Shown piece by piece: positions 1-64,000 of a DNA stretch of 64,000 bases. This DNA comes from an uncultured bacterium (lineage in GTDB: Bacteria > Omnitrophota > Omnitrophia > Omnitrophales > Aquincolibacteriaceae). Location of the stretch: positions 104,063 through 168,062 of the forward strand of contig CAYZYT010000004.1 of assembly GCA_964482725.1 (NCBI GenBank). Reading direction: 5' to 3'. Below the pieces are notes generated by a model. It saw only the letters and a program-made list of their open reading frames with translations. It had not been told where the DNA came from and searched no databases. Within the stretch, counting starts at the first letter, position 1. Every line of letters begins with the position of its first letter. A program made the position numbers and the translations under genes.

Positions 1-225
1 CCAGGATTTCCCCGCGCCGGTTTCAAAAATTTTATGCTCCGAAGCGACGAGAAATTTTGTCGGATCAAGCGGATGGATTGTGAGGCAGGTGAGGGTGCCG
101 CCTGCCATGGAGGGCTGAAGTGGCTTTTGCCACTCCGCAGGGGCTGGCATTTGGAACATCAAAAGACAGAAAAGCGACAAAACAACTCCGGCGACCAACG
201 TTTTCTTTCTGATTTTCAGCATGGG
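1..225 (-). CDS. 5' end of a secreted hypothetical protein that runs off the window. N-terminus reads MLKIRKKTLVAGVVLSLFCLLMFQMPAPAEW...
   Basis: Reverse-strand reading from an ATG at 223-225 has an AAGGAG RBS 8 nt upstream and a signal-peptide-like N-terminus. The frame stays open to the window edge. It was not in the ORF track because it is truncated. Confidence 0.4.
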
Positions 226-540
226 CGAAGCTCCTTTTTATTTATAATTATCATAAAATATATTCATAAAAAATAAAACTGTCAACATTTTTTCATATTT
301 TATTCAAATAACGTCCTATAAGTAGCCTCAAGACCTTGTAAAAGCGGCATCCGGAGGGTACATTTTAGGAACCACAGAAGACGATTTTTAATCGCGTCTA
401 TTCTTAAAACTAAAAATATCCATTTACAAAGAAGTAACCCATCAATTTAAGCGTTTGTATAAGATAATTATTCGAAGGCAGGCCATCCTTTTCTCGCGTC
501 CGAGGCGTGGGAGGCGAGAAACCAAGAGTAAAAGGGAAAA

Positions 541-3500
541 ATGAGGGAGAGCTCTATTTTAAAACGAGTGATTAGCCTGGTCGTCGTTGTTTGCTTCCTG
601 ACAACGAACGCGATGGCTATGCCTGGTCAAACCCTGGATGGAGGATGGGGGATGGCGGGTGTAGAAAAAGCAAAAGCCATCTCTGTTCCCTCTGGGCTCG
701 GAAGTGTCGTGGAAACATATGACGCCTCAAAACAGGATGGCGGAAGGCGGAGGGAGGATGGCAACAAACTAAAAACCGAAGCTCCGTCCACCATCCTCCA
801 TCCTTCCCCCAGATTTGTTATTTACATCCAAGACGCGCACGACTCGCTCGAGGCTCAGGAAAATATCGCCGCCATGGTCCGGCACTGCGTGAAGGAATAC
901 GGCGTCAAAACCGTCTACGAAGAAGGTTATGAAGGCCCGGTCCCGACCGACAAGCTCTTTGGATCGATCCAGGATCCGGTTCTTAAGGAAAAGATCTCTT
1001 ACTACCTGATGGACAAGCTCCGCATCGGCGGCGCGGAGTATGCGCATATCAATCGGGCGGCGGAGCCGCCCTCCCGGGAAACGGCTAACGATGAACGGTT
1101 AACGATGCGTTCAGCGTTCCCCGTTCCCCGTTCCCCGGAAAGCGATTTTCAGCTTGTAGGTGCCGATTCGATCAGCCTCCATCTTGAGAACATCCGCGCC
1201 TACGAGCAGGCGGCGAAGAACCGTACAGGCGTGACGCAAGACATTCAGCGTATCCGCAAAGAACTTCAGAAGCTGGCTGACAAGAATTTCCCGAAGGAAA
1301 TGAAAGAATGGTTGAAGCTCAAAGAACGGTATCAGAACGGACAGCTGCCGCTCGTTGAATACTTGGCAAGAACCATGAAAATCCGGGAGACGGATGGAGG
1401 ATGGAGGATGGCGAAGGGCGTAAAGCCAGGTTTGCCGCCATCCGCCATCCACCCTCCGGCCCCCAGCGTTGAAGCCCTCCTCTCCGGTGATCCGAAAGCC
1501 ATCAAACAGATCGATCTGATGAAATTGATCGGGGAGATCCAAGCTCTCGAGAACGAGATCGTTGAGGCAGGTCTCCCGGCAGAAAGGGACCGGAAAACGT
1601 ACGGTTACTTCGAGAGCGTCATGCTCCTTGAAAAACTCAACAAGATCGAGCTCAGCCACGAGGAATTCACGTTCCTCAAAGATTCGCTCGAAGGCCTCAA
1701 GACCGAAGATGTTGCTCGCTTTATCGCGAAGGAAACCGGTCACTCGCTCGTACTTTTCAAGTCTTGGGAAAATCTAATTGCCGATTCGATCCATTTCTAC
1801 GAGCTGGCGAAGAAGCGCGATCAGGCAATCGAGAAAATCCTGACCAAGACTACAGACGAGAGACTAGAGACCAGCGACAAAAAAAGTCTCCTGTCTCCAG
1901 TCTCCGGTCTCGAGTCTCCAAAAACCAAAGCGGATATCTCCGTTTTGGTTTTTGGGGGTTTCCACAAAGAAGCCATCAAGCGGATCCTGAAGGAAAAAGG
2001 CATCAGCTACGTCATTTTGTCACCCTCGATCGGAAATCCCAGCAAGCGGCATGAGGATTATTACCGAATGTTGATGGGCGGGGGGAGGCATTCGTTTGAA
2101 CGAATGCAGGGTATCGGAGGGAGGATGGAGGATGGAGTAAAACAGAAAACAAAAGGTTTCTCGCCCTCCGCCAACCGTGGCGAGAGCGTTTCTCGCCAAA
2201 GCACCCGCGCTCAATCCGTTTTCACGATGAACTACGGTTCCACCGTCGATCTTCTTTCCAAAACCGCCGCGCCATTCCGCAACGAACTTCGGCAGGATTT
2301 TATTTTAAAGATGGACCTCGCTATTCAGGGACGGTTCTTGAATGCCGGGGCTGAGGCCAAAGAACCGTCCCTGGTTGACAATTCTGCCAAACGCTCCGAA
2401 GTGCGGCAAATGTTGCAACAAGGCCCGGCAACCAAGCGCGACGGATTTATTTCCGCAGCCTGGAAAAAGCAGCGGGCGAAGCTCCTGCAAAGCGCCAATT
2501 ACCGGCTGCTGGAATACATGATTCACCAGACCGACCTTTCCGAGCGTCAGAAAAAAGGGTACCTCTATCTTTGGGAAACGATGATGCTTTTGATCCCGCT
2601 CACCAACGGAGTCAAGATCCCCGCAAGCGCTTGGGCGGTGTCTTTGGCGATCGCTCATCCTGCTTTTACGATCCTTCCGGCGATCATTTGGTGCACCTTG
2701 AGTTCGGTCCTTCGCGCCATTTTTGTGATACCGCCTTTCGCTTTTTACTATCGCTTCAGGGTCAGGGAGCTCGTGCTGGCGAACTTTCTTCCGTTCGGCG
2801 CCGCTTTTGTCGCCGTGCCGACGCAGGTGCTTGCGATCATGCGCGAAGAATACAAGCGGTTCGGGGACCTGTCTTTTAAACAGCTGGCGAAGCTTCACGA
2901 GACCGTGATCCGAAAAGTTCTTGAGGAAAATCCCAAGGATGAAGCGCTGCTCGCGCGGACTCCGGAGCTGACTTTCCGGCTGCTCGAATGGCGTTCCCGG
3001 AAGTACGGGGCCGATGCGGCAAAAGCGCTGCTGCTTCCGGCAAGGCTCACGGACCTTCTTCAAGAGGCTGACCCGAGCAAAGCTGCGTTGTCTGCACAAC
3101 GAGCAACGGCGTTAGCGAAAACGGTCATCTTCTTTCCTCCGTCAGGGTTTCACCAGGCCGGCTCAAGGGGGAGCGCTCTTTATGAAAATTCCGCGACCAT
3201 CAAGCGGCTTTACGAGAGAGTCAATCAAAAGGCGCGGGAAATTCTCGGGGATCCTGCCTTCGATATTTTTGACGTTTCCTTCAACCAGACCGAAGAGGAT
3301 TATTTGCGGGGTAACAATGCCGTCGCGGTGCATCTGGCCATTGCAACCCATCACATGGCCTTATGGGAAAGCCTGAAGGAAAAATATCCGGAAGCCGGCC
3401 GGCCCGGAGCGGTTCTTGGCGCGAGCCGGGGAGCGGATGCGGCCTATTATGCGAGCGGAGCGCTCGGCTTGGAAGATACCGTCGAGCTTGCGGTCCGGAA

Positions 3501-6500
3501 CATTCAGTTCTTGAAAAAAGCGTCCGAGCTTTCGGGTTCCCGGAGGATCGGAAGTGTTTCCCGTCTTTCCCGGGAAACATTGGAGGCCCTGCTAGCTCCG
3601 GAAGAAGGCGCGATCGCGGTTCAATATTCGAAAAATCTTTTCGCTGTTTCTTACAGGAAAGACTCTTTCGAAAAACTCGAACAAGATATCAAATCGGCGG
3701 GAGGCGTTCTCAGAAAAACGCTCCTCAGCGTGTCGAGCCATGATCCTCATCTTCTCACGCCGGAAACAAAGCCGCTCTTTGAAGAATACCAAGCGTTCCT
3801 CGAGGGATTTAAAGCGCGCATTCGTCTGCCCTCTCTGAAGCTTTTCTCGGCACTCGAGCCAGGGAAAGAGCTTAAGACGCCCGAAGACATCCTGAGCGAA
3901 GAGGTGCGTTACACCACCCAGGCGATTCCGCTGGACCGCTCTTTCGCCGACCTCTTGCAAGGAGCGGGACTGCAGAATGTTTTGGGGCTCGGCTATGAAA
4001 AGGATTATTTCATCCAGGCCCTTCAAAAGGAAGGGACGGTGTCCGGGGATGTTCGTGTGGCGCAAGCGGCCGACCTCGCGGATTATGGATCTTTTTGGAA
4101 TCTTTTCTCTCGGACAGAAAACGTAGGCGCAGCCGGTACCGTACGCTCCGAAGTGCGGGCCGCCAATGATCCGAAAGATATATTCGAAGGCGAGCCTCGC
4201 CTCTCCGTCGAGAGGCGGGATGGAAATGTTCTTTCAGGGGATGCCCGAACCCTCTCCGGCGGAAGGGTTTTGAGTTGGGATGAGGCCGTGCAGCACGCCC
4301 CGGAACTAGCCCGAAGGGTGGCTCTGAGCGGAGGCTTTGCCGGTTTTTTTACGCATCTTGGCAGAGCCTGGAATGATCCCTACAGGGAAATCGACCCAGC
4401 GATCGTCGAGCGTTATTTTGAAAACGTGCGAGCCTGGGGTCGCAAGGAAAATGGCGTCGTTTTCATTCTTGGCGGAGTTCCGGAAAAAATCGGCGAGCTT
4501 TTTACGCAGGCGGTGGTAATTCATATCCCCAATGTCCCTGACAACGATCCGATCCCGTTGATCGCCGGGAAGGAATCTTTTGATCCCATGGTTGAGCTGA
4601 TGAAAAAGATAGGTGTTCGCGGGATTCTTCCCTATGGCGGAGAGTATGCCCGCTTCGATGAACAAGGGCGGGTGTTACAAGGGTTTGATCCGGGGCTTGG
4701 TTGCGCAGGCGGACCGCTTTTTATTTTGAGCCGCTTTTTTGCTGTTCACGTATACCCTCAACTGCTTTTGGGAGGTTTGATCAATAAGCACTTGGGTGTG
4801 GCGGGTCTTCCACTTGAAACCGGAAAATATCTCACGGAACCCCGCTCGGAAATCCGGAATATCCCAGCAGGTTCGAAGCTTTCGCGACGGGAAGCTTTCC
4901 GGTGGGCGGCCTTATTCGATGAAGAGTTGAGTCAACGGGGACGCGCGCTCGTGTCGGCAGCGACGAAAGAAAAACTTTCCGTGAAGAGGGATACCCTTTT
5001 AGGGGGCGTGAATCGCTACAGCGCTCCGGAGAAAACCGCCATCCTTTCTTTTCGCGACAAGGATTCTCTGGGCCAGATCTATCTTCTTTTTCTGGATCGG
5101 GAAAACCGCCCCGCAGGCTATGGGTCTCTTTACAGCTCCGGAAAGGACAAGCCCGTCGTCGTATCCTTCCACATCTTTTCGGAATTCAGAGGCCGCGGGC
5201 TCGGCGAGGATTTCTGGAATGCGATCAAAAGCTTTCTCAAACAAAACGGCATGGGGTATGTCCCTGAGAAAGTTTACTTCCCGCCCGTTTCATGGTTTGC
5301 GGAGCGCGGTCTGGGGGACGATTTCAAAAATTCAGGCGTCCAGGAATTTCTGGTCAAAATGGGTTTTAAGCCTGTCGGAGTGAAGCCTTCCGCCACGCCC
5401 GGAGATGTGGCCTTTCTTTATAACTTGGGCGATGGGGAAAAGCCTCAGGCCGGAGTCGCGCGAAGTGAGGCCCGGTCTTCAAACGAAAGCCGGGAGCAGC
5501 TGACGGACGCAGGGATGGATCAATACGCCTTTTTTTACTGGAACAATAATAGTCAGTTCGATGCCATCCCGTACACGCTTGAAAAGCCGTTGTGGGAGTG
5601 GAGGGCCGGGGATATTTTTGTTGTCGAAAGCAGAGAAAAAACCGAGACCTATCTGCTTTTGGAGCAAACGGATTTTGGCGTTGTGACCTTTACTTCGCCT
5701 AGGGATTTTGGAGAGCCTGAAAGACGGAATATCCGTGAGTGGAGGATGGACTTTGGGCGAGATCTCGACCGGGGTGCCAGGATCACGGTCCGAAGGTATT
5801 ACGATGCCGGCAAGATCCCGACACTGCTCCATTTTGCGAATGAGGGACGTTTAGAGCCGGACACGCTCCGAGCTTATTACAAGCGGATCATTCTCGGGGT
5901 TTTGATTATCGCCGCGCCTCCGGTTTTGGGGCTGTATATGTTTGGCCTTTTAAAGCCGTGGTTCATCTCGATGGTTTTAGGAGTTCTGGCGCTGGCTCTT
6001 CTGGCGGGTCCCGTTCTTTTCCGATTTAAAGCGGGTAGTTTTATTTTCGATCTTAACCAAGCGCTTCCTTTCCGGATCCCGCCGCCGGGGACGAAACTTT
6101 CCAAGTTTGAATCCTGGAGAATGAATTTCCCGTCCTCTTCCGCCCGATCGGAAGCGCGTCTCTCGCGAGGGACAAGCCCGGAGCCTACGGCCGCCGGAGA
6201 ACAGGCTCTGGGAAAAGGTCCCCGGGAGGCGGAATGGCCCGAAGTCAGCCGCCAGTTCAGATCCCTGAATCCCTACAATATTCACAATATGCCGAGCGCC
6301 GTGCTTTCGGAATTGGCGTCGGAGATAGCGAACAAGTTAAACGTTTATGTTTTTGTCAGGAAAAATCACAGCGGCAAACGATGGATGAGTCAGGTTATGG
6401 AGATTTTGAGTCTGAGGATCGTTTATGACCAGGATATCGAAGTTTACGTGAAAGGTCGCCAGACTCCGGAAGTTTTAAACGCTACGTTGGACCTGGTTGA

Positions 6501-9500
6501 AAGGGCCATGCAGGATTGGAAAATGCTCGAGGAGTCGACGAAGGAAAATCCTCTTTATGACGCCTATCTTCGGGAGATCGACCAGATCGCGCAGGGATCT
6601 GCGACCCGTACTTTGAAAGCAGCTTATCGGACTTTTTCAGATGCGGCGATTAGCCGCGCGATCGATGCGGTGGATTATAACCACGGAGAGATCGATCCTG
6701 CGACGGGGGAAGCCAAACGGGATGAAGTCACGGATGCGGCCTTCCGCCGCTTGGACGCGCTCTATGAGGCCGTGCCTGGAGTGATCACGGTCCCGCGGAG
6801 TGAGTTCATGGGCTTCTTCGGAAAACGCCAGCCGGAATTCGCAGCGAATAAAGACAGGCTCATCAAACCCTTCTCGGCCTTGAGCGACGCAGAAAAAACC
6901 GCGCTTGTTCGGTGGAATGAAATCCGCCGTTCAGAAGCGCGGGATGTCCCGGAAGTGGCGCAGACGCAAGGGAGCCGGGAGGAGCAGGAAGACCGGTTCG
7001 TGAATGAAAAGATCTCGCTTGGTGCGGTTCCGCACGGGGAAGGTAGGCTTCTGGCCGTGATGGATGGACATGGCGGCGATGAGGTCTCGGAAATGTTGCG
7101 GGCGAATCTCGAGCGCGTTTTTAAAGACTCTATGCTCCGGAAAAACGGAGATGTCCAGCAAGCCTTACAAGAAGTTTTTGGTCGCTTACAAAAGATGGCT
7201 GCGGGATCGGAGTCGGGGTCCACGCTTTCGCTGGCCTATGTTCCGGAAGATGAAAAAGCCGCTTATGTCATGATCGTCGGCGATTCTCCGGTTTATGTCC
7301 GGAAGAACGGAAGGCTTATTTCCTTTCCGGAGCACAATCTTTCGAATCCCGTGGAAGTGATCACGCAGCAACAAAGGGCGTCGAGCGCCGGGAAAAAATT
7401 CCGCGTCGATTATGATTTTAAAAGGGAGAATGGAAAGGATCTGCTACGGAAAATCGGAACGACCGAGAATACCAGTCTTGCCATCACGCGCGCCTTCGGG
7501 AATAAATCCTTTCAAGGTCTTCTGATCGGCGAACCTTCCATTCTGAAGACCGATCTGAGCGACGCGCAGGGGCCGGTCGAGGTCCTTCTCGGCACGGATG
7601 GGATCTATGGTTTTCATGGGAATGACTCGAAGATTCAAAGAGACGCGAGGGCTGGCTATCTTCTTTCCAGAGGGACTGATGCGGCGGGGATCGTCCAGTC
7701 GGCCGGCAGCGCAAATGCTTCCGACAATGTAACGGTTCTCCTCTGGAAATTCGATCCCAACACCGTCCGCTCCGAGATGCGGCAGGACATCCATAGTCCT
7801 GCACGCACTGGTGCTGGGACCAGGGAAGTCCCAGCCGAGATGCGGCAGGACATCCATAGTCCTGCACGCACTGGTGCTGGGACCAAGGAAGTCCCAGCCG
7901 AGCTGCGCGGCGCGGAAAAGCCCGATGATCGGGAGTCCTGGACCCGGTTTTTGAATACCTATGCCCCGGCCCTGTCAGGGTTTGGCGGAACTTCCTTGGA
8001 GCAAGTCTGGAGGGAAATTTTCGAAAACACGCCGGAACATGCGCGAATCCTTGATCTGGCGACCGGGAACGGAGCGGTGGCGGGACTGGCCGCCGCCATG
8101 GCCGCGAAATTTTTTGAGGTTTGGGCCATCGATTCCGCCGAGCCCAAGGTCATTCCTCAGGGCGTCAACTTCCGAAAGGCGTCGATGGAGACATTTTCCG
8201 GGACGACGGATATGCCGGCCGATCTGGACCTTGTGACGGGACAATTTGCGATCGAATACGGAGAGACAGACCGGGTTCTCGGAGAAATTCATCGCGCCAT
8301 GAAAGCGGGAGGCAAAGGCGTTTTCATCATCCATCACAAAAACTCGTTCTGGGCGGAGCGGGCGAAATCCCTTTTGGAGCAGACAGACTGGGTGAAGAAG
8401 GCCGGGATCTTTGAAAGGATACGGCAATGGGTTCAAGATCCGTCCGAAGAGAAGCGAGGGCGATTCGAAGCGGTTCTGGACGTGCTCCGATCTGAAATAA
8501 GCAAACGAAGAGCCCAAAAAAGTGAAAATGACGTTCTGTCGAGTATTTTCCGTATCGCAAATACGACCTTTGAGGCGGTCCGGAATGGAAAACTTTCCGG
8601 ATTGGCCGAGCAGATCCAAGAAGTCGAGGAACAGTGGAACAATACGGTCTGGGTGAAGGAGCATATGATCCACGCCGCCTTTGACGGAGAGGCTATGGCC
8701 CGCTTCAAAACGGCGATTGAAGCGCGCGGTTTCCAGGTGGTAGGGATCGAGCCCTGGCAGATCCGGGGAACAATCCGGACGGAAGAGCAGGACCTGCTTG
8801 TCGGCTGGCGCGTCGAGATCCAAAAGCCCGGAATTTTATCTCCGGAAACCCGGCAGGAGAGGGATTGGATCAAGGAAGTCCAGTGGCCGGATCCGGAGGC
8901 GGCGCTTCGAGCGAATGATGGGCCATTCCATATCCCAAGCAAAGAGGATGAGGCGCTACAGATTTTTCTCGACTCCGGAAAGGGGACGCCGGACTATGCG
9001 TTAAACCAAAAAGCGGAATACCTCGGGAAATTATTAAATATCCTCGGAGCGTTGGACAAGACGCGTCTTTGGTGGGGAACCGGAAACGAAGAAAACTGGT
9101 CTGGCTGGGTGAAACATTCTTTCGCGAATTATTTGAACAACCTGCTGGCCCTCGTGGGGTTTTCTTTGCGAAACGAAGATCCTTTGTCGGAACAATCCGC
9201 CAAGGACCTCAAAGAGCAAATAGAATTTGCGGATGCGATATGGAGCGCCCGCAAGGAGCTCGCGGCATCTGTCGCCAACAATTTTAAGAACTACCCCGAA
9301 ATACTTCAGCCGGCTCCGGAGGGCAAAGGTCTCTCAAAGGAAAATACGTTTTCGAGGATCGAACTTAACTTTGCGTTCCCGCACAAAGTGTTTGTCGCAA
9401 GTCCCAATGCTGAGCGGAATCGCGCCATTTATGCGGAGGCCCTCCGCCGCATGGAAGGCCCCTTTCAGGAGATCCTCAAGCTGGCCCGGGAGCAACTTTC

Positions 9501-12500
9501 GGAGTATGAAAAAGGAACTGCCTTGCCCGCGGAACCTAAAAAAGATAAACGCTCCGAGGTTCGTGATCCCCAGGCATTCTTGGAAAACACCGGTCCGGTC
9601 GATGCCGAGCAGTTTGAACGGATGATCCTCGGAAAAAGATTCGATGACCTTGCTCCGGAACAGCGGGCTCGTTTTATCGAGTTTATTCGTTCCAGGAATC
9701 TGCATAATTTGGCGCCTTCTTTACAACGTTTGATCCTCGACCACGTTCAGCGTCACGCCGGTGAAGAGAACGACGAGATGAAAGCTCTCTGGAGCTGCAC
9801 GCTTCGCCTTGAACCGGGCAGCGCGGAGATCTATCGCCAAGAAGTTAGCATCCTCCGGAGTTCCGTGGCGCCGCTTGCAAAAAAAGTGTCTGAAGGGTAC
9901 TCGATCGTGACGGTCGAAGAATCCTCGAAAGGGATCCGGACTCAAACAAATCTCTCGAAAACAAAGACCGAAGATCCTTCTGCGGAGGTTTGGGAATTTC
10001 TGATCCCGGACCAAGTGGAGACCTCGGGCGGTGTTTATACGATCGCGAAACCGGGAACGGACGCCGTGGTGATCGGCTCCGGGGGTTCCGGAAGCGTGGT
10101 CATCCGGGCTCGAAAACAGGACGGTACGCCCGTGGCCATGAAGATCATTAAAGAAGACGGGAAGAGTATGCACCGCTTTTTCCTCGAATACCTGATGACG
10201 CTTCGCTTCAAAGGCGATCCGAACATTATTCAGGTCTATGATTCCGGCCGCTATGTGGTCCAGGCCCAGAGATTTTATTTTATTATGGAAGAATACGGAG
10301 AACGCACGCTTGCCGACGAGGTGCGGGCTCGTTCTAAGAAGCTTGGGGAAGGCGTGGAAATTTTCTCCCCGCCCGAAAGACGTAAGATCGCCAACGAGAT
10401 GATCGACATTCTGCAGACCTTGTACGCCGCGCGGATCCTGCACCGGGACGTCAAAGCTGACAATCTGTTCTATTCGGGAGGACGTTTGAAGCTGGGGGAT
10501 TTCGGGATCGCCCGCTGCTTGCCCCAGGAAAAAGATGAAATAAATTCCGATGCGCTTGAGGGAACACCGACGCATATCCCCGTCGAATCCTTTGCCGGTG
10601 CGAGCGGGTTCTACAACGATCTTTACGAGTTTGCGATGACCATGGCTTTTCTGGATCCCTCGACTCTCGCAGACGATTTCGGCGCGACGACCCGTGGTCA
10701 GATGCGGAGGGTGTCCGTTCCCACCAGCATGTTCACGAAGAACCTCGCCGGCTTGGCCCAAACGGATGCGGCGTACAAAAAATTCTACGAGATGCGGGAA
10801 TTCAGCAAAAAAACCCTGGCCGGAACGCTTGTCAGGCTTGAACGGAGCCAAGATCCATTTACCCAGCTTGTCGTACGACCGATCCTTGACCGGGAACATT
10901 ACCAGGACTCTCCGCGCAATGCACAGGAGCTGGATCAACTGGCCGCCTCTGTTTTTTTTATCGAAAAGACAACAGATCTGATCCGCGAAGGGCAGCCGGC
11001 AGAAGCGCGGAGGTATGTCGCAGCGTTGCTTGGAGAGGGGAGCACGTTCGCTACTTATCCGATCGTTCGGGAAAAAGTCGAAGAACTCCGTCTTGCCGCG
11101 GAAGCAAGTTCAGTTCGTTCCGAGATGAGGAACGGCAAGACCTCAACAAAGCCAGCCATGATCGAGCGGAAGGCCGAGGGAAAAGGAAGGATCTGGATCG
11201 CCGAACTGAAATATCCGAGAAAAATGCTGTCTCTGGGGGTGCGTTATGCCGGGAAAACGCTCAAGCTCTATCCTTATGATGAGGACTGGAAGAAAGGGAC
11301 GCTGATCTTTGACGAAGAAGAGCCGATCGCTGTTTATGTCTCCCAAGAGGATCTTTTTTCCGTGCTTGAAGAGGAGACAACCACCGACGCGAAAGGACGT
11401 TTTATCCGTGAGGGTTTGCGTTATAACCTCGGTGAAAATAAGGCCCATCTAAAGATCAGCCTCCGGCCTTTTGAAACGCCGGACTGGAAGACCGGTGTGA
11501 GGATTTTTGAAGGTCAGGCCGAGATCGCTTATCACGACGCGAAAAGGAACCGCACGGTCAACCTGATCTCCATCGCGCCCTTTAGACGTTCGGGGGCTCG
11601 GGAGGTCGGGACAGCGGACCTCCGGGACGTGCCTCACGTGCACCGGAAAGATCTCTGGAAGACGGGTTTGTATGGGAGCGAAGAGTTAAAGCAGATCCTA
11701 AAAGCCATGCTTGAGTCGGAAGACATTGTTTTCGATGAGCGGAGATATAAGGTTAGCCTTTATGCGCTTCCGGCCGAAGAGCTTGTTGCGCTGATGGATT
11801 ATCTTCGCGCTCAAAGGATCCGCGTTAACGGATATTTATATCGGGAACTTCTTCAAGAACATCAGGAAGACATGGCCCGGTATATCGAAAAGACGAGAGC
11901 CGCGGGTAGCGATCTGAAATATCTCGGTGCCCCTGCCTACCAGTTGTATGCCGATCTTTTGCCAGCCGCCGAAGAAGTGAACCCGAGCCTTTATGTTGAT
12001 AGCCAGCCGCCCCGATATCACGACGACGTCTTCAGCTCTCTAAAAAAAGAATACAGGGCACAGCTTCAAGAGATCCGGCGGCAGGGAGACAAGATCGGAC
12101 TGGCGGTTCACGGAGTGCGCGAGTGGAAATGGCGCGACATGTCCGGGCAAAGCCGGGACCGGGAGATCGGCATGGATGACGGCAAAATGAGATTTTTGAA
12201 CGTGCTCTTGGAGGGCAGGATCCGGAATTTTACGATGCCCTTCTCTTTTTCCAAGCTGAAGGTGGATGTCGGTTATCTGGATACGGAACACGACACGAAT
12301 TTCAGCGACCGGGGAGATGCCGGGACCTATGGCCCTTACTATATCCTTCTGGACCCGAGGTGGAGGCATGACGCGCAGGGAGGCATCGGCGAAGAGCACC
12401 ATAAATATTATCTTGTGCCGAATGACTCGATGCGAAAGTTCCTGACCGGCGGGCTCGAACAGGCTCTTGCGGGCGGGCTGATCGATCCGGAGCGGTTGGA

Positions 12501-15500
12501 GGTTTTGAAAAGCAAGATCATGACCTATCGCGAGTATGCCGACATCCTCTCCGGGCGCGGCGCAGCGAGCCGGGCGGAATTGCGGGAAGAGAAGGCTCCG
12601 AACCGTGAACGAAAAATGGAAAAAATCCGGCAGCGTCCCTCGAGGCGTTCAGACGGGAAAGAAAGTAAATGGGATGTCTTTGACCGGTTCGTGCAGAAGG
12701 TGAACCTTCTTAATTTTGAAGAGGTCAAGCAAACGGAAGAGCTTAAGAGCTTGAGCAAAAAGCGGGAGCTTCTTGTAAGTTTTGGGATCCCGGAGGCTGC
12801 GGAAGTCGAAGCAAAATATCTCATAGGCGCGATCGGCAAGCTATTCAAGAAAATGCAAGCCGAAGGGGCGGGCCGCCAGCAACCTATTATTTGGACGGAT
12901 TTTTTAAGCTACGGCGGGCAGGGGCGATATCTGACGGCTTACAAGGATGAAAATCCCGAAGGCGGTTGGATCGTCAAGGTCGCGGCCAGCGAAGAAAGCA
13001 GCCGGTACATGGATCTCTATTCTCTGGAGGGGACGCGTCTGGCTCTAGAGCGCCTCGGCGGCGGTCTCGCAGCCAGCACGATGATCATCGACGGGAGAAA
13101 GAACGGAAAGGATTTCTTTTTCCGGTCGGGAAAGCGTGCGATGTATGAAAGCGTCGCGATCGTTCAGGAAAAGTTGTTACCCCTCGTGGAATATTTGAAG
13201 CAGGTCGGTCGGCGCGGCGCCTCGGACCGGGAAGTTTCTGAGGCGATCGGGTACATGGAAAAATACAAACAGCTTGCGATCGCGATGTACCGGCGGGGCA
13301 TTGTGGATGCGGACAATTTTAACGTGGTCGGCAACTATGGTATCCGGCCCTCGGACAAAAGCCTCGCTATTTTTGATCTCGGCGATCTTACCGACAGCTT
13401 AAGGAGCGCACAATCCTTTGTCGCGGAACTGGACAGCTTTAATGAGGATAGGGCGGATGATTCCGCCGAGATCGACGGGGTCCTGCTGGATCCGAAAGTC
13501 TCTCGGGCGTTTACGGACAACCCCTTCCGGACAGAGGATTTTGTTCTTCATGGCAAGGATCTGTTCGGTTCGGAATTCGATCCCAAAAAACATGGCATGA
13601 CCTTTCCGTTATCGGAAGACGAGGTCCGTCGCATGTTCCTGGGGAGTTCGATCCGGGAGCCCTCTCAAGACCGTCGCTCAGAAATTCGAATTTCTGGAGC
13701 GAACAAAAAGCTAGCGCGAAAGGAAGACCGTCGCGCTGAACTGCGCGATGCAGAGACCTGGAGAGGGCGCGGGGCCGAATCGCCGCTCCGGCTGGAGAAG
13801 GTGACATTATTAAATGAACTGGCAGCAAAAGTCCCCGAAGGGACGAAACGTACTTTCAGAGCGCTGGCCAATGCTTCCGGCGGCCGTTACTCCTATTCCG
13901 CGATCCGCGGCATAGCTGTGTATTATGCGATCACTCCGGAAGAGGGAGGTTTTGAGCCGGAAGAAATATGGACAAGAAAAGAGTGGGTTGAAAATCTCCC
14001 GAAGGGAGCCCGCGCGCTGAGTAGGGGGCAAAGGCCTACTGCCGAAAACATTTCAGCCGCGTTAAAGGAAAAATTCGGCATCGTTAGATCGCCTGCCCAG
14101 ATCCGCGAAGCCCTATCTTTTCATAAGATCACTTATCGAGAAGTCGAAATGGTTCGCGATCTCAGCATTGATCCAAGAAACGATGACGCATGGAAGGAGT
14201 TTTTTAAAAGGCATGTCCAAACTCTAGGGCCCGGGCTTCACGCTGTTTCGGAGCTCGCAGAAAAACTTTCGTCAGTCGCGGCGAATAAAAAACTCGAGGC
14301 GGGGTTTATCGGGATCGGCGCAAGCCAGATCGAAAGGATCATGATCTTACACCGTCTTTCTTACGAAGAACTGGGTCTGAAGAAGGTCAGGCCTGCTCCG
14401 AAAACGCAGGACGAATGGATTTTGCTGGTCCGAGAACTGGTCGACAAAATCCCGGCGGGAGTAAAAAAGACGCTTGGCAATGCAGCTCAGGCGTCCGGGG
14501 GTCTATTCACTTACAGCCGGCTCTATCACGCCATGAGCGACCATGATATTTCGTACAACGAGGTCGGACTTGAAACGCCTCGGAGACAACCTCGCCGGTC
14601 GCGCGCCGACTGGCTGGCTTACTTCAAGGAATTGGCGGCGGCTATTCCGGAAGGTTTCCGTAAGGTGCTCGGCAACGCCGCGGAATTTTCCGAAGGCGCT
14701 GTGACGTTTTCTCAACTTCTCAAGGCCAAAGTGAATCATGGATTCTCTTACGAAGAGATCGGGCTGGAGCGTTTTTACCAGATCCTGGGCCTGGTTCCGG
14801 AATCGGTGGATTGGCAGATCCAGACAAGTTATGAAAAAGGCCGCAGCGGAAAAGGGCGATGGGAAACGGTGAGGACTAAGGCCGTCGGACCTCGCATACT
14901 CGGTCCCGACGAAGAAGCTTCCCGCCAGGAACGAATGGACCACCTCGAAAAAACGATCGTCCTTTTAGGCTCTGACGCCGGGAAAATGATCGATCAGGTG
15001 CTGGATGCCTTGGCTCAGGGCGCGAGCATGGACAATCTTTCCGATCTATCGGAAAAAAGCGACGTTGATCCGCAGGCGCTTCGAGAAATGATGGGTCGTC
15101 TCCGGAAAATCTACCACCGGCTTGTTGCCGGCCAACCGATCCCTCAGGAGTGGATCGGTGAAAGTGAAACCCAAGATTACCCCACAGGTGCACCTACGGG
15201 GTTGTCTCAGGGAGTTCTTTCGAGGTCCGAAGTGCGGAATGGGCAGGCGTTGAAAATGTGGGGAGCCTGGAAAACGAAAGAAGAAGCGTTGATCGATCTG
15301 GAGCTTAAAAAATCGCAGGCGATGCTCGCGATGCATCCGTGGAGCTTCCTCGCCTTGCTTAACGGGAAAGAGAATCCGAGGCTTTCGGGTGAGATCGGAG
15401 AGCTTTTGAACCGTTGTTTTGAGATGCTGGCGTGGGCGGTTGGGCAATTTCACGGCCAGCCGGTCGAGGTGCTTCAAATGGAAGAGGCCCGGAAGCTGGA

Positions 15501-18500
15501 AAGCGCGGCCCGGCAGTACCGTGTTCTTCTTGAGGTCTTGCACGGGCTCGACAAAGGGAAGCTCCCGTTCGACAAAATTGTCAGCCAGAACGACTTTGAA
15601 ACCGTCCGGCAATACACTTTTTCAGACAACGGAACCCTGTATCCGGTCCGCGTCATCTGCCGGTGGGAATCCGCCGAAGCAAAAGAGGCAAGGCTTGCCG
15701 TGAATGTCCTTTTGCCGCTGGGGTCCTCTTCTGAGGAGGACATCGCCCGGCACAAGAAGGGGCCCGGGCTTCCGCCGCTTTCCGACAGGCAAATGATCTC
15801 TCTGCGGATCGATTGGAGCAATAGGACCGAACGGGCGGAAATGGATATTTCCGGAGGTTCAAACGAAAAACTTCCTTTTGCGCGTAGGCATTGGGTCCTG
15901 AACGACTTGTCCCGACAGGCGACTTTCAGGAACTTTGTTCTTGGGATGGACCAAAAGCTCGCGAAGCTTTCCTCGGCTTCTGCGCCCGTTCCATCTGAAA
16001 AACATCGTTCTGAGATGAGGGAAGTCTTTAAGCTTGGGGGCGAGTTCACGCGCGAGACGATGGAGCGGATGATCCGCGAGCTGGCCGGACAACAGAAAGT
16101 CGATTTTGAGACGGAGGAGGGCGACAGGTTCACCGTCCATTACACTTTTCAGGATCAAGGCTATCAACAGGGCTGGTACCAGCCTTTCCGCGCCGAAGGT
16201 GAACGTTTCCGGCTCCTACTGACCCGGCATGTTGGCGCGAGCGAAGATCAGGTTGCTTTTGCGAATGCCAAACTTGTCGAACGGGACGGGAAGAAAGTCG
16301 CTGTCATGGATCATGGGTTCGGGAAAGAAGAGATCCTGAAGGGAAAGAGCATTTTAATGGATCGGGAAGTCGTCGCTTTGCAGACCGAGGACCGGTATGT
16401 TGGGTTGTTCAAAGGGATCGGGACGGCGATGATGCAACTCGCATGCGGCGTGGCACGAGCCCATGGGGCGGATGTGCTTTACGCCGAATCCATTGCTAGC
16501 AAGGAATTGGAATCCTTTTATGTTCAGGCCGGCGGTGTCATGGAAGATTATCAGGCGGTTTTTGAGGTTATGGATTCCTCCGAGGACGGGAACGCTGCTT
16601 CTACTTATTTCAGCACGAGACAACGCGCAAAATTCGATTTAAAAAGCCTTCCTCAGCTGGAACGTTTCCAGATTGAGAAGATTAGTTCCGACGCAAAACT
16701 TTCCGGGCACCGCGTACTCGCCTTATCCGACGAGGTGCAGAAGCATAATCCAAGCCCTGCGGATCTCCCAAGCAATTTTGAGATGAATCGTTCGGAAGTG
16801 CGGGGGAAGAATATTAATCGGAAAATTGTTGTTGCGATGACGCCGGAAGCGGAAAAACGTGCCCGGCGACTCCAGCAAGCGCTTAAACTTTTGGCGACGA
16901 CGTATCCTGAAGGTGTGACTTATGAGCTTGTTGCCAAAACCATGAACGAGCTTCCCAGGGATCCGGAACCTTCTCTTTCGTGGTATGCGCTCGCGAAATG
17001 GACCGAAGCCCATCCGGACCTTCCTTCGGTCGTTTTATTGAGAAAAATGCAGCGGGCTTCTTCGGCGCTCCAGGACGCGCTGAGCGATCTTGTAAAGCGA
17101 CCCGCAAAACAGAATTGGACCCCAGATCTTAAAAAGCTCCGGCACGACCTTCTTGGGAAAGCCCTGGAGTTGAACCTCCACGGAGCTTTTGTTTTTCATC
17201 CCTACACGGACGAGCGATACGTTTGGCGCGTCCTGGGATTCATGGAAGATGGGTGGAAAGCGGTATTTGAGGACATTCAAAGCAAAGAGGGCCAACTCTT
17301 GATCACGCTGCGTCTTGAAAAAGAAGGCGAGGAAGTTTTCCTGAGAACCTTTGCTGTAGGAAAAGAGAAACGGGCTTTGCTGGGCGTGCTCGGCAAAAAA
17401 GGTCAGCCGACAAAACAAGCCCTGGATATTCTGCCGCTGGAAGACAAGACCATTTATGGAGAAGAGAAAAAAGCCTACCGCATTCTTTCGGAACTTGTCG
17501 GCAGGCCGGAAGGTTACGCCTGGCAGGCGGATGAAGATAAATTAAACGATTTGATCGGGGAGGAGCTCGGCGAAGTTTCTCCACGAGGTGTTTCGAGCTT
17601 TTCGCCAGCCAAGTATTTCGCCTACCGGTGGTTTCTTTTGGGAACGCGTGAAGCGGGATGGAGCGCCAGGATCATGGAGGCGGGGATCCGGAGCGCCGCG
17701 CCTGTTTTTAAAGTTAAATTTTACAGAGAGGACGGGAAAAAAGAAGCTTTCGAAAAGGAATATCAACTAGGGCCTAAGCGGAAAGATCTGAAATATACCG
17801 GCCCCCGGAAAAACACGGCGCCTCTTTCCATTTGGGACATCGTGCCATTGAATGATGCGGGAGTTTTTGCGCCGGAACGACCCGCCCAAGAAAAAATAAC
17901 GGAAGCGCTCGCGGCCCTTCTGGCGGAAGGTGCGGTGGTCTCGCAGGCATTACTTGCCGAAAAAGCGGATGTTGGGGAGAACACCGTTGTCCGCATCAAA
18001 AAAGAAAACGCGGTTCTCGGGAAAAAGATCGATGAAGCCGTAGCGACCTCGCTTTATAAGAAGATCGAAGCTTTTCTCAAAGATCATCCCGGGGCCAAGC
18101 AAAAAGATATTGCGGAAGCGATCGGCGTGAGCCCGAGTGCGATCGTCTACTATAAGAGCACGAATGAAGAAATCCGCAAATTGATCGAAGTGAATCAGCC
18201 GGTTCAGGATAAAAAAGCTCTCTCGCCAGGAAAGGGGTCTCAGACGAAGGAAACAAGATCTGCCCCAAAGACAGAAGCACCGCGGAAAGAAAAAAAGATC
18301 CCTCAGCCCAGAGTTTCCCCCGCGCAAGACAAGCCCGCCATTCCCGAGGAGAAACCTGAAGAGGGAAAAGCGGCAAAACCCACGGAACTCAAGGGTGTCA
18401 CCGCCGTTCCCGAGATCCAAACGTACGCCATGCTTGATGAGGGGATTGTGACGCTTTTTGAAAGACGGTACGCTCCGATTTTGGAAGAACTTTCGGACCA

Positions 18501-21500
18501 GGCGGTGGATGAACCTTCGGAAACGGTCGAAAAAAGCGAAGCGCTTCTCGGGCGGCTGGATCTTGTTTTGAAAAATTTTGAAAAGTCTTCTCCGACGCTG
18601 TTGGGGAGGCTGAAAAATATACGGGGCAAATTGGAGAGCATTCAGTCTCTGGCCCGCGTGAACGATGATGCGGGTTTTGATGGCTCCGAGGGCGAATCGC
18701 GCGACCCGTCCCGTTCGGAAGTTCGGACCGCGCCGGATCTAACAATAAAGGCAGAGGACAGAACGCGCTTCCTGAAAAAGAATCGCGGGAAAGACCTGAA
18801 CGAGATGGTGAAAAGCATGATCCGGGACGCAACACGGTACTCCGAAGAAGGCGCGGCGCGGGTTCTTTATGCGGAGCCGAAGGAGCCTGTTTTTATTCCT
18901 GAAAAATATGATGCTTATCTTGGCTACAGTGCTTTGGATACGGCGCTTTGGGAAATTTTCGGGAATGCGCTTAAATATTCTCCCAAAGAAAAACCGATCC
19001 GGATCGCGCTTGAAAGGGAACCCGGGCACATTCTCTTGAAGGTCTCAGATTCAGGCATTGGGATATCCGCTGAAGAAATGAAACATGCCGGGACAGTAGG
19101 TTGGCGCGGAGAGCGGGCCCAGGCCTATTTCAAACTTGGCGCCGGAAGAGGGATCGCTCAGACAAAAGAGATCATCGAAAGGATCTACGGCGGTTCGGTA
19201 ACGATTGAAAGCCCCGGGGAAAACCAAGGGACGATCGTTACCATAACGCTCCCTCTGAGCGATTCAGCGGGACGGGCAAAGTTGGATTCAGACAAGCTCC
19301 GCTACAAAGACACAGCGGACTTTATGGCCCGACACAGCGTGATAGAGAAGGGCGTGGTCTATACGGTTCGGGATATTCTCGACCGGGAGTTGCCATCCGC
19401 GGTTTATGCGCTTGAAAAGGTCCAGGAATTACGCCGGCGAATGGACGCATCCGGTAAGCGAGAAACGCCGCTTATCCTTTGGCAGAATATGAGCTTGGGG
19501 CAGTTCTTTCCTTATTTTAGCGAAACCGTTAAAACGGAGCTGGGAGTCTTGGAGCTGTCCGAAGATGTTTCGAAATGGCAAGCCCAGATCGCGGATCTTC
19601 AGCCGGGCAAAAGCCGCTTCATTCTGATCAAACAAAAAATAGCTTCGAGCTTCCCGGGGGAGAATAAAGATTACGCGAATTATCCGGAAGAGGAGTGGGA
19701 CCCGTCGGTGGAGACTTGGGGGGCGAAGGAAATAGAGAGGATCGCCAAGACTTTGCGCGCTCCCGTTGTGATGGTGGATCATACGGGGAAGGAATTCTCA
19801 AACGGACAAAGGCTCTTGGCGGAGCACGCGCAGCGAAGCGGAATTAAAACGCATTGGATGAATAGCCGCTTGAGCGAGGACCTTGGGAAGGATAAAGATC
19901 TTTGGAGCTCGGACAGTCTCCTCGTGCTGCTCAATGCGAATGCAGATCCAGAGAGAAAGAAATCCTTATTCGATGATAGTGAGAATTTTTCAAAAACCCG
20001 GCGGATCCTCTCGGGGATCATTAACGGAGAAAAGATAAACTTCGTCGACGCACTTATGGAGGCCTATGCGGCCGCTACGCTCCAGGCTCAAGAAGCTCGT
20101 CGCTCGGAAATGCGTTTGCCCGCGAGCGGGGGGAGAAAATCCTCCGGAGCGGTGACTTTTCTCAAGAAAAAGGAAGTCCCGGGAGTCGTTACGGCAGTTT
20201 CTTTCGAAGGAAAACCGTATGCGCTGTCCGCGATCGGGACGATGCTGCAGATCCGGGATCAATTCAATTTTGGCATTCTTCTTTTCAAGCTGATTCCCGA
20301 ACGCCAGCGCAATGCCTTTATCGCTTCTTTGCCGCGGGAGACTCAGGAAAGGGTTCAAGCCTACCGTCGCGCACCCGCGGCCGGCGCTACACGGCTTATG
20401 GTCGAGGTCCTCAAAAACGAGGATTTTACGGCGCAGATCAAAGCCAATGCGGCGGTCCAGATTGGGATCGGGCAGGACCTAGCTACGAGTGTCGTGAGGT
20501 TCGAGGTCGAACAAGTCTCAGATGAAAAAGCCGTTTTCAGGATCTTTCTCGGGGAAGTGCCGGTCGAATATGACGTCAGCCTCGGGAAAACCTACATGGT
20601 GGCCCGGGAGAAGGTTTTGGAGGAGCCGCTCGATGCCGCCGAACTTTTTACTGTGTCGTCCGATGTCCTTTCCGCGGGCAAGCACTTTTCTTTCCGGATG
20701 TTCCTGAAAGATAATGCGACCTGGATCCATATGGTTGATTATAAGTCTACGAACGGAACGGTTCTTTGGGCGGAGGTTTATCCGAAGAAAGTGGATTATC
20801 CGAGGCGCAAACAGGACCGGGCGATCTGCGAGAAAGAAATTCGAAAAATGCTGGAGGACTTTTCGGACAAAATGCGGGCCGATGGCCTCGCGACGGACCC
20901 GGAGACGAAAGATGTGAAGTACCAGGAGGCCTTAAACGAGGCGGCCTCGCTCTATATCGAGAGTTCCAAGTTTCACGAACTGGAAGAGCTGAGGAAAAAA
21001 TTGATCGAGAACTACTTTTTTTCCAATACCAGCTCTTCTCTCGGGGCTTCGACGAGGAGCCAGTACGCCCTTGAAACGCTGGAATCTTTACTGGAGGATG
21101 ACCGGATCTCGGTTTGGGAGCCCATCCTCGAGGCGGCTGTTAAATACGTCCGGTACTTTGTTCATCTGGTCCGTCTTCTCAAAACCGAAAAGCTCAAGCT
21201 CGCCCCGTCTAAGCTCCAGTACGAGATGGTGCGCGCTCTTTCCAAAATAAACGGGAAGGAAACAGAGGTCCCGGAAGCGTCCAAATTCAACAAAGAGATC
21301 TTCGGCAAAACCCTCCGCATCGACACCTTGCCGAGGTCTGAAGCCCGGACTTCCCGAACCCCGGATCAGACCCCGGCTCTAAACCCCGGGTCTGCGGCGG
21401 GTGCGAAGCGGGAAGAATCTGGACAAAGTGTTCGCAACGCCCTGGTCGTGCGGGACCGGATCGAGAAACTCACGGGCGCCGGGACGATCCTGATGAGTCG

Positions 21501-21984
21501 AATGGAGCTTGCAGCTCTTACGAAGGAACAATGGGAAGAATTTTTCATCGTGGCTTCGGCTGCGGCTGAGGGACGCAAAGATGCCAGGATCGTTCTTTAT
21601 GGTGAAACACCAGGGACGGTTCTCGAAAAAGGGAGAACCGTCCCTGAGACTTCACGCGAAGAGATTCTTCGGCAGATCGAAGGCGGGAAGATCTTTGTTA
21701 CCGAGCTCGGCATGGAAGCGGCATTTCAGAAATTCGGCATTCCCAACAAAGCGGCTGTGGATCTTTATGGCGCTGCCGTTCGTCGGGAGCGTCATTCTCT
21801 GGTCAAATCACTCCGGCTGGACGGAAGAAGCGGTCTTATCACGCTCGCGCTCCTTTATGTGCTCGCAGACGGCAAAGAAAAGGCCGTGACGGAATCAGCA
21901 TCCGGCGAGCTTTCTGTCCGCGCCGAACTTCGCGCGGTCCTGCAGGATTATCTCTCCCAGCAAGTTGTGGCGTGGGCGGCATAA
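541..21984 (+). CDS. Giant multidomain protein (7,147 aa). It has an N-terminal signal peptide and TM segments. It also has acyltransferase, GNAT, PP2C, SAM-MTase, Ser/Thr kinase, atypical kinase-like, HTH and GHKL-ATPase modules.
   Basis: A single stop-free frame of 21,444 nt. N-terminus MRESSILKRVISLVVVVCFLTTNAMA looks like a signal peptide. Several canonical catalytic motifs are listed as sub-features below. Upstream RBS is AAGGGAAAA. Confidence 0.85.
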   Translation: MRESSILKRVISLVVVVCFLTTNAMAMPGQTLDGGWGMAGVEKAKAISVPSGLGSVVETYDASKQDGGRRREDGNKLKTEAPSTILHPSPRFVIYIQDAHDSLEAQENIAAMVRHCVKEYGVKTVYEEGYEGPVPTDKLFGSIQDPVLKEKISYYLMDKLRIGGAEYAHINRAAEPPSRETANDERLTMRSAFPVPRSPESDFQLVGADSISLHLENIRAYEQAAKNRTGVTQDIQRIRKELQKLADKNFPKEMKEWLKLKERYQNGQLPLVEYLARTMKIRETDGGWRMAKGVKPGLPPSAIHPPAPSVEALLSGDPKAIKQIDLMKLIGEIQALENEIVEAGLPAERDRKTYGYFESVMLLEKLNKIELSHEEFTFLKDSLEGLKTEDVARFIAKETGHSLVLFKSWENLIADSIHFYELAKKRDQAIEKILTKTTDERLETSDKKSLLSPVSGLESPKTKADISVLVFGGFHKEAIKRILKEKGISYVILSPSIGNPSKRHEDYYRMLMGGGRHSFERMQGIGGRMEDGVKQKTKGFSPSANRGESVSRQSTRAQSVFTMNYGSTVDLLSKTAAPFRNELRQDFILKMDLAIQGRFLNAGAEAKEPSLVDNSAKRSEVRQMLQQGPATKRDGFISAAWKKQRAKLLQSANYRLLEYMIHQTDLSERQKKGYLYLWETMMLLIPLTNGVKIPASAWAVSLAIAHPAFTILPAIIWCTLSSVLRAIFVIPPFAFYYRFRVRELVLANFLPFGAAFVAVPTQVLAIMREEYKRFGDLSFKQLAKLHETVIRKVLEENPKDEALLARTPELTFRLLEWRSRKYGADAAKALLLPARLTDLLQEADPSKAALSAQRATALAKTVIFFPPSGFHQAGSRGSALYENSATIKRLYERVNQKAREILGDPAFDIFDVSFNQTEEDYLRGNNAVAVHLAIATHHMALWESLKEKYPEAGRPGAVLGASRGADAAYYASGALGLEDTVELAVRNIQFLKKASELSGSRRIGSVSRLSRETLEALLAPEEGAIAVQYSKNLFAVSYRKDSFEKLEQDIKSAGGVLRKTLLSVSSHDPHLLTPETKPLFEEYQAFLEGFKARIRLPSLKLFSALEPGKELKTPEDILSEEVRYTTQAIPLDRSFADLLQGAGLQNVLGLGYEKDYFIQALQKEGTVSGDVRVAQAADLADYGSFWNLFSRTENVGAAGTVRSEVRAANDPKDIFEGEPRLSVERRDGNVLSGDARTLSGGRVLSWDEAVQHAPELARRVALSGGFAGFFTHLGRAWNDPYREIDPAIVERYFENVRAWGRKENGVVFILGGVPEKIGELFTQAVVIHIPNVPDNDPIPLIAGKESFDPMVELMKKIGVRGILPYGGEYARFDEQGRVLQGFDPGLGCAGGPLFILSRFFAVHVYPQLLLGGLINKHLGVAGLPLETGKYLTEPRSEIRNIPAGSKLSRREAFRWAALFDEELSQRGRALVSAATKEKLSVKRDTLLGGVNRYSAPEKTAILSFRDKDSLGQIYLLFLDRENRPAGYGSLYSSGKDKPVVVSFHIFSEFRGRGLGEDFWNAIKSFLKQNGMGYVPEKVYFPPVSWFAERGLGDDFKNSGVQEFLVKMGFKPVGVKPSATPGDVAFLYNLGDGEKPQAGVARSEARSSNESREQLTDAGMDQYAFFYWNNNSQFDAIPYTLEKPLWEWRAGDIFVVESREKTETYLLLEQTDFGVVTFTSPRDFGEPERRNIREWRMDFGRDLDRGARITVRRYYDAGKIPTLLHFANEGRLEPDTLRAYYKRIILGVLIIAAPPVLGLYMFGLLKPWFISMVLGVLALALLAGPVLFRFKAGSFIFDLNQALPFRIPPPGTKLSKFESWRMNFPSSSARSEARLSRGTSPEPTAAGEQALGKGPREAEWPEVSRQFRSLNPYNIHNMPSAVLSELASEIANKLNVYVFVRKNHSGKRWMSQVMEILSLRIVYDQDIEVYVKGRQTPEVLNATLDLVERAMQDWKMLEESTKENPLYDAYLREIDQIAQGSATRTLKAAYRTFSDAAISRAIDAVDYNHGEIDPATGEAKRDEVTDAAFRRLDALYEAVPGVITVPRSEFMGFFGKRQPEFAANKDRLIKPFSALSDAEKTALVRWNEIRRSEARDVPEVAQTQGSREEQEDRFVNEKISLGAVPHGEGRLLAVMDGHGGDEVSEMLRANLERVFKDSMLRKNGDVQQALQEVFGRLQKMAAGSESGSTLSLAYVPEDEKAAYVMIVGDSPVYVRKNGRLISFPEHNLSNPVEVITQQQRASSAGKKFRVDYDFKRENGKDLLRKIGTTENTSLAITRAFGNKSFQGLLIGEPSILKTDLSDAQGPVEVLLGTDGIYGFHGNDSKIQRDARAGYLLSRGTDAAGIVQSAGSANASDNVTVLLWKFDPNTVRSEMRQDIHSPARTGAGTREVPAEMRQDIHSPARTGAGTKEVPAELRGAEKPDDRESWTRFLNTYAPALSGFGGTSLEQVWREIFENTPEHARILDLATGNGAVAGLAAAMAAKFFEVWAIDSAEPKVIPQGVNFRKASMETFSGTTDMPADLDLVTGQFAIEYGETDRVLGEIHRAMKAGGKGVFIIHHKNSFWAERAKSLLEQTDWVKKAGIFERIRQWVQDPSEEKRGRFEAVLDVLRSEISKRRAQKSENDVLSSIFRIANTTFEAVRNGKLSGLAEQIQEVEEQWNNTVWVKEHMIHAAFDGEAMARFKTAIEARGFQVVGIEPWQIRGTIRTEEQDLLVGWRVEIQKPGILSPETRQERDWIKEVQWPDPEAALRANDGPFHIPSKEDEALQIFLDSGKGTPDYALNQKAEYLGKLLNILGALDKTRLWWGTGNEENWSGWVKHSFANYLNNLLALVGFSLRNEDPLSEQSAKDLKEQIEFADAIWSARKELAASVANNFKNYPEILQPAPEGKGLSKENTFSRIELNFAFPHKVFVASPNAERNRAIYAEALRRMEGPFQEILKLAREQLSEYEKGTALPAEPKKDKRSEVRDPQAFLENTGPVDAEQFERMILGKRFDDLAPEQRARFIEFIRSRNLHNLAPSLQRLILDHVQRHAGEENDEMKALWSCTLRLEPGSAEIYRQEVSILRSSVAPLAKKVSEGYSIVTVEESSKGIRTQTNLSKTKTEDPSAEVWEFLIPDQVETSGGVYTIAKPGTDAVVIGSGGSGSVVIRARKQDGTPVAMKIIKEDGKSMHRFFLEYLMTLRFKGDPNIIQVYDSGRYVVQAQRFYFIMEEYGERTLADEVRARSKKLGEGVEIFSPPERRKIANEMIDILQTLYAARILHRDVKADNLFYSGGRLKLGDFGIARCLPQEKDEINSDALEGTPTHIPVESFAGASGFYNDLYEFAMTMAFLDPSTLADDFGATTRGQMRRVSVPTSMFTKNLAGLAQTDAAYKKFYEMREFSKKTLAGTLVRLERSQDPFTQLVVRPILDREHYQDSPRNAQELDQLAASVFFIEKTTDLIREGQPAEARRYVAALLGEGSTFATYPIVREKVEELRLAAEASSVRSEMRNGKTSTKPAMIERKAEGKGRIWIAELKYPRKMLSLGVRYAGKTLKLYPYDEDWKKGTLIFDEEEPIAVYVSQEDLFSVLEEETTTDAKGRFIREGLRYNLGENKAHLKISLRPFETPDWKTGVRIFEGQAEIAYHDAKRNRTVNLISIAPFRRSGAREVGTADLRDVPHVHRKDLWKTGLYGSEELKQILKAMLESEDIVFDERRYKVSLYALPAEELVALMDYLRAQRIRVNGYLYRELLQEHQEDMARYIEKTRAAGSDLKYLGAPAYQLYADLLPAAEEVNPSLYVDSQPPRYHDDVFSSLKKEYRAQLQEIRRQGDKIGLAVHGVREWKWRDMSGQSRDREIGMDDGKMRFLNVLLEGRIRNFTMPFSFSKLKVDVGYLDTEHDTNFSDRGDAGTYGPYYILLDPRWRHDAQGGIGEEHHKYYLVPNDSMRKFLTGGLEQALAGGLIDPERLEVLKSKIMTYREYADILSGRGAASRAELREEKAPNRERKMEKIRQRPSRRSDGKESKWDVFDRFVQKVNLLNFEEVKQTEELKSLSKKRELLVSFGIPEAAEVEAKYLIGAIGKLFKKMQAEGAGRQQPIIWTDFLSYGGQGRYLTAYKDENPEGGWIVKVAASEESSRYMDLYSLEGTRLALERLGGGLAASTMIIDGRKNGKDFFFRSGKRAMYESVAIVQEKLLPLVEYLKQVGRRGASDREVSEAIGYMEKYKQLAIAMYRRGIVDADNFNVVGNYGIRPSDKSLAIFDLGDLTDSLRSAQSFVAELDSFNEDRADDSAEIDGVLLDPKVSRAFTDNPFRTEDFVLHGKDLFGSEFDPKKHGMTFPLSEDEVRRMFLGSSIREPSQDRRSEIRISGANKKLARKEDRRAELRDAETWRGRGAESPLRLEKVTLLNELAAKVPEGTKRTFRALANASGGRYSYSAIRGIAVYYAITPEEGGFEPEEIWTRKEWVENLPKGARALSRGQRPTAENISAALKEKFGIVRSPAQIREALSFHKITYREVEMVRDLSIDPRNDDAWKEFFKRHVQTLGPGLHAVSELAEKLSSVAANKKLEAGFIGIGASQIERIMILHRLSYEELGLKKVRPAPKTQDEWILLVRELVDKIPAGVKKTLGNAAQASGGLFTYSRLYHAMSDHDISYNEVGLETPRRQPRRSRADWLAYFKELAAAIPEGFRKVLGNAAEFSEGAVTFSQLLKAKVNHGFSYEEIGLERFYQILGLVPESVDWQIQTSYEKGRSGKGRWETVRTKAVGPRILGPDEEASRQERMDHLEKTIVLLGSDAGKMIDQVLDALAQGASMDNLSDLSEKSDVDPQALREMMGRLRKIYHRLVAGQPIPQEWIGESETQDYPTGAPTGLSQGVLSRSEVRNGQALKMWGAWKTKEEALIDLELKKSQAMLAMHPWSFLALLNGKENPRLSGEIGELLNRCFEMLAWAVGQFHGQPVEVLQMEEARKLESAARQYRVLLEVLHGLDKGKLPFDKIVSQNDFETVRQYTFSDNGTLYPVRVICRWESAEAKEARLAVNVLLPLGSSSEEDIARHKKGPGLPPLSDRQMISLRIDWSNRTERAEMDISGGSNEKLPFARRHWVLNDLSRQATFRNFVLGMDQKLAKLSSASAPVPSEKHRSEMREVFKLGGEFTRETMERMIRELAGQQKVDFETEEGDRFTVHYTFQDQGYQQGWYQPFRAEGERFRLLLTRHVGASEDQVAFANAKLVERDGKKVAVMDHGFGKEEILKGKSILMDREVVALQTEDRYVGLFKGIGTAMMQLACGVARAHGADVLYAESIASKELESFYVQAGGVMEDYQAVFEVMDSSEDGNAASTYFSTRQRAKFDLKSLPQLERFQIEKISSDAKLSGHRVLALSDEVQKHNPSPADLPSNFEMNRSEVRGKNINRKIVVAMTPEAEKRARRLQQALKLLATTYPEGVTYELVAKTMNELPRDPEPSLSWYALAKWTEAHPDLPSVVLLRKMQRASSALQDALSDLVKRPAKQNWTPDLKKLRHDLLGKALELNLHGAFVFHPYTDERYVWRVLGFMEDGWKAVFEDIQSKEGQLLITLRLEKEGEEVFLRTFAVGKEKRALLGVLGKKGQPTKQALDILPLEDKTIYGEEKKAYRILSELVGRPEGYAWQADEDKLNDLIGEELGEVSPRGVSSFSPAKYFAYRWFLLGTREAGWSARIMEAGIRSAAPVFKVKFYREDGKKEAFEKEYQLGPKRKDLKYTGPRKNTAPLSIWDIVPLNDAGVFAPERPAQEKITEALAALLAEGAVVSQALLAEKADVGENTVVRIKKENAVLGKKIDEAVATSLYKKIEAFLKDHPGAKQKDIAEAIGVSPSAIVYYKSTNEEIRKLIEVNQPVQDKKALSPGKGSQTKETRSAPKTEAPRKEKKIPQPRVSPAQDKPAIPEEKPEEGKAAKPTELKGVTAVPEIQTYAMLDEGIVTLFERRYAPILEELSDQAVDEPSETVEKSEALLGRLDLVLKNFEKSSPTLLGRLKNIRGKLESIQSLARVNDDAGFDGSEGESRDPSRSEVRTAPDLTIKAEDRTRFLKKNRGKDLNEMVKSMIRDATRYSEEGAARVLYAEPKEPVFIPEKYDAYLGYSALDTALWEIFGNALKYSPKEKPIRIALEREPGHILLKVSDSGIGISAEEMKHAGTVGWRGERAQAYFKLGAGRGIAQTKEIIERIYGGSVTIESPGENQGTIVTITLPLSDSAGRAKLDSDKLRYKDTADFMARHSVIEKGVVYTVRDILDRELPSAVYALEKVQELRRRMDASGKRETPLILWQNMSLGQFFPYFSETVKTELGVLELSEDVSKWQAQIADLQPGKSRFILIKQKIASSFPGENKDYANYPEEEWDPSVETWGAKEIERIAKTLRAPVVMVDHTGKEFSNGQRLLAEHAQRSGIKTHWMNSRLSEDLGKDKDLWSSDSLLVLLNANADPERKKSLFDDSENFSKTRRILSGIINGEKINFVDALMEAYAAATLQAQEARRSEMRLPASGGRKSSGAVTFLKKKEVPGVVTAVSFEGKPYALSAIGTMLQIRDQFNFGILLFKLIPERQRNAFIASLPRETQERVQAYRRAPAAGATRLMVEVLKNEDFTAQIKANAAVQIGIGQDLATSVVRFEVEQVSDEKAVFRIFLGEVPVEYDVSLGKTYMVAREKVLEEPLDAAELFTVSSDVLSAGKHFSFRMFLKDNATWIHMVDYKSTNGTVLWAEVYPKKVDYPRRKQDRAICEKEIRKMLEDFSDKMRADGLATDPETKDVKYQEALNEAASLYIESSKFHELEELRKKLIENYFFSNTSSSLGASTRSQYALETLESLLEDDRISVWEPILEAAVKYVRYFVHLVRLLKTEKLKLAPSKLQYEMVRALSKINGKETEVPEASKFNKEIFGKTLRIDTLPRSEARTSRTPDQTPALNPGSAAGAKREESGQSVRNALVVRDRIEKLTGAGTILMSRMELAALTKEQWEEFFIVASAAAEGRKDARIVLYGETPGTVLEKGRTVPETSREEILRQIEGGKIFVTELGMEAAFQKFGIPNKAAVDLYGAAVRRERHSLVKSLRLDGRSGLITLALLYVLADGKEKAVTESASGELSVRAELRAVLQDYLSQQVVAWAA
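735..805 (+). repeat. GGATGG/CCATCC hairpin element, copy A, in frame in the giant ORF.
   Basis: ggatggcggaaggcggagggaggatgg ... ccatcctccatcc. Translated DGGRRREDGNKLKTEAPSTILHPS. Confidence 0.6.
1392..1458 (+). repeat. GGATGG/CCATCC hairpin element, copy B, in frame in the giant ORF.
   Basis: ggatggaggatggaggatggcg ... cgccatccgccatccaccctcc. Translated DGGWRMAKGVKPGLPPSAIHPPAPS. Confidence 0.6.
2115..2178 (+). repeat. GGATGG hairpin element, copy C, with a degenerate right arm, in frame in the giant ORF.
   Basis: ggagggaggatggaggatgg-agtaaaacagaaaacaaaaggtttc-tcgccctccgccaacc. The loop aaaacaaaaggttt is shared with copy D. Translated GGRMEDGVKQKTKGFSPSANRG. Confidence 0.5.
3130..3800 (+). 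other. Malonyl-CoA:ACP transacylase (FabD/PKS AT)-like acyltransferase domain inside the giant ORF.
   Basis: Segment PGAVLGASRGADAAYYASGALGLEDTVELAVRN parallels FabD [29 protein letters not shown]. Nucleophile context GxSxG is retained as G-A-S-R-G. Downstream LLSVSSHDPH parallels the FabD LPVSVPSH His motif. Confidence 0.55.
5035..5265 (+). other. GNAT N-acetyltransferase-like domain inside the giant ORF.
   Basis: IYLLFLD...PVVVSFHIFSEFRGRGLGEDFWNAIKSFLKQNGMGYV resembles the GNAT acetyl-CoA-binding motif A (R/Q-x-x-G-x-G/A). Confidence 0.5.
7010..7755 (+). other. PP2C-type Ser/Thr phosphatase domain inside the giant ORF.
   Basis: LLAVMDGHGGDEVSE ... AYVMIVGDSPVYV ... AITRAFGNK ... LLGTDGIYGF. 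These match the canonical PP2C metal-binding motifs (MDGHGG, DG). Confidence 0.8.
7774..7899 (+). repeat. Perfect-frame 63-bp tandem repeat, 2 copies with 1 mismatch, inside the giant ORF.
   Basis: gagatgcggcaggacatccatagtcctgcacgcactggtgctgggacca[g/a]ggaagtcccagcc occurs twice head to tail. It encodes EMRQDIHSPARTGAGT[R/K]EVPA twice. The first copy starts inside an RSEMR motif. Confidence 0.95.
7990..8360 (+). other. Class I SAM-dependent methyltransferase domain inside the giant ORF.
   Basis: ILDLATGNGAVAG (motif I, GxGxG-like), followed by DLVTGQFAIEY and GGKGVFIIHH. Confidence 0.6.
10033..10870 (+). other. Hanks-type Ser/Thr protein kinase domain inside the giant ORF.
   Basis: Gly-rich loop VIGSGGSGSVV, lysine AMKII, catalytic loop HRDVKADNLF and DFG motif LGDFGIA. 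Confidence 0.85.
12560..13440 (+). other. Second, atypical kinase-like (phosphotransferase-fold) region inside the giant ORF.
   Basis: RGIVDADNFNVVG ... LAIFDLGDL resembles HxD..N catalytic-loop and DxG motifs of atypical/aminoglycoside-type kinases. Assignment is weak. Confidence 0.3.
13808..14775 (+). repeat. Three to four divergent tandem copies of a ~65-70 aa module inside the giant ORF.
   Basis: Copy at about 13808: KVPEGTKRTFRALANASGGRYSYSAIRG...ITPEEGGFE. Copy at about 14413: KIPAGVKKTLGNAAQASGGLFTYSRLYHAMSDHDISYNEVGLE. Copy at about 14611: AIPEGFRKVLGNAAEFSEGAVTFSQLLKAKVNHGFSYEEIGLE. A weaker copy ERIMILHRLSYEELGL lies between the first and second. The repeat is protein-level only. 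Confidence 0.6.
16380..16560 (+). other. Possible second GNAT-like acetyltransferase core inside the giant ORF.
   Basis: VGLFKGIGTAMMQLACGVARAHGADVLYAESIASKELESFYVQAGG has a motif A-like shape. Assignment is weak. Confidence 0.3.
18097..18160 (+). other. Helix-turn-helix motif inside the giant ORF.
   Basis: KQKDIAEAIGVSPSAIVYYKS has a typical HTH layout. Confidence 0.4.
18930..19260 (+). other. GHKL/HATPase_c ATP-binding domain of histidine-kinase/RsbW type inside the giant ORF.
   Basis: N-box-like EIFGNALKYS, G1 VSDSGIGIS, G2-like GAGRGIA and GTIVTITLPL. Confidence 0.7.
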
Positions 21985-21985
21985 C

Positions 21986-22157
21986 ACGTACGGCGTACGG
22001 AGTACGGCGAATAGAAAACATCTTGCATAACGCCTTACCCCGTACGCGATGCGTTCTGTGATATCCCTTAACAACATCAGGGAAATAGCGTACACTTCTC
22101 GAGCTTTTAACAACAAAGGAGGAATTCGCTCATCGCCGTACTCCGTACGCCGTACAT
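21986..22157. repeat. 25-bp near-perfect inverted repeat (24/25 match) flanking a 122-bp core, between the giant gene and ychF.
   Basis: Left arm cacgtacggcgtacggagtacggcg (21986-22010). Right arm cgccgtactccgtacgccgtacatg (22133-22157). Each arm contains a GTACGG triplet in direct repeat. The core contains ttaacaaca twice and an AAGGAGG. Confidence 0.7.
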
Positions 22158-22171
22158 GAGCGAAAGCGAAT

Positions 22172-23266
22172 ATGGGCTTCAAATGCGGTATTGTCGGTCT
22201 TCCAAACGTCGGTAAATCGACTATTTTTAATGCGATCGCCAAGGCGCATGCTGCGGCGTCCAACTATCCTTTCTGCACGATCGAACCGAACGTCGGCATG
22301 GTGCCGGTCCCGGATCCGCGTCTCTGGGAGCTGAGCAAACTCTTCAAGCCGCAAAAGACGACGCCGACTACGGTGGAATTTTATGATATCGCGGGGCTCG
22401 TCGCCGGAGCCTCCAAAGGTGAAGGCCTCGGGAACCAGTTCCTAGGGCATATAAAGGAAGTCGAAGCCATTCTCCACGTCGTCCGCTGCTTTGAGGACCC
22501 CAACATTGTGCACGTCTCGGGCACGATCGATCCTTCGCGTGATATCGATGTGATCGACACAGAGCTTTGTCTTAAGGACCTGGACACCATCAATGCCCGC
22601 TACAATAAGACCGAAAAACTGGCGAAGGCCGGCGATAAGGTGTCGAAGGAGCAAATGCCGGTCTATGAGAAAGTGAAAAAAGCGCTTGAGGACGGGACGC
22701 CGCTCCGCAATATCGGGCTGATCGAAGAAGAGAGGGCGCTTGTCAAAGATCTGGCGTTCCTGACGCTTAAAACCGTACTGTACTGCGCGAACGTTGCCGA
22801 AAAAGATCTGCCTGGCGGTGGGCCGTTCGTGAATCTGTTGCGCCAGCGCGCGGCCAAAGAGAGCGCCGAAGTGGTGGTGATCTCCGGGAAAGTCGAATCT
22901 GAATTGATCGATCTTTCCGAAGAAGATCAGCAGGTATTCCTGAAAGATTTGGGCCTTGAAGAACCGGGGTTGAATTCATTGATCCGGACCGGCTATAAAG
23001 CACTTCAGCTCATTACCTATTTTACGGCCGGTGAAAAGGAAGTGCGCGCCTGGACCGTTCGCAAAGGTTCCAAGGCGCCGCAAGCCGCGGGCGTGATCCA
23101 TTCCGATTTTGAGCGCGGGTTCATTCGCGCCGAAGTAATGAACTATGAAGATCTTCTGAAATACGGTTCCCAGGCCGCAGTCAAAGAAAAAGGTCTTCTT
23201 CGCGTCGAAGGTAAGGAATACGTGACGCAAGACGGCGATGTGATGCTTTTCCGTTTTTCAGTTTAA
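22172..23266 (+). CDS. ychF: Redox-regulated ribosome-associated ATPase YchF.
   Basis: [22 protein letters not shown]-loop and a TGS-like C-terminal domain. Confidence 0.9.
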
Positions 23267-23308
23267 AAAAAGGATTCGACTTTCCAACCTGAACAAGGAG
23301 GACGGCGT

Positions 23309-23737
23309 ATGATCCTGACTGAGATCGAGAAGATCAAGGAGGCCACCCAAGGCTCCCTCAAAGAAAAAAAAGGCGTCTATCATCTGGACGCCCTGATCGC
23401 GGAAAGAAAAGTATTCCTGTCCAAGAAGAAACTGACCTACCACGCCCAGATCAAAGTCGACGAAGCCGCTAAGCAGGTCCACTTTTTTGAAATGCTGAAG
23501 GAAGCTTCTTCCGGACTTTCTGCCGGCGGCGACTTGGACTCTCCCGGGTTTGGATTTAAAACCGAGACCTACAAAACCGGCCTCGGGCAGCCGCGAGAAG
23601 GCATGATCCAGGAACAATCAAAACTTTTCGGAAAAACCTACCAATACAAATTCGATTTTTCTACGATCCGGCAGTCTTTCCGCGACGCTATCGAACGCGA
23701 AGGATATTCTTTCCAATACAAAACACTGCCTTTTTAA
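23309..23737 (+). CDS. Hypothetical protein (142 aa).
   Basis: ORF with AAGGAGG RBS. No recognisable motifs. Confidence 0.45.
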   Translation: MILTEIEKIKEATQGSLKEKKGVYHLDALIAERKVFLSKKKLTYHAQIKVDEAAKQVHFFEMLKEASSGLSAGGDLDSPGFGFKTETYKTGLGQPREGMIQEQSKLFGKTYQYKFDFSTIRQSFRDAIEREGYSFQYKTLPF

Positions 23738-23756
23738 TCCCTCGAAGGGAGCTTTT

Positions 23757-26700
23757 ATGAATCTTCAAAAGATCTCAAAAGCGATCATCGCGATCAGCCT
23801 CGGGGTGTTTCTCGTTTCTCCTCAGGCTTTTTCCGAAACCTCTTCCGGCGCCTCTAAACGGTTTGTTTTATCTGCACAAGAAATGAAACTCGGGGCGACC
23901 CCCCAGCTTCTCCGAGTGGAAAACAAAAGCCCGGAAAAAACAGCCTACTCGGTCAAAGCTACGGTCCCCTGGATCACAGTCATGCCTCAGTCGGGCCAGA
24001 TCGATCCCGGATCCTTGGCTGTGATCACCGTCCAGAGGGATCCCTCTGCGAAACCGGCGAGTTCTACGCAAGCGGATATCGCGGTGGTGGTTACAGACAC
24101 GCAAAGCGGCGATGAATATAAAGCGGCGATTGTTTACGAAAGCAAGGAGGCCAAAGCGGAGCTTCGGGTTTCTCAAGGAAGTCTCGAATTTTCCGGAGTC
24201 CAAGGAAAAGCAATCGCTCCACAGAGTTTTGATATTCAAAACACCGGCAATGCGCCGCTGAATTTCAAGATTCAGTCTGGTGCGGCATGGCTCATCGTTC
24301 AGCCCGATGCCGGGACTTTGGACGCGGGGAAAGCAGCAAGGATTTCCGTAAACAGTAATCCGGAAAATATGCAGCCTGGGAAAAAAGAAGCTGTTCTGAA
24401 GATCACCAGTGACGGCGCGGCCAACAGCCCTCAGCAGGTCAAGGTGGTTGCGGCGGTGAATAAAAAACCCTCGGGAAAAAAAACAAAAGCTCCTCTCTCG
24501 GATCCCAAAACCGGAATGGTGGAACTTGCCGGAGGATTGTGGGAGAAGCGCGAAGAGGGTACGGATAAGTCGCAATACGCCCGCGGCGTTGTTCCCGGAG
24601 CGCTGAAAGGATTGGTGCTTCCGATCGGAGATGCGGACAAGGAATACTGGACTGAAACGCGGATGGGAAGCTCTGGGCATTATGACGAAGTGGAACTTAT
24701 GTATTCCCGGGAGCTTCATCTGATGGAACGGACGCCCAGAAAAGGGTATACGCCCTCTAAAATAATAGTTTGGCAGATGCATGTGGCCATGAATCTTTTC
24801 AGTCCCCGGGCCCAGTGGGGAGGGGAACCGGAACAAGAGTATATTTCCACCGCAGGCAGCTGGAGAAGTCAAGAACAGCATGGAGCTGTGCCTCAGCGGG
24901 GAGTTTCGGGGGCGGATAAAAGCTATGTCACCCAGCGCATCAACAAACAGTACGGAGCCGAAAAAACAGGGGAAAGCTGGCACTTCATTGTTTTGAAGGA
25001 CGGGGTCAGTTTCACACTAGAAGCGTCCACTTACAACGATACAGTCCAACGCTTTGGGATCGAACCCAATTTCTATCCCTGGGTCGAACAGCTCGTAAAA
25101 GAGATCTCCGCCAAGAAATGGCTTTCGATCTTCAGGCAGGGTAATTCCAAGTATGAAAAATTGCCGGATTTCATGAAACCTTTTGTCATCAATAAAGGGC
25201 TTTTGAACGCGGACGGTATCCTTTTGAGACAAGTGGGAACATCCGACTGGACCTCGCTCAGTCTCCACTATTGGACCAATGACTACAACCGTGATACCGG
25301 AGTTTATGGGCTAACGGCAAATGTGACGGTTACTTTTTATGTCCCTCGCGACAAAGGCGAGGAAATGGCGGTCCGCTTTTCGATGTTACCCGCTCAAGAC
25401 GAGTATAACGACTACTCAAAAGTTTCCTTCGGGGATGGCGGGTATAAAACCGTTAGCAAGAAATATCCGACGGACGTGAATTATTTGGTTCGCGTCGGAG
25501 CCGGTACCGTGAATGTAGGTTTGACTTCAGGGCGGACGATTTTAAATCCACCCGCGGATATTCTGGAAGAGCTCGTTGCAAAGATGCGGACGGTGGATTA
25601 TGCCGCGATCGAAGCTTATACCGGGAGTCCCGAGAGCGAGGAGGAATATGTTGAAGAAGTTTTGGATGAGGAGGCGTTTGAAGACGCGCCGCCTGCGGAC
25701 CTTGATCCAAGCTTCTGGGACCCGGGATATGACCCCGCGGTGGGCGGAGTACGCGTGGCACTGCCGGAAACACCCGGCCAACCCGCGGTTGATCCTACCA
25801 CGTATCAGCCTCAGCCCGGGGACAAGAGTACGAATGGGCTTGTTTGGTCCGGAGTTTACGGAGACTGGGTGCGGGGCGAGGTGTTTGACAACGAACAGCA
25901 GCAAAAAAAGCTCGGCCGCGTGTGGCAGGGGGATCAACGAGGCTGGGAAACTCCGTCAGAAACCAAAGAACGGGATGAGAATCTGCAGAAGTTTGAAAAA
26001 GGTAATGAGGTGGCGGATGCCGAGGAGCGTGAAAAATTAAAAAAGATCACGGATGCGATCCAGGAAGCTCGTGACAACCTTAAAAATCTCAAGGAAAAAG
26101 CCGCGAAGCGTGAAGAGCTCATGGCGAAACTGGATCAACTTGAAAAAGAACGGGAACAAGCTGAGAAAGACGCCAAGTGGAATTCCAGCGCGGTGATAAA
26201 CGCGACGGCGGAGCGGATCGCGCGGGAAGTCGCGACAGGCCAGACGGCGGAAGGGGCGACATCCTTCAAGGCGATGGGTCTGCGGATGCTCGCGGGTGTG
26301 GTGAGCGGAGGATCCTCGGAAATTGTTTACGCCTCCGCGGACGGGTGCTACCGGGTTTATGACAATCTTCTGAAAGGTGATTCCATGATGGCGGCGGTCG
26401 GCAAGACCGTGGCCACGATGGCGGCGGAAGAGGCATTTGGGCGCGCAGTGAGCGGGCTTGCGGCTTATGCCGGCAAAAAAGGATCCGAGGTTGGCCGAAA
26501 ATTGATCGGAGAAGCGGCCGAGACCGGAACGGCGAACCTGCCGAAAGGACTCGCCAAGACAAAAAATGCGGTTGAAAAAGCCCTGAAAGAAACCCCGGCC
26601 ATGAAAGAGACGGCGGCGCTCAGGAAAAAATACAGCATCAGTGCCAAGGAGGATGTGGATCTGCTCATTCAGCAGGGACGCATCAAGCCCAAGGAAGCGA

Positions 26701-27758
26701 TCAAGTTGAAACAGGCCCTCGGAGATGAAGCCGCAAAGACCCGGGAAATTCTGGCTCTTTATAAACAGGACGGCATGAAGAAACTGAGCGAGCTTGAGCG
26801 TAAAGGACATCTCGGGACGAATGAGGCCAAAAAGATCAACGATGTCGTGAGTCGCGAGGTCAACGATTCGATCGACAAAGGCGTCAAGAAAACGATGGGC
26901 GAATTTGAGGAGAAAACGGGCGTTAAAATAAAAGAGGTGATGGTGGGTGACAGCGGGTCCAGCGCGGGACGCAAAGCCCGTTCCATCAAGACGGACGCCG
27001 ACAGAACCGTGGTGGTCGATTTCGATGAAGCTTCTCTTAAAGCCTATGCGGATAAGAACTGCAAAGGCAACGTGCAGGAGGCTTACGACAAACTATCCAA
27101 GAAGTTCGCCGCGAAGCAGGACAGTTTGGTGGCAAAAGAACTCGAGAAAAAGGGTGTTAGCGCGAAGGCTGTGGACTATAAAACTTATGACCGGTTCGGG
27201 AAGCCGGGTCTCGATGACTCCTATCCTGGGACTTTCGTGAAGACCGTTCAGGCGACGAAAGGAAAGACGACGGTTTATAAAACGGGCAAGGTACAGGACG
27301 ACGGCAAATTTTCCAAGTTTGCCGATGGGCAGGTAAAAACGGTTAAAACAAGCGGACAAACGATCGTGGATCAGGAGGCTCTTATCAATCAAAAGATCAG
27401 CGGGACAGCTGTCGTCGAAGGCCCGAAGATCGATACGGGTGAGAGCGGGGCTTTGATGGCTCAGCAGAAACAGGCCCTCGCGAAGTCCGGCGTGACGGCG
27501 GAAAAGGCGGCGAAGGCGCTTGAACGAGCCGACAAGGCCCTCGCGCTTGATGGGGCGGCGAAGAATCTGGAAATCCTGAAAGCGGGTGGCAAGGTGTCCG
27601 ATCTAATCACGACACCCCGGATCGATCCGGACCTTTTGGCGAAGGCGAAAGCCATCCGTGACAATCCGCAGCAGGTCAAACAGATCCTCGGGAATCAAAG
27701 CGAAGAGGCTTTCGTCAAGGAATTGGAAGATGCGGTGGATGGAGCTGCATCTAAATAG
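23757..27758 (+). CDS. Large secreted hypothetical protein (1,333 aa).
   Basis: Signal peptide MNLQKISKAIIAISLGVFLVSPQAFS. Two beta-rich N-terminal domains are followed by a globular region, a long charged/coiled-coil segment, and a Lys/Thr-rich C-terminal domain. Confidence 0.6.
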   Translation: MNLQKISKAIIAISLGVFLVSPQAFSETSSGASKRFVLSAQEMKLGATPQLLRVENKSPEKTAYSVKATVPWITVMPQSGQIDPGSLAVITVQRDPSAKPASSTQADIAVVVTDTQSGDEYKAAIVYESKEAKAELRVSQGSLEFSGVQGKAIAPQSFDIQNTGNAPLNFKIQSGAAWLIVQPDAGTLDAGKAARISVNSNPENMQPGKKEAVLKITSDGAANSPQQVKVVAAVNKKPSGKKTKAPLSDPKTGMVELAGGLWEKREEGTDKSQYARGVVPGALKGLVLPIGDADKEYWTETRMGSSGHYDEVELMYSRELHLMERTPRKGYTPSKIIVWQMHVAMNLFSPRAQWGGEPEQEYISTAGSWRSQEQHGAVPQRGVSGADKSYVTQRINKQYGAEKTGESWHFIVLKDGVSFTLEASTYNDTVQRFGIEPNFYPWVEQLVKEISAKKWLSIFRQGNSKYEKLPDFMKPFVINKGLLNADGILLRQVGTSDWTSLSLHYWTNDYNRDTGVYGLTANVTVTFYVPRDKGEEMAVRFSMLPAQDEYNDYSKVSFGDGGYKTVSKKYPTDVNYLVRVGAGTVNVGLTSGRTILNPPADILEELVAKMRTVDYAAIEAYTGSPESEEEYVEEVLDEEAFEDAPPADLDPSFWDPGYDPAVGGVRVALPETPGQPAVDPTTYQPQPGDKSTNGLVWSGVYGDWVRGEVFDNEQQQKKLGRVWQGDQRGWETPSETKERDENLQKFEKGNEVADAEEREKLKKITDAIQEARDNLKNLKEKAAKREELMAKLDQLEKEREQAEKDAKWNSSAVINATAERIAREVATGQTAEGATSFKAMGLRMLAGVVSGGSSEIVYASADGCYRVYDNLLKGDSMMAAVGKTVATMAAEEAFGRAVSGLAAYAGKKGSEVGRKLIGEAAETGTANLPKGLAKTKNAVEKALKETPAMKETAALRKKYSISAKEDVDLLIQQGRIKPKEAIKLKQALGDEAAKTREILALYKQDGMKKLSELERKGHLGTNEAKKINDVVSREVNDSIDKGVKKTMGEFEEKTGVKIKEVMVGDSGSSAGRKARSIKTDADRTVVVDFDEASLKAYADKNCKGNVQEAYDKLSKKFAAKQDSLVAKELEKKGVSAKAVDYKTYDRFGKPGLDDSYPGTFVKTVQATKGKTTVYKTGKVQDDGKFSKFADGQVKTVKTSGQTIVDQEALINQKISGTAVVEGPKIDTGESGALMAQQKQALAKSGVTAEKAAKALERADKALALDGAAKNLEILKAGGKVSDLITTPRIDPDLLAKAKAIRDNPQQVKQILGNQSEEAFVKELEDAVDGAASK

Positions 27759-27911
27759 GATTTTTCGATTTTTAGCGTCTAAATCGGAAAAGCGTGGCTA
27801 CAAAGCCAAACGGCACATGACACACGAAAGGCCTTTTGTCTTGGGACTTTGTCACTTTCCGCCATATCGTCATTTGACCTCCCCCCCGTTATCTGAAATA
27901 ATACCCGCCAT

Positions 27912-28598
27912 ATGAAACACAATCCTTTCTACTCTATCTATCGCGACTTTAAGGCCTGCTTCGAGCGTGATCCGGCTGCCCGGACGCCATTTGGTGCGCT
28001 CGAGGTCATTTTTCTCTATGCCGGTCTTCATGCCGTTCTTTTCTACCGATTCGCGCATGTCCTCTATAGAGTAGGGATTCCTTTCATCCCCAGGCTCATT
28101 TCCCAGATCGCCCGGTTTCTGACCGGGGTGGAGATCCATCCGGGAGCTAAGATCGCTCCTGGATTTTTTATTGATCACGGGATGGGCGTGGTGATCGGTG
28201 AGACGACAGAGATCGGCGAGAATGTGACGATCTATCAGGGCGTAACGCTCGGGGGGACGGGGAAAGAGCGCGGCAAACGCCATCCCACACTTGGTCATAA
28301 CGTGGTGGTGGGCGTGGGTGCCAAGGTCCTCGGAAATATCAAGATCGGGGACCATGTGAAGATCGGAGGAGGATCGGTCGTGATCCACTCAGTGCCGGAT
28401 CATTGCACTGTGGTCGGCGTTCCGGCCGAGATCGTTCGCATTGACGGTCAAAAAGTTGAAGAGGTCGATCTTGAGCACGGCGATCTGCCGGACCCTGTAA
28501 GAGAGCTCAAGAATCGCGTTCGTGAACTTCAAAAAGAAGTCGAATCCCTTGAAGCGCATCATAAAGGGCAAAATCTTAAAAAGCCGGGAAACGGATAA
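27912..28598 (+). CDS. cysE: Serine O-acetyltransferase.
   Basis: Hexapeptide-repeat core [38 protein letters not shown] and an N-terminal SATase helix domain. Confidence 0.85.
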
Positions 28599-28668
28599 CG
28601 GATGGCGGATGGCGAAAAGCAAAAAACAAAAGGTTTGACGCCATCCTCCATCCGCCATCCTCCATCCG
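28599..28668 (+). repeat. GGATGG/CCATCC hairpin element, copy D, at the cysE-rnhA junction. It supplies the rnhA ATG and the first ~22 codons.
   Basis: cggatggcggatggcg-aaaagcaaaaaacaaaaggtttga-cgccatcctccatccgccatcctccatccg. Translated MADGEKQKTKGLTPSSIRHPPSG. Confidence 0.7.
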
Positions 28669-29075
28669 GAAGGAAAGGCAAGATCTACTCCGACGGGGGG
28701 GCGCGCGGAAATCCGGGGCCCGCGGCGATCGGCGTGCTAGTTTGTGATGAGAAGGACCACCGGCTGAGCGATCATGGCGAAACGATTGGGGATGCGACCA
28801 ACAATGTTGCGGAATACACGGCGGTGGTCCGGGGCTTGACCCTGGCGGCGGAATTGGGTATCTCCGAAGCGGATTATTTCTTGGATAGCGAACTTGTCGC
28901 GCGCCAACTTTCCGGAATTTATAGGCTCAAGGCCGAGCATCTCAAGCCTTTCTTCAATCAGGTCAAAGAACTTGAAAAGAAGTTCAAACGCATCACCTAT
29001 TTTCATGTTCCGCGCGAGCATCCGAAGATCAAGTATGTTGATCGGCTCGTGAATCTCGCGCTTGACCGGGAGTAA
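28602..29075 (+). CDS. rnhA: Ribonuclease HI.
   Basis: KIYSDGGARGNPGPAAIGVL ... NNVAEYTAVVRGL (DEDD RNase H fold). The start codon lies inside the hairpin repeat, copy D. Confidence 0.8.
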   Translation: MADGEKQKTKGLTPSSIRHPPSGRKGKIYSDGGARGNPGPAAIGVLVCDEKDHRLSDHGETIGDATNNVAEYTAVVRGLTLAAELGISEADYFLDSELVARQLSGIYRLKAEHLKPFFNQVKELEKKFKRITYFHVPREHPKIKYVDRLVNLALDRE

Positions 29076-29078
29076 TAC

Positions 29079-29426
29079 GTGGCCACGGCGCTCATCGGGA
29101 TCCTCGGCGGCTTTCTCAGCGGGCTTTTCGGGGTCGGCGGCGGGGTTATCTTTGTGCCGCTTCTGATGCTTCTTAAAGGATTCGATATTCATCGTGCGGT
29201 TGGGACATCGCTTCTGATCATTATTTTTACGGCGCTTTCGGGAGCATTCTTTCACGGGAAAGCGGGGATGGTGGATTGGAAAGCCGCAGTGATCCTGGGG
29301 ATTTTCAGCGTGCTCGGCGTTTGGCTCGGAACCAAGCTTTCACTCAAGCTTGATGCCGTCATGCTCCAGCGTTTTTTCGCGATATTTTTAGTGGCCGTTG
29401 CGATCAAGATTTTTTTCTTTAAGTGA
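29079..29426 (+). CDS. Half-length, single-repeat TauE/SafE-family membrane protein (115 aa).
   Basis: GILGGFLSGLFGVGGGVIFVPLLM is the TauE/SafE signature. Typical members are ~250 aa with two such repeats. Confidence 0.6.
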   Translation: MATALIGILGGFLSGLFGVGGGVIFVPLLMLLKGFDIHRAVGTSLLIIIFTALSGAFFHGKAGMVDWKAAVILGIFSVLGVWLGTKLSLKLDAVMLQRFFAIFLVAVAIKIFFFK

Positions 29427-29541
29427 CGCCAAGGGCGTCATCCCCGAATGGTGGAGTCGGGGATTCACGTTCTGGATTCCCGCCCGAGGCATGCGGGAAT
29501 GATAAAAAGGGGAATTATTTCAACCTAAGGGAGATGAATAC

Positions 29542-31065
29542 ATGAAAGTTTCATTAACGAGTTTGACGCGCTCTGCCGCCAAGGCGGATCTTTTTGTGGC
29601 GGGTTATTTTAAAGGTGAGAAGGATCTGAAGGCGCTTAAAAAGATCGATGCTGTATTCGCAAGAGCGGCGGCAGGGGCCATTTCTAAAAAGCGCTTTGAA
29701 GGAAAAACGGGCGAAGTTTTCAGCTCGTATCAGACCGGATATCGCCAGGCTCCTGAAATGTTGCTGCTGGGCCTGGGTGAGAAAAAAGAGCTTAAGGCCG
29801 CCTCTTTAAGGAAAACCGTTGGAACGCTGATCGGACTCGCCGGCGGACGGAAGGCCATGAAAGTCCGGGTGCTTCTGGATTCCTTTCTGACGGAGGCGGT
29901 CCCCGCGGAAGAGGCAGCGAAGATCCTGACGGAGATCGCCCTTTTGGCGTCGTACCGTTTTACGGAGTACAAATCAAAGAAGAAAGACGATCCGCCGAAA
30001 GCGCCGGAATCTCTGGAACTTGTTACTGAAAAAAAGGAGCTTCTTTCCTCGCTTCGTCCTGCCATGGTGCGTGCCGAGAAGATTGCTAAGGCCGTTCTTT
30101 TTGCCCGGGATCTTAATAATGAACCGGGGAATGTGATGAACCCCCCGCGACTTGCCAGTGAGGCCAAGAAACTCGCGGCTGAGAAAAAAATAGAGTGCCG
30201 GGTTTTGGGACTGGCGGAGCTGAAGAAAATGGGCATGAACGGGATCCTGTCCGTGAATCAAGGGAGCGTGACGCCGCCCGCCCTGATCATCATGGAATAC
30301 GGGAAAGAGCACAAAGACCAAGGAACGGTCTGTCTCGTCGGGAAAGGCGTGACTTTTGATACGGGCGGCATTTCCATCAAGCCTTCAAAAGGCATGGAAG
30401 AAATGAAATACGACAAGTCCGGCGCGATCGCCGTGATCGCCACCATGGGGCTTGTGTCCGACCTCAAGCTGCCGCTTCACATCGTTGCTCTCGCGCCTTC
30501 CGTAGAAAACAATGTCGCGGCGGATCCTCAGCGTCCCGGGGATATCATCCGGATGTACAACGGGAAGACGGTGGAAGTGATGAACACGGATGCCGAAGGT
30601 CGGCTTATTCTCGCGGATGCCCTGTCGTATTGTGCTGAGTTCAAGCCGATGGCGATCATCGATGCGGCCACGCTGACGGGGATGTGCCACCACACGTTTG
30701 GGGACAAGACCTGCGGGATCCTCGGAACGGACCAGAAATTGATCGACGCCATACAAAAAGCCGGCGAAAAGGTTGGAGAGCGGTGCTGGCAACTTCCGCT
30801 TTGGGAAGAGTATGGGGAGTGCATCAAATCGCATCACTCGGACCTTAAAAACACCGGCGACGGCTATGCCGGGACGATCACGGCGACAATGTTCCTCAAG
30901 GAATTTGTGCCGGAGAAAACGCCATGGGTACATCTCGACATCGCGGGAACAGCTTGTTGTACTTCTAACCAGTTCGATTGCCCGAAGGGTGCGAATGGTT
31001 TTGGCGTGAGGCTTTTTGCCGAAGTCCTTTCGAACTGGAGTTCCGAGAATATATCCAAAAAATAA
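29542..31065 (+). CDS. pepA: Leucyl aminopeptidase (M17 family).
   Basis: VGKGVTFDTGGISIKP and NTDAEGRLILADAL catalytic motifs. Confidence 0.9.
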   Translation: MKVSLTSLTRSAAKADLFVAGYFKGEKDLKALKKIDAVFARAAAGAISKKRFEGKTGEVFSSYQTGYRQAPEMLLLGLGEKKELKAASLRKTVGTLIGLAGGRKAMKVRVLLDSFLTEAVPAEEAAKILTEIALLASYRFTEYKSKKKDDPPKAPESLELVTEKKELLSSLRPAMVRAEKIAKAVLFARDLNNEPGNVMNPPRLASEAKKLAAEKKIECRVLGLAELKKMGMNGILSVNQGSVTPPALIIMEYGKEHKDQGTVCLVGKGVTFDTGGISIKPSKGMEEMKYDKSGAIAVIATMGLVSDLKLPLHIVALAPSVENNVAADPQRPGDIIRMYNGKTVEVMNTDAEGRLILADALSYCAEFKPMAIIDAATLTGMCHHTFGDKTCGILGTDQKLIDAIQKAGEKVGERCWQLPLWEEYGECIKSHHSDLKNTGDGYAGTITATMFLKEFVPEKTPWVHLDIAGTACCTSNQFDCPKGANGFGVRLFAEVLSNWSSENISKK

Positions 31066-31248
31066 GGCGTGGGTTCCTCTTGTTAGAGGTTTAACCTAAC
31101 AACGGCTCGTTGCTTTTGTGTACGGACGGCTCAGGGGAAATCGAATGTCTCTTACGCCATTTGAGCCTCTCGCGGAGTAAAGATTTCTTCGGGAAAGTCG
31201 TTAGATTAACAGCAAGGAAATAGCAGGTTTTTAAGGAGGAGAGCATCC

Positions 31249-31689
31249 ATGAAAAAACACTTTGCTTGTCTCATTGTCTTTTTGATGATCTTTGCGTCCT
31301 TGTCGCCGGCGGCTTTTGCGGTGGGAGGCAAAGAATTCGGAGCTTCTTTGCTTTTGCCGACTACCGGTCAGGCGCTGAATGGTGAGATCGGAGCTACCAA
31401 AACGAAGATCATGGCCGGCATTGAAGTGGCCGCCGTGACGACGACGATCCTTCTTGCCACGCTGACCACCGGAGGTCTTTTTTGGGTCGGTCTCGGGCCT
31501 CTTATTGCCAACCATGCGTGGAGTGCCGCGGATGCTTTCAAAACCGCGCGCAACGGAAACAACAACGATCCGTATATCCAACAACAGCTTTCTTCGGCCC
31601 AGCGAACCCTGGACGTGTCCCGGCAGAACCGTTTTGACCGGGAATCCGATATTCGCCAGAGGATCCTGAAGGCCGGTGAGCAGTCCTAG
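31249..31689 (+). CDS. Hypothetical secreted/membrane protein (146 aa).
   Basis: Signal peptide MKKHFACLIVFLMIFASLSPAAFA, GGAGGAG RBS, and a rho-independent terminator downstream. Confidence 0.55.
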   Translation: MKKHFACLIVFLMIFASLSPAAFAVGGKEFGASLLLPTTGQALNGEIGATKTKIMAGIEVAAVTTTILLATLTTGGLFWVGLGPLIANHAWSAADAFKTARNGNNNDPYIQQQLSSAQRTLDVSRQNRFDRESDIRQRILKAGEQS

Positions 31690-31721
31690 AAGATTCGCTC
31701 TTTGATTTTTTGATATTGCGA

Positions 31722-31756
31722 AAGGCCTGGTCCGTGCGATCAGGCCTTTTTTTTCC
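31722..31756 (+). terminator. Rho-independent terminator.
   Basis: aggcctgg-tccgtgcgat-caggcct followed by T9. Confidence 0.7.
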
Positions 31757-31848
31757 AACCCAGACTGGTTCAAGTTTAATTTTTAGGGGTCAACGCTACA
31801 GCGCTGCGAATCCCTAGAACCCATTGGAGCGCAGCGCTAGAGGAATTC

Positions 31849-33180
31849 ATGAAAGACAGTCAAAGGCGGCTTGTTTTTTCCCAGCTCCGTATGGCGACCG
31901 AAGTCTGGCAAGGGGTCGTGAAGGATCCCATGCCGTCCGATCGGTGGCTTGCGCGCTATTTTTATCAGAACCGGAAAAAAGTTGGTTCTCGCGACCGCAA
32001 GTTTCTTTCCGAAACAATCTACGCGATCTTTCGCCATAAAAGTTTTCTGGAGGCCTGGGTCGAGAAGGCCAAGCCGCGGCCGATCATGAGCGATCTCGAA
32101 CGGGCCGAAAGCCTTTGCCTTTATGCCGCGGCGAAGGAAGGGCTTATCACGAGAGATGATTTTCGCGAGTTCTTCAAACAAGGCGAAAAGGTCTATGCGG
32201 CCCTGCAGGAGCATCTTCTTCCCGAAGGTGAAGGGCCGAAGTCTAAGGAAGAAATGATGGCGCTTCTTTATTCTTTCCCCCTGTGGCTGGTCCATCACTG
32301 GGTCGAGGTGTTCGGCGTGGTTGAGACCGAACGTTTGGTGGCGTTCTTCCAGCAGAGACCGCTTCTTGTGCTTCGTGCCAACACGCTTAAGATCAGCCGT
32401 AAAAAACTTGTCGATATGTTCCGCCGTCTTGGCGTTGAGGCCAACCAGACGACGCGGTCTTATTTCGGGCTTATGCTGCAGGAGCGACGTAATGTGTTCG
32501 ATACTCCGGCTTTTCGCGACGGATGGTTCGAGGTCCAGGATGAAGGCAGTCAAATGGTCTGTCAAATCATGGATCCTCAACCTGGAGAGAGCATTTGGGA
32601 CGTTTGCGCGGGCGGTGGCGGGAAGAGCTTGCTTTTGGCGGCGATGATGGAGAATAAAGGGCGTATCGTGGCGACGGATCTGCGCTCTTATAAGTTGGAA
32701 GAGCTTAAAAAGAGAGCTAAGCGGGCCGGGGTTTTTAATATTTTCCCCGCGGAATTGGACCGCATGGCGGACCTCAAGCTGGCGCAAAGAGGGTTCGAGA
32801 GGATCCTGGTGGACGCGCCGTGTTCCGGAACCGGGACCCTGGGGCGGAATCCTGACGCAAAATGGAAACTCGCCCCCGCGTGGTTTGAAGCGCTTCCGAA
32901 AGAACAACTCGCGATCCTTGAAAAAGCATTGCCCTATCTTGCCGAAAACGGCAAACTGTATTACGCCACTTGTTCGGTGGAGGCTGCGGAGAATGAATCC
33001 GTCGCCCAGGCGTTCCTGGCGGCACATCCCGAGCTTGAGATCGTTCCTTGCGGGGAAGCGGGGGAAACATTCTTTAAATTATGGCCGCCGGAGAGCGGGA
33101 CAGATGGTTTCTTTCTTGCGGTTTTTAAAAAAATCAATGAAGGCCCAAAGGTGGAGAATAAGACATGGAAAAAAAGATAA
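31849..33180 (+). CDS. rsmB: 16S rRNA m5C methyltransferase (RsmB/Sun, NOL1/NOP2 family).
   Basis: DVCAGGGGKS motif I, DAPCSGTGTLGRNPD, an active-site Cys region and an N-terminal NusB-like domain. Confidence 0.8.
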   Translation: MKDSQRRLVFSQLRMATEVWQGVVKDPMPSDRWLARYFYQNRKKVGSRDRKFLSETIYAIFRHKSFLEAWVEKAKPRPIMSDLERAESLCLYAAAKEGLITRDDFREFFKQGEKVYAALQEHLLPEGEGPKSKEEMMALLYSFPLWLVHHWVEVFGVVETERLVAFFQQRPLLVLRANTLKISRKKLVDMFRRLGVEANQTTRSYFGLMLQERRNVFDTPAFRDGWFEVQDEGSQMVCQIMDPQPGESIWDVCAGGGGKSLLLAAMMENKGRIVATDLRSYKLEELKKRAKRAGVFNIFPAELDRMADLKLAQRGFERILVDAPCSGTGTLGRNPDAKWKLAPAWFEALPKEQLAILEKALPYLAENGKLYYATCSVEAAENESVAQAFLAAHPELEIVPCGEAGETFFKLWPPESGTDGFFLAVFKKINEGPKVENKTWKKR

Positions 33181-33527
33181 TGTGGGTTCTTGTCGGACTT
33201 TTATTGTTGGGGGCGGACTCCCTTTTTGCGGCAGAAACCGTGAAAAAAGAAAACGCTTTTAAACAGATCGCTTCGATCGAAAAGCGAGGCTTGGTGAATC
33301 TTCTTACTTCGCCCGGGGAGTTGGTGTATACATTCAAGGAGGAAAAGAAATCTCATCCCAAGGCGTGGCCTGTCACCTATGTTCCGCGTCTCTTCACGAA
33401 CACGGCGATACGATGGGGATCGAGCGTGAATGATTTTATCGTACTTCCCTGGTATGCGGCGGCAAGTGATGACACGCCTCTGACGCGGCATTTCGAGCTG
33501 CCGGATTATGTTTGGGAGAAGGAATAA
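33165..33527 (+). CDS. Small secreted protein, paralog 1 (KRGLVNLLTSPGEL motif).
   Basis: Signal peptide MEKKIMWVLVGLLLLGADSLFAAE. It shares a G-L-x-N-x-x-T-S-P motif with the 34960..35478 ORF. Confidence 0.5.
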   Translation: MEKKIMWVLVGLLLLGADSLFAAETVKKENAFKQIASIEKRGLVNLLTSPGELVYTFKEEKKSHPKAWPVTYVPRLFTNTAIRWGSSVNDFIVLPWYAAASDDTPLTRHFELPDYVWEKE

Positions 33528-33562
33528 AAAAGCACGCGTTTTCCATATCCCGGGGTCTTACG

Positions 33563-34321
33563 ATGAAGAAAGAAAAAATTGCGATCATTCTTGTTTCTCC
33601 CGAGAACCCGGACAATATTGGGGCAGTGGCCCGGGCTGTCAAGAACATGGGGTTTGTGGATTTGCGTCTTGTAGCGCCCCCGAGGGCGTGGAGGTCCAAG
33701 GCCAAAAAGATGGCCGTGTCTGCAGAGGATGTCCTGAAGACAGGGGAAGAATACGTCGCGCTTCAGGATGCGATCCAGGACTTAGGGCTTGTGATAGGGA
33801 CAACGCGGCGCCTAGGCGGGCATCGCGGGACTTTCCTTTCATTCGACAGGGCGATCGCGAAGATTCGCGGGGGCTCACACCGCCAGAAAATAGGCATCGT
33901 TTTTGGGCGAGAATCCAAGGGTCTTGCCAACGAGGACAGCGCTTTATGCGACCATTTGGTGACGATCCCCACGGGACTTGCCTATCCGTCGCTTAATCTC
34001 GCGCAGGCTGTGATGGTGGTTCTTTTTGCTCTTTCCTGGGGACGGGCTGCAAAAAAAGAAGCGCCCCCTGAGAGAGCGTTGAATAAAAAAGAGATCGAGG
34101 TGACGGTCGCGCACTTTGAAGAAGCCCTTAAAGTGCTGGGATATAAAAAAGGTGGGGCGGATCTTCTGCCAAGGATCCTTCGGACTTTGCGGGGGCTCAT
34201 CAAACGAGGTGGGCTTTTAGAGCCTGAAGCGCAAATGATCAAAGGTCTTTCGAGGAAGATCCGAGAGAAAATTTCAAATGGCTCTCTGCGCGCAGAGAGA
34301 ACAACTCAAAAGGAGTCCTAA
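33563..34321 (+). CDS. SpoU/TrmH-family RNA 2'-O-methyltransferase (TrmJ-like).
   Basis: KIAIILVSPENPDNIGAVARA ... IGIVFGRESKGL ... PSLNLAQAVMVV (SPOUT knot motifs). I chose the ATG at 33563 (MKKEKIA) over the TTG at 33512 from the ORF track. Confidence 0.75.
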   Translation: MKKEKIAIILVSPENPDNIGAVARAVKNMGFVDLRLVAPPRAWRSKAKKMAVSAEDVLKTGEEYVALQDAIQDLGLVIGTTRRLGGHRGTFLSFDRAIAKIRGGSHRQKIGIVFGRESKGLANEDSALCDHLVTIPTGLAYPSLNLAQAVMVVLFALSWGRAAKKEAPPERALNKKEIEVTVAHFEEALKVLGYKKGGADLLPRILRTLRGLIKRGGLLEPEAQMIKGLSRKIREKISNGSLRAERTTQKES

Positions 34322-34325
34322 GACC

Positions 34326-34871
34326 ATGGATGAACAAGCGCTCAAACAAGCATTGTTAAAAATGATCCAGGAGAAGGCCGTGGTGCGCGGGGAGCGCACG
34401 TTGGCCTCCGGGAAAATCTCGCAGTACTATATCGATGGCAAGCAGGTCACGCTTGACGCGCAGGGGCTTTTTCTCGCTGCGAAAGTGATCCTTCATATGG
34501 CGCAGGCGGTAGGCGCGGATGCGGTCGGAGGGCCAACCCTTGGCGCGGATCCTCTCGCAGCCGCGGCATCCGTTCTGAGCTCGCAGAGTGGAAAACCGCT
34601 CAAGGCGTTCATTGTTCGCAAGGAAGCCAAGGCGCATGGGATGCAGAAAATGATCGAAGGGCCTGCCCTGCTTCCCGGGGACAAGGTGGTTATGTTGGAG
34701 GATGTGATCACGACAGGAGGCTCGGTCCTGAAAGCCATTAAAGAGGTGGAGGCACTTGGTGCAAAGATCGTAAAAACGATCTGCCTTGTGGATCGCAACG
34801 AAGGGGCTTCGGAAACGCTCGCCAGTTATCACTACTCACCGATTTTTACGTTGAGCGACCTGGGGCTGTAG
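34326..34871 (+). CDS. pyrE: Orotate phosphoribosyltransferase.
   Basis: PRPP-binding motif VMLEDVITTGGSV. The start at 34326 (MDEQALK) has an AAGGAG RBS. Confidence 0.8.
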   Translation: MDEQALKQALLKMIQEKAVVRGERTLASGKISQYYIDGKQVTLDAQGLFLAAKVILHMAQAVGADAVGGPTLGADPLAAAASVLSSQSGKPLKAFIVRKEAKAHGMQKMIEGPALLPGDKVVMLEDVITTGGSVLKAIKEVEALGAKIVKTICLVDRNEGASETLASYHYSPIFTLSDLGL

Positions 34872-34900
34872 AACCTTAGGTTGGAATTTTCCTACACATA

Positions 34901-34936
34901 AAAAAAGCGCCTCGCCGAAAGGCGAAGCGCTTTTTT
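34901..34936. terminator. Bidirectional rho-independent terminator between convergent genes.
   Basis: A7-gcgcctcgcc-gaaa-ggcgaagcgc-T6. Confidence 0.7.
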
Positions 34937-34959
34937 ATCTTCTACTCCGAAAATCTACT

Positions 34960-35478
34960 TTATTTCTTTACGTAATCGTAAGCGTTATGCTTCTTGGTCA
35001 CGTGTTTGCGTACTGGAGCGGCAGGTGTTTCCGTGACCGTCACAAGAGGTTCTTGAGACACCGGCTCAGAAACGACCGGCGCTACGACCTGCTCTTGGAC
35101 GGGAGTCTGGGCGGACTCTTCAAGGCAATTGTCATAAGACTTTGCTACGGGAAAACCATTGAATCCGGGGACCCAGAAAAGAGCGACGTCCACGATGCCC
35201 GAACTGGCACGAAGCGCCGTGCAGCCAAGACCGCCTGCCATGCCCGTTAAAGTTCCGATGAGCGCCGGTCCTTCCTTTGATCGATTCACCGTTTGAACAA
35301 AGATATCCACAGGGCTTGTGGCGACATTAACAAGACCGCGACCCAACATACCCCCGGCTTTTTCTTTATAGAGATCGGATTGCGCCATTTCCCAAGTGTC
35401 TTTTGCAAAGCTCATCGGGATCAGCAAAAAAGTGCAGAGCACAAGAGCTAACAATACTTTCGCTTTCTTCATGAACAA
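34960..35478 (-). CDS. Small secreted protein, paralog 2 (GRGLVNVATSPVDI motif).
   Basis: Signal peptide MFMKKAKVLLALVLCTFLLIPMSFA. It shares the motif with the 33165 ORF and has a Pro/Val-rich C-terminus. Confidence 0.55.
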   Translation of the reverse strand: MFMKKAKVLLALVLCTFLLIPMSFAKDTWEMAQSDLYKEKAGGMLGRGLVNVATSPVDIFVQTVNRSKEGPALIGTLTGMAGGLGCTALRASSGIVDVALFWVPGFNGFPVAKSYDNCLEESAQTPVQEQVVAPVVSEPVSQEPLVTVTETPAAPVRKHVTKKHNAYDYVKK

Positions 35479-35672
35479 CCTCCTCGTTTGAATGAATGTT
35501 TAAAGATGGCTAAGGGAACCGAAAACCTTTCCTGAAAATCGAACAGGCGTAGATACTACAATGAATAAAAATAACAAGCAATAATATTTTTATTTTGAGG
35601 AGCTGTTTTTTGTAAGCTTAACAAGGACATAGGTTTACAAAAACAGGTGAAAAGCCTAAAAACTAGCAACTA

Positions 35673-35701
35673 TTGACAATTTATAGTATGTAAGATAGAT
35701 T
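35673..35701 (+). promoter_or_regulatory. Putative sigma70-like promoter (TTGACA-17-TAGATT) in a 280-bp AT-rich spacer.
   Basis: ttgacaatttatagtatgtaagatagatt lies about 60 nt upstream of the HTH gene. Confidence 0.3.
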
Positions 35702-35762
35702 GTATTGTAGGATGTAGCTATAGTAAACGCAAAAATAGCAATAATAGACAAGGAGAACTAGA

Positions 35763-35984
35763 ATGGAACAGTCAAAAGAGCAGAGTCAAGAATATCAGTA
35801 TCCCAAGAGGGAGCGCACCCAGATCATGACGCCCAAGGAAGCGGCGAAATATCTCGGATTCCATCTTGTGACGATCTACCGCTTGCTGAAGAAGGGTGAA
35901 GTTCCGGCGACGAAGATCGGTGGTCAGTGGCGTTTCAAGAAAGACGTCCTGGATACCTGGCTGACAGACCGCATGACCCAATAA
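35763..35984 (+). CDS. Excisionase/Xis-family helix-turn-helix DNA-binding protein (73 aa).
   Basis: MTPKEAAKYLGFHLVTIYRLLKKGEVPATKIGGQWRFKKDVLDTWL matches the excisionase-family HTH pattern. It has an AAGGAGAA RBS. Confidence 0.65.
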   Translation: MEQSKEQSQEYQYPKRERTQIMTPKEAAKYLGFHLVTIYRLLKKGEVPATKIGGQWRFKKDVLDTWLTDRMTQ

Positions 35985-36024
35985 AGGATACTCGGGCTTA
36001 CGACGGTATCTTTTATAAAGATTC

Positions 36025-37140
36025 TCAGGTGAGTCGAGCCCCGGGTTTCCTTTGCGGCAGGCCTCTTTTGGGGAAAAGAGGATTCAACAGACCCTTTCTA
36101 GAGAGAAGCGCCAAAGCTATTTTTCTGTGCGGGGAAGGAAAGGCGATTTGAGGTAGCTCTGTGACCGGGAACCATCTTCCCTGTGGCCGCTTCGGAAAAG
36201 CCTTCTTTGGGCAAAAGGCTCCAAAAACCTCAAGAGTGATCCTGTATTTTGTAAAAGCATGAGGGACGGTTAAAAAAAGGACGGGCCGTGAGCAGGAAAA
36301 CCTAAGCTCTTCCAGCATTTGTTTTTTATGCGTCCAAAAAGGAAACATCCAAAGCCCGCCCCACCGTCCCTGTACCGGTTGTTTTTCAAGCCAGAACTCA
36401 TTCCGAGGGTTTCGCAGTACCAAGGCGGCCATCCTTAGCTTTTCATAGCTGCTTTTTTGAGAACGAACGGGATAAAAAAGCTCCTTTCCCTTCTGATGGG
36501 CGGCGCATATTTTTTTTACAGGGCATCGGGCGCACTGCGGGTTTGCGGGGAAGCAGACTGTGGCGCCTAGCTCCATTAGCGACTGATTAAGGTCCCCAGG
36601 ATTTTTACCTGGGAGGAGCGAAGCCGCCATAGACCAAAGTTTTTCCAAGGTTGCAGGTTGATCCACGCTTTCAGGGATAGCGAAGATCCTTGAGAGGATG
36701 CGGATCACATTTCCGTCAAGCACGGGTGTTTTTTCACCCCAGGCGATGCTCGCGATCGCTCCGGCGGTATAACGGCCAATACCGGGAAGCTTTTTCAGCT
36801 CTTCCGCAGTCTCGGGGATCTTTCCCTGTAGCTGTCTTTGAGTGAAAATGGCTGCTTCATGGAACATCCGCACTCTTCGGTAATAGCCTAGCCCAGCCCA
36901 AAGCTTCAGGGCCTTTGACAAAGGAGCGCGCGCCAGGGCGGAAAGAGACGGGAAAGTTTTAAGCCAACGCTTATAGTAAGGAATGACCGTTGCGACCTGC
37001 GTCTGTTGGAGCATGATCTCGGAGACCCAGATCTTGTAAGGATCGCGGGTGTGGCGCCAGGGGAGGTCTCTTTTGTTCCGGGAGTACCATCGGAGAAGTG
37101 CGAGACGGAGTTTCAGCCGGGACGCGGTGGATTTATGCAT
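36025..37140 (-). CDS. mutY: A/G-specific adenine DNA glycosylase.
   Basis: HhH-GPD domain LPGIGRYTAGAIASIAWGE, [4Fe-4S] Cys cluster C-x6-C-x2-C-x5-C and a NUDIX-like C-terminus. I chose the start MHKSTASR at 37140, not the upstream extension. Confidence 0.8.
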   Translation of the reverse strand: MHKSTASRLKLRLALLRWYSRNKRDLPWRHTRDPYKIWVSEIMLQQTQVATVIPYYKRWLKTFPSLSALARAPLSKALKLWAGLGYYRRVRMFHEAAIFTQRQLQGKIPETAEELKKLPGIGRYTAGAIASIAWGEKTPVLDGNVIRILSRIFAIPESVDQPATLEKLWSMAASLLPGKNPGDLNQSLMELGATVCFPANPQCARCPVKKICAAHQKGKELFYPVRSQKSSYEKLRMAALVLRNPRNEFWLEKQPVQGRWGGLWMFPFWTHKKQMLEELRFSCSRPVLFLTVPHAFTKYRITLEVFGAFCPKKAFPKRPQGRWFPVTELPQIAFPSPHRKIALALLSRKGLLNPLFPKRGLPQRKPGARLT

Positions 37141-37331
37141 AGGAGTATCATATCGGGTCAGGGTGGGGGCGACAAGGGGGATAAGAAATGATAAAAAAGG
37201 ATAAAGGAAACACTTGGGAGGACGATAATCTCTAGGAATATTAGAGGTTGTCGATGGCAGCAAGTTGTGGCACAATAAAAACAAGTAAGCGGTACTGTTC
37301 CAAGGCTTTAAAAACCAAGGGAGAAAAAACA

Positions 37332-37673
37332 ATGAAGAAAATCATGAGTCTCGTAGTGGTACTTTCCATGCTTCTCGCGCCGATCGCTTTTGCAGCGAGT
37401 CCGTGGACCGAAGAAAAAACCTATGGTGACAGGGTCACCGGCAAGCTCGTGTTCGGTCTCCAGAACACGGTGCTCGGCTGGATCCAGCTCTTCGCCGTTC
37501 CTAACCAATATGCCAATGAAGGCAAGAACGTGTGGTCCGGCATTGGACAGGGTTTGGTTGAAGCGACTGTATGCACGATCGGTGGCGCTCTTCAGCTGGT
37601 TACCTTCCCGATCCCTGCAGATCTTCCGCTCCCGAACAACGGTGTGGATCTCAGCGGCGCAGCAAAGAAGTAA
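37332..37673 (+). CDS. Small secreted protein, paralog 3.
   Basis: Signal peptide MKKIMSLVVVLSMLLAPIAFA and GGGAG RBS. GKLVFGLQNTVLGW resembles the paralog motif. A terminator follows. Confidence 0.55.
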   Translation: MKKIMSLVVVLSMLLAPIAFAASPWTEEKTYGDRVTGKLVFGLQNTVLGWIQLFAVPNQYANEGKNVWSGIGQGLVEATVCTIGGALQLVTFPIPADLPLPNNGVDLSGAAKK

Positions 37674-37690
37674 ACAAGGTTTTAGCTTTT

Positions 37691-37729
37691 CAAAAGCACC
37701 GGGCCTCAAAACCCGGTGCTTTTTTTTTA
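37691..37729 (+). terminator. Rho-independent terminator.
   Basis: agcaccggg-cctcaaaa-cccggtgct followed by T9. Confidence 0.7.
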
Positions 37730-37990
37730 ACTCCTGCCGGTTTCAATCAAAAAGCGCATCGACCCAATCCTTCGCAGCCTTTTTCGATGCCTTTCTCAGA
37801 TAATTCCTTTGGGAGGGTTTCACGCGCGTTCTGGGGTTGATGGCCCAACCGTGGCGGGGTTTCGGCGTTTTGAAGGATTTTTTCTTTTTCTCCATTTTTA
37901 TCCTCTTTTTGGATGACCGAGGAAGGTCATGGAGGGAGCATAGCCTTAAATCTGGTTTTTCGTGATGCGTCCTCCGCCTGTCTTCTTCCC

Positions 37991-38779
37991 CTAGCCAAGC
38001 CTTTTGAACGGTTTCAGGGCAGCAAGCATTTTCGTATGGATCAAGCCATTCGTGGCGAGGTTCTGCAATCCTAAAAGGGTCAAGGGGGTTCCTGAGAAAT
38101 CCGTGAGTTTTCCGCCCGCTTCCTCGACGATCATCATTCCGCCCGCTTTGTCCCACGGAGAGAGCTTCATTTCATAATAACCGTCAAAACGGCCGCAGGC
38201 CACATAGCAGAGATCGATCGCGGCCGACCCTCCGCGGCGTATACCCTGGATCTGAGTTAGGAAGACGCGGAGCATGTCGAGATAATCATCCGGGTTCTTG
38301 TTGCGGTCATACGGGAAGCCGGTCGCGAGGAGAGAGTCCGAGAGCGTTTTTACCTTTGAAACATGAATACGCTTCCCGTTCAAAGTCGCGCCTTGGCCGC
38401 GTTCCGCGAAGAAAAGTTCCTTACGGAAAGGATCGAACACGCCGCCCATTTCAAGGCGCCCATCTTTTTCGAAGGCGATCGAGACTGAGACGATGGGGAA
38501 GCCGTGCGCGAAATTCGTCGTTCCATCGATGGGGTCGATAATCCAGCGGCATTCAGAGCCCAGGACGGCCGGGGATTCCTCGGCCAGGATCGAATGACCG
38601 GGGAAGCGCTTCAGGATGAGCTCTACAACCGCCTTTTCGGAGGCCTTGTCGATCTCGGTCACGAGGTTGAATGTGCCCTTTTTCGTGATCTTCTGTTCCT
38701 TGCCGAAGTTCGCCCGGATGATCTTTCCGGCCCTGGTGAGGGCTTCCAAGAGCGTTCTTTTAATTTTGGTGTTCTTCAT
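37991..38779 (-). CDS. suhB: Inositol monophosphatase family protein.
   Basis: WIIDPIDGTTNFAHGFP and DLCYVACGRFDGY motifs. Confidence 0.8.
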   Translation of the reverse strand: MKNTKIKRTLLEALTRAGKIIRANFGKEQKITKKGTFNLVTEIDKASEKAVVELILKRFPGHSILAEESPAVLGSECRWIIDPIDGTTNFAHGFPIVSVSIAFEKDGRLEMGGVFDPFRKELFFAERGQGATLNGKRIHVSKVKTLSDSLLATGFPYDRNKNPDDYLDMLRVFLTQIQGIRRGGSAAIDLCYVACGRFDGYYEMKLSPWDKAGGMMIVEEAGGKLTDFSGTPLTLLGLQNLATNGLIHTKMLAALKPFKRLG

Positions 38780-38951
38780 ATAAAATACGAGTCCTTTTGA
38801 TGAACCGGGTTGCGGGGACAGGGCATTCTATCGGAACTGCTTCCTAGCCGCAACTCATTGAGATATTTAAAGATGTTTATCCGCTTTTTCCGCTTTCGGA
38901 CGGGATCCCGCCATCGGGCGGCGGTGCGGGGATGACAGGAAAAGGAGAAAA

Positions 38952-40034
38952 ATGAAATCTTATCGCGTCACACTGATTCCCGGCGACGGCGTCGGGCCTG
39001 AACTGGCAGAGGCAACGAAGGCATGTCTTGAGGCCACAGGTGTTCAATTTGATTGGGACATTCAGACCGCGGGGATGGATGTGATGGCGAGCGAAGGAAC
39101 GCCGCTCCCGGAGCGTGTGTTGGAATCCATTCGCAAAAATAAAGTCGCAATCAAATCCCCGCTCACAACTCCCGTCGGCACAGGATTCCGTTCCGTGAAC
39201 GTGGCGCTTCGCAAGGAGCTCGATCTTTACGCGTGTCTCCGGCCTTGCAAATCCTATGAGGGCGTCCGCTCCCGTTACAAGAATATCGATCTGGTGATCG
39301 TGCGCGAGAACACCGAAGACCTTTATGCGGGCATCGAATTCCAGAAAGGAACTCCGGAAGCTCTGGAATTGATCGCGGACATCGAAAAGCTTTCCAAAAG
39401 GAAGATTCGTTCCGATTCCGGCGTAAGCATCAAGCCGATCTCGGTCATGGGGAGCGAGCGCATTGTGAAGTTCGCGTTCGATTATGCCCGGCAGTACAAA
39501 CGCAAAAAAGTCACAGCCGTTCATAAAGCCAATATCATGAAGTTCTCGGATGGACTTTTCCTCGAGGTCGCGCGCGAAGTGGCGAAAAAATATCCCGACA
39601 TCCAGTTCGAGGACCGGATCGTGGACAATATGTGCATGCAGCTTGTGCAAAAGCCCGAGCTTTATGATGTGCTGGTTCTTCCGAATCTTTACGGGGATAT
39701 TCTCTCCGATCTTTGCGCAGGGCTGGTCGGCGGCCTGGGCGTGGCCCCCGGCGCCAATATCGGGACGAATGGCGCCCTTTTTGAGGCGACCCACGGTTCC
39801 GCCCCGAAGTATAAAGGTCTCAATAAAGTAAATCCTGTGGCCTTGATCCTCTCGGGCGTTTTGATGCTCCAGCATCTGGGAGAAACTGAGGCCGCGAAGC
39901 GTTTGGAAAAAGCTGTCGCCGATGTTATGCGCGAAGGCAAAGATGTGACTTACGATCTGAAAGATGACCGCAATGATCCTACGGCGGTCGGGACCCGGGA
40001 AATGGGCGAGGCGATCATTAAAAAATTAAGGTGA
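38952..40034 (+). CDS. icd: Isocitrate dehydrogenase of the isopropylmalate/isocitrate dehydrogenase family (likely NAD-type).
   Basis: [10 protein letters not shown]-terminus, [10 protein letters not shown] metal-binding region, and a TCA-gene neighbourhood. Confidence 0.7.
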
Positions 40035-40140
40035 ACCCCACCAGGGGCCTGGTCAAGGCACCAGGCGGGTAACGGCAAACGAGAGACTAGCGTTTTTTCG
40101 GTCCACGGTCCCCGGGAGACGTTTACGGAGGAGGAAAAGC

Positions 40141-40548
40141 ATGTCGCATATTGTTTGGGATGAAAAATACAGCGTGAACATCGAAGTGATCGATGAACAG
40201 CACAAGAAGATCATCGAAGTGTTGGGGAATCTTTTCGAAGAAATGGGGAAAAAGAAAAGCCGCGAGGTGCTGAAAGCCATTCTTGATCAGATGATTTGGT
40301 ATGCGGGGGAGCATTTTGCAACGGAAGAGATATTCATGAAGCAGTATGGCTTTCCGGGCTATGAAGAGCACAAAAAAGAACACGAGGCCTTCAAAGGGAA
40401 GGTCACTATTTTTCAGAAGGATTTTGCCGCGGGGAAGGAATCGCTTTCCGCCAACATGGTTCGTTTTTTAACCGAGTGGCTCGATCATCATATTGTGGAA
40501 ATTGATAAACAATATGGACCGTTCCTGAATGAAAAAGGGATTTGTTGA
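40141..40548 (+). CDS. Hemerythrin-like (bacteriohemerythrin) protein.
   Basis: The H...HF..EE...H...H..EH iron-ligand pattern is present: [30 protein letters not shown]. Its stop overlaps the acnA start (TGATG). Confidence 0.75.
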
Positions 40549-43238
40549 TGAGCCTTTTGAATAGCTTTGGCAGTAAGGTGACCCTTCGGATCGCGGGGAA
40601 AGACTACACGATCTATCGTCTGCGCGCGCTTCAGGAATGCGGCATTGCCAAGGTTTTAAAGCTGCCTTACTCCATCCGCGTGCTGCTCGAGAACTTGCTT
40701 CGCAATGAAGACGGCAAGAATGTCACGCGCAAGGACATTGAGCGGCTTGCGACCTGGGACCCGACCCGCAAAGCCGAACATGAGATCGCCTTTACGCCCG
40801 CCCGCGTTTTGCTGCAGGATTTTACGGGTGTTCCGGCGGTCGTGGATCTTGCCGCCATGCGCGAAGCGATGGTCAAGATGGGCGGCGATCCTAAAAAGAT
40901 CAACCCGCTCCAGCCCGTAGACCTTGTGATCGACCATTCCGTGCAGACGGATTTTTCGGGGACCTCCGAAGCGTTCGCGAAAAATATCGCCAAAGAATTC
41001 GAACGCAACCAGGAACGCTATCAATTCCTCAAATGGGGCCAGCAGGCCTTCCGTGATTTTCGCGTTGTGCCTCCCGCGACTGGCATCATCCATCAGGTGA
41101 ATCTCGAATATTTATCTCCCGTGATCTTCAGTAAAAAAGAAGGCGGTAAGACCTTTCTTTATCCGGATACGCTGGTGGGCACGGATTCGCACACGACCAT
41201 GATCAACGGCTTAGGTGTTTTGGGCTGGGGGGCCGGAGGGATCGAGGCGGAGGCCGCCATGCTCGGCCAGCCGATCTCGATGTTGATCCCCGAGGTGGTG
41301 GGGTTCAAATTCACCGGGAAATTGTCTGAAGGTGTGACGGCGACAGACCTTGTGCTGACCGTCACACAAATGCTCCGCAAAAAAGGTGTGGTCGGAAAGT
41401 TCGTGGAGTTTTTCGGTCCCGGCGTTAGCGCCTTGCCGCTCGCGGACCGCGCCGTGGTCGCGAATATGGCGCCCGAGTATGGCGCGACGGCCGGATTTTT
41501 TCCGGTGGACCAGGAAACGCTCAATTTTCTCAGGCTGACCGGGCGAAGCGAAGAGCAGATCAAGCTGGCTGAAACTTATTTGAAGGCGCAGGGACTTTTC
41601 CGGGAACCCGGAGAAGAAAAGATCGTTTATTCCGACACGGTGGAGTTGGACCTTGCGAGCGTCGTTCCGAGTCTCGCGGGGCCCAAGCGTCCGCAGGACC
41701 GTGTGACGCTCAAAGAAGTAAAGCCTTCCTTCAAGAAGATGCTTGTAGAGACAGTGAAAAAGAAGGTCGATCTTACGAAAAAAGCCTTGCTGGAGATCGA
41801 CGGAGAAAAATGTGAACTCGAGCAAGGAGCCGTCGTGATCGCGTCCATCACGAGCTGCACCAATACCTCCAATCCTTCTGTCATGCTAGCGGCTGGGATC
41901 CTGGCGAAAAAAGCGCTTCAAAAAGGCCTGACCGTGAAGCCGTGGGTGAAGACAAGCCTCGCTCCGGGCTCTCAGGTGGTGACGGATTATCTCGCGGCGA
42001 GCGGGCTTCTTTCCTGTCTCGAGGTGCTGAAATTCAATCTTGCGGGGTATGGATGCATGACATGTATCGGGAATTCCGGTCCCTTGGCCGCGCCGGTGTC
42101 CAAAGCGATCAGCGAAAAAGACTTGGTGGTGGCGTCGGTTCTTTCCGGGAACCGTAATTTCGAGGGGCGGGTGCACGCGCAGGTCCGTGCGAATTATCTC
42201 GCGTCGCCGCCGCTTGTGGTGGCTTACGCGATCGCGGGAACGGTGCTGATCGATCTTGAAAAAGATTCTCTGGGTAAGGGGAAGAACGGAAAGCCGGTTT
42301 ATCTGCGGGATATTTGGCCAAGCTCTGCGGAGATCCGGGAAGCTCTTAAGAGCGTGGACCCGGCGATGTTCCGAAAGCGCTACCTCAATGCTTTTGAGGG
42401 GAACGAAGCCTGGCGTTCTCTCAGGGCTCCCGCGGGCGATACTTTTGAATGGGACAAAAATTCAGTTTACGTGAAGTCCCCGCCTTATTTCAAAAAAATG
42501 GCAGTTTTACCGGCGGACCTTAAAGACATCAAGAACGCCCGAGTGCTGGCGGTGCTCGGAGATTCGATCACGACCGACCATATTTCTCCTGCCGGCTCCA
42601 TTGCTCCGGCAAGTCCCGCCGGGAAATATCTGATCGAACAAGGGATCTCCCCCGGGGATTTTAATTCTTACGGCGCGCGACGTGGGAATCATGAAGTCAT
42701 GATGCGCGGCACGTTTGCCAATATCCGTTTGAAGAACCTGCTTGTACCGGGCGTGGAAGGTGGGATGACGAAGTATTTCCCGGAAAAAGGAAAAGGCGTG
42801 GCGATGCCGATCTTTGACGCGGCGATGAAGTATGCCGAAGACAATCGTCCGCTTGTGATCCTTGCGGGAAAAGAATATGGGTCCGGATCTTCGCGCGATT
42901 GGGCGGCCAAAGGTCCCGCGCTCCTGGGCGTTCGCGCCGTGATCGCGGAAAGCTATGAAAGGATCCACCGAAGCAATCTGATCGGGATGGGCATTCTGCC
43001 GCTCCAATTTTTTCAGGGCCAGAACGCGGCTTCTTTTAAATTAACCGGCGAAGAGATCTTCACGGTCGAGGGTGTCGCGAAGGGGCTGAAGCCCGGCAAG
43101 ATCCTTACGGTCAAGGTTTTGGGTGCCGGGGAAGCCAATGTTTTCGAAGTGGTTTGCCGCATTGATACTCCCGTTGAGATCGAATACTACCGCCATGGCG
43201 GTATCCTCCAATACGTCCTGCGACAGTTGTTGAAATAA
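40548..43238 (+). CDS. acnA: Aconitate hydratase A.
   Basis: Length of ~897 aa, and the Fe-S Cys ligands SITSCTNTS and CMTCIGNSG. Confidence 0.9.
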
Positions 43239-43241
43239 AAA

Positions 43242-43262
43242 AGGTGCCGCACGGCACCTGTT
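43242..43262 (+). terminator. Weak hairpin after acnA (ggtgccg-cac-cggcacc) without a strong T-tract.
   Basis: A GC hairpin preceded by an A-run. Followed by gttcgg only. Confidence 0.25.
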
Positions 43263-43316
43263 CGGTCCTTAGCCATGCGTTCGTTGCTTTGAGAAAATAA
43301 ACCGGAAGAAAAATCC

Positions 43317-44054
43317 ATGCGCGCAGAAGAAGATCTTTATGTGGAGACGGGATACAAGATCCTTTATGAGGATGAGTTCTTTCTCGTGGTGGATAAACCG
43401 GCGCCGCTGCCGGTGCATGCCGTGGGACGTTTTCAAGAAAAGAATTTGCTCAGTCTTTTAATAAAAGATCTTCGGCCGGGAGGCGAAGGCTTGAGGATCG
43501 TAAACCGGCTTGATTCGGAGACAAGCGGACTTGTGCTGGTTGCAAAATCGGCGCCAATGGCCGGGAAACTCGGCATCCTTTTCGAAAACAGGCAAGTGGT
43601 GAAAGAATATCACACCGTGGTTTTCGGAACGCCCGAAGCGCAAGCGGGAACGATCTCGGCGTCTCTGGGGCTTAAGGTGGATAGCGGTCATAATATCCGC
43701 AGTTCCGATCCCGAGGGCGAAAAGGCGCAAACCGATTATCAGGTCTTAAGCAGTTCGGGGGGATATTCTCTTCTCAAAGTAATGCCGCGGACAGGGCGAA
43801 CGCACCAGATCCGCGCCCACCTTTCATTCTTGGGCCATCCCATTGTGGGGGACAAGATCTACATCGATCCGCGTATCTTTGAACGCTACATTCACGAAGG
43901 ATGGCTGGAAGACATGCGGCCCGTCGTGAAGGCCGAGCGTCTTCTTTTACATGCTTCGGGATTAGAATTTCGTCATCCCGTGACCGGAGAGCTTGCAAAA
44001 TTCACGTCAGAGATCCCGTCCTGCTTCGATTCATTCTTAAATGAGAAAAAATGA
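43317..44054 (+). CDS. RluA-family pseudouridine synthase.
   Basis: HRLDSETSGLVLVAK catalytic Asp motif and HQIRAHLSFLGHPIVGD. Confidence 0.8.
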   Translation: MRAEEDLYVETGYKILYEDEFFLVVDKPAPLPVHAVGRFQEKNLLSLLIKDLRPGGEGLRIVNRLDSETSGLVLVAKSAPMAGKLGILFENRQVVKEYHTVVFGTPEAQAGTISASLGLKVDSGHNIRSSDPEGEKAQTDYQVLSSSGGYSLLKVMPRTGRTHQIRAHLSFLGHPIVGDKIYIDPRIFERYIHEGWLEDMRPVVKAERLLLHASGLEFRHPVTGELAKFTSEIPSCFDSFLNEKK

Positions 44055-44099
44055 ACACGCTTTGGGTTGATGTGTCTGGAAAGTAGGCGGAATTTCTGA

Positions 44100-44340
44100 G
44101 ACCCTGAGGCACGCTCCGGAGGTCAAGCGGGCATGGTGACAGGCAGGACTGGGCCTCGTCACCCGCGGTTCGTTTCTTCCAGCGAGAAACGACCGCGTGC
44201 GGCTCTCGCCCTTTGGATCCGCCCGTAAAGAGGGGCGGCACCAAGCTCCAAAGGGCTGCGAACGCTGCCTCGGTCCCAGTCCCGCCTGTCGAGCGAGACC
44301 GGAGGCGCGAGTGAGTTTTTCCACGCTGGGGAAAAACGAA
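44100..44340. other. GC-rich, highly structured ~240-nt non-coding region. A structured RNA or leader is possible. Class is unknown.
   Basis: Nested stem-loops gcgggcatggtgac...gtcacccgc, cggttcgtttc-ttccagcga-gaaacgaccg, and gccctttgga...ccgccc-gtaaagag-gggcgg...tccaaagggc. There is no plausible ORF in any frame. Confidence 0.3.
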
Positions 44341-44382
44341 CGGTGATGAAGGGTCTCAAGAAATTCTTATAAAGGAGCTAAA

Positions 44383-44586
44383 ATGGCCGGTTCAACAAAG
44401 GTGGCAAGTACTGCTTGTTGGGATTGCAGCTTTCGCAGGGATTTCGAAAATACTTTTCTGGGTATTTGCACCTGGTTTGAGGTTCACGGTAAAGGCTCGA
44501 ATAAAGATATTCCTCCGGCCCTGGTAGAAAAAGGCTGCAAGTATTGGAAGAAGAAACAACAAAAAGGTGACAGTCACCCAAAGTGA
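44383..44586 (+). CDS. Small Cys-containing hypothetical protein (67 aa).
   Basis: Strong AAGGAG RBS 8 nt upstream. Cys residues at 12, 15, 29 and 52 (C-x2-C ... C ... C). Confidence 0.4.
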   Translation: MAGSTKVASTACWDCSFRRDFENTFLGICTWFEVHGKGSNKDIPPALVEKGCKYWKKKQQKGDSHPK

Positions 44587-44593
44587 CTGTCAC
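44566..44593. repeat. Doubled palindromic motif GTGACAGTCACCC-AAA-GTGACTGTCAC, copy 1.
   Basis: Near-identical to the structure at 50651-50676. Confidence 0.6.
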
Positions 44594-44636
44594 GGTTGGG
44601 ACAGGCTTTTCCCATACCCTTAGCGAGGTAACCCTT

Positions 44637-45170
44637 ATGTTCGACAAATTGATCGGGTACTTGGTGGCGCGAGCGGGCAAGGAATACTCTGCGGGTTATC
44701 GGGCGGTGGCGACAGCCCTTGGCGTGATGCTCTTTTTCGCGGGCTGGCCGACGCTTGTCTGGGTTTCTGGGCTCGGGGGACAGGGGGAGGTTTTCCCTTC
44801 CTTGGCTGCGGTTCTTTTGAGTGCGCTTTTTTTTGTGGTTGGTATCCCGTGGGTGAGTTGGGCCGTTTTCTGGCAGCTTTGGAAAGGAAAGGGCACGCCT
44901 GTTCCTCTGGTGCCCACCAAGGAGTTTCTGCCTTCCGGACCTTACCGTTATTGCCGTAATCCTATGATGCTTGGTTTTTTTCTTTATCTGGCGGGTTGGG
45001 CCGCGCTCTTCAACCGGACAGGTTCCTGGACTGCAGCCGCCATTCTTATGGTTCTTTTGGCCCTTGAGATCAAGCTGATCGAGGAAAAAGAGCTCGCAGA
45101 GCGTTTCGGAGATGTTTACCGCACCTATAAAAAAAAGACGCCGTTTTTCATTCCAAGATTTCGACCTTAA
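44637..45170 (+). CDS. Isoprenylcysteine carboxyl methyltransferase / PEMT-family membrane methyltransferase.
   Basis: YRYCRNPMMLGFFL matches the (R/H)-x-P-M-Y-x-G family signature. Multiple TM helices. Confidence 0.65.
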   Translation: MFDKLIGYLVARAGKEYSAGYRAVATALGVMLFFAGWPTLVWVSGLGGQGEVFPSLAAVLLSALFFVVGIPWVSWAVFWQLWKGKGTPVPLVPTKEFLPSGPYRYCRNPMMLGFFLYLAGWAALFNRTGSWTAAAILMVLLALEIKLIEEKELAERFGDVYRTYKKKTPFFIPRFRP

Positions 45171-45186
45171 AGAACGTGCTGGGGAG

Positions 45187-45885
45187 ATGAAACAAGTGAA
45201 GCGTGTCTGTGTCGTCTTGGTAGCAACGTTGTTTTTCTCTCTTGCAGGACTTTTCTCGAGTTCTCTCAGGGCGGAGGACGACGTTCCACAGCTTCCCAAG
45301 TTTTATTTAAACGACAAACCTGTCGTTTTGACGATTCAGGACTTGTCGGGTTTTGGCACCCGGCCCCTGCGCTTGCTGGTGCAAAGGAACAACCGGAGGC
45401 ATCACGACGAGCTCATCCAGGTCAACGCCCTCGGAGCGCGCGAAGGGGAAGATCTCAAAATAGTACTGGCGACCCCTTTGCCGGGGATGCGCGTGACGCT
45501 TTATAAGATCCTCCACGAAACGGAGGGGTCTCGCTCTTTAAGCATGCTCACCTCGGTTTACTTTGATAAACCCGGAGAGAAGATTTATCAGGAAAAAGTA
45601 GGATCTTTTCGCGAAGCTTTTTTCATCATCACCTTTGAAAAGACCGATTCTCCGGAGGAAAAGGACATCAACGTCCGGTATTTTGAGGAGCGGGTGAGAA
45701 AACTCGTGATCGGGGCGTACAAGACCAACTTCTTATTTTCTTCTCTGAAGCTAAAAATGAAGGATTTCGCAGATCCGGACGCCCAAGCGTTCTTTGAAAG
45801 GGACGCACAGCTTCTCGTCGATCGCCTCAGGGATCCTCGGCGGATATTCCTGATCCGACTATGGAAGGTTGATAAATCAACGTAA
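45187..45885 (+). CDS. Hypothetical secreted protein.
   Basis: Signal peptide MKQVKRVCVVLVATLFFSLAGLFSSSLRA. Confidence 0.5.
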   Translation: MKQVKRVCVVLVATLFFSLAGLFSSSLRAEDDVPQLPKFYLNDKPVVLTIQDLSGFGTRPLRLLVQRNNRRHHDELIQVNALGAREGEDLKIVLATPLPGMRVTLYKILHETEGSRSLSMLTSVYFDKPGEKIYQEKVGSFREAFFIITFEKTDSPEEKDINVRYFEERVRKLVIGAYKTNFLFSSLKLKMKDFADPDAQAFFERDAQLLVDRLRDPRRIFLIRLWKVDKST

Positions 45886-45992
45886 CGGAGGGCGCGCTCC
45901 GATGCCGGTAATATAAAACATCAGTTCCCGTTTTTCCCGCTTTGAGTATAATGAGGTCACTGTGTGAATTTCTTTAAAGGAGATAATGAAAA

Positions 45993-47147
45993 ATGCCCAA
46001 CTCGAAAAAAGAACCTTCTAGCGCATCAAAGCTGATCAAAGGATTGGAAGGCGTTGTCGCTGCGCAGACATCTCTAAGCGATGTGGACGGGGAGAATGGC
46101 CGGCTTTTTTATCGCGGTATTCCTATCGGCGAGCTGGTCGAGAAATCCCATTTTGAGGAAGTGACTTATCACCTCTGGTACGCGAAACTTCCCAACGCCG
46201 AAGAACTCAGAATTTTCAAGGAAACGTTGAAGGCCCAAAGGCCTCTATCCGAACGCGCCCTTGAGGTCTTGAAACTTATTCCGACCAGCACACATCCTAT
46301 GAGTGCTCTCCGGACCATGTGTTCGCTGATGGGGAGTCTGGATCCACGGGCCCACATTGTGAACCCTGAGGAATCTCAGCGTAAGGCCTATCATCTGACA
46401 GGTGTTTTCCCGACCATCATCGCGGCTTTTTACAGGCTGCGCGAAGGGAAGGAGCCCATCCAGCCCGATATGACCCTTTCCCATGCGGCTAATTTTCTTT
46501 ATATGCTTAACGGGACGAAACCGACTCCGGAAATGGAGAAGGCGCTGGATGCTTATCTGATCCTGTTGGCGGATCACGGGCTTAACGCCTCGACTTTTGC
46601 GGCGCGCGTGACGACCGGGACCCTTTCCAATCTTTATTCGGCGGTCACTTCCGCGGTGGGGACCTTGGCCGGGGAGTTGCATGGGGCAGCGAACCAATAC
46701 GCGATGGAGATGATCCTGGAGATTGGGACCCCCGCGAAGGCTGTCGCGTATGTGAACCAACTTCTGGATGAGAAAAAGAAAGTGATGGGCTTCGGGCATC
46801 GTATTTATAAAACGCGCGATCCGCGTGCCGAAGCGTTCCGCCCGATTGCGCATGACCTGTGCGTCAAAGCCGGGAAAACGGAATGGATGGAGATCGCAGC
46901 CCATGTCGAGAAAGTCATGATGGACCGGAAGAAGATCCCCTGCAATGTAGACTTTTTCTCCGCGCCGGTGCTTTATGTGCTGGGATTCCCGCCGGATTTT
47001 TTTACGACGGTGTTCGCGGCAAGCCGTGTCGCCGGCTGGAGCGGCCACATTATCGAGCAGCAGTTGGACAACCGTCTCATACGGCCGCTTGCGGAATACA
47101 TCGGTCCGCAGGAACAGTATTACATCCCTCACGAAGACCGTAAGTGA
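45993..47147 (+). CDS. gltA: Citrate synthase.
   Basis: GFGHRIYK and catalytic His/Asp context. A TATAAT -10 lies upstream at about 45941. Confidence 0.85.
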   Translation: MPNSKKEPSSASKLIKGLEGVVAAQTSLSDVDGENGRLFYRGIPIGELVEKSHFEEVTYHLWYAKLPNAEELRIFKETLKAQRPLSERALEVLKLIPTSTHPMSALRTMCSLMGSLDPRAHIVNPEESQRKAYHLTGVFPTIIAAFYRLREGKEPIQPDMTLSHAANFLYMLNGTKPTPEMEKALDAYLILLADHGLNASTFAARVTTGTLSNLYSAVTSAVGTLAGELHGAANQYAMEMILEIGTPAKAVAYVNQLLDEKKKVMGFGHRIYKTRDPRAEAFRPIAHDLCVKAGKTEWMEIAAHVEKVMMDRKKIPCNVDFFSAPVLYVLGFPPDFFTTVFAASRVAGWSGHIIEQQLDNRLIRPLAEYIGPQEQYYIPHEDRK

Positions 47148-47282
47148 GGGGGCGGAGTTTTTCTGCCCCACTCATCCCGAGGGAGGCGAGGGCGACCGAA
47201 GGATCTTGTTTTTAAAAATAAGATTGCTTCGCCTCCAGCTCGCAATGACGAAATGTCGTTCATGGAGAGGCGGAATTAACGC

Positions 47283-48647
47283 ATGACCGCGAATCTTGAT
47301 TACGCGTACGATCAATACCTGAAGACCCACGAGGTTCGTGCCGTTCCCGCCATTGCCCGGTTCCGAGAGAAGCTCAAAAATCCCACGTTCGCGTACGGAC
47401 GCTTCACGGTCCCGGCTTTTTACAAAGCTTATTTTGTCACCCCCAAACAGCAGCATCTTTTAAAACGAGCCGCTTCGACCTTCTCCCAGATCCTCAACAA
47501 GACTGCGCGCCTCTATTTTGAAGAAGCACAGATGAAATCCCACTTTCACCTTTCTCCCGAGGCCGAAGAGCTTGTGAAGATCGACCCCGGCTATTCGCAG
47601 CATGTCGTTTTCAGCCGATTTGACGCGCTTCTGGAAGGAGAGAGCTTGAAGCTTTTGGAGTTCAATTGCGACGCTCCGGCCGGCGCCGCCTACACCGATC
47701 AGTTGGAGTCGGCATTCCTTTCTGAAGAGCTGATCTGGCCTTTCGCCGAGGAGCATCATTTGGTGGCCAGCGAGCGCGTTCAAAGTATTCTTTCGACGCT
47801 GCTTTCGGTCTATGAGGAGTTTGGAGGTTATGAAACGCCTCAGATCGCGATCGTGGACTGGCGGCATGCGAGGACCACCCCGGAATTTGAATACATGAAA
47901 AGCCACTTCGAGTCCAAGGGATACAAAACCACGATCGCGGATCCGCGTGAGCTTCAGTACCGGGGCGGCAAACTTTACCACAAAGGTTTTCGCGTGCATT
48001 TGGTCTACCGGCGCGTGATCTTTGATGAGCTCCTGGAACGGATCGATGAGGTTCAAGACCTGTTGCATGCTTATAAGGACAAGGCCGTCTGCGTCGTCAA
48101 CCCTTTGCGGTCGAGGCTCGCCTCCAGCAAATCGATCTTCTCGATTTTGACCACCCCGGAGTTTGACCGTTTCTTCACGGAAAACGAAAACGCGATGAAG
48201 CGCCAACATCTCCCGTGGACGCGCTGTCTTTCGGATGCCGAAGATTTCTATGGCCACCGGAAGGTCTTCCTGATCGATTTTCTAAAAGATGAGAAAGACA
48301 CGATCGTTCTGAAACCTTCGGGCTCCAGCCACGGCGCCCGGCGGGTTCACATCGGACGCGAGACGCCGGACAGCGAATGGAACGCGGCGGTGGATCGGGC
48401 ACTTAAAGAAGAGGATTGGGTGATCCAGGAGCAGGTCTCGGTCCCGGCGATGACCGTTCCCGACGTGGTGAACCAGAAGCTCGACCTCATTTACAAAAAA
48501 TACAATTTTAACATGCTGGTCTTCGGAGGAAAATACGCCGGAGGTTTTGTTCGGTTGAGCGATGAGAGCGTGATCAACGTGGCGACGGGCGGGGGCCTCA
48601 TGCCTGCGCTCTGGTCCGATGTCGCCCCGGAGCATTTTGGAGCTTGA
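47283..48647 (+). CDS. ATP-grasp family protein. A circularly-permuted or glutathionylspermidine-synthase-like type is possible.
   Basis: TIVLKPSGSSHGARRVHIG and VIQEQVSVPAM are ATP-grasp-like segments. Confidence 0.4.
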   Translation: MTANLDYAYDQYLKTHEVRAVPAIARFREKLKNPTFAYGRFTVPAFYKAYFVTPKQQHLLKRAASTFSQILNKTARLYFEEAQMKSHFHLSPEAEELVKIDPGYSQHVVFSRFDALLEGESLKLLEFNCDAPAGAAYTDQLESAFLSEELIWPFAEEHHLVASERVQSILSTLLSVYEEFGGYETPQIAIVDWRHARTTPEFEYMKSHFESKGYKTTIADPRELQYRGGKLYHKGFRVHLVYRRVIFDELLERIDEVQDLLHAYKDKAVCVVNPLRSRLASSKSIFSILTTPEFDRFFTENENAMKRQHLPWTRCLSDAEDFYGHRKVFLIDFLKDEKDTIVLKPSGSSHGARRVHIGRETPDSEWNAAVDRALKEEDWVIQEQVSVPAMTVPDVVNQKLDLIYKKYNFNMLVFGGKYAGGFVRLSDESVINVATGGGLMPALWSDVAPEHFGA

Positions 48648-48699
48648 AGCGGAAGCGAGCAGGGTGTAACTTGATGAGTGTTGTCATCCGGAGGGAAGC

Positions 48700-49149
48700 G
48701 TGAAGCCTTTGAAGAAGAAACGCATTTTTTCGAGAGAAGAAGCGGACGCTTTACTCCCCGAGCTTGAGAAAGGCCTGAAGCTTCTCCGCGCCAAAAAAGA
48801 GGCCTACAGCCGCACCCACGATCTTCTTTTTATGCATGAGCTTGTTTGCACGGCCGAGAAGAACCACGGACTTTCAGAAGAAAAAGATGACCTGGAAGAT
48901 GGCATTCATGCGCTTGAAGAAGCGATCGAGGATCTCGCCCATGATATCGAAGCGATTTTCGCCAGGGGCTGCCTTCTCCGTAATATCGAAAAAGGCCATG
49001 TTGAATTTCTAGGCAGGCATGAAGGGCGAGACGTTTATTTTTCCTGGCGCCTTGGTGAATCCAGCATTTCTCATTATCGCGAGCTTGAGAAAAAAGCCCA
49101 TGAGCGCATGCCCCTTCCCGAAAAGCCCGCAGAAAAAAAATCAAAGTAG
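48700..49149 (+). CDS. Hypothetical protein (149 aa).
   Basis: ORF only. Confidence 0.4.
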   Translation: MKPLKKKRIFSREEADALLPELEKGLKLLRAKKEAYSRTHDLLFMHELVCTAEKNHGLSEEKDDLEDGIHALEEAIEDLAHDIEAIFARGCLLRNIEKGHVEFLGRHEGRDVYFSWRLGESSISHYRELEKKAHERMPLPEKPAEKKSK

Positions 49150-49176
49150 GAAAATCCTACAAGGAGTCGGTCCCCA

Positions 49177-50631
49177 ATGTTCTGCTGTCTGTTCAGTGAA
49201 GGAACCAAGTATAAGAATCTCTTGAACGGTCAGTGGGTGGATCCCCGGGCCAAACAATGGGACAAGATCTTTTCGCCCGCGGACGGTTCTTTGGTCGGGG
49301 AAGTGCCCGCCATGAGCCAAGACGAAGCGGATGAGTTCTTGAAATCCTCAGTCGCGGCTCAAAAATCCTGGGCCGCAGTCCCGGTGAGTGAGCGCGCCGC
49401 CATGCTCCACAAGGCGGCGGACATTCTTTTGCGCGAAAAGGACAAGATCGCGGACGTGCTAGTGCGCGAAATCGCGAAGAATAGGAAGTCTTCGCTTTCT
49501 GAAGTGACGCGCACGGCCGATCTGATCCATTTCACGGCGGAAGAAGGAAAGCGCGTCACGGGAGAAAGCCTTTCGTCGGGAGCTTTTCCAGGCTTTAGCG
49601 AAACGAAGCTTTCCATTATGAATCGCGTGCCTCTGGGTGTTGTGCTTGCGATCGCCCCCTTCAATTATCCGATCAATCTGGCAGCTTCTAAAATAGCCCC
49701 GGCGCTTGTGGCGGGGAATGCCGTGGTTTTCAAGCCGCCGACGCAAGGAGCGATCAGCGCGCTTCATTTGGCGCGGGTTTTTTGCGAAGCCGGACTTCCG
49801 GCGGGTGTTCTCAATGTTATCACCGGACAGGGCCGCGCGATCGGAGACCACCTGGTCAGTCATTCGCTCGTGAACATGGTCGCTTTCACCGGGAGCAGCA
49901 AGGTCGGGAAGCATATTGCCTCGATCGTGGGGATGAAGCCGCTTCTCCTGGAGCTTGGCGGTAAAGACGCGGCGATCGTACTCGAGGACGCCGATCTTCC
50001 TTTAACCGCGGCGCATATCGTTGCCGGCGCCTTTTCTTTTTCCGGGCAACGGTGTACGGCTGTGAAGCGTATTCTGGTCCTGGAATCCGTGGCCGACAAA
50101 CTGATCGAGCAGATTTTGCCGCTTGTGCAAAAGATGACGGTGGGCCGCCCGGAGGATGACGCGGACATCACGCCGCTAGTCTCGACGGAGGCCGCCGATT
50201 TTGTCGAGGAATTGATCCATGACGCGATCCGAAAAGGAGCGAAGCTTCTCGTAGGCAATAAACGCGAAAAGAACCTTGTCTATCCCACGCTCTTTGACCG
50301 AGTGACCGCGGATATGAGGATCGCCTGGGAAGAGCCTTTTGGTCCCGTGCTCCCGATCCTGCGGGTCAAGACGGTCGAAGAAGCGGTCCGGATCACGAAT
50401 GAATCCGAATATGGGCTCCAAGCCTCGGTTTTCACGGAAAATGTCGACGCCGCTTTCAGGGTCGGAGCGCAGTTGGATGTTGGTACAGTCCAAGTGAACG
50501 GCAAAACAGAGCGCGGTCCGGATCATTTTCCTTTTATCGGAGTGAAAAGTTCCGGAATGGGGACACAGGGGATCCGTTATTCGATCGAAGCCATGACACG
50601 CGCAAAGACGATCGTCCTCAATTTTCACTGA
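49177..50631 (+). CDS. gapN: Non-phosphorylating NADP-dependent glyceraldehyde-3-phosphate dehydrogenase (aldehyde dehydrogenase family).
   Basis: ERAAMLHKAADILLREKDKIADVLVREIAK, PFNYPINLAASKIAPAL and catalytic Cys in SGQRCTAVKR. Close to characterised GapN sequences. Confidence 0.85.
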   Translation: MFCCLFSEGTKYKNLLNGQWVDPRAKQWDKIFSPADGSLVGEVPAMSQDEADEFLKSSVAAQKSWAAVPVSERAAMLHKAADILLREKDKIADVLVREIAKNRKSSLSEVTRTADLIHFTAEEGKRVTGESLSSGAFPGFSETKLSIMNRVPLGVVLAIAPFNYPINLAASKIAPALVAGNAVVFKPPTQGAISALHLARVFCEAGLPAGVLNVITGQGRAIGDHLVSHSLVNMVAFTGSSKVGKHIASIVGMKPLLLELGGKDAAIVLEDADLPLTAAHIVAGAFSFSGQRCTAVKRILVLESVADKLIEQILPLVQKMTVGRPEDDADITPLVSTEAADFVEELIHDAIRKGAKLLVGNKREKNLVYPTLFDRVTADMRIAWEEPFGPVLPILRVKTVEEAVRITNESEYGLQASVFTENVDAAFRVGAQLDVGTVQVNGKTERGPDHFPFIGVKSSGMGTQGIRYSIEAMTRAKTIVLNFH

Positions 50632-50650
50632 GGGGCTTGGTATAAAAAAA

Positions 50651-50676
50651 GTGACTGTCACCCAAGGTGACAGTCG
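50651..50676. repeat. Doubled palindromic motif GTGACTGTCACCC-AAG-GTGACAGTC, copy 2. It probably also acts as the phoR terminator.
   Basis: Lies between convergent gapN and phoR. A7 precedes it on the + strand, which gives T7 after the hairpin on the - strand. Confidence 0.6.
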
Positions 50677-50682
50677 CTAAAA

Positions 50683-52467
50683 TCAAGATTCATGCAGTGT
50701 CGGGAAGAATACCGAGAAACGCGAACCTTGGCCGGGGGTGCTTTGGCATGTGGCGCGGCCGCCATGCGCTTCCATGATGTGCTTGACGATCGCCAGACCC
50801 AGCCCCGTTCCTCCGAGTTCTTTCGATCGCGCTTTATCCACCCGAAAGAAGCGTTCGAAAATACGAGCTTGGGCTTCTTCCGGAATGCCGATCCCCGTAT
50901 CCTCGAGCGTGAGCGTCACACCGTCCGGCTTTTGATCTGCAGACAGGACGATCTTGCCCCCCCGTTTATTGAATTTGATCGCATTATCGATGAGATTAAC
51001 GAAGACTTGATGGACCTTGTCTTTGTCCCCGGATAGCCAGAGCGATCCTTCGGAAAGGCGATTTTCCACCCCGATCTTTTTTCCCAGGATCTGAGTCTTG
51101 AACTGTTCCAGGATCGCGGAAAGCTCGGAGGAAAGATCGATCTTTTCTTTCAGGGTCAGGGCTGCGCCTTGTTCGATCTCTCCCAGCGTCAGGATATCCT
51201 CCACAAGACGCCCCAGTCGATCCGTTTCCTCTGAAATGATCCGCAAGAATTTTTCGCTGGTCGGCGGATCTTTTACGCCGCCGCCCAGGAGCGTTTCAAT
51301 AAAACCTTTGATCGAGGTGAGCGGCGTGCGGAGTTCGTGCGAAACATTGGCCACGAATTCTTTGCGAATGTTTTCAAGACGGCACAGTTCCGTCATGTCA
51401 TGAAAGACCAGGATGCCGCCGATATCGCGGACATGGGCGTCCAAGACGATGACGTTGACATGAAGCGTCTTTTTTGTCTTGCCGGAGATCTGGATCTCTT
51501 CTGACGCGAGCCGCCGCTCTTTAAAAGCTTGGTCTACGATCCTCTCGAGATGGGGATGCCGTGTGACCTCGATCAGGCTTTTTCCCGCGACACTCGCGGC
51601 AGTGCATCCAAAGATCTCTTCTGCCGCAGGATTCGCCATGACGCATTGTTTGCGCCGGTCGATCGCGATCACGCCTTCGTTCATATGGCTCAGAATGACG
51701 GAGATCTTCCCCTTTTCGCTTTCAAGATCTTCGATCCTAGAACGCAGGGTAGAGGCCATTTGGTTCATGGTGTTCGCGAGCATCTTGAGTTCATCCCGGC
51801 CGTCGATCAGGATTTTTTCGGACCAGTCTTCGCGAGCGTAGCGTTTGGCCACGGAGGTGATGCGATGGATGCGTTTGCTGAGATGGTGGCTGAAAAGAAT
51901 GCCGGCCACAAGGACGACCAGGATGCCAAGGACCGCCGTGAGCATCATGGGTCTTCGGACGGAGTTTAGGATCTCATCGACGCGCGTGACCGGCATCGCC
52001 GTACGAATAACGCCCAGGATCTTCTCATGATCCAAAACAGGGAGTGCGAGGTAAAGCATCCGGGCTCCGAGGGTCGTGCTATAGCGGATGCTCATACCCG
52101 TTTCTTTTTTCAGGGCTGCTGCGACCTCGGGCCGGGTGGCATGATTGTCCATTTTGGAGAGTTGTTCCCAATTTTCGCTCGAATCCGCGAGAACCGTTCC
52201 GTCAGGATCGATGACTGTGGCACGAACATCTGTTTCTGCGGTGATTTTTTTAAGCTGTTCCTGCAGGAGCCTGGTGTTGCCAAAAAGGGGGAGCGCCAAT
52301 TCGCGGATCAGGACGGTTTGGCGGGTCAAAGAACTCTGAAGCTGCAGGAGATCGCGTTTTTGAAGAAAGTGAGAAAGAGACCAATCGGTTACAACCAAGA
52401 CAAGGATGAAAATGATACCGTACAAAACCAGGAGACGTTTGGCCAAACCGATCTTGGGAAGTCCCAT
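50683..52467 (-). CDS. phoR: Phosphate regulon sensor histidine kinase.
   Basis: TM, HAMP and PAS domains, H-box SHELRTPL and HATPase GGTGLGLAIVKHI. Adjacent to phoB. Confidence 0.85.
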   Translation of the reverse strand: MGLPKIGLAKRLLVLYGIIFILVLVVTDWSLSHFLQKRDLLQLQSSLTRQTVLIRELALPLFGNTRLLQEQLKKITAETDVRATVIDPDGTVLADSSENWEQLSKMDNHATRPEVAAALKKETGMSIRYSTTLGARMLYLALPVLDHEKILGVIRTAMPVTRVDEILNSVRRPMMLTAVLGILVVLVAGILFSHHLSKRIHRITSVAKRYAREDWSEKILIDGRDELKMLANTMNQMASTLRSRIEDLESEKGKISVILSHMNEGVIAIDRRKQCVMANPAAEEIFGCTAASVAGKSLIEVTRHPHLERIVDQAFKERRLASEEIQISGKTKKTLHVNVIVLDAHVRDIGGILVFHDMTELCRLENIRKEFVANVSHELRTPLTSIKGFIETLLGGGVKDPPTSEKFLRIISEETDRLGRLVEDILTLGEIEQGAALTLKEKIDLSSELSAILEQFKTQILGKKIGVENRLSEGSLWLSGDKDKVHQVFVNLIDNAIKFNKRGGKIVLSADQKPDGVTLTLEDTGIGIPEEAQARIFERFFRVDKARSKELGGTGLGLAIVKHIMEAHGGRATCQSTPGQGSRFSVFFPTLHES

Positions 52468-52468
52468 G

Positions 52469-53158
52469 TCACTCTCCGTCGAAGCGGTAGCCGACGCTTT
52501 TGACCGTGACGATCCGTTCTGCTTCTTTCCCGATCTTTTTCCGAAGTTGTCCGATGTGCATGTCCACGGTGCGTGTTTCGATATTCACGGAATTCTCATA
52601 ACCCCAGACCTTCGATAGCAGGACTTCGCGCGTCAGGACCCGTCCTTTGGAGCTTATGAGTACGCGCAAGAGCTCAAATTCTTTGGCGGTGATCTCGACG
52701 GACTTTCCCTTCAAGCGCAGTTCATGTTTTGTCACGTCCAGCTCGATCGTTCCGGACCTCAAGATCTGTTCGGGAGATTTTTCCTGTGAGCGGCGCAGCA
52801 CGGTCTTGACGCGGGCCACGAACTCCCGAGGGCTAAAAGGTTTGGTGATGTAATCATCCGCGCCGAGTTCGAGGCCGACGACTTTGTCAGATTCCGTGCC
52901 TTTTGCAGTGAGCATGATGATGGGGATCGCGTGCGTCTTGTCGTTCCGTTTGAGAGTTTTGCAAATATCAAGGCCATTCATTTCCGGGAGCATGAGATCA
53001 AGGACCACAAGCACTGGCTTCTCTCTCAGCGCCGTCTCAAGACCTGTGCTGCCCTTGGCTTCGGTAAGGACGCGAAAACCTTCCTGCTCGAGGTTGTATT
53101 TCACAAGCTCGCGGATGTTCTTCTCGTCTTCAATGAGGAGGATCGTTTCGTTTGCCAT
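52469..53158 (-). CDS. phoB: Phosphate regulon response regulator (OmpR/PhoB family).
   Basis: Receiver domain LLIEDE...VLDLMLP and winged-helix C-terminus. Confidence 0.85.
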   Translation of the reverse strand: MANETILLIEDEKNIRELVKYNLEQEGFRVLTEAKGSTGLETALREKPVLVVLDLMLPEMNGLDICKTLKRNDKTHAIPIIMLTAKGTESDKVVGLELGADDYITKPFSPREFVARVKTVLRRSQEKSPEQILRSGTIELDVTKHELRLKGKSVEITAKEFELLRVLISSKGRVLTREVLLSKVWGYENSVNIETRTVDMHIGQLRKKIGKEAERIVTVKSVGYRFDGE

Positions 53159-53222
53159 AAGGTTTTAAGCGTGTGGATTTTACCATAACGAGAGGTCCCA
53201 AGGGGAGGACATCCTTGGTTCA

Positions 53223-53260
53223 TTACACGCTTTTTACATGTCCGTCATAACGGCTTTACG
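53223..53260 (+). promoter_or_regulatory. Putative Pho box: TTACA direct repeats at 11-bp periodicity in the phoB/porin divergent promoter.
   Basis: TTACAcgctttTTACAtgtccgTCATAacggctTTACG. A TATACT -10-like hexamer lies ~9 bp downstream. Confidence 0.5.
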
Positions 53261-53325
53261 CGGATTTTTTATACTTCGGACATGAAAACGAAACGATTTC
53301 CATTTAACCGGAGGAGAACGAATCT

Positions 53326-54847
53326 TATGAAACACCACCCTTTCACAAAACTGGCGAGCATTTTAGTTATTTGCCTTATGACTTTTTCGTCCTCAGTCTT
53401 CGCGAGCGATGCTGAACTCATGGCCTTGGTCCAGAATATGCAGAAACAGATGAACGCACTGCAGACGACCGTTATGGCGCAGAAAACAGAGCTCGAGGCG
53501 CTGAAGGCGGGTGGCGGCGGGAAGATCCAGATGGCCCCAAGCGGCGTGGAAGCGACTCCTCCCATGAGCGAAGCGGAATTCGCCCAGCGCTTAGGCGATG
53601 CTACTGGGGGCGCCAATAAATGGCTCAAAGACCTCAAGTTCTCGGGCGACCTCCGCTTGAGGTATGAAGCTTTCCACCTGAATACAGGTAATAATTATAA
53701 GAACGCAGACGGTACGTACAGCGGGAATCAGCCCGACCGAAACCGTTTCCGTATTCGCTTGCGTTATGGGTTCGAGAAAACCTTTAATCCGGAAATGAAA
53801 GTCGGTTTTTCAATGGCCAGTGGCGAGAAAAAAGGCACCATCGGTGAAAACATTGATCCAGTCTCTACGAATCAGAGTTTGAACAATGATTTCAATTTCA
53901 AGAGTATTTGGATTGAAAAAGCCTACGCAACGTACACGCCGGAATGGGCGAAAGTCGGTATCTCGGACGGTCCGAAAATCGAGGGCCTGGAGGTCACGGC
54001 CGGTAAATTCACGAATCCCTTCGAAAAAGGATCGACCGATATGATCTGGGATCGAGATCTGAAGCCGGAGGGTGTCTATGAAAAAATTGATGCCAAGCTT
54101 ATGGATACTGAGAACTTCGATCTCAAGACCTATTTGACGGCAGGGCAGTTCGTTCTTAGGGAGTCAGGAACTACCGGAACCAAAGATGCAAACCTTTGGG
54201 CGTATCAGGCCGGAGTGAACCCTGTTTTCTATGTGCCGGGCATGGAAAGACCTGTGGATGCTCTCTCAGCCCTTTCCATCTATAGCTATCAGAATTATGC
54301 CCGCTTGGGTAATTTTACGATCGATGGTACCAGTCAGGCCAATGGTAATCCAACCTACAACACGACCACGTTGGCGGCACGAAACTTTAATATCTTGAGC
54401 TTTTATCAAGAGGTTAATTTTTTCCCTCACGGGATCCCCGTGAAGCCGTTCGCCGAATTTGCGCGCAATATGAGTAACCAGTCCGGCAACCCTGCTGCGG
54501 CTCCGTTTAACGGAATGCAAGGCGGTGCGGATGCCTGGTCCTTAGGCATCACACTTGGAAAACTGATGAAGAAGGGGGATTGGCAGGGGAGCTATCAATA
54601 TAAGTACATCGGGGCAAACTCTGTGGTAGGTGCTTTTAACGACAGCGACTTTGGCGGTTATAACTATGGCGGCACCGACAAGGCCGGCAGTGTCATCAAG
54701 TTGGGATATAACCTTACAGACTATCTGACGGTGAACGGCGCATGCTATCTCGTGCGGCCGATCACCGTGAGGGATAACACGAGTAACGGCATGCAGTTGG
54801 ATCAATCGGTCCGAAGGTTCCAGCTGGATATGACTTACAAGTTCTAA
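53326..54847 (+). CDS. Outer-membrane beta-barrel porin, probably phosphate-selective (OprO/OprP-like).
   Basis: Signal peptide MKHHPFTKLASILVICLMTFSSSVFA, N-terminal coiled coil, alternating beta-strand pattern and C-terminal YKF. Within the Pho regulon and preceded by a Pho box. I chose the start at 53326 (GGAGGA RBS) over 53282. Confidence 0.55.
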
Positions 54848-54873
54848 GCAGCCGAGCAAAAGTGTTTGGCCTT

Positions 54874-54910
54874 TGCAGGGACGGTTCTCCCGAAAGAGAA
54901 CCGTCCCTGA
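54874..54910 (+). terminator. Hairpin terminator after the porin gene.
   Basis: gggacggttctc-ccgaaa-gagaaccgtccc. Confidence 0.5.
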
Positions 54911-54929
54911 TTAACAGCCAGGATAGAGT

Positions 54930-54946
54930 TTTACACGGATTTTACA
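54930..54946 (+). promoter_or_regulatory. Putative Pho box TTTACA-N5-TTTACA upstream of pstS.
   Basis: tTTTACAcggatTTTACAtc. TAGAAT -10 about 26 bp downstream. 57 bp from the pstS ATG. Confidence 0.55.
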
Positions 54947-55002
54947 TCAACCAGAGCCGGGCCATCGTAGAATGATGCCCATGATAAAAGAGGGGGTTTG
55001 AG

Positions 55003-55875
55003 ATGAAGACGGATAGGTTGTTTAAAGTGATGCTTGTGGTGTTAAGTGTTTTTTGTGTCGGGATTTTTCCGGTCCATGCGAAGGAAGGCATGATCCAGAT
55101 CAAGGGGTCGGACACGATCGTGAATTTGAGCCAGGCGTGGGCCGAGGAATTTATGACGGCAAATCCTCGGGTGAGTCTTGCTGTGACAGGGGGTGGTTCC
55201 GGTACCGGGATCGCGGCGCTGATCAACGGGACTACCGATATCGCCAATTCGAGCCGCAAGATCAAGAAGAAGGAGCTCGATGACGCCCAGAAGGCAGGGT
55301 ACTATCCCGAAGAATTCAAAGTAGCGGTCGACGCCCTCGCGGTGATCGTGAACCCGGCGAACCCCGTCAAGGAACTGACGATCGACCAGCTCTCCGGTAT
55401 TTTTACGGGGAAAATTACGAATTGGAACGAAGTCGGCGGGAAGAACGAGAAGATCCTGGTCCTCTCGCGTGAACGGAATTCGGGGACGCACATGTATTTT
55501 TTGGAACAAGTGTTAAGAAAAGGCAATGAGAAAGGGCCGGAGCAGTTTGCCCCGTCGGTCCTGATGCTGCCGTCCTCCGAGGCGATCATTAATGAAACCT
55601 CAACAAGCGAAAGCGCGATTGGCTACGACGGACTCGGCTATATATCCGCGAAGGTCAAAACCATCGCAGTCGCAAAGAAAGGCGGAGACCCCTTCGTTCA
55701 GCCTTCCAAAGAGACTGCGATGAACAGGACCTACCCGATCTGGCGTTTCCTCTATATATATACCGGCTTCAAGCCCAGGGGAGAGATCAAGGCCTTTCTT
55801 GATTTTGCCCTGAGCGCGAAGGGGCAGAAGATCGTTGAAGATATGGGTTTTGTTCCATTGGGTGAATCCCGATAG
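55003..55875 (+). CDS. pstS: Phosphate ABC transporter substrate-binding protein.
   Basis: Signal peptide and IKGSDTIVNLSQ...VTGGGSGTGIAALINGTTDIANSSR. Confidence 0.85.
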   Translation: MKTDRLFKVMLVVLSVFCVGIFPVHAKEGMIQIKGSDTIVNLSQAWAEEFMTANPRVSLAVTGGGSGTGIAALINGTTDIANSSRKIKKKELDDAQKAGYYPEEFKVAVDALAVIVNPANPVKELTIDQLSGIFTGKITNWNEVGGKNEKILVLSRERNSGTHMYFLEQVLRKGNEKGPEQFAPSVLMLPSSEAIINETSTSESAIGYDGLGYISAKVKTIAVAKKGGDPFVQPSKETAMNRTYPIWRFLYIYTGFKPRGEIKAFLDFALSAKGQKIVEDMGFVPLGESR

Positions 55876-55897
55876 AGATTCGTAAAAGGTTTTCCTG

Positions 55898-55996
55898 CGT
55901 TAGAGAGGAATGTGATAGTGAAAATGAAGTTGCCGCCATGTAATTCTCACCTTGACGGAAGCGCTCCCAAAAGGAGCGCTTCCTATCTCTAACGGG
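55898..55996. repeat. MITE-like element, copy 1, in the pstS-pstC spacer. It has CGTTAGAGA terminal inverted repeats and an internal GGAAGCGCT palindrome.
   Basis: gcgttagagagg ... ggaagcgctcc-caaaa-ggagcgcttcc-tatctctaacggg. Confidence 0.65.
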
Positions 55997-56004
55997 AGAG
56001 CAGA

Positions 56005-56871
56005 GTGAGAAAGTTCCGCGAAGCGATCATTGAGAAGGCCATTCTTCTGAATGGTTTTGCGTGCATCCTCTTTGTCATTCTGATCTTTGTTTTTTTAGCA
56101 AAAGACGGGCTTACGCTCTTCAAAACGATCGCGATCCAGGATTTTCTTTTCGGGAAAATTTGGAGCCCGCTTGCCGAACCCCCGCAATTCGGGATCCTGC
56201 CGCTTTTTCTCGGATCCTTGTTTGTGACGATCGGAGCGGCTGTTATTTCAGTTCCTCTTAGCATGGCCTGCGCGATCTTTATTGGTGAGATCGCGCCGCG
56301 CTGGATGCGGGAGACGTTAAAAGCCGGTGTCGAACTTCTGGCGGCCATCCCAAGCATTGTGATCGGTTTTATCGGAATGGCCATGCTTGGCCCCATTGTA
56401 AAAAATCTATTCCATCTCCCCACGGGGCTGACCGCGCTGACCGGGTCCGTTGCACTGGCTTTTATGGCCATTCCGACTATGGTGAGCATTATGGAAGATG
56501 CGATCACTTCCGTGCCGCGGACTTATAAGGAGGGATCACTCGCGCTAGGCGCTACGCATTGGCAGACGGTCTACCGGGTCATTATCCCTGCGGCGTCTTC
56601 GGGGATCGTGGCCGCCATCATGCTTGGGATCGGTCGCGTGATCGGAGAGACCATGGCCGTGATGATGCTCACTGGAAATGCCTCGGTGATGCCTGAGACG
56701 ATCCTGGCGCCCGTCCGAACCTTGACCGCTACCATTGCCGCCGAAATGGGGGAGACCGTGCGCGGGAGTGAACATTATTTCTCGCTTTTTGCTATCGGCT
56801 TGGTTCTTTTCGGGATCACGTTCCTCATTAATTTTCTAGCCGACATGGCGCGTCATAGGAAAAGGAAATGA
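56005..56871 (+). CDS. pstC: Phosphate ABC transporter permease.
   Basis: GTG start with GGGAGAG RBS. Six TM segments and the EAA-like loop. Confidence 0.85.
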   Translation: MRKFREAIIEKAILLNGFACILFVILIFVFLAKDGLTLFKTIAIQDFLFGKIWSPLAEPPQFGILPLFLGSLFVTIGAAVISVPLSMACAIFIGEIAPRWMRETLKAGVELLAAIPSIVIGFIGMAMLGPIVKNLFHLPTGLTALTGSVALAFMAIPTMVSIMEDAITSVPRTYKEGSLALGATHWQTVYRVIIPAASSGIVAAIMLGIGRVIGETMAVMMLTGNASVMPETILAPVRTLTATIAAEMGETVRGSEHYFSLFAIGLVLFGITFLINFLADMARHRKRK

Positions 56872-57719
56872 AACTCAAGTCTCAAACAAAACAAAAGATC
56901 GCTTTTACGTTGCTCGGTCTGGCGGCCGTCACCGTGATCGTTCCGGTAATCCTTATCCTGGTAATCCTTATCCAAAGGGGATGGCCCGCGATCAGTTGGC
57001 AATTTTTGACGGAAATGCCACGCATGGGAATGCGGGCTGGCGGTATTTTTCCTGCGATCATGGGGACCTTATGTCTTGTCGCGTGTGCGATTAGCGTTGC
57101 CCTGCCGCTTGGGGTTCTTACGGCGATCTATCTCGTGGAGTATGCCAAGAAAAATTGGTGGACGCGGATGATCGAGATCGCCATCGTGAACCTGGCGGGT
57201 GTCCCCTCGGTGGTCTACGGTCTTTTCGGCCTTGGACTTTTTGTGATCTTTTTTCATTTCGGGTCTTCGATTCTTGCTGGGGCGCTCACGCTCGCGATCA
57301 TGGAATTGCCCGTGATCATCACCTCTTCAAAAGAGGCTCTCATGAGCGTTCCGCGTTCTTTCCGGGAAGCGAGCCTCGCCTTGGGGGTTAGTAAATGGGA
57401 AACGATCCGCTGCGTGGTGCTTCCAAATGCCCTTCCAGGCATCCTGACCGGTTCGATCTTGGGCGTCAGCCGAACAGCCGGCGAGACGGCCCCGATCCTT
57501 TTTACGGTCGCGGCCTTTTATTTGCCCAGGCTTCCCCAGTCGATCTTTGATCAGTGCATGGCGCTGCCCTATCACCTTTATGTTCTTTCCACGCAGGTCC
57601 CGAATGTGAAGCCGGCACTTCAATATGGAACGGCGCTCGTGCTGGTGGGCATGGTATTTTCGCTTAATCTGGTAGCGATCCTTGTGCGCGCGCATATACG
57701 GAGTAAAAAACAATGGTAA
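56868..57719 (+). CDS. pstA: Phosphate ABC transporter permease.
   Basis: ATGA overlap with pstC. TM permease. Confidence 0.85.
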   Translation: MKLKSQTKQKIAFTLLGLAAVTVIVPVILILVILIQRGWPAISWQFLTEMPRMGMRAGGIFPAIMGTLCLVACAISVALPLGVLTAIYLVEYAKKNWWTRMIEIAIVNLAGVPSVVYGLFGLGLFVIFFHFGSSILAGALTLAIMELPVIITSSKEALMSVPRSFREASLALGVSKWETIRCVVLPNALPGILTGSILGVSRTAGETAPILFTVAAFYLPRLPQSIFDQCMALPYHLYVLSTQVPNVKPALQYGTALVLVGMVFSLNLVAILVRAHIRSKKQW

Positions 57720-58570
57720 ACCTATCCTCCGACCGTCATTCTGAGCTCGGCGGGCAGCCGGGCGAAGAATCTCAGAAGAGAGATCCTTCGGCTTTGCCTC
57801 AGGATGACAGGAGATGTGTTTCAGATAAGATCATCGTTAAAGATCTGAACATTGATTACGGTGGCGTTCCGGCCCTGAAGGGTGTGAATTTTTCCGTGAA
57901 GGACAAGGAGATCCTCGGCGTGATCGGCCCGGCCAATAGCGGAAAGACCTCATTTTTGCGTGCCCTCAACCGGCTGAATGATCTGGACCTTGGTTGCAAG
58001 ATGAGAGGATCGATCCTTTTGAACGGCAAGGACATCAACCGGGAGATGGACGCCGAAGAAGTGCGGAAAAAAGTGACCATGGTCTTTGCACTTCCGATCC
58101 CGCTTCCGATGTCGATCTTTGACAATGTCGCGTATGGTCCAAGGCGCCACGGTGTGAAAGATAAGAAAAAGCTCGAAGAGATCGTGGAAAAAAGTCTTAA
58201 GGCGTCATTTCTTTGGGAGGAGGTGAAGGACCGGCTTTCGTCTTCCGGGATGAAGCTTTCCGGCGGTCAGCAGCAGCGTCTTTGCATCGCACGGACGCTC
58301 GCCGTAGAGCCGGAAGTGATCCTTTATGATGAACCCTGTTCCGGGCTCGATCCTATCTCTACGGCTAAAGTGGAAGAAGCCATGCGGGAGCTGAAGTCCC
58401 GCTATACCCAGATCCTCGTGACCAACAATGTAAAGCAGGCTGCGCGAGTCGGGGACCGGGTCGCATTCTTTTTGATGGGAGAGCTTGTGGAGATCGATGG
58501 AGCCCAGAAGATTTTCACCACCCCGAGCGATAAACGTACCAATGATTATCTTACGGGACGATTCGGGTAA
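57713..58570 (+). CDS. pstB: Phosphate ABC transporter ATP-binding protein, copy 1. It has a ~27-aa repeat-encoded N-terminal extension.
   Basis: Walker [19 protein letters not shown] signature and Walker B ILYDEP. The start overlaps the pstA stop (ATGGTAA). Confidence 0.85.
57734..57809 (+). repeat. ~76-bp palindromic-ended element, copy 1 (CGTCATTCTGAG...CTCAGGATGACA), in frame within the pstB1 N-terminus.
   Basis: About 85% identical to the copy at 58579-58651. Termini are imperfect inverted repeats. Confidence 0.65.
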
Positions 58571-58578
58571 CACAACAT

Positions 58579-58651
58579 CGTCATTCTGAGGGCTGTGAAA
58601 CAGCCCGAAGAATCTCAAAGCGAGATCCTTCGGTTGCGCCTCAGGATGACA
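58579..58651 (+). repeat. ~73-bp palindromic-ended element, copy 2, in the pstB1-pstB2 spacer.
   Basis: cgtcattctgag-ggctgtgaaacagccc-gaagaatctcaaagcgagatccttcggttgcgcctcaggatgaca. Confidence 0.65.
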
Positions 58652-58674
58652 AAAGGGATTTTCAGGAAAGCATT

Positions 58675-59427
58675 ATGAATAAGATCGAAACACAAAATCT
58701 CAATCTGTTCTACGGAACGTTCCAGGCGCTGATCGATGTGAACCTTACGATCGAGGAGAAAAAGATCACCGCGCTGATCGGCCCCTCGGGATGCGGGAAA
58801 TCCACTCTGCTCCGGACATTTAACCGTATGAATGATCTGATCGATGGGGTGAAGATCACCGGGCAGGTCCTGATCGACGGACGGAATATCTATGGCTCCG
58901 GGACCGATCTTGTGGAGCTTCGTAAAAAAGTGGGCATGGTCTTTCAGCGGCCGAATCCCTTTCCACTCTCTATTTTCGACAATATTGCCTACGGTCCGCG
59001 GACGCATGGGCTCAAGGATAAAGCCCAGCTTCAGGAGGTCGTGGAACAGGCGCTCTCTCATGTGCAGCTTTGGGATGCTTTGAAGGACAAGCTGGATTAT
59101 TCCGCATTGAATCTTTCTCTTGAGCAGCAACAGAGGCTTTGCATTGCACGTCTTATGGCGGTCACGCCCGATGTGGTGCTTATGGACGAGCCTTGTTCGG
59201 CGCTGGACCCGGTGGCGACACAAAAGATTGAAGAGCTGATGATCGAGCTGAAGAAACATTATACGATCCTGATCGTGACGCATAACATGCAGCAGGCTGC
59301 CCGCGTTTCAGATCGCACAGGATTCATGCTTCTTGGAAAACTCGTTGAGTATGGAGAAACCCGGCAGATCTTTACGAACCCGGCAGAAAAACAAACCGAA
59401 GAATACATCACCGGAAGGTACGGATGA
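58675..59427 (+). CDS. pstB: Phosphate ABC transporter ATP-binding protein, copy 2.
   Basis: Walker [19 protein letters not shown] and Walker B VLMDEP. About 50% identical to copy 1. Confidence 0.85.
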
Positions 59428-59428
59428 G

Positions 59429-59555
59429 CCCCGTTAGAGACTGGTGGGGTGAAATGCAAAAGGGTGAGCGTAAAAATAATGGATTTTAAAACAGATCTTA
59501 AAAATAATGAAAATACGGAAGCGCTTTTGAAAAGCGCTTCCTGTCTCTAACGGGG
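59429..59555. repeat. MITE-like element, copy 2, in the pstB2-phoU spacer. Same TIRs and internal palindrome as 55898-55996.
   Basis: ccccgttagagac ... ggaagcgctttt-gaaaagcgcttcc-tgtctctaacgggg. Confidence 0.65.
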
Positions 59556-59569
59556 TAAAGGAGAAAAAC

Positions 59570-60232
59570 ATGGAAAGACATTTTGCGGAAGAATTGAAGA
59601 CGTTGAAACAAAAATTATTCCAGATGGGGCTTTTGGTCGAGGGCGCTATCGAAAAATCTTTTGAGGCGCTGATCGAGCGTTCGGAAGACCGCGTGAAGGC
59701 GGTCTTTGAGGACGAAAAGGTCATCAATTCCCTAGAGATCGAGATCGACGAAACAGGGCATATGCTTCTTGCTCTGGTGCAGCCGATGGCCCGCGACCTT
59801 CGTCTCATTACCATGATCCTCAAGATCAATACAGATCTGGAGCGTATGGGCGATCATGCGGTCAATATCGCTGAAAAAAGCCAATACTTGATCAGCCAGG
59901 CGCCCCTCAAGCTGGATTTTCCCTTGGAGCCGATGGCGGAAGCCGTGAAAAAAATGGTTCGCGACGCCTTGGATTGCTTTATGAACGAGAACGTGGATCT
60001 TGCGCGCAAGGTGCTTGAAAGTGACGATAAGATCGACGACTACAATGACAAGCTCTATCTGGATATGGTGGCGCTTATGGAGAAAGATCCTCAGACGGTT
60101 CGCCGGGCCTTGAGCGTTGTCATGATCGGACGCAATCTCGAACGCATCGCCGATCTCTCCAACAACATCGCTGAAGACACCATCTATCTGAAGCAGGGCA
60201 AGGAAGTCCGCCACCACTTCGAAACAACATAG
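59570..60232 (+). CDS. phoU: Phosphate signalling complex protein PhoU.
   Basis: Two PhoU repeats with the TDLERMGDHAVNIAE and RNLERIADLSNNIAE motifs. Confidence 0.9.
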   Translation: MERHFAEELKTLKQKLFQMGLLVEGAIEKSFEALIERSEDRVKAVFEDEKVINSLEIEIDETGHMLLALVQPMARDLRLITMILKINTDLERMGDHAVNIAEKSQYLISQAPLKLDFPLEPMAEAVKKMVRDALDCFMNENVDLARKVLESDDKIDDYNDKLYLDMVALMEKDPQTVRRALSVVMIGRNLERIADLSNNIAEDTIYLKQGKEVRHHFETT

Positions 60233-60460
60233 TAGATTTTCGATTAAAATGGAGCGCAGTGGCTAGTTTTTCAACAGCGCATTTTCCAAGCGTGCGAGAT
60301 GCCCGTCTTCATGTTTTCTCTACACATTTTTTCCTTTACGGGCAGGGTATGGCAAAGTAACATGTCTGCGCTTTGGTTTGATAAATAATCTCCCCACAGG
60401 GCCGGCGAATGACGGTCCGAAGCGACTTCCTGGAACACAGAACCGATAAAGGAGTAAATT

Positions 60461-61093
60461 ATGGCGTTTGGATTCCTTCTTCCGAAAGAGACCAGTTTCT
60501 TCGATTATTTTGACAAGCAGGCGGATTATGCTGTTCAGGCAGCCACCCATTTTGTAAAAATGGTCGCCGACTACAAAGTGGATGAGACCGAGGTCGGGAT
60601 CATGAAAGAGATCGAGCATCTCGGAGATGAGGTGACCCATCAGGTCATGGATCAATTGAACAATACGTTTATCACGCCGTTTGATCGCGAGGATATTCAT
60701 GACTTGGCGAAAAAGATGGATGATATTGTCGACATGCTTTACACGCTGACCAAGCGTCTTCGCGTCTATAAGATCCTGAGCATGGAAAGAAACCTTACGG
60801 AATTTGCCCGGGTGATCGAAATGTCCGTTAAGGGCGTTTCGCAAGCCGTCAAAGGGCTCCGGGACATGAAGCGAAGCAAAGAGATCTTGAAGGCCTGTAT
60901 CGAGGTGAATAACCTTGAAAACCTAGGCGACAGGATGCGTGACGACATGCTTGGCGAGCTTTTTGAAAAATATGCCAAGGATCCCGTCGCGGTGATCAAA
61001 TGGAAAGATATCTATCAGGATGCGGAAACGGTCCTGGATGTTTGTGAAGACGTGGTGCACGTGGTTGAATCCATTCTCGTCAAACACGCTTAA
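60461..61093 (+). CDS. DUF47-family (PhoU-like) Pit accessory protein.
   Basis: MAFGFLLPKETSFFDYFDKQA N-terminus is typical of DUF47/YkaA. Lies immediately upstream of pitA. Confidence 0.75.
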   Translation: MAFGFLLPKETSFFDYFDKQADYAVQAATHFVKMVADYKVDETEVGIMKEIEHLGDEVTHQVMDQLNNTFITPFDREDIHDLAKKMDDIVDMLYTLTKRLRVYKILSMERNLTEFARVIEMSVKGVSQAVKGLRDMKRSKEILKACIEVNNLENLGDRMRDDMLGELFEKYAKDPVAVIKWKDIYQDAETVLDVCEDVVHVVESILVKHA

Positions 61094-61096
61094 AAC

Positions 61097-62089
61097 ATGA
61101 CTACGTGGATCCTTTTTCTTATCCTGCTGGCGCTCACGTTTGATTTTCTGAACGGTTTCCACGATTCCGCGAACTCCATTGCGACTGTCGTTTCTACCCG
61201 AGTTCTCTCTCCGCAGCATGCGGTGCTTTGGGCTGCTTTCTTCAACTTTATCGCGTTCCTCTTTTTCGGGCTCCATGTGGCGAATACGATCGGGAAGGGG
61301 ATTATTGATATTAACATTGTGGATAGCCAGATCATCTTCGGTGCTTTGATGGGCGCTTGCGCCTGGAACATTATTACCTGGTACTTTGGATTGCCGACCA
61401 GCTCCTCTCATGCTCTGATCGGCGGGTTGGTCGGGGCGGCGCTCGTGAAGGCCGGCACAGGGTCTCTGGTCTGGAGCGGGATCATCAAAACAGTCGCTTT
61501 TATTTTAATCTCCCCGGTAGTGGGACTTATTTTGGGGGTTCTTTATGGCGTCATCGTCCATTGGCTTGCCCGGAAGAGTTCGCCGGCGGGAGTCGACCAC
61601 TGGTTCCGGAAAGGGCAACTTGTTTCCGCGGCGCTTTACAGCCTAGGGCATGGGGGGAATGATGCGCAAAAGACCATGGGCATTATCGCCAGCCTCCTTT
61701 TCAGCGCGGGCCTTCTTGGGAAAGAATTCCACATTCCTTTTTGGGTCGTGATCTCGTGTCAGGCGGCCATCGCCCTGGGAACAATGTTCGGGGGCTGGAG
61801 GATCGTGAAGACCATGGGGCAGAAAGTCGCGAAGCTTCGCCCGGTGGACGGTTTTTGCGCAGAAGCTGGGGCCGCTACGAGTTTATTTGTGGCTTCCGCC
61901 TTCGGTATTCCGGTTAGCACGACGCACACGATCACCGGCGCGATCATGGGCGTGGGCTCTCTCAAACGAATGAGCGCCGTGCGTTGGGGGGTTGCGGGGA
62001 ATATCGTTTGGGCCTGGATCATCACGATCCCGTGCTCAGCGGCGATCTCAGCCCTCTCTTACGTGGCGGCCAAATTCTTTTTTAAATAA
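61097..62089 (+). CDS. pitA: Inorganic phosphate transporter (PiT family).
   Basis: GFHDSANSIATVV and GHGGNDAQKTMGII PHO4 signature repeats. Confidence 0.85.
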   Translation: MTTWILFLILLALTFDFLNGFHDSANSIATVVSTRVLSPQHAVLWAAFFNFIAFLFFGLHVANTIGKGIIDINIVDSQIIFGALMGACAWNIITWYFGLPTSSSHALIGGLVGAALVKAGTGSLVWSGIIKTVAFILISPVVGLILGVLYGVIVHWLARKSSPAGVDHWFRKGQLVSAALYSLGHGGNDAQKTMGIIASLLFSAGLLGKEFHIPFWVVISCQAAIALGTMFGGWRIVKTMGQKVAKLRPVDGFCAEAGAATSLFVASAFGIPVSTTHTITGAIMGVGSLKRMSAVRWGVAGNIVWAWIITIPCSAAISALSYVAAKFFFK

Positions 62090-62236
62090 GCCCTTCCCCA
62101 GTCTGGATCTTCGGCCACGTGTCTGCCCAAGGTGGAAAAAACCTAACTTCTAAAACTTCGCAAGAGAGCTCTTCTTCTTCGTCTGCTCCGCTCGGGGAGG
62201 ACGCGAGCTATCTGAGAGCTTCCACTGCCCGGTGTT

Positions 62237-63571
62237 TTACTGTTTTCCCATTTCCAGAGAAGCGCTTACAGAAGGGTCGAGCGTCGTTTGAGCGTCTGGC
62301 GGGGAAGGAGGGTTGGAAGGAGAGGGGTCCGACTCCACCGCTAGATCCGCATCCGGGTTTTCAGGTGCTGCTGTTTCCATAGGAGCTTGCACCCCAACAG
62401 CCTGAATTTCCTTGCGCTTGGGGGCCGCTTCTTTTTCTGGCACAGTGGGCGGAAGGACTTTTTTCTCCGGTTTTTCTTTAGGGGTGTTTGAGATTATCCT
62501 TTCTCTTTTCAAAGGAATTTCAACAGCAGCTTTTATTTTGCTCGGGATCTCTTCCCGTCTTGCTTGGAATTTCGAAAAGCGAGGGTCCTTCTCGTCCAGG
62601 AAAATTTCTTTAGTGCCGGGCGGGATTCTCAAGATGAAATCCAGCGGGTCGATCGTGTCCAGAGCCGTGACCCGGGTGAAGAAGATCGCGCTGCCTTTTT
62701 TTGTTTCGGGAGATGAGATCGTGACCTTCTTCGGGAAAATGATCGAATCGTAGGAGCCAACATGACCCCGGAGTTCGCGAAAATCATAGCGCTGGATCTC
62801 CGTGACCGGTCGTTCCTTTGAATCATAAAAGAGCTCGCCGCGCACGTCACCCTCAGGCGTCAGGTAGAGTTTTCTCTCCAGTTTTCCCTCGTCTTCCTTC
62901 CGTCCATAAACATCCAGACTCGTGATCGCAGAATTGGTTCGTTCAACCTTGGTGCGACGAGGGTCAACGGCCATCGGCTTGAGCGCCCGGTAAAGATCGC
63001 GGGCCTTGAGATGACTTTCAATGTCCGGAGAATCCTCCAGGTCGAAGATGGATCCGTGATAGACCGTGTTCTGAGCGGGGAGGTAAAGGTCAAAGCGGCG
63101 ATCGAGTGTACGGAACACGAACATTAATTCTTGACGTGCATCGACGCAGGTGAGGAACATGCGCTCATCAAGGCGTTGATACAAAAGCTCTCCGCCGCAC
63201 ATGGCGTTCGGATCCCCTTCTTTTGCGAAAAAAAGAAGCACATCCGCGCGGATCGCGATCCAGCGATAATGGCGGGATGCGATCTTTTGGAGAAGGCCCT
63301 CCAGTTCAGCGCTCGGCGCTGTTTCCGCACGAGCCACAGCACTGAAATTTAGAAGAGAGAGGAAAAGGAAGATTAGAAAAAAGGAGCGCAATGCGCGGTC
63401 CCCATGCCGATCCATTGAAGCGAAGCGGCACCTGATTCTCTTTAATTTTAAAACAAAGGTAATCAGTGCCGTCCCAGTCGCCATGAATAAAAAGAAAAAA
63501 AGACTTGGACGGAAATGGGGGCCGCCCAGGTCGCCCTTAATAAAAGGGAAATAAAGACACGGGCCGGCCAT
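62237..63571 (-). CDS. Hypothetical secreted protein with a Pro/Glu/Lys-rich C-terminus.
   Basis: The start abuts the upstream stop (TAAATG), which suggests coupling. An alternative internal start is MDRHGDRALRSFFLIFLFLSLLNFSAVARA (signal peptide) at about 63414. Confidence 0.5.
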   Translation of the reverse strand: MAGPCLYFPFIKGDLGGPHFRPSLFFFLFMATGTALITFVLKLKRIRCRFASMDRHGDRALRSFFLIFLFLSLLNFSAVARAETAPSAELEGLLQKIASRHYRWIAIRADVLLFFAKEGDPNAMCGGELLYQRLDERMFLTCVDARQELMFVFRTLDRRFDLYLPAQNTVYHGSIFDLEDSPDIESHLKARDLYRALKPMAVDPRRTKVERTNSAITSLDVYGRKEDEGKLERKLYLTPEGDVRGELFYDSKERPVTEIQRYDFRELRGHVGSYDSIIFPKKVTISSPETKKGSAIFFTRVTALDTIDPLDFILRIPPGTKEIFLDEKDPRFSKFQARREEIPSKIKAAVEIPLKRERIISNTPKEKPEKKVLPPTVPEKEAAPKRKEIQAVGVQAPMETAAPENPDADLAVESDPSPSNPPSPPDAQTTLDPSVSASLEMGKQ

Positions 63572-64000
63572 TTAATTCCGAGGAGTTTCGGCGAGGATCT
63601 TTTTCGTGTGGAAGATGCGCTGGAGTGCGGTCGCGTGCGTGCCGACCACCAGGACCAGCAGTATCAACTTTAAAAGTGGAAAAACGAGCGTTCCCGCGAT
63701 CAAGAGCAGGATCCTTTCCGATCTCCCGAAGATGCCCACGCCGCAAGCTTTAATGAAATTTTCGGCGCGTGCCTTGGTATAGCTGATCACGAAGGAGCCC
63801 AGGAGGATACCGAGCGTGACGAAAAACCAAAAGATCTCTCCGTTACGGATAAAATAGGTCGCGAGCCCCGCAAATACAAAGAAATCAGAATAGCGATCCA
63901 CGACCGAATCCAGGAAGGCACCAAAGGGGCTTGCTTTTCCCGTGGAACGCGCCAAGGGGCCGTCGAGCAGGTCGGCCGCTCCGGCGATGAAAAGCATGAC
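63572..64000 (-). CDS. CDP-alcohol phosphatidyltransferase (pgsA-like), 3' part. The 5' end lies beyond the window.
   Basis: DG-x2-AR-x8-G-x3-D-x3-D motif: LLDGPLARSTGKASPFGAFLDSVVDRYSD. Confidence 0.7.
   Translation of the reverse strand, partial: VMLFIAGAADLLDGPLARSTGKASPFGAFLDSVVDRYSDFFVFAGLATYFIRNGEIFWFFVTLGILLGSFVISYTKARAENFIKACGVGIFGRSERILLLIAGTLVFPLLKLILLVLVVGTHATALQRIFHTKKILAETPRN

What the first reader, a model, noticed from the sequence alone, without database searches (positions are those of the whole stretch)
735..2178. A GGATGG/CCATCC hairpin element inserted three times in frame in the 5' region of the giant gene
Three ~65-bp imperfect palindromes lie at 735-805, 1392-1458 and 2115-2178. 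Their arms have the form GGATGG(A/C)GGATGG ... CCATCC(T/G)CCATCC around an A-rich loop. All are read in the same frame and give similar peptides (DGx+EDGxKxKT...PSxxHP). This resembles the in-frame spread of Rickettsia palindromic elements into protein-coding genes. Here the elements add ~22-aa disordered Gly/Pro/Lys loops to a secreted region.
Basis: seen in the sequence. Interest (0 to 1): 0.6.

Follow-up and report, generated by a model that had tools for sequence, protein, structure and literature searches.

The report
Heptamer-stem hairpin repeats inside genes
Small palindromic DNA repeats whose stems are built of tandem 7-base units (GGATGGN and others) sit in frame in the start of a giant Omnitrophota gene and at a neighbouring gene junction, where they are read as floppy protein loops. 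This is a new variant of the "selfish palindromes inside genes" known from Rickettsia, and the same GGATGG hairpin also occurs in frame in genes of several other phyla.

Summary
Copies at 735-805 and 1389-1460 are strong hairpins (z about -5). The copy at 2115-2178 has lost its right arm (z -0.7). That copy holds the stop codon of cysE and the start codon plus 26 N-terminal residues of RNase H.

The defining feature is that the stems are tandem heptamers. The same 1.9 kb also carries (GTTCCCC)n and (GAGACNN)n hairpins, and a (GTACGGN)3 hairpin brackets the spacer after the giant gene.

In a 50-protein alignment, the query's only low-occupancy segments are these five hairpins. AlphaFold gives them low confidence within a confident fold.

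At the cysE/rnhA junction, a strain with 97% identical flanks carries a different (GGCCACAA)n hairpin. Other relatives carry a (CAACGNG)n hairpin, a short GGATGA hairpin, or none.

GGATGG hairpins of this form lie in frame in ValRS, in an NRPS A domain, and in ORFs read as RecG, PriA and a PKS, in other phyla.

Best reading: these are non-autonomous REP/RPE-like palindromes that are translated where tolerated and remodelled by 7-nt slippage. The mobilising mechanism is unknown. I class it as a new variant of a known kind.

The parts
541..21984 (+). Giant ORF (7147 aa) that hosts the in-frame hairpins. It has an N-terminal ~520-aa domain shared by many Omnitrophota proteins, followed by acyltransferase-like, HPr, PP2C, protein kinase and HATPase_c regions.
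   Evidence: ORF list; Pfam; 66 homologues, and every one that carries a source name is Candidatus Omnitrophota/Omnitrophica.
635..700 (+). Decayed GGATGG element. The left arm (GGATGGN)3 at 636-655 and the A-rich loop are kept. The right arm is degenerate.
   Evidence: Fold z is -1.5. The copy aligns with the other copies.
735..805 (+). GGATGG element 1, in frame (aa 65-89, DGGRRREDGNKLKTEAPSTILHP).
   Evidence: Fold z is -5.0. The segment aa 61-85 is covered by fewer than 35% of 49 homologues. pLDDT dips to 53-73.
1075..1140 (+). Heptamer hairpin of another unit: a right arm (GTTCCCC)3 paired with an AACGNNN-type left arm. It is in frame (aa 179-200).
   Evidence: Fold z is -3.5. The segment aa 175-201 is absent from most homologues, between the invariant GGAEYAHINR and DFxLIGADS blocks. 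pLDDT is 46-49.
1389..1460 (+). GGATGG element 2: (GGATGGA)3, a loop containing GGCGTAAAGCC, then (GCCATCC)2-3. It is in frame (aa 284-307).
   Evidence: Fold z is -5.2. Occupancy is low at aa 291-302. A decayed homologue lies at the same site in L118. The same arm-loop junction occurs in L020 and L064.
1854..1918 (+). Heptamer hairpin (GAGACNN)n / (GTCTCCN)5 around an A7 loop, in frame (aa 439-459).
   Evidence: Fold z is -3.5. Occupancy is low at aa 441-444 and 450-466. pLDDT is 48-58.
2115..2178 (+). GGATGG element 3. The left arm and loop are intact and the right arm has decayed. It lies next to a remnant of an older CTCG/CGAG hairpin (2158-2200) that L118 still carries.
   Evidence: Fold z is -0.7. 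The loop is homologous to that of the 28.6-kb copy. Occupancy is low at aa 525-532. L118 comparison.
2326..2373 (+). Member of a second, non-heptamer hairpin family (CAGGGACGGTTCTT, 20-nt loop, AAGAACCGTCCCTG), in frame in the giant gene.
   Evidence: Fold z is -4.6.
21602..21655 (+). Second in-frame copy of the CAGGGACGGTTCTC hairpin, near the 3' end of the giant gene.
   Evidence: Fold z is -7.0.
21986..22156 (+). (GTACGGN)3 heptamer arms with 22 nt of perfect complementarity. They bracket the whole spacer between the giant gene stop and ychF, including the ychF ribosome-binding site. A degenerate inner right arm lies at 22031-22054.
   Evidence: Fold z is -7.6.
28590..28668 (+). Best-preserved GGATGG element, at the cysE/rnhA junction. 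It contains the cysE stop (TAA 28596-28598), the rnhA start (ATG 28602, inside a GGATGG unit) and the codons for the first ~22 residues of RNase H.
   Evidence: Fold z is -6.4. The RNase H/RVT_3 domain starts at residue 27-30. An identical copy is present in an independent assembly, L117. The cassette is replaced in close relatives.
28602..29075 (+). RNase H gene whose start codon and N-terminal extension come from the element.
   Evidence: Close relatives have RNase H of 142 aa (P0068), 137 aa or 144 aa without this peptide.
54876..54909 (+). Intergenic copy of the CAGGGACGGTTCTC hairpin, 29 nt after the stop of a porin gene.
   Evidence: Fold z is -7.7.

Best explanation
The hairpins are copies of small, non-autonomous palindromic repeats, comparable to REP elements or Rickettsia palindromic elements (RPE). 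Their stems consist of tandem 7-nt units, here mostly GGATGGN paired with NCCATCC.

Shown:
- Copies are dispersed in Omnitrophota genomes, in short spacers, at gene junctions and inside genes.
- In-gene copies survive where they keep the reading frame and lie in tolerated loops. The GGATGGN/NCCATCC arms cannot encode a stop codon in any of the six frames.
- The N-terminal domain of this protein family has about five such permissive sites, and the window's gene has a hairpin at each.

Inferred:
- The elements are transcribed and translated with the gene and yield Gly/Trp/Arg/Asp ... Lys-rich ... Pro/Ser/Ile/His loops of about 22 residues with no fixed structure.
- The palindromy is a property of the DNA and not of the protein or of the sense mRNA.
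- After arrival, the stems are remodelled in place by slipped-strand duplication or loss of 7-nt or 14-nt units, independently in the two arms. Whole cassettes are exchanged between strains at hot spots, probably by recombination through conserved flanks or by re-insertion.
- The enzyme or process that first disperses the elements is unknown.
For: Insertion
- The only query segments covered by fewer than 35% of 49 homologues are aa 61-85, 175-201, 291-302, 450-466 and 525-532. These are the five hairpins, and they lie between invariant blocks.
- AlphaFold (pTM 0.74) gives pLDDT above 90 for the core and 41-73 at these segments.

Dispersal
- The copy at 28590-28668 shares arms and loop with el.3.
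- The loop family GAAAAG...AAAGGTTT..CGCC recurs in L207 and L122. The arm-loop junction GGATGGCGTAAAG recurs in the ValRS gene of L020, a giant ORF in L064 and the UvrC start in L129.

Presence/absence and turnover at species level
- L242 has flanks 96.8-97.7% identical to the window but carries a 160-nt (GGCCACAA)n hairpin in place of the 114-nt GGATGG cassette.
- L245 carries a (CAACGNG)n hairpin. L243 and L118 carry a short unexpanded GGATGA hairpin. L247 has no hairpin. The P0083-type locus has only a 19-nt spacer.

Decay, as expected for non-functional DNA
- The in-gene sites of L118 keep inserts of similar length that fold no better than shuffles (z -0.1, -0.25, -0.02).

DNA-level symmetry
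- Antisense RNA folds as well as or better than sense RNA in most elements, and G-U pairs are not enriched on the sense strand.

Slippage
- The arms have unequal unit numbers. Units are identical within an arm but mismatched at the N position between arms. The right arm of the 28.6-kb copy is an exact 14-nt duplication.

Generality
- GGATGG hairpins lie in frame in ValRS, as a 22-aa insertion relative to 1GAX, and in an NRPS A domain, as a ~20-aa insertion relative to 6MFY.
- They also lie in frame in long ORFs that I read by eye as RecG, PriA (two copies), a PKS and others.
- By a GC3-periodicity test, 19 of 87 (22%) lie inside genes in frame, against 44% of random positions.

Other points
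- In-frame fusion of small palindromic repeats to genes is established for RPE, BRE and RUP (PMC3184786).
- Seven of the nine genic hairpins lie in the first 1.86 kb of about 57 kb of coding DNA (binomial 1e-9). Permissive sites, local spread or both would produce such a cluster.
Against: - No mobilising gene was found. There is no transposase or Y1/HUH nuclease among the Pfam-scanned ORFs of the window. No target-site duplication or common target sequence is visible at the copy borders.
- The copies within the window are not near-identical, so no recent transposition event is caught directly.
- The junction hairpin keeps a significant structure in lineages only 80-84% identical (L118 z -4.5), and in three contexts it holds a start codon. 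This could mean that some copies have acquired a function.
- The clustering at the 5' end of the gene is also what a functional mRNA element would show.
- Translation through the elements is inferred only from the open frame.
- The reason why units of 7 nt (and 8 nt) dominate remains unexplained.
Confidence: 0.6

Rival explanations
1. The hairpins are selected mRNA or translation-control structures. Stems in the 5' part of a 21-kb message, and stems that enclose stop and start codons at gene junctions, would tune ribosome loading, pausing, translational coupling or RNA processing. (GGATGGA)n reads as GGAGG, 7 nt, then ATG, which is a Shine-Dalgarno sequence plus start codon. The opposite arm carries CCUCC, so the stem would sequester SD-like sequence.
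For: - Hairpins cluster strongly at the 5' end of the giant gene.
- A junction hairpin holding the rnhA start codon is kept in the window, L243 and L118 despite 80-84% flank identity.
- The same arrangement occurs at the UvrC start in L129 and in the purS-purQ spacer in L169 and L195.
- The GTACGG stem encloses the ychF ribosome-binding site.
Against: - The orthologous in-gene sites in L118 have lost all excess structure.
- Most homologues have no insert at these sites at all.
- Sense RNA is not favoured over antisense RNA, and G-U pairs are not enriched.
- Only the N=A variant contains GGAGG, whereas the T, C and G variants are equally common in other genomes.
- There is no Rfam match.
- Some close relatives have no hairpin at the cysE/rnhA junction.
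Confidence: 0.15
2. There is no mobile element. Each hairpin grew in place at a permissive site from a short seed, by heptamer slippage and intrastrand template switching. Similarity between copies would then be convergent.
For: - The window's 28.6-kb copy looks like an expansion of the single-unit GGATGA stem seen in L118 and L243.
- The arms expand independently.
- More than 100 different heptamer units exist in genomes that carry such hairpins.
- Different units occupy the same sites in different homologues, for example (CAACGNA)n in L120 and (AGACCAC)n in L121.
Against: - Loop sequences, which slippage cannot generate, are shared between unlinked copies. Examples are el.3 and the 28.6-kb copy, the window copy and L207, and el.2 with L020 and L064 in unrelated genes of different genomes.
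- In L242, the cassette is replaced wholesale between 97% identical flanks.
Confidence: 0.17
3. The heptamer tracts form a contingency (phase-variation) locus. Gain or loss of one 7-nt unit shifts the frame and switches the giant surface protein on or off, as heptanucleotide repeats do in the neuO coding region and in hmw promoters.
For: - Heptamer repeats lie in the 5' coding region of a very large, probably exported protein.
- Heptanucleotide phase variation has precedents in the literature.
Against: - The tracts have only 2-4 units and are often imperfect.
- They come as inverted pairs.
- The same elements sit in housekeeping genes such as ValRS and in non-coding spacers.
- The independent assembly L117 has the identical copy number.
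Confidence: 0.04
4. The segments are ordinary low-complexity linker peptides selected at the protein level, and the DNA palindromy is incidental.
For: - The peptides are Gly/Pro/Lys-rich and are predicted to be disordered.
Against: - Complementary arms with z down to -6 cannot be a by-product of coding.
- The same element occurs in non-coding DNA and spans a stop-start junction.
- The segments are absent from most homologues.
Confidence: 0.02

Closest known systems
Rickettsia palindromic elements (RPE; Ogata et al. 2000, as summarised in PMC3184786)
   Same: - Both are short palindromic repeats without a transposase gene.
- Both are found in intergenic DNA and inserted in frame in many unrelated protein-coding genes, including housekeeping enzymes.
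- Both are read as extra surface peptides at sites tolerated by the fold.
   Different: - RPEs are about 105-146 bp (PMC3184786). Their description as unique-sequence arms in defined sequence families of Rickettsia is from my recollection.
- The elements here are 65-115 bp, and their stems are tandem 7-nt units of many kinds.
- They occur in Omnitrophota and, as GGATGG hairpins, in at least eight other phylum-level groups.
- No sequence relationship to RPEs was shown.
Inverted pairs of heptameric simple-sequence repeats in Xanthomonas (GGGAATC) and Nostoc (Rehm et al. 2015, PMC4692102); cyanobacterial STRR heptamers
   Same: - Both involve tandem heptanucleotide units.
- In Xanthomonas, 70-75 cases per genome show two tracts in convergent orientation close together, able to form stem-loops.
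- The number of units is variable in both.
   Different: - Those repeats are G-quadruplex-forming (GGG tracts), prefer four units, and are over-represented in non-coding DNA and under-represented in ORFs.
- They were not described as in-frame insertions.
- The units here have only GG runs, and in this window the elements are mostly inside a gene.
REP/REPIN elements mobilised by RAYT (Y1) transposases (PMC3116915, PMC3733652)
   Same: - Both are short imperfect palindromes present in many copies, typically after genes or within operon spacers.
- Loci differ between strains.
   Different: - Most REPs carry a GTAG or CGTC tag at one end (PMC3733652). By my recollection they are extragenic and come with a RAYT gene.
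- The elements here have no such tag.
- No RAYT was seen in the window.
- Many copies here are intragenic.
MIRU-type and BRE/RUP-type repeats fused to reading frames (PMC3184786)
   Same: - These are small repeats in operon spacers or fused to the 5' or 3' ends of genes.
- The 28.6-kb copy behaves in the same way, supplying the cysE stop and the rnhA start.
   Different: - They have different sequences and no heptamer stems.
- They occur in different taxa.
Heptanucleotide phase-variation tracts (neuO coding region, hmw1A/hmw2A promoters)
   Same: - Both are 7-nt tandem repeats at the 5' end of genes for surface-related functions.
   Different: - Those tracts are long, uninterrupted and single-stranded in sense. 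They are not paired with an inverted copy.
- The tracts here have only 2-4 units.

Membership tests
Rickettsia palindromic elements (RPE) | Palindromic repeat found in frame within protein-coding genes as well as in intergenic DNA | tested here: met
   In-frame copies lie at 735-805, 1389-1460 and 2115-2178. A junction copy lies at 28590-28668. Related copies lie in spacers in L169 and L207.
Rickettsia palindromic elements (RPE) | Length of about 105-146 bp and membership of one of the RPE sequence families | tested here: not met
   The elements are 65-115 bp with heptamer-repeat stems. No RPE consensus sequence was available for a direct alignment, so the sequence part of this feature was judged on anatomy only.
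REP / REPIN (RAYT-associated) | Conserved GTAG or CGTC tetranucleotide tag at one end of the palindrome | tested here: not met
   The copy borders read ...ACA|GGATGG...GAC|GGATGG...ATC|GGAGGG and ...AAC|GGATAAC. No shared GTAG or CGTC is present.
REP / REPIN (RAYT-associated) | A cognate Y1 (RAYT) transposase gene in the genome | tested here: inconclusive
   No transposase domain was found in the Pfam-scanned ORFs of the 64-kb window. The rest of the genome could not be searched.
MITE | Terminal inverted repeats flanked by a target-site duplication, with empty and filled sites differing by the element | tested here: inconclusive
   Inverted arms are present. No direct repeat flanks any copy. 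The closest relative, L242, shows replacement by another hairpin rather than a clean empty site.
Inverted heptameric SSR pairs (Xanthomonas/Nostoc type) | Two tracts of tandem heptamers in convergent orientation within a short distance | tested here: met
   Period-7 arrays pair up at 735/784, 1392/1435, 1854/1885, 21986/22134 and 28590/28639.
Inverted heptameric SSR pairs (Xanthomonas/Nostoc type) | G-quadruplex-capable unit (a run of at least three G per unit, about four units) and depletion from ORFs | tested here: not met
   The units GGATGGN, GAGACNN and GTACGGN lack GGG runs, and the arms have 2-4 units. Seven of nine genic hairpins lie within one gene.
Phase-variable contingency locus | Long uninterrupted tract, with unit number varying between cells or strains and switching the frame | tested here: not met
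   The tracts have 2.3-5.1 copies at 76-100% match. The independent assembly L117 has an identical copy. Read-level heterogeneity could not be tested.
Intrinsic terminator | GC-rich stem followed by a U tract on the transcribed strand | tested here: not met
   The consensus scan of 1-3000 calls none of the elements on the plus strand. No T run follows 28668 or 54909.
Any curated RNA family (Rfam 15) | Match at or above the gathering score | tested here: not met
   There are no matches in the whole window.

The most novel reading that the evidence does not exclude
Hairpins with tandem 7-nt (and 8-nt) stems would form a distinct, cross-phylum class of actively remodelling micro-elements with a dedicated, still unknown writing mechanism. 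That mechanism would add short units to both arms of a palindrome and swap whole cassettes at hot spots. The class would then be a general source of loop insertions in conserved enzymes (ValRS, NRPS and PKS, and ORFs read as RecG and PriA) and of new start codons and N-termini, in Omnitrophota, Planctomycetota, Chloroflexota, Gemmatimonadota, Acidobacteriota, Verrucomicrobiota and others.
Probability: 0.3. Interest if true: 0.8.

Novelty: new variant of a known kind. Interest (0 to 1): 0.6.

Why it matters
- In-frame palindromic repeats are usually treated as a curiosity of Rickettsia and a few other lineages. Here the same behaviour appears in an uncultured phylum, Omnitrophota.
- With the identical GGATGG heptamer stem, it also appears in conserved enzymes of at least eight other phylum-level groups.
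- It adds a structural rule, stems made of 7-nt units, that links this behaviour to the long-noted but unexplained excess of heptameric repeats in bacterial genomes.
- The cysE/rnhA junction shows different hairpin cassettes between 97% identical flanks. That makes it a natural system for studying how such elements turn over.
- In practice, these elements create spurious low-complexity "domains", alter predicted start codons, and can mislead gene callers and homology searches in metagenomes.

Tried and rejected
- **Metagenome pattern scan.** The scan for GGATGGNGGATGGCGNAAAG was too permissive. Most of the 120 hits are ordinary coding sequence, and only about 20 are true hairpins. No copy-number statistics were drawn from it.
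- **Stop-codon avoidance.** I tested whether heptamer units are selected to be stop-free on both strands. The result was 77 of 113 against 69.5 expected, which is only weak enrichment (p about 0.03). Octamer units run the other way. I do not use this as evidence.
- **Fold of the N-terminal domain.** A Foldseek search of the model against the PDB gave nothing significant. The best E-value was 0.12, with faint erythromycin-esterase/BcR135 hits.
- **Rfam.** There are no matches in the window.
- **Sense versus antisense folding.** No bias was found, so an mRNA-specific structure is not supported.
- **"All copies in the same frame" as evidence of selection.** I rejected this. It is automatic for the heptamer arms, and for the loops the chance probability is about 0.06.
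- **Literature.** Searches for the arm sequences, for heptamer or heptanucleotide hairpins, and for Omnitrophota repeats found no description of these elements.
- **Restriction-site idea.** GGATG is the FokI-type site and GTCTC the BsmAI-type site. This comes from memory only and I have no supporting evidence, so I dropped it.
- **P0083 locus.** DNA for the shortest junction was not retrievable, so a clean empty site could not be read.
Full report
**1. What is in the sequence**

The window opens with a 7147-aa ORF (541-21984, plus strand). Its Pfam matches are acyltransferase-like, HPr, PP2C, protein kinase and HATPase_c regions.

The finding describes three imperfect palindromes in its first 1.7 kb. 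GGATGGNGGATGG with up to one mismatch occurs 17 times in the window, against 0.5 expected. The matches pair up as a G-rich arm, a loop and a C-rich arm.

Folding against 200 dinucleotide-preserving shuffles gave these results:

| Region | z-score | Comment |
|---|---|---|
| 730-808 (el.1) | -5.0 | strong hairpin |
| 1385-1465 (el.2) | -5.2 | strong hairpin |
| 2112-2180 (el.3) | -0.7 | left arm and loop kept, right arm decayed |

- A decayed copy lies at 635-700 (z -1.5).
- The best-preserved copy lies at 28590-28668 (z -6.4).

**2. The overlooked rule: the stems are tandem heptamers**

A scan for short-period arrays found 12 arrays of period 7. Every other period from 4 to 12 gave 0-2. Tandem Repeats Finder reports the same arrays independently.

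The arrays come as inverted pairs, and not only of GGATGGN:
- (GTTCCCC)3 with an AACGNNN-type partner at 1075-1140 (z -3.5).
- (GAGACNN)n / (GTCTCCN)5 at 1854-1918 (z -3.5).
- (GTACGGN)3 with 22 perfectly complementary bases at 21988-22009 and 22134-22155. This pair encloses the whole spacer between the giant gene and ychF (z -7.6).

A second, non-heptamer family (CAGGGACGGTTCTC, 14-bp perfect stems) occurs three times:
- Twice in frame in the giant gene, at 2326-2373 and 21602-21655.
- Once 29 nt after the stop of a porin gene, at 54876-54909.

Because 7 is coprime to 3, three heptamers read as the same cyclic heptapeptide in every frame. These peptides are GWRMEDG for GGATGGA and PSSILHP for TCCATCC. 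Only the loops carry frame information, and two of three plus-strand frames are open in each copy. The GGATGGN/NCCATCC arms cannot encode a stop codon in any of the six frames, which can be read directly from the sequence.

**3. Are they insertions?**

The first 900 residues have 66 homologues. Every homologue that carries a source name is Candidatus Omnitrophota or Omnitrophica.

I aligned the first 620 residues with 49 homologues (A4). The only query segments covered by fewer than 35% of the homologues are the following:

| Residues | Nucleotides |
|---|---|
| 61-85 | 721-795 |
| 175-201 | 1063-1143 |
| 291-302 | 1411-1446 |
| 450-466 (plus 441-444) | 1888-1938 |
| 525-532 | 2113-2136 |

These are exactly the five hairpins. 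They lie between invariant blocks such as IYIQDAHDSLEAQENIA, GGAEYAHINR | DFxLIGADS and VFGGFHKE.

An AlphaFold model built from A4 (mean pLDDT 76.5, pTM 0.74) has a core above 90. It dips to 41-73 at the element-encoded stretches, which are modelled as coil. The peptides therefore behave as added, unstructured loops.

Some homologues carry other inserts at the same sites, and their DNA shows heptamer arrays of different units:
- (CAACGNA)n and (CGAGTCN)n arrays, five to six in all, in L120. Four of them were folded and form hairpins (z -1.6 to -3.6).
- (AGACCAC)n in L121.

**4. Age and decay**

L118 is a syntenic relative with the gene order N-terminal-domain gene, ychF, cysE, rnhA, TauE, M17 peptidase. 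By eye, its conserved blocks are roughly 70% identical to the window at the protein level. Overall identity in the alignment is 48%.

At the el.2, GAGAC and el.3 sites it has inserts of nearly the same length but unrelated peptide sequence. At the DNA level, the el.2 site retains a recognisable remnant: GACGTAAAATCGGCCTTGCGCCATCC in L118 against GGGCGTAAAGCCAGGTTTGCCGCCATCC in the window.

None of the three L118 sites folds better than shuffles (z -0.1, -0.25, -0.02). Two conclusions follow:
- The occupied sites are old, and the structure is not maintained in one lineage. This argues against a conserved RNA function inside the gene.
- The window's arms are near-perfect repeats and must have been regenerated in place.

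The manner of regeneration can be read from the sequence. Units are identical within an arm but mismatched at the N position between arms: left GGATGGA x3 against right GCCATCC x2 in el.2. Unit numbers differ between arms. The right arm of the 28.6-kb copy is an exact duplication of a 14-nt unit. This is the signature of slipped-strand duplication acting on each arm separately.

**5. The copy at the cysE/rnhA junction and its turnover**

The 28.6-kb copy contains three coding features:
- The TAA stop of the upstream serine O-acetyltransferase (28596-28598).
- The ATG of RNase H (28602, inside a GGATGG unit).
- The first ~22 codons of RNase H. The RNase H/RVT_3 domain begins only at residue 27-30.

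The same sequence is present in an independent Logan assembly, L117.

Among CysE proteins that are 88% or more identical, the tails after HHKG differ completely. Reading the junction DNA in relatives gave this picture:

| Locus | Flank identity to window | Junction content |
|---|---|---|
| L242 | 96.8-97.7% | 160-nt cassette with a (GGCCACAA)n hairpin; RNase H of 142 aa starting MTDHSNKIKKGKIY |
| L245 / L246 | 84-87% | (CAACGNG)n hairpin |
| L243 / L244 / L118 / L119 | 80-84% | short, unexpanded GGATGA-type hairpin, clearly homologous to the window's (L118 z -4.5) |
| L247 | 81-82% | no hairpin |
| P0083-type locus | DNA not available | 19-nt spacer and an RNase H of 137 aa |

This site is therefore a hot spot. 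Whole hairpin cassettes are exchanged within species-level divergence, and in the window's lineage a single GGATGA unit has been expanded to 2-4 GGATGGN units per arm.

**6. Dispersal**

The loop of el.3 (GTAAAACAGAAAACAAAAGGTTTCTCGCC) is homologous to that of the junction copy (GAAAAGCAAAAAACAAAAGGTTTGACGCC).

From the metagenome scan:
- L207 carries GAAAAGTAAAATAAAGGTTTAGCGCC between two ORFs.
- L122 carries a related copy upstream of dnaJ.
- L129, L130 and L226 carry a copy that again follows an upstream stop and supplies ATG and an N-terminal extension, this time to UvrC.
- L169 and L195 carry one in the purS-purQ spacer.

The el.2-type arm-loop junction GGATGGCGTAAAG is found in the ValRS gene of another Omnitrophica MAG (L020) and in a giant ORF of a third (L064).

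Slippage cannot create shared loops in unlinked loci and different genomes, so some form of dispersal is required. No transposase is encoded in the window. No target-site duplication or common target is visible, so the mechanism remains unknown.

**7. The same hairpin in other phyla**

These come from Gemmatimonadota, Planctomycetota, Verrucomicrobiota, Acidobacteriota, Chloroflexota, Omnitrophota, Bacteroidota, a Peribacteria MAG and a Rickettsiales MAG.

Loops differ between genomes but are shared within a genome. N is usually constant within an element.

Many copies are inside real genes, in frame:
- ValRS in L020, as a 22-residue insertion relative to 1GAX.
- An NRPS adenylation domain in L018, as a ~20-residue insertion between NPF and RLYRxGD relative to LgrA 6MFY.
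- The equivalent position of a second NRPS adenylation domain in L103, read from the translation.
- Long ORFs that I read by eye as RecG (L006), PriA with two copies (L007), a hydantoinase/oxoprolinase (L033), a molybdenum hydroxylase (L063), a trehalose synthase (L090) and a PKS (L093).

I applied a stringent test requiring the same open frame for at least 205 nt on both sides, with GC3 periodicity in that frame. By this test, 19 of 87 elements (22%) are in frame inside genes, against 44% of random positions. The elements are thus depleted only about two-fold from gene interiors.

In the flanks of these loci, non-GGATGG tandem arrays are also concentrated at two periods:
- Period 7: 152 arrays, 76 with an inverted partner.
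- Period 8: 65 arrays, 42 with an inverted partner.
- Periods 5, 6 and 9-12 are rare and almost never paired.

More than 100 distinct heptamer units occur.

**8. RNA or DNA?**

Antisense RNA folds as well as or better than sense RNA in most elements, and G-U pairs are not enriched on the sense strand. Rfam has no match in the window. The terminator scan calls none of the elements on the coding strand. The symmetry is therefore best explained at the DNA level.

**9. Most likely mechanism**

Shown:
- The elements are palindromic repeats with heptamer stems.
- They sit at sites that are absent from most homologues and predicted to be unstructured.
- They have relatives in unlinked loci and in other genomes.
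- They differ between near-identical strains.
- They decay in a related lineage.

Inferred:
- They are non-autonomous, REP/RPE-like selfish or neutral DNA.
- In-gene copies persist where the frame is kept and the loop is tolerated. This is helped by arms that cannot encode stop codons.
- They are translated.
- The stems expand and contract by slippage of 7- or 14-nt units.
- Cassettes are swapped by recombination or re-insertion.

Seven of the nine genic hairpins fall within 1.86 kb (binomial 1e-9). This clustering probably reflects several permissive loops in this domain, possibly together with local spread.

Rival explanations:
- **A selected mRNA or translation-control role.** It is most plausible for the junction copies, which hold start codons and keep their structure across lineages. 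(GGATGGA)n also reads as SD-7 nt-ATG opposite a CCUCC arm.
- **Purely in-place growth without mobility.** Shared loops argue against it.
- **Phase variation.** The tracts are too short, they are paired, and the same elements also occur in housekeeping genes.
- **A protein-level linker.** The non-coding copies contradict it.

**10. Comparison with known elements**

In behaviour, the closest known system is the Rickettsia palindromic element. More generally, they resemble small repeats fused in frame to genes (RPE, BRE, RUP; PMC3184786).

In anatomy, the closest are the inverted pairs of GGGAATC heptamers noted in Xanthomonas (70-75 per genome) and the heptameric repeats of Nostoc (PMC4692102). 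Those were interpreted as G-quadruplex motifs and are depleted from ORFs.

The elements fail the REP tag test (no GTAG or CGTC), the RPE length and anatomy test and the terminator test. The MITE test (no TSD seen) and the RAYT test were inconclusive.

I found no description of GGATGG-type or Omnitrophota heptamer hairpins. This includes the preprint on Omnitrophota giant genes, which contains none of the words palindrome, hairpin or tandem repeat.

**11. Verdict**

- This is a new variant of a known kind.
- The cross-phylum recurrence, the 7-nt rule and the cassette turnover make it more interesting than a single-gene curiosity.
- The mobilising mechanism and any function are open.

Noticed in passing
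window 28567-28680 compared with L242 662-821, L245 769-900, L243 2153-2251 and L247 680-771: The cysE/rnhA junction is a hot spot for hairpin cassettes. Completely different cassettes occupy it in strains whose flanks are 97% down to 81% identical: GGATGG heptamers, GGCCACAA octamers, CAACGNG heptamers, or none. Each cassette changes the CysE tail and the RNase H start.
   Followed up: yes
window 7772-7907: A 63-nt tandem repeat (2.2 copies, 97% matches) lies inside the giant gene. This is a 21-residue protein repeat unrelated to the hairpins.
   Followed up: no
window 59429-59555: The pstB-phoU spacer is bracketed by 16-nt complementary arms (CCCCGTTAGAGACTGG / CCTGTCTCTAACGGGG). It contains an inner perfect hairpin, GGAAGCGCTTTTGAAAAGCGCTTCC, just before the phoU ribosome-binding site. 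The architecture matches the GTACGG bracket after the giant gene.
   Followed up: partly
window 541-2100 (aa 1-520) and homologues P0001-P0066: The N-terminal ~520-aa domain is a module shared by many Omnitrophota proteins. It is fused to very different C-terminal parts, including methyltransferase, NUDIX, glycosyltransferase, radical SAM, phosphoglucomutase and WD40 regions. It has no Pfam match. AlphaFold folds it confidently, but it has no significant PDB neighbour, only faint erythromycin-esterase/BcR135 hits.
   Followed up: partly
window 541-21984 compared with L118 134-2881; window 23757-27758: The syntenic relative L118 has a gene of about 915+ aa in place of the window's 7147-aa gene. 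In relatives, ychF is followed directly by cysE. The window has an extra 1333-aa BACON/Ig-like-domain gene between them.
   Followed up: no
L103 (Chloroflexia OY969916.1), whole 7.1-kb NRPS ORF: Besides the GGATGG hairpin, the NRPS ORF contains many other repeat-derived peptides: EQRTKNKEQ, SQFSILNSQFS, TPPADDERAYRTT x4 and TTDNGQRTTDN. The AACGGAC unit behind NGQRTT also occurs in the Omnitrophota homologue P0003 (L120).
   Followed up: partly
window 636-655, 1392-1411, 2123-2135: (GGATGGA)n reads as GGAGG, 7 nt, then ATG. This is an array of consensus Shine-Dalgarno sequences with start codons, and the opposite arm carries CCUCC. In the window (rnhA), L118 (rnhA) and L129 (uvrC), the ATG of a GGATG unit is the only available start codon of the downstream gene.
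   Followed up: partly
116 genome-contig loci (L001-L116): Tandem arrays with an inverted partner are concentrated at period 7 and, unexpectedly, at period 8 (42 of 65 arrays paired). They are almost absent at periods 5, 6 and 9-12. I have no explanation for these two unit lengths.
   Followed up: partly

Follow-up and report, generated by a model that had tools for sequence, protein, structure and literature searches.

The 64,000-nucleotide stretch of DNA analysed here (the window) comes from an Omnitrophota bacterium and carries one giant open reading frame (ORF) coding for a protein of 7,147 aa. With middling confidence, this protein is explained as a membrane-anchored, polyprotein-like array of cassettes, which would be cleaved at a recurrent pentapeptide. 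The place where Omnitrophota giants are cut has so far been unknown, and this five-residue tag may be it.

The giant protein and its family

The protein is a member of a family of Omnitrophota giants that is sited upstream of ychF. The family architecture comprises a constant, membrane-anchored N-terminal module, around 15-22 variable cassettes and, at the C-terminus, a constant module of some 190 aa. Here, 16 copies of RSExR divide the chain into 17 modules, or into 20 segments when three copies of RAELR are added (Table 1). About nine modules of the cargo are orphans. No excess of internal promoter-like or terminator-like sites was found in the ORF. An assembly artefact is ruled out: homologous giant ORFs that bear this motif were found upstream of ychF in L003, L005 and L083, which are independent assemblies, and over the 3' end of the gene the window has 100% identity to two short-read contigs obtained in other sequencing runs.

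Multi-enzyme giants have already been described in Omnitrophota, and were read as membrane-anchored proteins with cytoplasmic enzymatic content (10.64898/2026.06.07.730766). Their cleavage points were stated to be unknown, with processing suspected (10.1101/2023.11.21.568195). Several features appear to be undescribed: the strict R-[S/A]-E-hydrophobic-R delimiter; cassettes that are whole proteins; constant terminal modules combined with a cassette order that is shuffled between relatives; the swap of the C-terminal module at a linker in a close relative; and the roughly 6-fold cysteine depletion of the giant.

The delimiter motif

RSExR is found 16 times in the giant ORF against 0.24 copies expected from composition, and with the RAELR copies (nt 12571-12585 in module 10, 13732-13746 in module 11 and 21919-21933 in module 17) the count for R[SA]ExR becomes 19 against 0.58. 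Nine related giants hold 5-24 copies, where 0.13-0.70 would be expected. The other genes of the window contain no copy in frame, nor do 27,321 aa of neighbouring non-giant proteins from the same and sister genomes; a single copy was found in 353,884 aa of unrelated ORFs.

Every cassette is parted from the next by a linker with the consensus R-[S/A]-E-[L/A/M/I/V]-R, and in the family-wide logo (10 proteins, 135 junctions) only these five positions are informative. At position 2, Ser and Ala stand at 107:28, which fits a small-residue subsite better than an obligatory phospho-acceptor. Position 4 is lineage-specific, being mostly L in P0012, mostly I in P0004, and mostly A in P0003 and P0008. 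This is compatible with co-evolution with a recognition partner; concerted evolution is also possible. The codons of the motif are synonymously varied (CGC, CGT, CGA and AGG; TCC, TCG, TCA, TCT and AGT; GAA and GAG) and the flanking DNA is unconserved, and thus the motif is a signal at the level of the peptide and not a DNA repeat.

The residues flanking the motif are enriched in T, P, N and S and depleted of I, Y, H, L and V, and the linkers that carry it have few hydrophobic residues. The three linkers modelled with AlphaFold, namely the two ends of module 16 that carry the motif and the C-terminal end of module 1, all have a pLDDT under 50; going by these, the motif probably sits in disordered, low-confidence regions. 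Tandem motifs are also present, spaced by short stretches of 17-50 aa, which would agree with processing. A tandem 63-nt duplication encodes RSEMR-QDIHSPARTGAGTREVP-AEMR-QDIHSPARTGAGTKEVP-AELR, with a DNA fold z of -2.7, and its mini-spacer is also found in the L005 and L083 giants. One RAELR lies within the conserved terminal helix of the C-terminal module; therefore, not every copy of the motif need be a site.

Table 1. Coordinates of the giant ORF, its delimiter motifs and its modules in the window
Feature	Position (nt)	Strand	Remarks
Giant ORF	541..21984	+	7,147 aa, single, stop-free
RSExR motifs	2392..21348 (span)	+	16 motifs, 15 nt each
RSExR starts 1-8	2392, 4144, 4843, 5461, 6145, 6928, 7768, 9550	+	
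RSExR starts 9-16	11116, 13675, 15223, 16006, 16789, 18712, 20101, 21334	+	
Tandem 63-nt duplication	7765..7890	+	motif + 16-aa spacer, forms hairpin; repeat search, 94% identity
Module 1	541..2391	+	constant N-terminal; orphan alpha/beta + helical domain
Module 2	2392..4143	+	TM helices + weak acyltransferase-like region
Module 3	4144..4842	+	orphan; homolog in L003 giant
Module 4	4843..5460	+	GNAT acetyltransferase, domain 5056-5253; PF00583
Module 5	5461..6144	+	orphan; TM hairpin aa 1780-1831, nt 5878-6033
Module 6	6145..6927	+	HPr-like, domain 6247-6501, + C-terminal extension; PF00381
Module 7	6928..7767	+	PP2C phosphatase, domain 6958-7608; PF00481, E=3.8e-16
Module 8	7768..9549	+	class I methyltransferase-like region + orphan C-terminal half
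Module 9	9550..11115	+	Hanks-type Ser/Thr kinase, catalytic domain 10069-10641; PF00069
Module 10	11116..13674	+	orphan, RAELR-split at 12571-12585
Module 11	13675..15222	+	about five helix-turn-helix-like repeats (by eye)
Modules 12 and 13	15223..16788	+	orphans, boundary at 16006
Module 14	16789..18711	+	orphan; Lys/Pro/Glu-rich low-complexity tail
Module 15	18712..20100	+	GHKL ATPase, histidine-kinase CA type, domain 18931-19260
Module 16	20101..21333	+	small alpha/beta head, FHA-type beta-sandwich, helical-repeat tail
Module 17	21334..21981	+	constant C-terminal, about 190 aa, orphan; tail VVAWAA

Constant modules and cargo

Module 1 begins with a signal/TM anchor (aa 3-29, nt 547-627, by hydropathy), has the conserved patches IQDAHDS, YEEGYEG and VFGGFH, and holds four in-frame palindromic DNA elements as insertions. 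It is conserved in P0004 (60% identity), P0008 and P0010, has no match in Pfam, NCBIfam or the PDB, and its AlphaFold model is of low confidence (pLDDT 51). Module 17 forms the C-terminus of the P0003, P0004, P0008, P0010, P0012, L003, L005 and L083 giants and is also present in the small protein P0013. It matches nothing in Pfam or the PDB, and no invariant nucleophile or His was found among nine diverse members.

Among the cargo, module 2 has TM helices at aa 698-767 (nt 2632-2841, by hydropathy) and an Acyl_transf_1 match at nt 3178-3747 (E=1.7e-5) that lies under the curated cut-off. Module 3 contains one of the few cysteines, C1388, which is conserved in its L003 homolog; its motifs look LOG/lysine-decarboxylase-like, by eye only. 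The GNAT match of module 4 (E=1.5e-4) reaches 22.5 bits against a cut-off of 20.7. The PTS-HPr match of module 6 is marginal (E=1.2e-5, 25.7 bits against a cut-off of 23); HPr structures align with it at E about 0.2. The residues around His15 are retained (IHNMPS), the Ser46 equivalent is one residue off, and homologous cassettes are present in P0003.

In module 8, nt 8014-8367 match Methyltransf_23/25/11 weakly (E=6e-4 to 4e-3, under the Pfam cut-offs), and the orphan half is common to the L005 and L083 giants (BLAST). A search of the word-indexed database gave no homolog of module 10, the first 166 aa of which are common to P0004 (BLAST). A weak match to the N-terminal HTH of IS630 transposase in module 11 (E=2.4e-5) lies far under the cut-off, as the HTH_24 match of module 14 (E=1.8e-3) lies under its own. 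Modules 12 and 13 gave no family matches; a GNAT-like Q/R-x-x-G-x-G/A patch was seen by eye in module 13. The beta-sandwich of module 16 (about nt 20392-20796) was recognized by hhalign against the FHA repeats of P0014 (97.1%, E=5e-11), which themselves match PF00498 at 4.1e-21. Fold searches with module 16 (pLDDT 72) did not confirm FHA, and the canonical FHA Ser is displaced by one position.

Autonomy and exchange of cassettes

The cassettes, with a median length of 278 aa (interquartile range 200-429), are complete autonomous proteins that are reshuffled and exchanged at the linkers between relatives. The kinase cassette and P0016, a free-standing protein of 456 aa, align from end to end; Met1 of P0016 corresponds to cassette residue 27 and its near-end to about residue 493, and the gene neighbourhood of P0016 is ordinary. 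The PP2C cassette recurs in three relatives (P0004, P0008 and P0012), matched over residues 1-277/280 and with the boundary motifs in the same places. Module 16, present in eight relatives at differing positions, is the family's most widespread cassette; it lies at aa 6521 here, against 1870, 1810 and 2445 in relatives. Almost no internal cassettes are common to sister genomes whose YchF identity is 89-93%. L084, whose YchF is 99% identical, carries an alternative VFARAA type in place of the C-terminal module, with the breakpoint at about nt 21393, about 45 nt past the motif. The cargo of the relatives includes Fic, nuclease, NUDIX, HD, PBP transglycosylase/transpeptidase, HAD and LOG-like cassettes.

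Cleaved precursor or intact chain

In the proposed mechanism, one membrane-inserted precursor chain would be made, and the pentapeptide would be recognised by a dedicated endopeptidase, the gene of which lies elsewhere and which is probably Arg-specific with a small P1' residue. The cassettes would then be released as separate proteins in fixed stoichiometry, making the chain a bacterial polyprotein. A polyprotein precursor had been offered as an alternative in the first-pass annotation, and it fits the anatomy well: there are linker motifs, the cassettes have the sizes of whole proteins, and one of them equals a free-standing product. The kinase, PP2C and FHA cassettes would then form an ordinary Ser/Thr phospho-signalling toolkit, working in trans among themselves or on different targets, as items of cargo and not as a dedicated fused regulatory device.

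Another explanation, possible but rather doubtful, is that of an uncut beads-on-a-string megaprotein, which co-localises enzymes at the inner membrane. The pentapeptide would then be a short linear motif embedded in the linkers, and, instead of being cleaved, could be either a docking site (for a common partner such as the C-terminal module, a chaperone or an assembly factor) or a flexible joint. The membrane-anchored, cytoplasmic reading in the 2026 preprint (10.64898/2026.06.07.730766) agrees with such a chain. So does the TM-helix parity of the 7,147-aa protein, which lets the ATP-, SAM- and acetyl-CoA-dependent cassettes all be cytoplasmic. P0004 has a 'return' TM helix behind its penicillin-binding cassette, which shows that topology is controlled in cis. 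Neither the giant protein nor the rest of the window yielded a protease domain. The motif and the C-terminal module co-occur even in P0013, which has zero cassettes, and an interaction between the two would fit this.

However, the benefit of a fixed chain is hard to see for autonomous cassettes without conserved order or partners, and a docking motif would not be needed at every boundary. In P0008, moreover, a secreted-type endonuclease cassette opens, directly behind the motif, with a signal-peptide-like segment, and it lacks a return TM helix. If the chain stayed whole, SAM- and ATP-dependent cassettes would come to lie outside the cell; the arrangement is easier to reconcile with release.

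A possible exported effector array

It is unlikely, on balance, that the giant is an exported multi-effector array directed at prey or host, MARTX-like in logic, the cassettes of which are delivered outside or into prey and separated there at the motif. Such a role would suit the description of Omnitrophota as predatory or host-dependent (10.1101/2023.11.21.568195; 10.64898/2026.06.07.730766), and the cargo types (Endonuclease_NS at 6e-47, Fic, PP2C and kinase) are those usual in effectors and toxins. Between near-identical strains, cassettes turn over very fast, as in arms-race loci. Cysteine is also depleted, making up 0.14% of the giant against 0.90% of 28 neighbouring proteins, and 0-0.37% of the relatives, with none in the 7,989 aa of P0012; within the window, a comparable value is seen only in the adjacent BACON protein, which has a signal peptide. 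Nevertheless, this depletion has other possible causes, and neither a secretion-system signal nor a translocation domain was recognised. Multiple internal TM helices also speak for a protein that stays in the membrane of its producer, and the relatives carry housekeeping-like cassettes (PBP transglycosylase/transpeptidase, HAD and LOG-like).

The phospho-signalling cassettes

A PP2C phosphatase, a Hanks-type kinase and a GHKL ATPase had been noted earlier in this single ORF, each bracketed by RSExR, and the Pfam and motif positions bear this out (brackets at 6928/7768, 9550/11116 and 18712/20101, respectively). The HATPase_c domain ends at nt 19260, where the first-pass annotation also ended. 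The catalytic signatures appear intact. The PP2C keeps ED, DGHGG, GDS, TDG and DN-T, with four conserved metal-binding Asp motifs. The kinase (E=1.5e-23), flanked by N- and C-terminal extensions, has the G-loop, VAMK, HRDVKADN and DFG, and the N, G1 and G2 boxes of the ATPase are aligned and kept.

The three activities were proposed to form a fused, stoichiometric and self-regulating partner-switching device, in which one phospho-Ser substrate would be shared by the PP2C and an opposing GHKL Ser-kinase, and the Hanks kinase would add an input. We consider this improbable. In its favour are the three competent-looking enzyme types and the FHA-type and HPr-like modules in the same chain. PP2C phosphatases are known to dephosphorylate HPr(Ser-P) in some Firmicutes and Mollicutes. 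However, as noted above, the canonical Ser of the FHA domain is off by one position, and so is the Ser46 equivalent of the HPr-like module. The 'RsbW-like' identity of the ATPase is rejected: HATPase_c (PF02518) is matched at 1.8e-17 against 1.1e-3 for HATPase_c_2, all PDB matches are sensor-kinase CA domains (best HK853 and WalK), and a DHp/H-box is lacking. The module ends in 270 orphan residues. The PP2C is of the eukaryote-like PF00481 type, the SpoIIE-type family being absent among the matches listed. As for a substrate or reader module, an FHA-type domain (20101-21333) and a marginal HPr (6145-6927) were recovered, but no STAS domain at E<=0.1.

Unrelated cassettes also stand between the three modules. 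The trio is an idiosyncratic combination of cargo and not a conserved, co-evolving self-regulating unit, because neither the kinase nor the ATPase cassette is matched in any of 12 related giants, even at E<=1, while the PP2C recurs without them in P0004, P0008 and P0012. As a conserved system, the device is largely refuted by this absent co-occurrence.

Least credible is an assembly chimera, or a motif left behind by a DNA repeat or recombination site: the in-frame palindromic elements of module 1, the 63-nt tandem spacer and the cassette exchange breakpoints near the motif would suit it, but it is opposed by 21.4 kb of stop-free frame, the identical contigs of two other sequencing runs, the codon changes of the motif (AGG against CGN, AGT against TCN) with unconserved DNA flanks, and homologous giants in at least four independent assemblies.

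Modular architecture and genomic setting

The giant protein is built as a modular array of autonomous proteins. Its two ends are constant, and its linkers carry a peptide-level delimiter and are the places at which recombination occurs. The gene is real: it forms one stop-free ORF, and contigs from two further sequencing runs match the window across the 3' end of the gene at 100% identity. The organism's sequence occurs in runs SRR12261224 and SRR12261227. The adjacent YchF shares 89-93% identity with its counterparts in MAGs bearing the title Candidatus Omnitrophota, after which identity drops to ~62%. The remainder of the window is an ordinary bacterial chromosome, with housekeeping-type genes and a compact phosphate-regulon cluster (see the table). 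No Rfam families were found in the window, and internal promoters and terminators show no excess within the giant ORF.

Features of the window, with positions in nucleotides
Feature	Position	Strand	Support or content
Giant ORF	541..21984	+	one stop-free frame, 7,147 aa
(GGATGGN)n hairpins in the N-terminal module	636-661, 729-816, 1379-1470, 2103-2177		palindromic, in frame in the coding sequence
GNAT acetyltransferase	4843-5460	+	Pfam
HPr-like domain	6145-6927	+	PF00381, 25.7 bits, just above the cut-off of 23
PP2C	within 6928-7767	+	PF00481, Pfam E=3.8e-16
Pkinase	within 9550-11115	+	PF00069, Pfam E=1.5e-23
Module 11	13675-15222	+	about five tandem helix-turn-helix-like repeats ending SYEE[IL]GL; weak match to the IS630 transposase N-terminal HTH
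HATPase_c	within 18712-20100	+	PF02518, Pfam E=1.8e-17 (HATPase_c_2 at 1.1e-3, below cut-off)
FHA-like module 16	20101-21333	+	AlphaFold model, pLDDT 72: small alpha/beta head, 11-strand beta-sandwich, helical-repeat tail
Linker element DQTPALNPGSAAG	21349-21393		right after the motif
Extreme C-terminus of the giant	21964-21981		last 6 codons
Inverted repeat GTACGGCGTACGGAGTACGG	21988-22007 and 22136-22155		perfect, 20 nt
Signal-peptide protein, gene after ychF	23757-27758		1,333 aa; MSP/BACON/Ig-like domains, long coiled-coil Lys/Glu-rich tail
(GGATGGN)n hairpin, cysE/rnhA junction	28580-28670
Phosphate genes (phosphate-regulon cluster)	50683-62089		phoR and phoB (minus strand), Porin_5 porin, pstS, probable pstC/pstA, pstB, phoU, PhoU_div (DUF47), PHO4-family transporter
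Housekeeping-type genes, rest of window			ychF, cysE, rnhA, pepA, rsmB, trmJ, pyrE, mutY, suhB-like, acnA
Further genes, rest of window			rluD-like, citrate synthase, aldehyde dehydrogenase

A delimiter at the peptide level

For this analysis, the ORF was cut at each RSExR and the pieces were scanned against Pfam. The motif occurs 16 times in the giant ORF, against 0.24 copies expected from composition, and three RAELR copies are present in addition. The codons used differ at synonymous positions (CGC/CGT/CGA/AGG; TCC/TCG/TCA/TCT/AGT; GAA/GAG) and the DNA around the copies is unconserved; selection is therefore on the peptide. Three other roles were rejected: a DNA repeat or recombination site, because the synonymous codons vary; an internal translation start, because the codons at position 4 include GCN and GTT; and a phosphorylation site, because Ala takes position 2 in 21% of the copies.

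In nine relatives, R[SA]ExR exceeds expectation 20- to 50-fold, for example with 24 copies against 0.47 expected and 22 against 0.43. Among non-giant proteins of the same and sister genomes (27,321 aa) no copy was seen, and there was one in 353,884 aa encoded by the ORFs of 77 unrelated loci. No other gene of the window carries the motif in frame; the copies at 24622 and 28702 were rejected, as they do not lie in the reading frames of the real genes. A logo over 135 junctions holds information at five positions only, namely R, S (107) or A (28), E, L/A/M/I/V, and R. The preference at position 4 is lineage-specific, and in the relative P0012 Leu occupies it in 14 of 16 motifs. The boundaries between autonomous proteins carry this uniform short motif at every one, in flexible linkers. 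As the delimiter is exclusive to the giants over these 135 junctions, such proteins can be split informatically for structure prediction.

The family and its constant ends

In a word-indexed search, module 10 had no match and the C-terminal module matched no more than a fragment. The word index clearly under-samples this giant-protein family, so relatives had to be sought exhaustively by HMMER, with the last two modules as queries, and the family set was completed with the syntenic ORFs of three loci from other assemblies (L003, L005 and L083). The HMMER search returned 14 proteins, most of them 1,400-8,000 aa long; the relatives recovered measure 1,883-7,989 aa.

Both ends of these proteins are constant. 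The N-terminal module is conserved in the relatives P0004, P0008 and P0010. The C-terminal module, of ~190 aa, always has the motif before it and always ends in [VI][VF]A[WRF][AS]A. This extreme C-terminus was seen in the window protein and in P0003, P0004, P0008, P0010, P0012, P0013 and P0015; it is presumably like the non-polar, Ala-Ala-ending tails recognised by the tail-specific protease and ClpX (ssrA-like). P0013 is truly small, as its contig includes an upstream stop codon. Its parts are a hydrophobic anchor, an acidic linker, RSEVR and the C-terminal module. As it has the motif and the C-terminal module without any cassettes, the motif is functionally tied to that module.

Cysteine makes up 0.14% of the giant protein against 0.90% of 28 neighbouring proteins. 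In the relatives it ranges over 0-0.37%, and P0012 has none in 7,989 aa. The only other window protein equally depleted is the 1,333-aa BACON protein (0.15%).

Cassettes as complete proteins and their exchange

The cassettes have the length of single proteins (median 278 aa, interquartile range 200-429), and spacers of 17-50 aa occur along with them. The best database match of the kinase cassette is P0016, a free-standing protein of 456 aa in an ordinary neighbourhood. Its Met1 aligns with residue 27 of the 522-residue cassette and its end falls near residue 493; the kinase cassette is thus a complete protein with two linkers of ~26-29 aa. Similarly, in relatives the PP2C cassettes can be aligned over residues 1-277 of 280; at both boundaries the motif is kept, and the linker sequence diverges. 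The FHA-like module is located at aa 6521 in the window protein and at aa 1870, 1810 and 2445 in relatives.

Between sister genomes, nearly all internal cassettes are different, and the giants of the sister genomes instead carry NUDIX, HD, Fic, HAD, Endonuclease_NS, PBP and methyltransferase cassettes. One of the cassettes of P0008 (aa 1120-1390) is a DNA/RNA non-specific endonuclease (E=6e-47), with a signal-peptide-like segment immediately after RSEMR.

An exchange between close relatives can be followed in L084, a locus whose YchF is 99% identical in amino acids to that of the window and whose flanks share ~88% nucleotide identity with it. When positions 1-800 of this locus were aligned to window 21299-22172, homology extended to nt 21393, ~45 nt past the last motif, and resumed at nt 22168, at ychF. 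The C-terminal module between these breakpoints is unalignable as DNA and is of the VFARAA type instead of VVAWAA. The distribution of the two types is independent of YchF similarity. The linker element DQTPALNPGSAAG lies right after motifs in different giants at 69-75% identity, in the window as well as in P0003 (aa ~5174-5197 and ~5542-5567), and may supply DNA homology for cassette exchange.

Signalling enzymes as cargo

The first-pass annotation had placed a PP2C phosphatase, a Hanks kinase and an RsbW-like GHKL ATPase in a single ORF, each bracketed by RSExR, and the Pfam scan of the motif-cut pieces confirmed that all three are so arranged. It had also named degenerate catalytic residues in the phosphatase or kinase as a point against its proposal, and in alignments the signatures of both are retained. 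The PP2C cassette keeps GDS together with the four metal-binding Asp motifs EDRF, DGHGG, TDG and DNVT, and all five are kept in the homologous cassettes of three relatives; a second PP2C-like copy in P0012 is divergent and has lost several metal-binding or signature motifs. The kinase, aligned to the TTK and PknB structures, keeps the G-loop, VAMK, HRDVKADN and DFG, with the position of the alpha-C Glu ambiguous, and the ATPase keeps its N, G1 and G2 boxes. The cassette enzymes are probably functional, and they may well act on each other.

The ATPase is not RsbW-like. It matches HATPase_c far better than HATPase_c_2, aligns to the CA domains of sensor kinases (HK853, WalK) from just past the DHp helices, and its PDB matches (19 of 19) are CA domains of sensor kinases or phytochromes. 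No HisKA match was found, and no H-box lies in the 73 residues upstream of the CA domain. It is an orphan histidine-kinase-type ATP-binding domain, which differs from a two-component sensor histidine kinase in having no DHp domain or phospho-acceptor His before the CA domain.

STAS or FHA modules had been suggested for the unassigned segments. No STAS domain was detected by Pfam, at the sequence level, in the 17 segments at E<=0.1. Profile comparison points to an FHA-type module. The family profile of the sandwich in module 16 matches the three FHA repeats of the protein P0014 with a probability of 97.1% (E=5e-11), and these repeats match PF00498 at 4.1e-21. The FHA-signature Arg, His and Asn-Gly-Thr are present in the sandwich, with the canonical phosphate-binding Ser displaced by one residue. 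Fold searches with the model of module 16 did not independently confirm FHA.

As a conserved system, the proposed fused, stoichiometric, self-regulating cassette did not survive comparison across the family. Of the 12 relatives, none has a counterpart of the kinase or the CA-ATPase cassette, even when the search is opened to E<=1 and filters are switched off. Three of them carry PP2C, eight the FHA-like module and one the HPr-like domain, and PP2C and the FHA-like module occur together in P0008 only. A kinase and a phosphatase in one chain are thus an assortment of cargo and no conserved fused regulator or new regulatory device, which is sobering for the first-pass view: its observation stands and its signalling interpretation is supported in part.

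In the known Hanks kinase/PP2C/FHA systems, such as mycobacterial PknB-PstP-FhaA/FhaB and Pseudomonas PpkA-PppA-Fha1, the partners are separate genes of a conserved operon. The window resembles them in the genetic linkage of a eukaryote-like kinase, a eukaryote-like PP2C and an FHA-type domain. It differs in that these are non-adjacent cassettes of one ORF, in a combination unconserved in relatives, and in the displacement of the FHA Ser by one residue. The partner-switching systems RsbU/RsbV/RsbW and SpoIIE/SpoIIAA/SpoIIAB combine a PP2C-fold phosphatase with a GHKL-fold ATPase, and proteins of these two folds are encoded together in the window as well. However, the GHKL domain here is of the histidine-kinase CA type, the PP2C is of PF00481 and not of the SpoIIE type, and no STAS antagonist was found in the segments searched.

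Other modules

In the giant ORF, PP2C, Pkinase, HATPase_c, GNAT and HPr lie above the Pfam cut-offs, while methyltransferase, acyltransferase and HTH matches are weak and fall below them. About nine modules match no Pfam or NCBIfam family. The HPr-like domain keeps the His in I-H-x-x-P; its Ser46 position aligns with Gln, and a Ser stands one residue before. No PTS partner genes were found in the window. By hydropathy, aa 3-29 form an N-terminal anchor, and TM clusters lie at aa 698-767 (module 2) and 1780-1831 (module 5). The N-terminal module was suspected to be a TraB/TIKI/ChaN-type hydrolase; Pfam, NCBIfam and PDB sequence searches gave no support for this idea, and its AlphaFold model (pLDDT 51) was too poor for a fold search.

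Possible processing of the chain

The cassettes would be released endoproteolytically at the delimiter, and we regard the chances that the giant chain is processed at the motif as about even. This reading draws on the uniform motif at every boundary, on the low-confidence linkers (AlphaFold pLDDT below 50 where modules 16 and 1 carry the motif at their ends), on the need for a small residue and not an obligatory Ser at position 2, and on the spacer peptides between tandem motifs. It also draws on the endonuclease cassette of P0008, in which the signal-peptide-like start right after the motif is not followed by a return TM helix. If cleavage does take place, the system would be a cellular counterpart of viral polyproteins and a mechanism to co-express and rapidly exchange whole proteins as cassettes. 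The delimiter predicts exact neo-termini for proteomics and offers a handle for protease discovery by phylogenetic profiling.

It is rather unlikely that the chain is an uncut scaffold with the motif as a docking site. Such a scaffold agrees with the result that no protease family was detected in the giant chain by Pfam, NCBIfam and PDB sequence searches (nine modules being orphans and two having been modelled). The C-terminal module was rejected as a protease: it matches neither a family nor a PDB entry, and no residue of catalytic type is invariant in it. Conserved Cys was of no use as a cysteine-protease marker, as the only Cys conserved between homologs sits in a LOG-like module. The topology of the giant protein, as judged by hydropathy, is compatible with an uncut chain, and in P0004 the periplasmic PBP cassette is followed by a return helix. 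Against an uncut chain stands the P0008 cassette.

Processing may also be carried further, to a chromosomal polyprotein system, which we hold to be quite unlikely as a whole. Here, R-[S/A]-E-hydrophobic-R would be the processing signal of Omnitrophota giants. A constant membrane anchor and the constant C-terminal module would enclose dozens of unrelated complete proteins, captured as cassettes; these would be exchanged between strains by linker recombination and released by a dedicated Arg-specific protease, and the near-absence of Cys would reflect export or delivery to prey by a rapidly evolving multi-effector array. An exported multi-effector variant taken by itself, which draws mainly on the Cys depletion and the toxin-like cargo in relatives, is about as unlikely.

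Relation to viral polyproteins, MARTX toxins and Omnitrophota giants

Viral polyproteins, with their picornavirus 3C, potyvirus NIa or flavivirus NS2B-NS3 sites, hold complete proteins in one ORF with a short uniform recognition motif in flexible linkers. The window giant shares the concatenation of complete proteins with a uniform linker motif, and the basic P1 and small P1' of flaviviruses resemble R followed by S/A. In contrast, the window gene is cellular and chromosomal and stands beside housekeeping genes, its cassette content is highly variable between close relatives, and it has no recognisable protease in cis, cleavage being a proposed step here.

MARTX toxins of Vibrio, like related multi-effector toxins, have constant terminal regions and central interchangeable effector domains, which recombine between strains and are released by cleavage of the inter-domain linkers. 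Glycine-rich repeats are a further feature of MARTX toxins, as are type I secretion and a cysteine protease domain that is activated by inositol hexakisphosphate and cleaves after Leu. The window protein is likewise a giant bacterial protein with constant ends and a central exchangeable array. However, the glycine-rich repeats and the cysteine protease domain were not found in it, and it is anchored by a signal/TM segment and has TM helices within the chain.

The locus belongs with the Omnitrophota multi-enzyme giants, as a smaller representative. In the available text of two preprints, these are described as very long, membrane-anchored proteins tiled by many enzyme domains, among them methyltransferase, HATPase_c, GNAT, HAD, NUDIX and Ser/Thr phosphatase, for which post-translational processing is suspected and unproven (West-Roberts et al. 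2023, 10.1101/2023.11.21.568195; 2026 preprint, 10.64898/2026.06.07.730766). Their ORFs rank with the largest genes known; the question of whether the products are cut, and at which points, is explicitly left open, the cleavage points being called unknown (West-Roberts et al., 10.1101/2023.11.21.568195). The window protein belongs to the same phylum, has a signal/TM anchor and combines many distinct enzyme families with none dominating. Its 7,147 aa fall below the size thresholds of those studies (>=10 or >=30 kaa; 10.1101/2023.11.21.568195; 10.64898/2026.06.07.730766), which are operational and not biological. The junction motif, constant terminal modules, cassette exchange and Cys depletion are unmentioned in the available text of both preprints. 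A literature search on the motif strings, or on Omnitrophota with polyprotein, gave nothing relevant, though it was incomplete and an earlier description elsewhere is possible. The organising principle of delimiter-separated cassettes is apparently undescribed so far, and it is testable.

Repeated DNA elements around the giant gene

The two arms of the inverted repeat GTACGGCGTACGGAGTACGG flank ~130 nt between the giant gene and ychF, and may represent a recombination boundary, a structured RNA or what is left of a mobile element. Just past this repeat, at ~22168, lies the right-hand breakpoint of the L084 swap.

The palindromic (GGATGGN)n hairpins give 14 matches against 0.26 expected, with DNA fold z of -2.5 to -5.4. 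Within the N-terminal module they translate as DGGWRMEDG..KQKTKG..PS..HP. At these loops, the orthologue P0004 carries other peptides (RDSSLV...), for which a palindrome-encoded origin is possible, as judged by eye from the peptide. These elements are like the Rickettsia palindromic elements, which insert in frame into genes.

What the first reader, a model, noticed from the sequence alone, without database searches (positions are those of the whole stretch)
28599..28668. The same hairpin element forms the start codon and first ~22 codons of rnhA
Copy D, the best-preserved of the four, sits exactly between the cysE stop (28596-98) and the RNase HI core (KIYSDGG...). Its left arm contributes the only in-frame start (ATGGCGGATGGCG). 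The result is an N-terminal MADGEKQKTKGLTPSSIRHPPS. This peptide mirrors those encoded in the giant gene. A mobile palindrome appears to have captured or remodelled a housekeeping gene start. It may also act as a cysE terminator or attenuator.
Basis: seen in the sequence. Interest (0 to 1): 0.55.

Follow-up and report, generated by a model that had tools for sequence, protein, structure and literature searches.

The report
Repeat hairpin supplies rnhA start codon
In this Omnitrophota genome, a repeated hairpin made of 7-base units bridges two housekeeping genes, providing the stop codon of cysE and the start codon plus first 22 codons of an RNase H gene whose original start is gone; this is a clear but not unprecedented case of selfish-looking repeat DNA becoming essential gene sequence.

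Summary
A strong hairpin (-43.7 kcal/mol, z -6.4) spans 28584-28669. Its arms are tandem heptamers, (CGGATGG)n and (CKCCATC)n. It belongs to the same family as at least four copies inserted in frame in the giant gene.

It overlaps the last codons and the TAA of cysE. It also contains the only in-frame ATG (28602) upstream of the RNase H core.

Most of 120 homologues are 137-140 aa and start MKKGKIYSDGG. In the window, and in every relative with a GGATG-type hairpin, that ancestral ATG is gone (GGA, ATA, GCT, GTT, GTG, GCG). The core is still under strong purifying selection (dN/dS 0.03-0.10), so translation must start inside the element.

Read in frame, the heptamer array gives TGG-CGG-ATG. 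One G-to-A change therefore makes stop-3 nt-start. This layout recurs in five diverged genomes, and a sixth has an ATGA overlap.

The AUG is buried in the stem, so I infer that ribosomes finishing cysE reinitiate on rnhA (translational coupling). There is no T-run, so it is not a terminator.

The closest known kinds are cyanobacterial STRR heptamer hairpins and Rickettsia palindromic elements. I rate it a new variant of a known kind, of moderate interest.

The parts
27912..28598 (+). cysE (serine O-acetyltransferase). Its last 4-5 codons (..P G N G) and its TAA stop (28596-28598) lie inside the left arm of the hairpin.
   Evidence: ORF. TIGR01172 cysE equivalog, 235 bits against a cutoff of 211. 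The tail KKPGNG* is shared with L261, another GGATG-type junction; junctions with other or no hairpins have different cysE tails.
28584..28614 (+). Left arm of hairpin copy D: an outer CCGG, then heptamers CGGGAAA (28585-91), CGGATAA (28592-98, contains the cysE TAA), CGGATGG (28599-605, contains the rnhA ATG 28602-04), CGGATGG (28606-12), then CG.
   Evidence: Sequence; inverted repeats I1-I4; fold; alignment to other copies.
28615..28638 (+). A-rich loop AAAAGCAAAAAACAAAAGGTTTGA. It is nearly the same as the loop of giant-gene copy C (AAAACAGAAAACAAAAGGTTT) and contains the alternative in-frame TTG (28635).
28639..28669 (+). Right arm: CGCCATC CTCCATC CGCCATC CTCCATC CGG. It encodes PSSIRHPPS.
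   Evidence: Perfect 14-nt tandem D2 and the inverted repeats; fold.
28602..29075 (+). RNase H ORF (157 aa, RVT_3 / LC9-RNase H1 type). Residues 1-22 are encoded by the element. The core starts near residue 24-27.
   Evidence: Pfam RVT_3 covers residues 30-149 and RNase_H 27-128. PDB 3U3G aligns from its residue 5 to query residue 27. D31, E71, D95 and D147 are invariant. In the AF2 model residues 1-22 are coil with pLDDT 61-65, and the core is above 95.
28668..28673 (+). Position of the ancestral start. GGA AGG stands where element-free relatives have ATG AAA (MKKGKIY).
   Evidence: Junction comparisons. L077 has ATA, L001 GCT, L260 GTT, L259 GTG and L261 GCG at this codon.
636..699 (+). GGATG-type copy A in the giant ORF. 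The right arm has decayed.
735..807 (+). GGATG-type copy A2, an in-frame insertion in the giant ORF (KQDGGRRREDGNKLKTEAPSTILHPSP).
   Evidence: Fold z -4.2. Homologue occupancy is 0-20% over these residues.
1391..1458 (+). GGATG-type copy B, an in-frame insertion (DGGWRMAKGVKPGLPPSAIHPP).
   Evidence: Fold -41.2 kcal/mol, z -4.25. Occupancy is 0 in homologues.
2116..2176 (+). GGATG-type copy C, an in-frame insertion (GGRMEDGVKQKTKGFSPSAN). The right arm has decayed.
   Evidence: Fold z -0.5. Occupancy is 0 in homologues. The loop matches that of copy D.
1075..1137 (+). Hairpin of the same architecture with another heptamer, (..AACG)n/(CGTTCCC)n, inserted in frame in the giant ORF.
   Evidence: Fold z -3.1. 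Occupancy is about 10% in homologues.
1854..1921 (+). Hairpin of the same architecture with the heptamer (GAGACNN)n/(GTCTCNN)n, inserted in frame in the giant ORF.
   Evidence: Fold z -4.05. Occupancy is 0 in homologues.
21986..22050 (+). (CGTACGG)n hairpin between the giant-gene stop and ychF. The same heptamer family occupies the cysE|rnhA junction in L004, L007, L009, L016 and L138.
   Evidence: fold z -4.2.

Best explanation
Copy D belongs to a dispersed family of heptamer-periodic hairpin repeats: (GGATGGM)n, an A-rich loop, then (KCCATCC)n. It occupies the cysE|rnhA intercistronic junction.

Shown:
- The element covers 28584-28669.
- The cysE stop is a degenerate heptamer (CGGATGG changed to CGGATAA).
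- The only in-frame ATG upstream of the RNase H core lies in the next heptamer.
- The ancestral start (ATG AAA AAR GG, giving MKKGKIY) has been overwritten.
- The same layout, a stop made from the heptamer's TGG followed by CGG or AGG and then ATG, recurs in four other diverged genomes.
- The RNase H core is under strong purifying selection in these genomes.

It follows that rnhA must be translated from a start inside the element. The product carries a disordered tail of about 22 residues that is a by-product of the repeat.

Inferred:
- The AUG and the first base of the TAA are base-paired in a stem of about -44 kcal/mol, and there is no good Shine-Dalgarno sequence. Free 30S initiation should therefore be poor.
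- Ribosomes terminating at the cysE stop, 3 nt upstream, have already melted the left arm and reinitiate at the AUG. This is termination-reinitiation coupling. It replaces the ATGA overlap or the short spacer seen in relatives without the GGATG element.
- GGATGGM is the only heptamer family seen here that carries ATG, and it does so in all three frames. All families are stop-free in six frames. This explains why only this family took over the start.
- The element probably arrived by an unknown copy-and-insert process. Once the new upstream start worked, the old ATG decayed.
For: - Hairpin and family.
- Homologue N-termini: most of 120 are 137-140 aa and start MKKGKIYSDGG or close variants. A subset has 152-168 aa with palindrome-derived extensions at exactly this site.
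- DNA of the junctions, by genome:
  - window: GGATAA CGG ATG
  - L260: GGATAA CGG ATG
  - L259: GGATGA CGG ATG
  - L003: GGATAG CGG ATG
  - L001/L011: GAATAA AGG ATG
  - L261: GG ATGA overlap
  - L077: TGA, then 15 nt, then ATG

- Called gene coordinates give the same 3-nt gap on the P0001 and P0009 contigs.
- The ancestral ATG codon is lost in all seven GGATG-type junctions. An ATG close to the core is kept in junctions with other or no hairpins: L002, L004-L010, L016, L076, L078, L081 and L138.
- dN/dS of the core is 0.03-0.10 with dS above 0.9, including pairs in which both genomes lack the old ATG.
- The catalytic DEDD residues are invariant.
- In the AF2 model residues 1-22 are coil at low pLDDT and the core is above 95.
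- The AUG is paired in the minimum-free-energy and centroid structures.
- The best SD-like match upstream of ATG 28602 is 3 nt (GGA). The best matches upstream of the downstream neighbours are only slightly longer: GGAG for tauE, AAGG for pepA.
- GGATGGC and GGATGGA arrays have ATG in all three + frames and no stops in six frames.
- Insertion nature of the family: occupancy among 50 homologues of the giant-gene N-terminus drops to 0-10% exactly over the element-encoded peptides.
Against: - There is no expression or N-terminal protein data. The start is assigned by elimination.
- An in-frame TTG (28635) and a near-cognate AUC (28683) exist. The AUC lies 8 nt after a purine-rich AAGGA.
- A paired AUG is unfavourable, so coupling is required as an auxiliary assumption.
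- No transposase, target-site duplication or terminal inverted repeat was found, so mobility is indirect.
- The same junction carries hairpins with other heptamers in genomes whose flanking proteins are 90-97% identical. The history could therefore be single insertion, repeated insertion or conversion, and it is unresolved.
- The window copy is nearly perfect although the layout is shared with a distant species. A passive decaying-insertion model does not predict this.
Confidence: 0.7

Rival explanations
1. The extension is not translated, or only partly. RnhA starts at the loop TTG (28635) or at a non-canonical codon near the core, for example AUC 28683 preceded by GGAAGGAAAGG. On this view the hairpin is only a 5' leader.
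For: The in-frame TTG and AUC exist, and AAGGA lies 8 nt upstream of AUC 28683. The AUG at 28602 is sequestered in the stem. Gene callers place some relatives' starts in the loop (MTK..., 152 aa).
Against: The TTG is not conserved in relatives. Its AAGG is only 1 nt away. The purine-rich run before AUC is simply the Lys/Gly codons KKGK, which are also present where a real ATG precedes them. In the 152-aa relatives read as DNA, the 'loop' ATG is the same stop-CGG-ATG unit. All GGATG-type junctions keep an open frame from an ATG at or next to the cysE stop, despite length changes of 57-102 nt.
Confidence: 0.15
2. The hairpin is kept mainly as an RNA-level regulatory structure between cysE and rnhA: a terminator, attenuator, processing site, mRNA stabiliser, or a REP-like brake on cysE termination. 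The coding of the N-terminus is incidental.
For: The structure is very stable. The window copy is far better preserved than expected for an old insertion. Heptamer hairpins sit at nearly every intergenic junction of this operon in relatives such as L004 and L016. STRR hairpins between cyanobacterial genes have been proposed to stabilise transcripts or couple translation (PMC2670836).
Against: There is no T-run after the stem, and the terminator scan finds nothing here. Termination at this point would abolish rnhA, whose start lies inside the stem. In L001, L077, L259 and L260 the hairpin has decayed (z -2.4 to -3.1) while the stop/start layout and open frame persist. Rfam gives only sub-threshold miRNA-like noise. 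This rival is partly compatible with the best explanation.
Confidence: 0.2
3. There is no mobile element. The hairpin arose in place by heptamer slippage plus intrastrand template switching at a pre-existing intergenic stem. The similarity to the giant-gene copies reflects convergence or gene conversion.
For: Arms vary in unit number, and a perfect 14-nt tandem lies in the right arm. Orthologous junctions carry different heptamers in related genomes. No transposase, TSD or TIR was found.
Against: Loops, not only arms, are shared between copies at unrelated loci. Copies C and D share AAAAC/GCAAAAAACAAAAGGTTT, and the CGTACGG copies share GCTTTTCG/GCTTTCAC loops. Copies interrupt conserved protein sequence exactly where homologues have no residues. 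The same heptamer families recur across genomes and loci.
Confidence: 0.1
4. cysE and rnhA are expressed as one fusion protein by stop-codon readthrough, since they are in the same frame and separated only by TAA-CGG. Alternatively, rnhA is a dying gene.
For: cysE and rnhA share a frame in the window, L001, L003, L259, L260 and L077.
Against: The stop is TAA, TAG or TGA in different genomes with no conserved readthrough context. L261 uses an out-of-frame ATGA overlap. The core has dN/dS of 0.03-0.10 and intact DEDD residues, which argues against a pseudogene.
Confidence: 0.03

Closest known systems
Cyanobacterial STRR (short tandemly repeated repetitive) heptamer hairpins, for example between hupS and hupL
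   Same: Both have 7-bp tandem units arranged so that they fold into a hairpin, and both sit between co-transcribed genes. Their proposed roles are transcript stability or translational coupling (PMC2670836). From my own knowledge, Vioque 1997 reported STRRs inside the RNase P RNA gene, so they can also sit inside functional genes; that paper was only seen as a reference title.
   Different: The phylum differs (Omnitrophota). The heptamers differ: STRR1-3 (sequences recalled from memory) and TAACTGA are absent as tandems. Here the units are stop-free in six frames and are found in frame inside protein-coding sequence. One copy supplies a stop codon, a start codon and 22 codons of a housekeeping gene, which was not reported for STRRs in the papers I could read.
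Rickettsia palindromic elements (RPEs)
   Same: Both are palindromic repeats that insert in frame into unrelated protein-coding genes and add a conserved peptide tolerated by the host protein (review PMC10969869). The giant-gene copies behave this way.
   Different: RPEs are about 100-150 bp, occur in defined sequence families and have no heptamer periodicity. Here the elements are 60-85 bp, the family is defined by architecture with several unrelated heptamers, and this copy replaces a start codon rather than inserting internally.
REP / BIME / REPIN elements mobilised by RAYT transposases
   Same: Both are short, abundant, species-specific imperfect palindromes at intercistronic and 3' positions of operons. 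From my own knowledge (Liang, Rudd and Deutscher 2015), a REP close to a stop codon can affect translation of the upstream gene.
   Different: No GTAG or CGTC tag, no RAYT in the window, arms built of heptamers, and copies inside ORFs.
TAACTGA heptamer direct repeats of Beggiatoaceae and cyanobacteria
   Same: Both are heptamer tandem arrays concentrated just upstream of start codons, sometimes overlapping the stop of the upstream gene, often without an SD. Horizontal spread is suspected with no known mechanism (PMC4679880).
   Different: Those are direct repeats, not hairpins, and they encode stops in all three forward frames, so they cannot be read through. The elements here are inverted arrays and stop-free.
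Mycobacterial MIRUs (from my own knowledge: Supply et al. 1997)
   Same: Both are intercistronic repeats whose reading frame abuts or overlaps the stop and start codons of the flanking genes, which suggests translational coupling.
   Different: MIRUs are 40-100 bp direct tandem units, not hairpins. They encode separate mini-ORFs rather than becoming the N-terminus of the downstream protein.

Membership tests
STRR-type heptamer hairpin | Arms made of tandem 7-nt units | tested here: met
   Period-7 runs occur in both arms of copy D and of the other copies.
STRR-type heptamer hairpin | Inverted arrays able to fold into a stem-loop | tested here: met
   -43.7 kcal/mol, z -6.4 for copy D. Six further window elements were folded: five score z -3.1 to -4.25, and copy C only -0.5.
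STRR-type heptamer hairpin | Canonical STRR unit sequences (CCCCAGT, TTGGTCA, CAACAGT; recalled from memory) | tested here: not met
   No tandem copy of any of them in the window.
STRR-type heptamer hairpin | Host range: heterocyst-forming or filamentous cyanobacteria | tested here: not met
   The closest relatives are all Candidatus Omnitrophota MAGs.
Rickettsia palindromic element | Palindromic repeat inserted in frame in protein-coding genes, absent from homologues | tested here: met
   Occupancy drops to 0-10% over five element-encoded peptides in the giant gene. The rnhA extension is absent from most homologues.
Rickettsia palindromic element | Sequence similarity to RPE-1..10, about 100-150 bp, Rickettsia host | tested here: not met
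   The size criterion fails: elements are 60-85 bp. The host criterion fails: relatives are Omnitrophota. Sequence similarity to RPE consensus sequences was not tested directly. Rfam gives no match.
REP/REPIN (RAYT-mobilised) | 20-40 nt palindrome with a 5' GTAG or CGTC tag | tested here: not met
   The arms begin CGGATGG or CCGG and no such tag is present.
REP/REPIN (RAYT-mobilised) | Cognate RAYT (Y1 transposase) in the genome | tested here: inconclusive
   None of the 25 window ORFs scanned against Pfam is a transposase. Only 64 kb of the genome is available.
MITE | Terminal inverted repeats derived from an IS, plus a target-site duplication | tested here: not met
   No direct repeat flanks copies A2, B, C or D. 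The only shared flank is a palindromic CCGG at copy D.
Intrinsic (Rho-independent) terminator | GC-rich stem followed by a T-run | tested here: not met
   The sequence after the stem is GGAAGGAAAGGCAAG, and the scan reports no terminator here.
Type 1 RNase H (RVT_3 / LC9-RNase H1-like) | RNase H fold with DEDD catalytic residues | tested here: met
   Pfam RVT_3 E = 2.8e-18. PDB 3U3G E = 1.4e-27. D31, E71, D95 and D147 are invariant. AF2 core pLDDT is above 95.
Translationally coupled gene pair | Stop of the upstream gene overlapping, or within a few nt of, the downstream start | tested here: met
   A 3-nt gap in the window, L001, L003, L259, L260 and on the P0001 and P0009 contigs, and an ATGA overlap in L261.
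Translationally coupled gene pair | Downstream translation depends on upstream translation | not testable with these tools
   This needs reporter fusions or ribosome profiling.

The most novel reading that the evidence does not exclude
Omnitrophota, and possibly some other uncultured lineages and their phages, may carry an undescribed class of repeat defined by architecture rather than sequence. The features are:
- Hairpins whose arms are tandem heptamers, with 5 conserved and 2 variable positions, always stop-free in six frames.
- Turnover at fixed intercistronic sites and in-frame insertion into proteins.
- Mobilisation or homogenisation by an unknown structure-specific mechanism, with heptamer families specific to each genome.

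Within this class, the GGATGG family would act as a portable stop-restart cassette (TGG-CGG-ATG changed to stop-CGG-ATG). Such a cassette can rewire translational coupling and replace gene starts.
Probability: 0.35. Interest if true: 0.7.

Novelty: new variant of a known kind. Interest (0 to 1): 0.55.

Why it matters
- It documents, across several genomes, a repeat element becoming indispensable coding and translational-control sequence of a conserved housekeeping gene. The old start codon is lost, while the protein core stays under strong purifying selection.
- It gives a simple sequence-level reason why one repeat family can do this. The GGATGGM heptamer carries ATG in all three frames and a TGG that is one transition from a stop codon.
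- It has a practical consequence for annotating Omnitrophota MAGs. rnhA and cysE lengths, N-terminal extensions, small spurious ORFs and 'insertions' in giant proteins can all derive from these hairpins.
- It shows that heptamer-arm hairpins, so far discussed for cyanobacteria in the papers found, are abundant in an unrelated phylum. This makes their unknown origin and function testable by comparative genomics on the many complete Omnitrophota genomes now available.

Tried and rejected
- **Rfam scan of 27500-29500.** It gave only miRNA-precursor models at 21-31 bits against gathering scores of 60-107, which is generic hairpin noise.
- **Terminator/promoter scan.** There is no terminator at the hairpin. 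The only promoter-like site of note is upstream of cysE.
- **IMG/VR scan for GGATGGCGGATGGCG.** It returned 120 or more contigs, almost all with single hits. None of the 80 rows listed has paired + and - matches. I judge this compatible with chance for a 15-mer in a collection of that size, although I did not calculate the expected number. I treated it as uninformative about phage carriage of this family.
- **DNA for the closest extension-bearing relatives** (P0001, P0009, P0011, P0005). None was available because the samples have no file. Only gene coordinates could be used.
- **Search for a mobilising enzyme.** Twenty-five window ORFs scanned against Pfam are housekeeping, transport or signalling genes or have no hit. 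None is a transposase.
- **A single vertical insertion history.** Junction types do not follow identity of the flanking genes and dS is saturated. I could not decide between an ancient insertion with later replacement and repeated insertion or convergence.
- **A covariation test of the stem across relatives.** I did not attempt it, because heptamer register shifts make the alignment ambiguous.
- **Literature searches** for Omnitrophota plus palindromic, hairpin or heptamer repeats. They found no description, and two Omnitrophota giant-gene papers contain none of these terms.
Full report
**1. What is in the sequence**

The stretch 28584-28669 reads:
- left arm: CCGG-GAAA CGGATAA CGGATGG CGGATGG CG
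- loop: AAAAGCAAAAAACAAAAGGTTTGA
- right arm: CGCCATC CTCCATC CGCCATC CTCCATC CGG

Both arms are tandem heptamers. The arms are 86-94% complementary over 16-22 nt, and 72% over 36 nt. As RNA, 28584-28672 folds at -43.7 kcal/mol, against a shuffle mean of -21.3. That is z = -6.4, and 0 of 200 shuffles fold as well (a slightly different window gave z = -5.5). The 15-mer GGATGGCGGATGGCG with up to 2 mismatches occurs 16 times in the window against 0.33 expected.

The cysE ORF is 27912-28598. It matches the TIGR01172 cysE equivalog above its cutoff, and its TAA is at 28596-98. The RNase H ORF is 28602-29075, 157 aa.

Three refinements apply:
The cysE stop is itself a degenerate heptamer (CGGATAA for CGGATGG), and the last cysE codons (P G N G) are element sequence.
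- ATG 28602 is the only in-frame ATG before the catalytic Asp (D31, 28692). There is also an in-frame TTG at 28635, and near-cognate ATC codons at 28650 and 28683.
- The window holds at least five GGATG-type copies: A 636-699, A2 735-807, B 1391-1458, C 2116-2176, and D. It also holds hairpins of the same architecture built from other heptamers: CGTTCCC type at 1075-1137, GTCTCNN type at 1854-1921, and CGTACGG type at 21986-22050.

Copies C and D also share their loops. All copies are read in the same element frame, which gives related peptides.

**2. What the gene is**

The product is a type 1 RNase H of the RVT_3 / LC9-RNase H1 / Rv2228c-N type.
- Pfam RVT_3 covers residues 30-149.
- PDB 3U3G (140 aa) aligns from its residue 5 to query residue 27.
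- D31, E71, D95 and D147 are invariant among 38 homologues.
- An AlphaFold model has a core with pLDDT above 95 beginning at residue 24. Residues 1-22 are coil with pLDDT 61-65.

The first 22-26 residues are therefore an appendage to a complete domain.

**3. Comparative evidence on the start**

The closest relatives are Candidatus Omnitrophota MAGs, and they share the gene order ychF-cysE-rnhA-tauE-pepA.

Most of the best 120 homologues are 137-140 aa and start MKKGKIYSDGG or a near variant. A subset of 152-168 aa carries extensions at exactly this point. Their sequences are the translated arms of a GGATG-type palindrome, for example M..GGRRAEGEK..PSTIHHPxSAKKGKIY and MTDGGKQKTKSLTPSALLHPPSGKKGKIY.

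I read the DNA of 20 junctions, and they fall into two groups.

GGATG-type hairpin, where the codon aligned with the ancestral ATG is no longer ATG:

| Genome | Codon at the ancestral ATG position |
|---|---|
| window | GGA |
| L077 | ATA |
| L001/L011 | GCT |
| L260 | GTT |
| L259 | GTG |
| L261 | GCG |
| L003 | CGG/AAG region |

Each of these keeps an open frame back to an ATG at or next to the cysE stop.

Other hairpin or no hairpin, where an ATG close to the core is retained:
- CGTACGG type: L004, L007, L009, L016, L138
- CAACG type: L006, with remnants in L002 (L079 and L080 have the same junction) and L010
- CACAAAG type: L078
- little or no hairpin: L005, L008, L076, L081

The RNase H core is under strong purifying selection, including between genomes that both lack the old ATG. 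dN/dS is 0.03-0.10 with dS of 0.9-1.8. A conserved, catalytically intact protein without its ancestral start must be translated from the element.

**4. Why this heptamer, and how it probably works**

Read in the frame used here, a (GGATGGC)n array is GGA TGG CGG ATG GCG GAT GGC. It contains a TGG that is one transition from a stop codon, followed by CGG and then ATG.

The junctions are:

| Genome | Junction |
|---|---|
| window | GGA TAA CGG ATG |
| L260 | GGA TAA CGG ATG |
| L259 | GGA TGA CGG ATG |
| L003 | GGA TAG CGG ATG |
| L001 | GAA TAA AGG ATG |
| L261 | GG ATGA overlap |
| L077 | TGA, 15 nt, then ATG |

Gene coordinates give the same 3-nt gap on the P0001 and P0009 contigs.

GGATGGM arrays carry ATG in all three forward frames and no stop in any of six frames. 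The other six heptamer families are also stop-free but lack ATG. Half of all possible heptamers are stop-free as arrays, so seven out of seven has a chance of 0.008. This explains why only the GGATG family took over the start, while CGTACGG or CAACG hairpins at the same site left the old ATG in use.

In the predicted structure, the AUG and the first base of the TAA are paired in the stem. The best Shine-Dalgarno-like match upstream is 3 nt, against 4 nt upstream of tauE (GGAG) and pepA (AAGG).

From established knowledge of termination-reinitiation in bacterial operons, I infer the following. Ribosomes finishing cysE melt the left arm and restart 3 nt downstream, so RnhA synthesis is tied to CysE synthesis. 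Relatives without the element have an ATGA overlap (L008, L076) or a spacer of 17-21 nt (L081, L002), so coupling would be an ancestral property that the element preserved. This step is inference and has not been shown.

**5. Terminator or attenuator?**

No T-run follows the stem (GGAAGGAAAGGCAAG), and the scan finds no terminator there. Termination at this point would also remove the rnhA start.

A REP-like effect on cysE termination or on mRNA stability cannot be excluded. In L001, L077, L259 and L260 the stem has decayed (z -2.4 to -3.1), while the stop/start layout and the open frame persist. The coding and start function is therefore the conserved part. The near-perfect stem in the window remains unexplained.

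**6. Is it an inserted, mobile element?**

Fifty homologues of the giant protein's N-terminal 620 residues (33-53% identity) were aligned. Their occupancy falls to 0-10% exactly over the peptides encoded by hairpins A2, B, C and the two hairpins with other heptamers. These are lineage-specific in-frame insertions in a conserved domain. Other homologues carry other inserts at the A2 site.

In relatives, heptamer-arm hairpins occur at 0.15 per kb, against 0.027 per kb in unrelated rnhA loci. Shuffled sequence gave 1 hit. L016 carries 5 in 6.4 kb, and L004 has 6 detections at 4 distinct sites in 6.4 kb. In L016 they sit at the ychF|cysE, cysE|rnhA and rnhA|tauE junctions. L001 has a GGATGG hairpin at ychF|cysE as well.

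Copies of one family share loop sequence across loci and genomes. This argues for copying from a common source rather than independent local origin.

Against a classical MITE, I found no target duplication, no terminal inverted repeats and no transposase in the window.

The history at this junction is unresolved. Junction type does not follow flanking-gene identity. The window is 92-97% identical in YchF and CysE to L004 (CGTACGG), L078 (CACAAAG) and L077 (GGATG), and 95% and 88% to L006 (CAACG). Yet it shares both element ends (CGGG.AA...CCCGGAAG) with L003, whose RnhA core is only 69% identical. Synonymous sites are saturated. An old insertion with later replacement, repeated insertion at a hot spot, and gene conversion all remain possible.

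**7. Comparison with known systems**

- *Architecture.* The closest match is the cyanobacterial STRR. These are 7-bp tandem repeats that can form hairpins between genes such as hupS and hupL, with proposed roles in transcript stability or translational coupling (PMC2670836). The canonical STRR units and the Beggiatoa TAACTGA unit are absent, and the host phylum differs.
- *Behaviour inside proteins.* The closest match is the Rickettsia palindromic elements, which insert in frame into many genes (PMC10969869). Size, sequence and periodicity all differ.
- *TAACTGA repeats.* They also sit just upstream of starts and overlap upstream stops. They are direct repeats with stops in all forward frames (PMC4679880).
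- *REP/REPIN membership.* This fails on the tag, and no RAYT was found.
- *Rfam.* It has no matching family.

I found no description of such elements in Omnitrophota. Two dedicated Omnitrophota genome papers contain no mention of hairpins, palindromes or heptamers.

**8. Verdict**

- The element spans the whole junction.
- It supplies the stop of cysE and the start and N-terminal tail of RnhA.
- It has replaced the ancestral start.
- It probably works through translational coupling.

It is a new variant of known kinds, combining STRR-like architecture with RPE-like coding insertion. Its interest is moderate. It would be higher if the heptamer hairpins prove to be a distinct mobile system defined by architecture.

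Noticed in passing
L004, L007, L009, L016, L138 (about 2900-2990 in each 6.4-kb locus; about 935-1010 in the 1086-nt L138); L006 2880-2960; L078 2882-2959; L002 5925-6000: The same cysE|rnhA junction holds hairpins of identical architecture but different heptamers in related genomes: CGTACGG, CAACGNN and CACAAAG. The cysE stop is often made inside the left arm, for example CGTAAGG. Each genome tends to reuse its own heptamer family at several junctions.
   Followed up: partly
window 22100-22175: A strong Shine-Dalgarno sequence, AAAGGAGGAA (22117-26), lies 45 nt upstream of the ychF ATG (22172). Between them, a stem TTCGCTCAT/ATGAGCGAA encloses a block of CGCCGTA heptamers. Folding could bring the SD to a normal distance from the start.
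   Followed up: no
window 23757-27758: A 1333-aa ORF with BACON/MSP/Ig-like domains sits between ychF and cysE. In every relative fetched, ychF is followed directly by cysE, so this is a lineage-specific insertion of about 4.6 kb.
   Followed up: no
window 2326-2373, 21602-21655, 54876-54909: A second palindrome family, CAGGGACGGTTCTY / RAGAACCGTCCCTG, with 14-23 nt arms. Two copies lie inside the giant ORF and one lies after the porin-like ORF.
   Followed up: no
window 1918-1955: A 17-nt palindrome, CCAAAAACCAAAGCGGA / TCCGTTTTGGTTTTTGG, lies immediately after the GTCTC-type hairpin inside the giant ORF.
   Followed up: no
window 27874-27912: A promoter-like site TTGACC-17-(TG)AATAAT ends 9 nt before the cysE ATG, and no SD is present. 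cysE may be leaderless or nearly so.
   Followed up: no
window 29079-29426: The TauE-family ORF is only 115 aa and matches only the C-terminal half of the Pfam model (positions 130-236 of 237). Relatives have the same half-size gene (115-123 aa).
   Followed up: no
L034 511-594, L102 29-102, L014 6288-6342, L214 9968-10061, L218 5123-5774 and 9658-9744: Heptamer-arm hairpins of the same architecture also occur in Gammaproteobacteria and Patescibacteria MAGs, and in IMG/VR viral contigs. One viral contig has four TCAGAGG-type copies. The architecture is therefore not confined to Omnitrophota.
   Followed up: no
L001 5190-5262: A GGATGG-type hairpin lies directly after the ychF stop. It had been called as part of a 47-aa ORF (5146-5289), probably a spurious gene created by the stop-free repeat.
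   Followed up: partly
window 541-21984: A 7147-aa giant ORF. All six of its heptamer hairpins lie in the first 1.7 kb, within a conserved N-terminal domain (IYIQDAH motif) shared with many Omnitrophota proteins. My period-7 census found none in the remaining 19.7 kb.
   Followed up: partly
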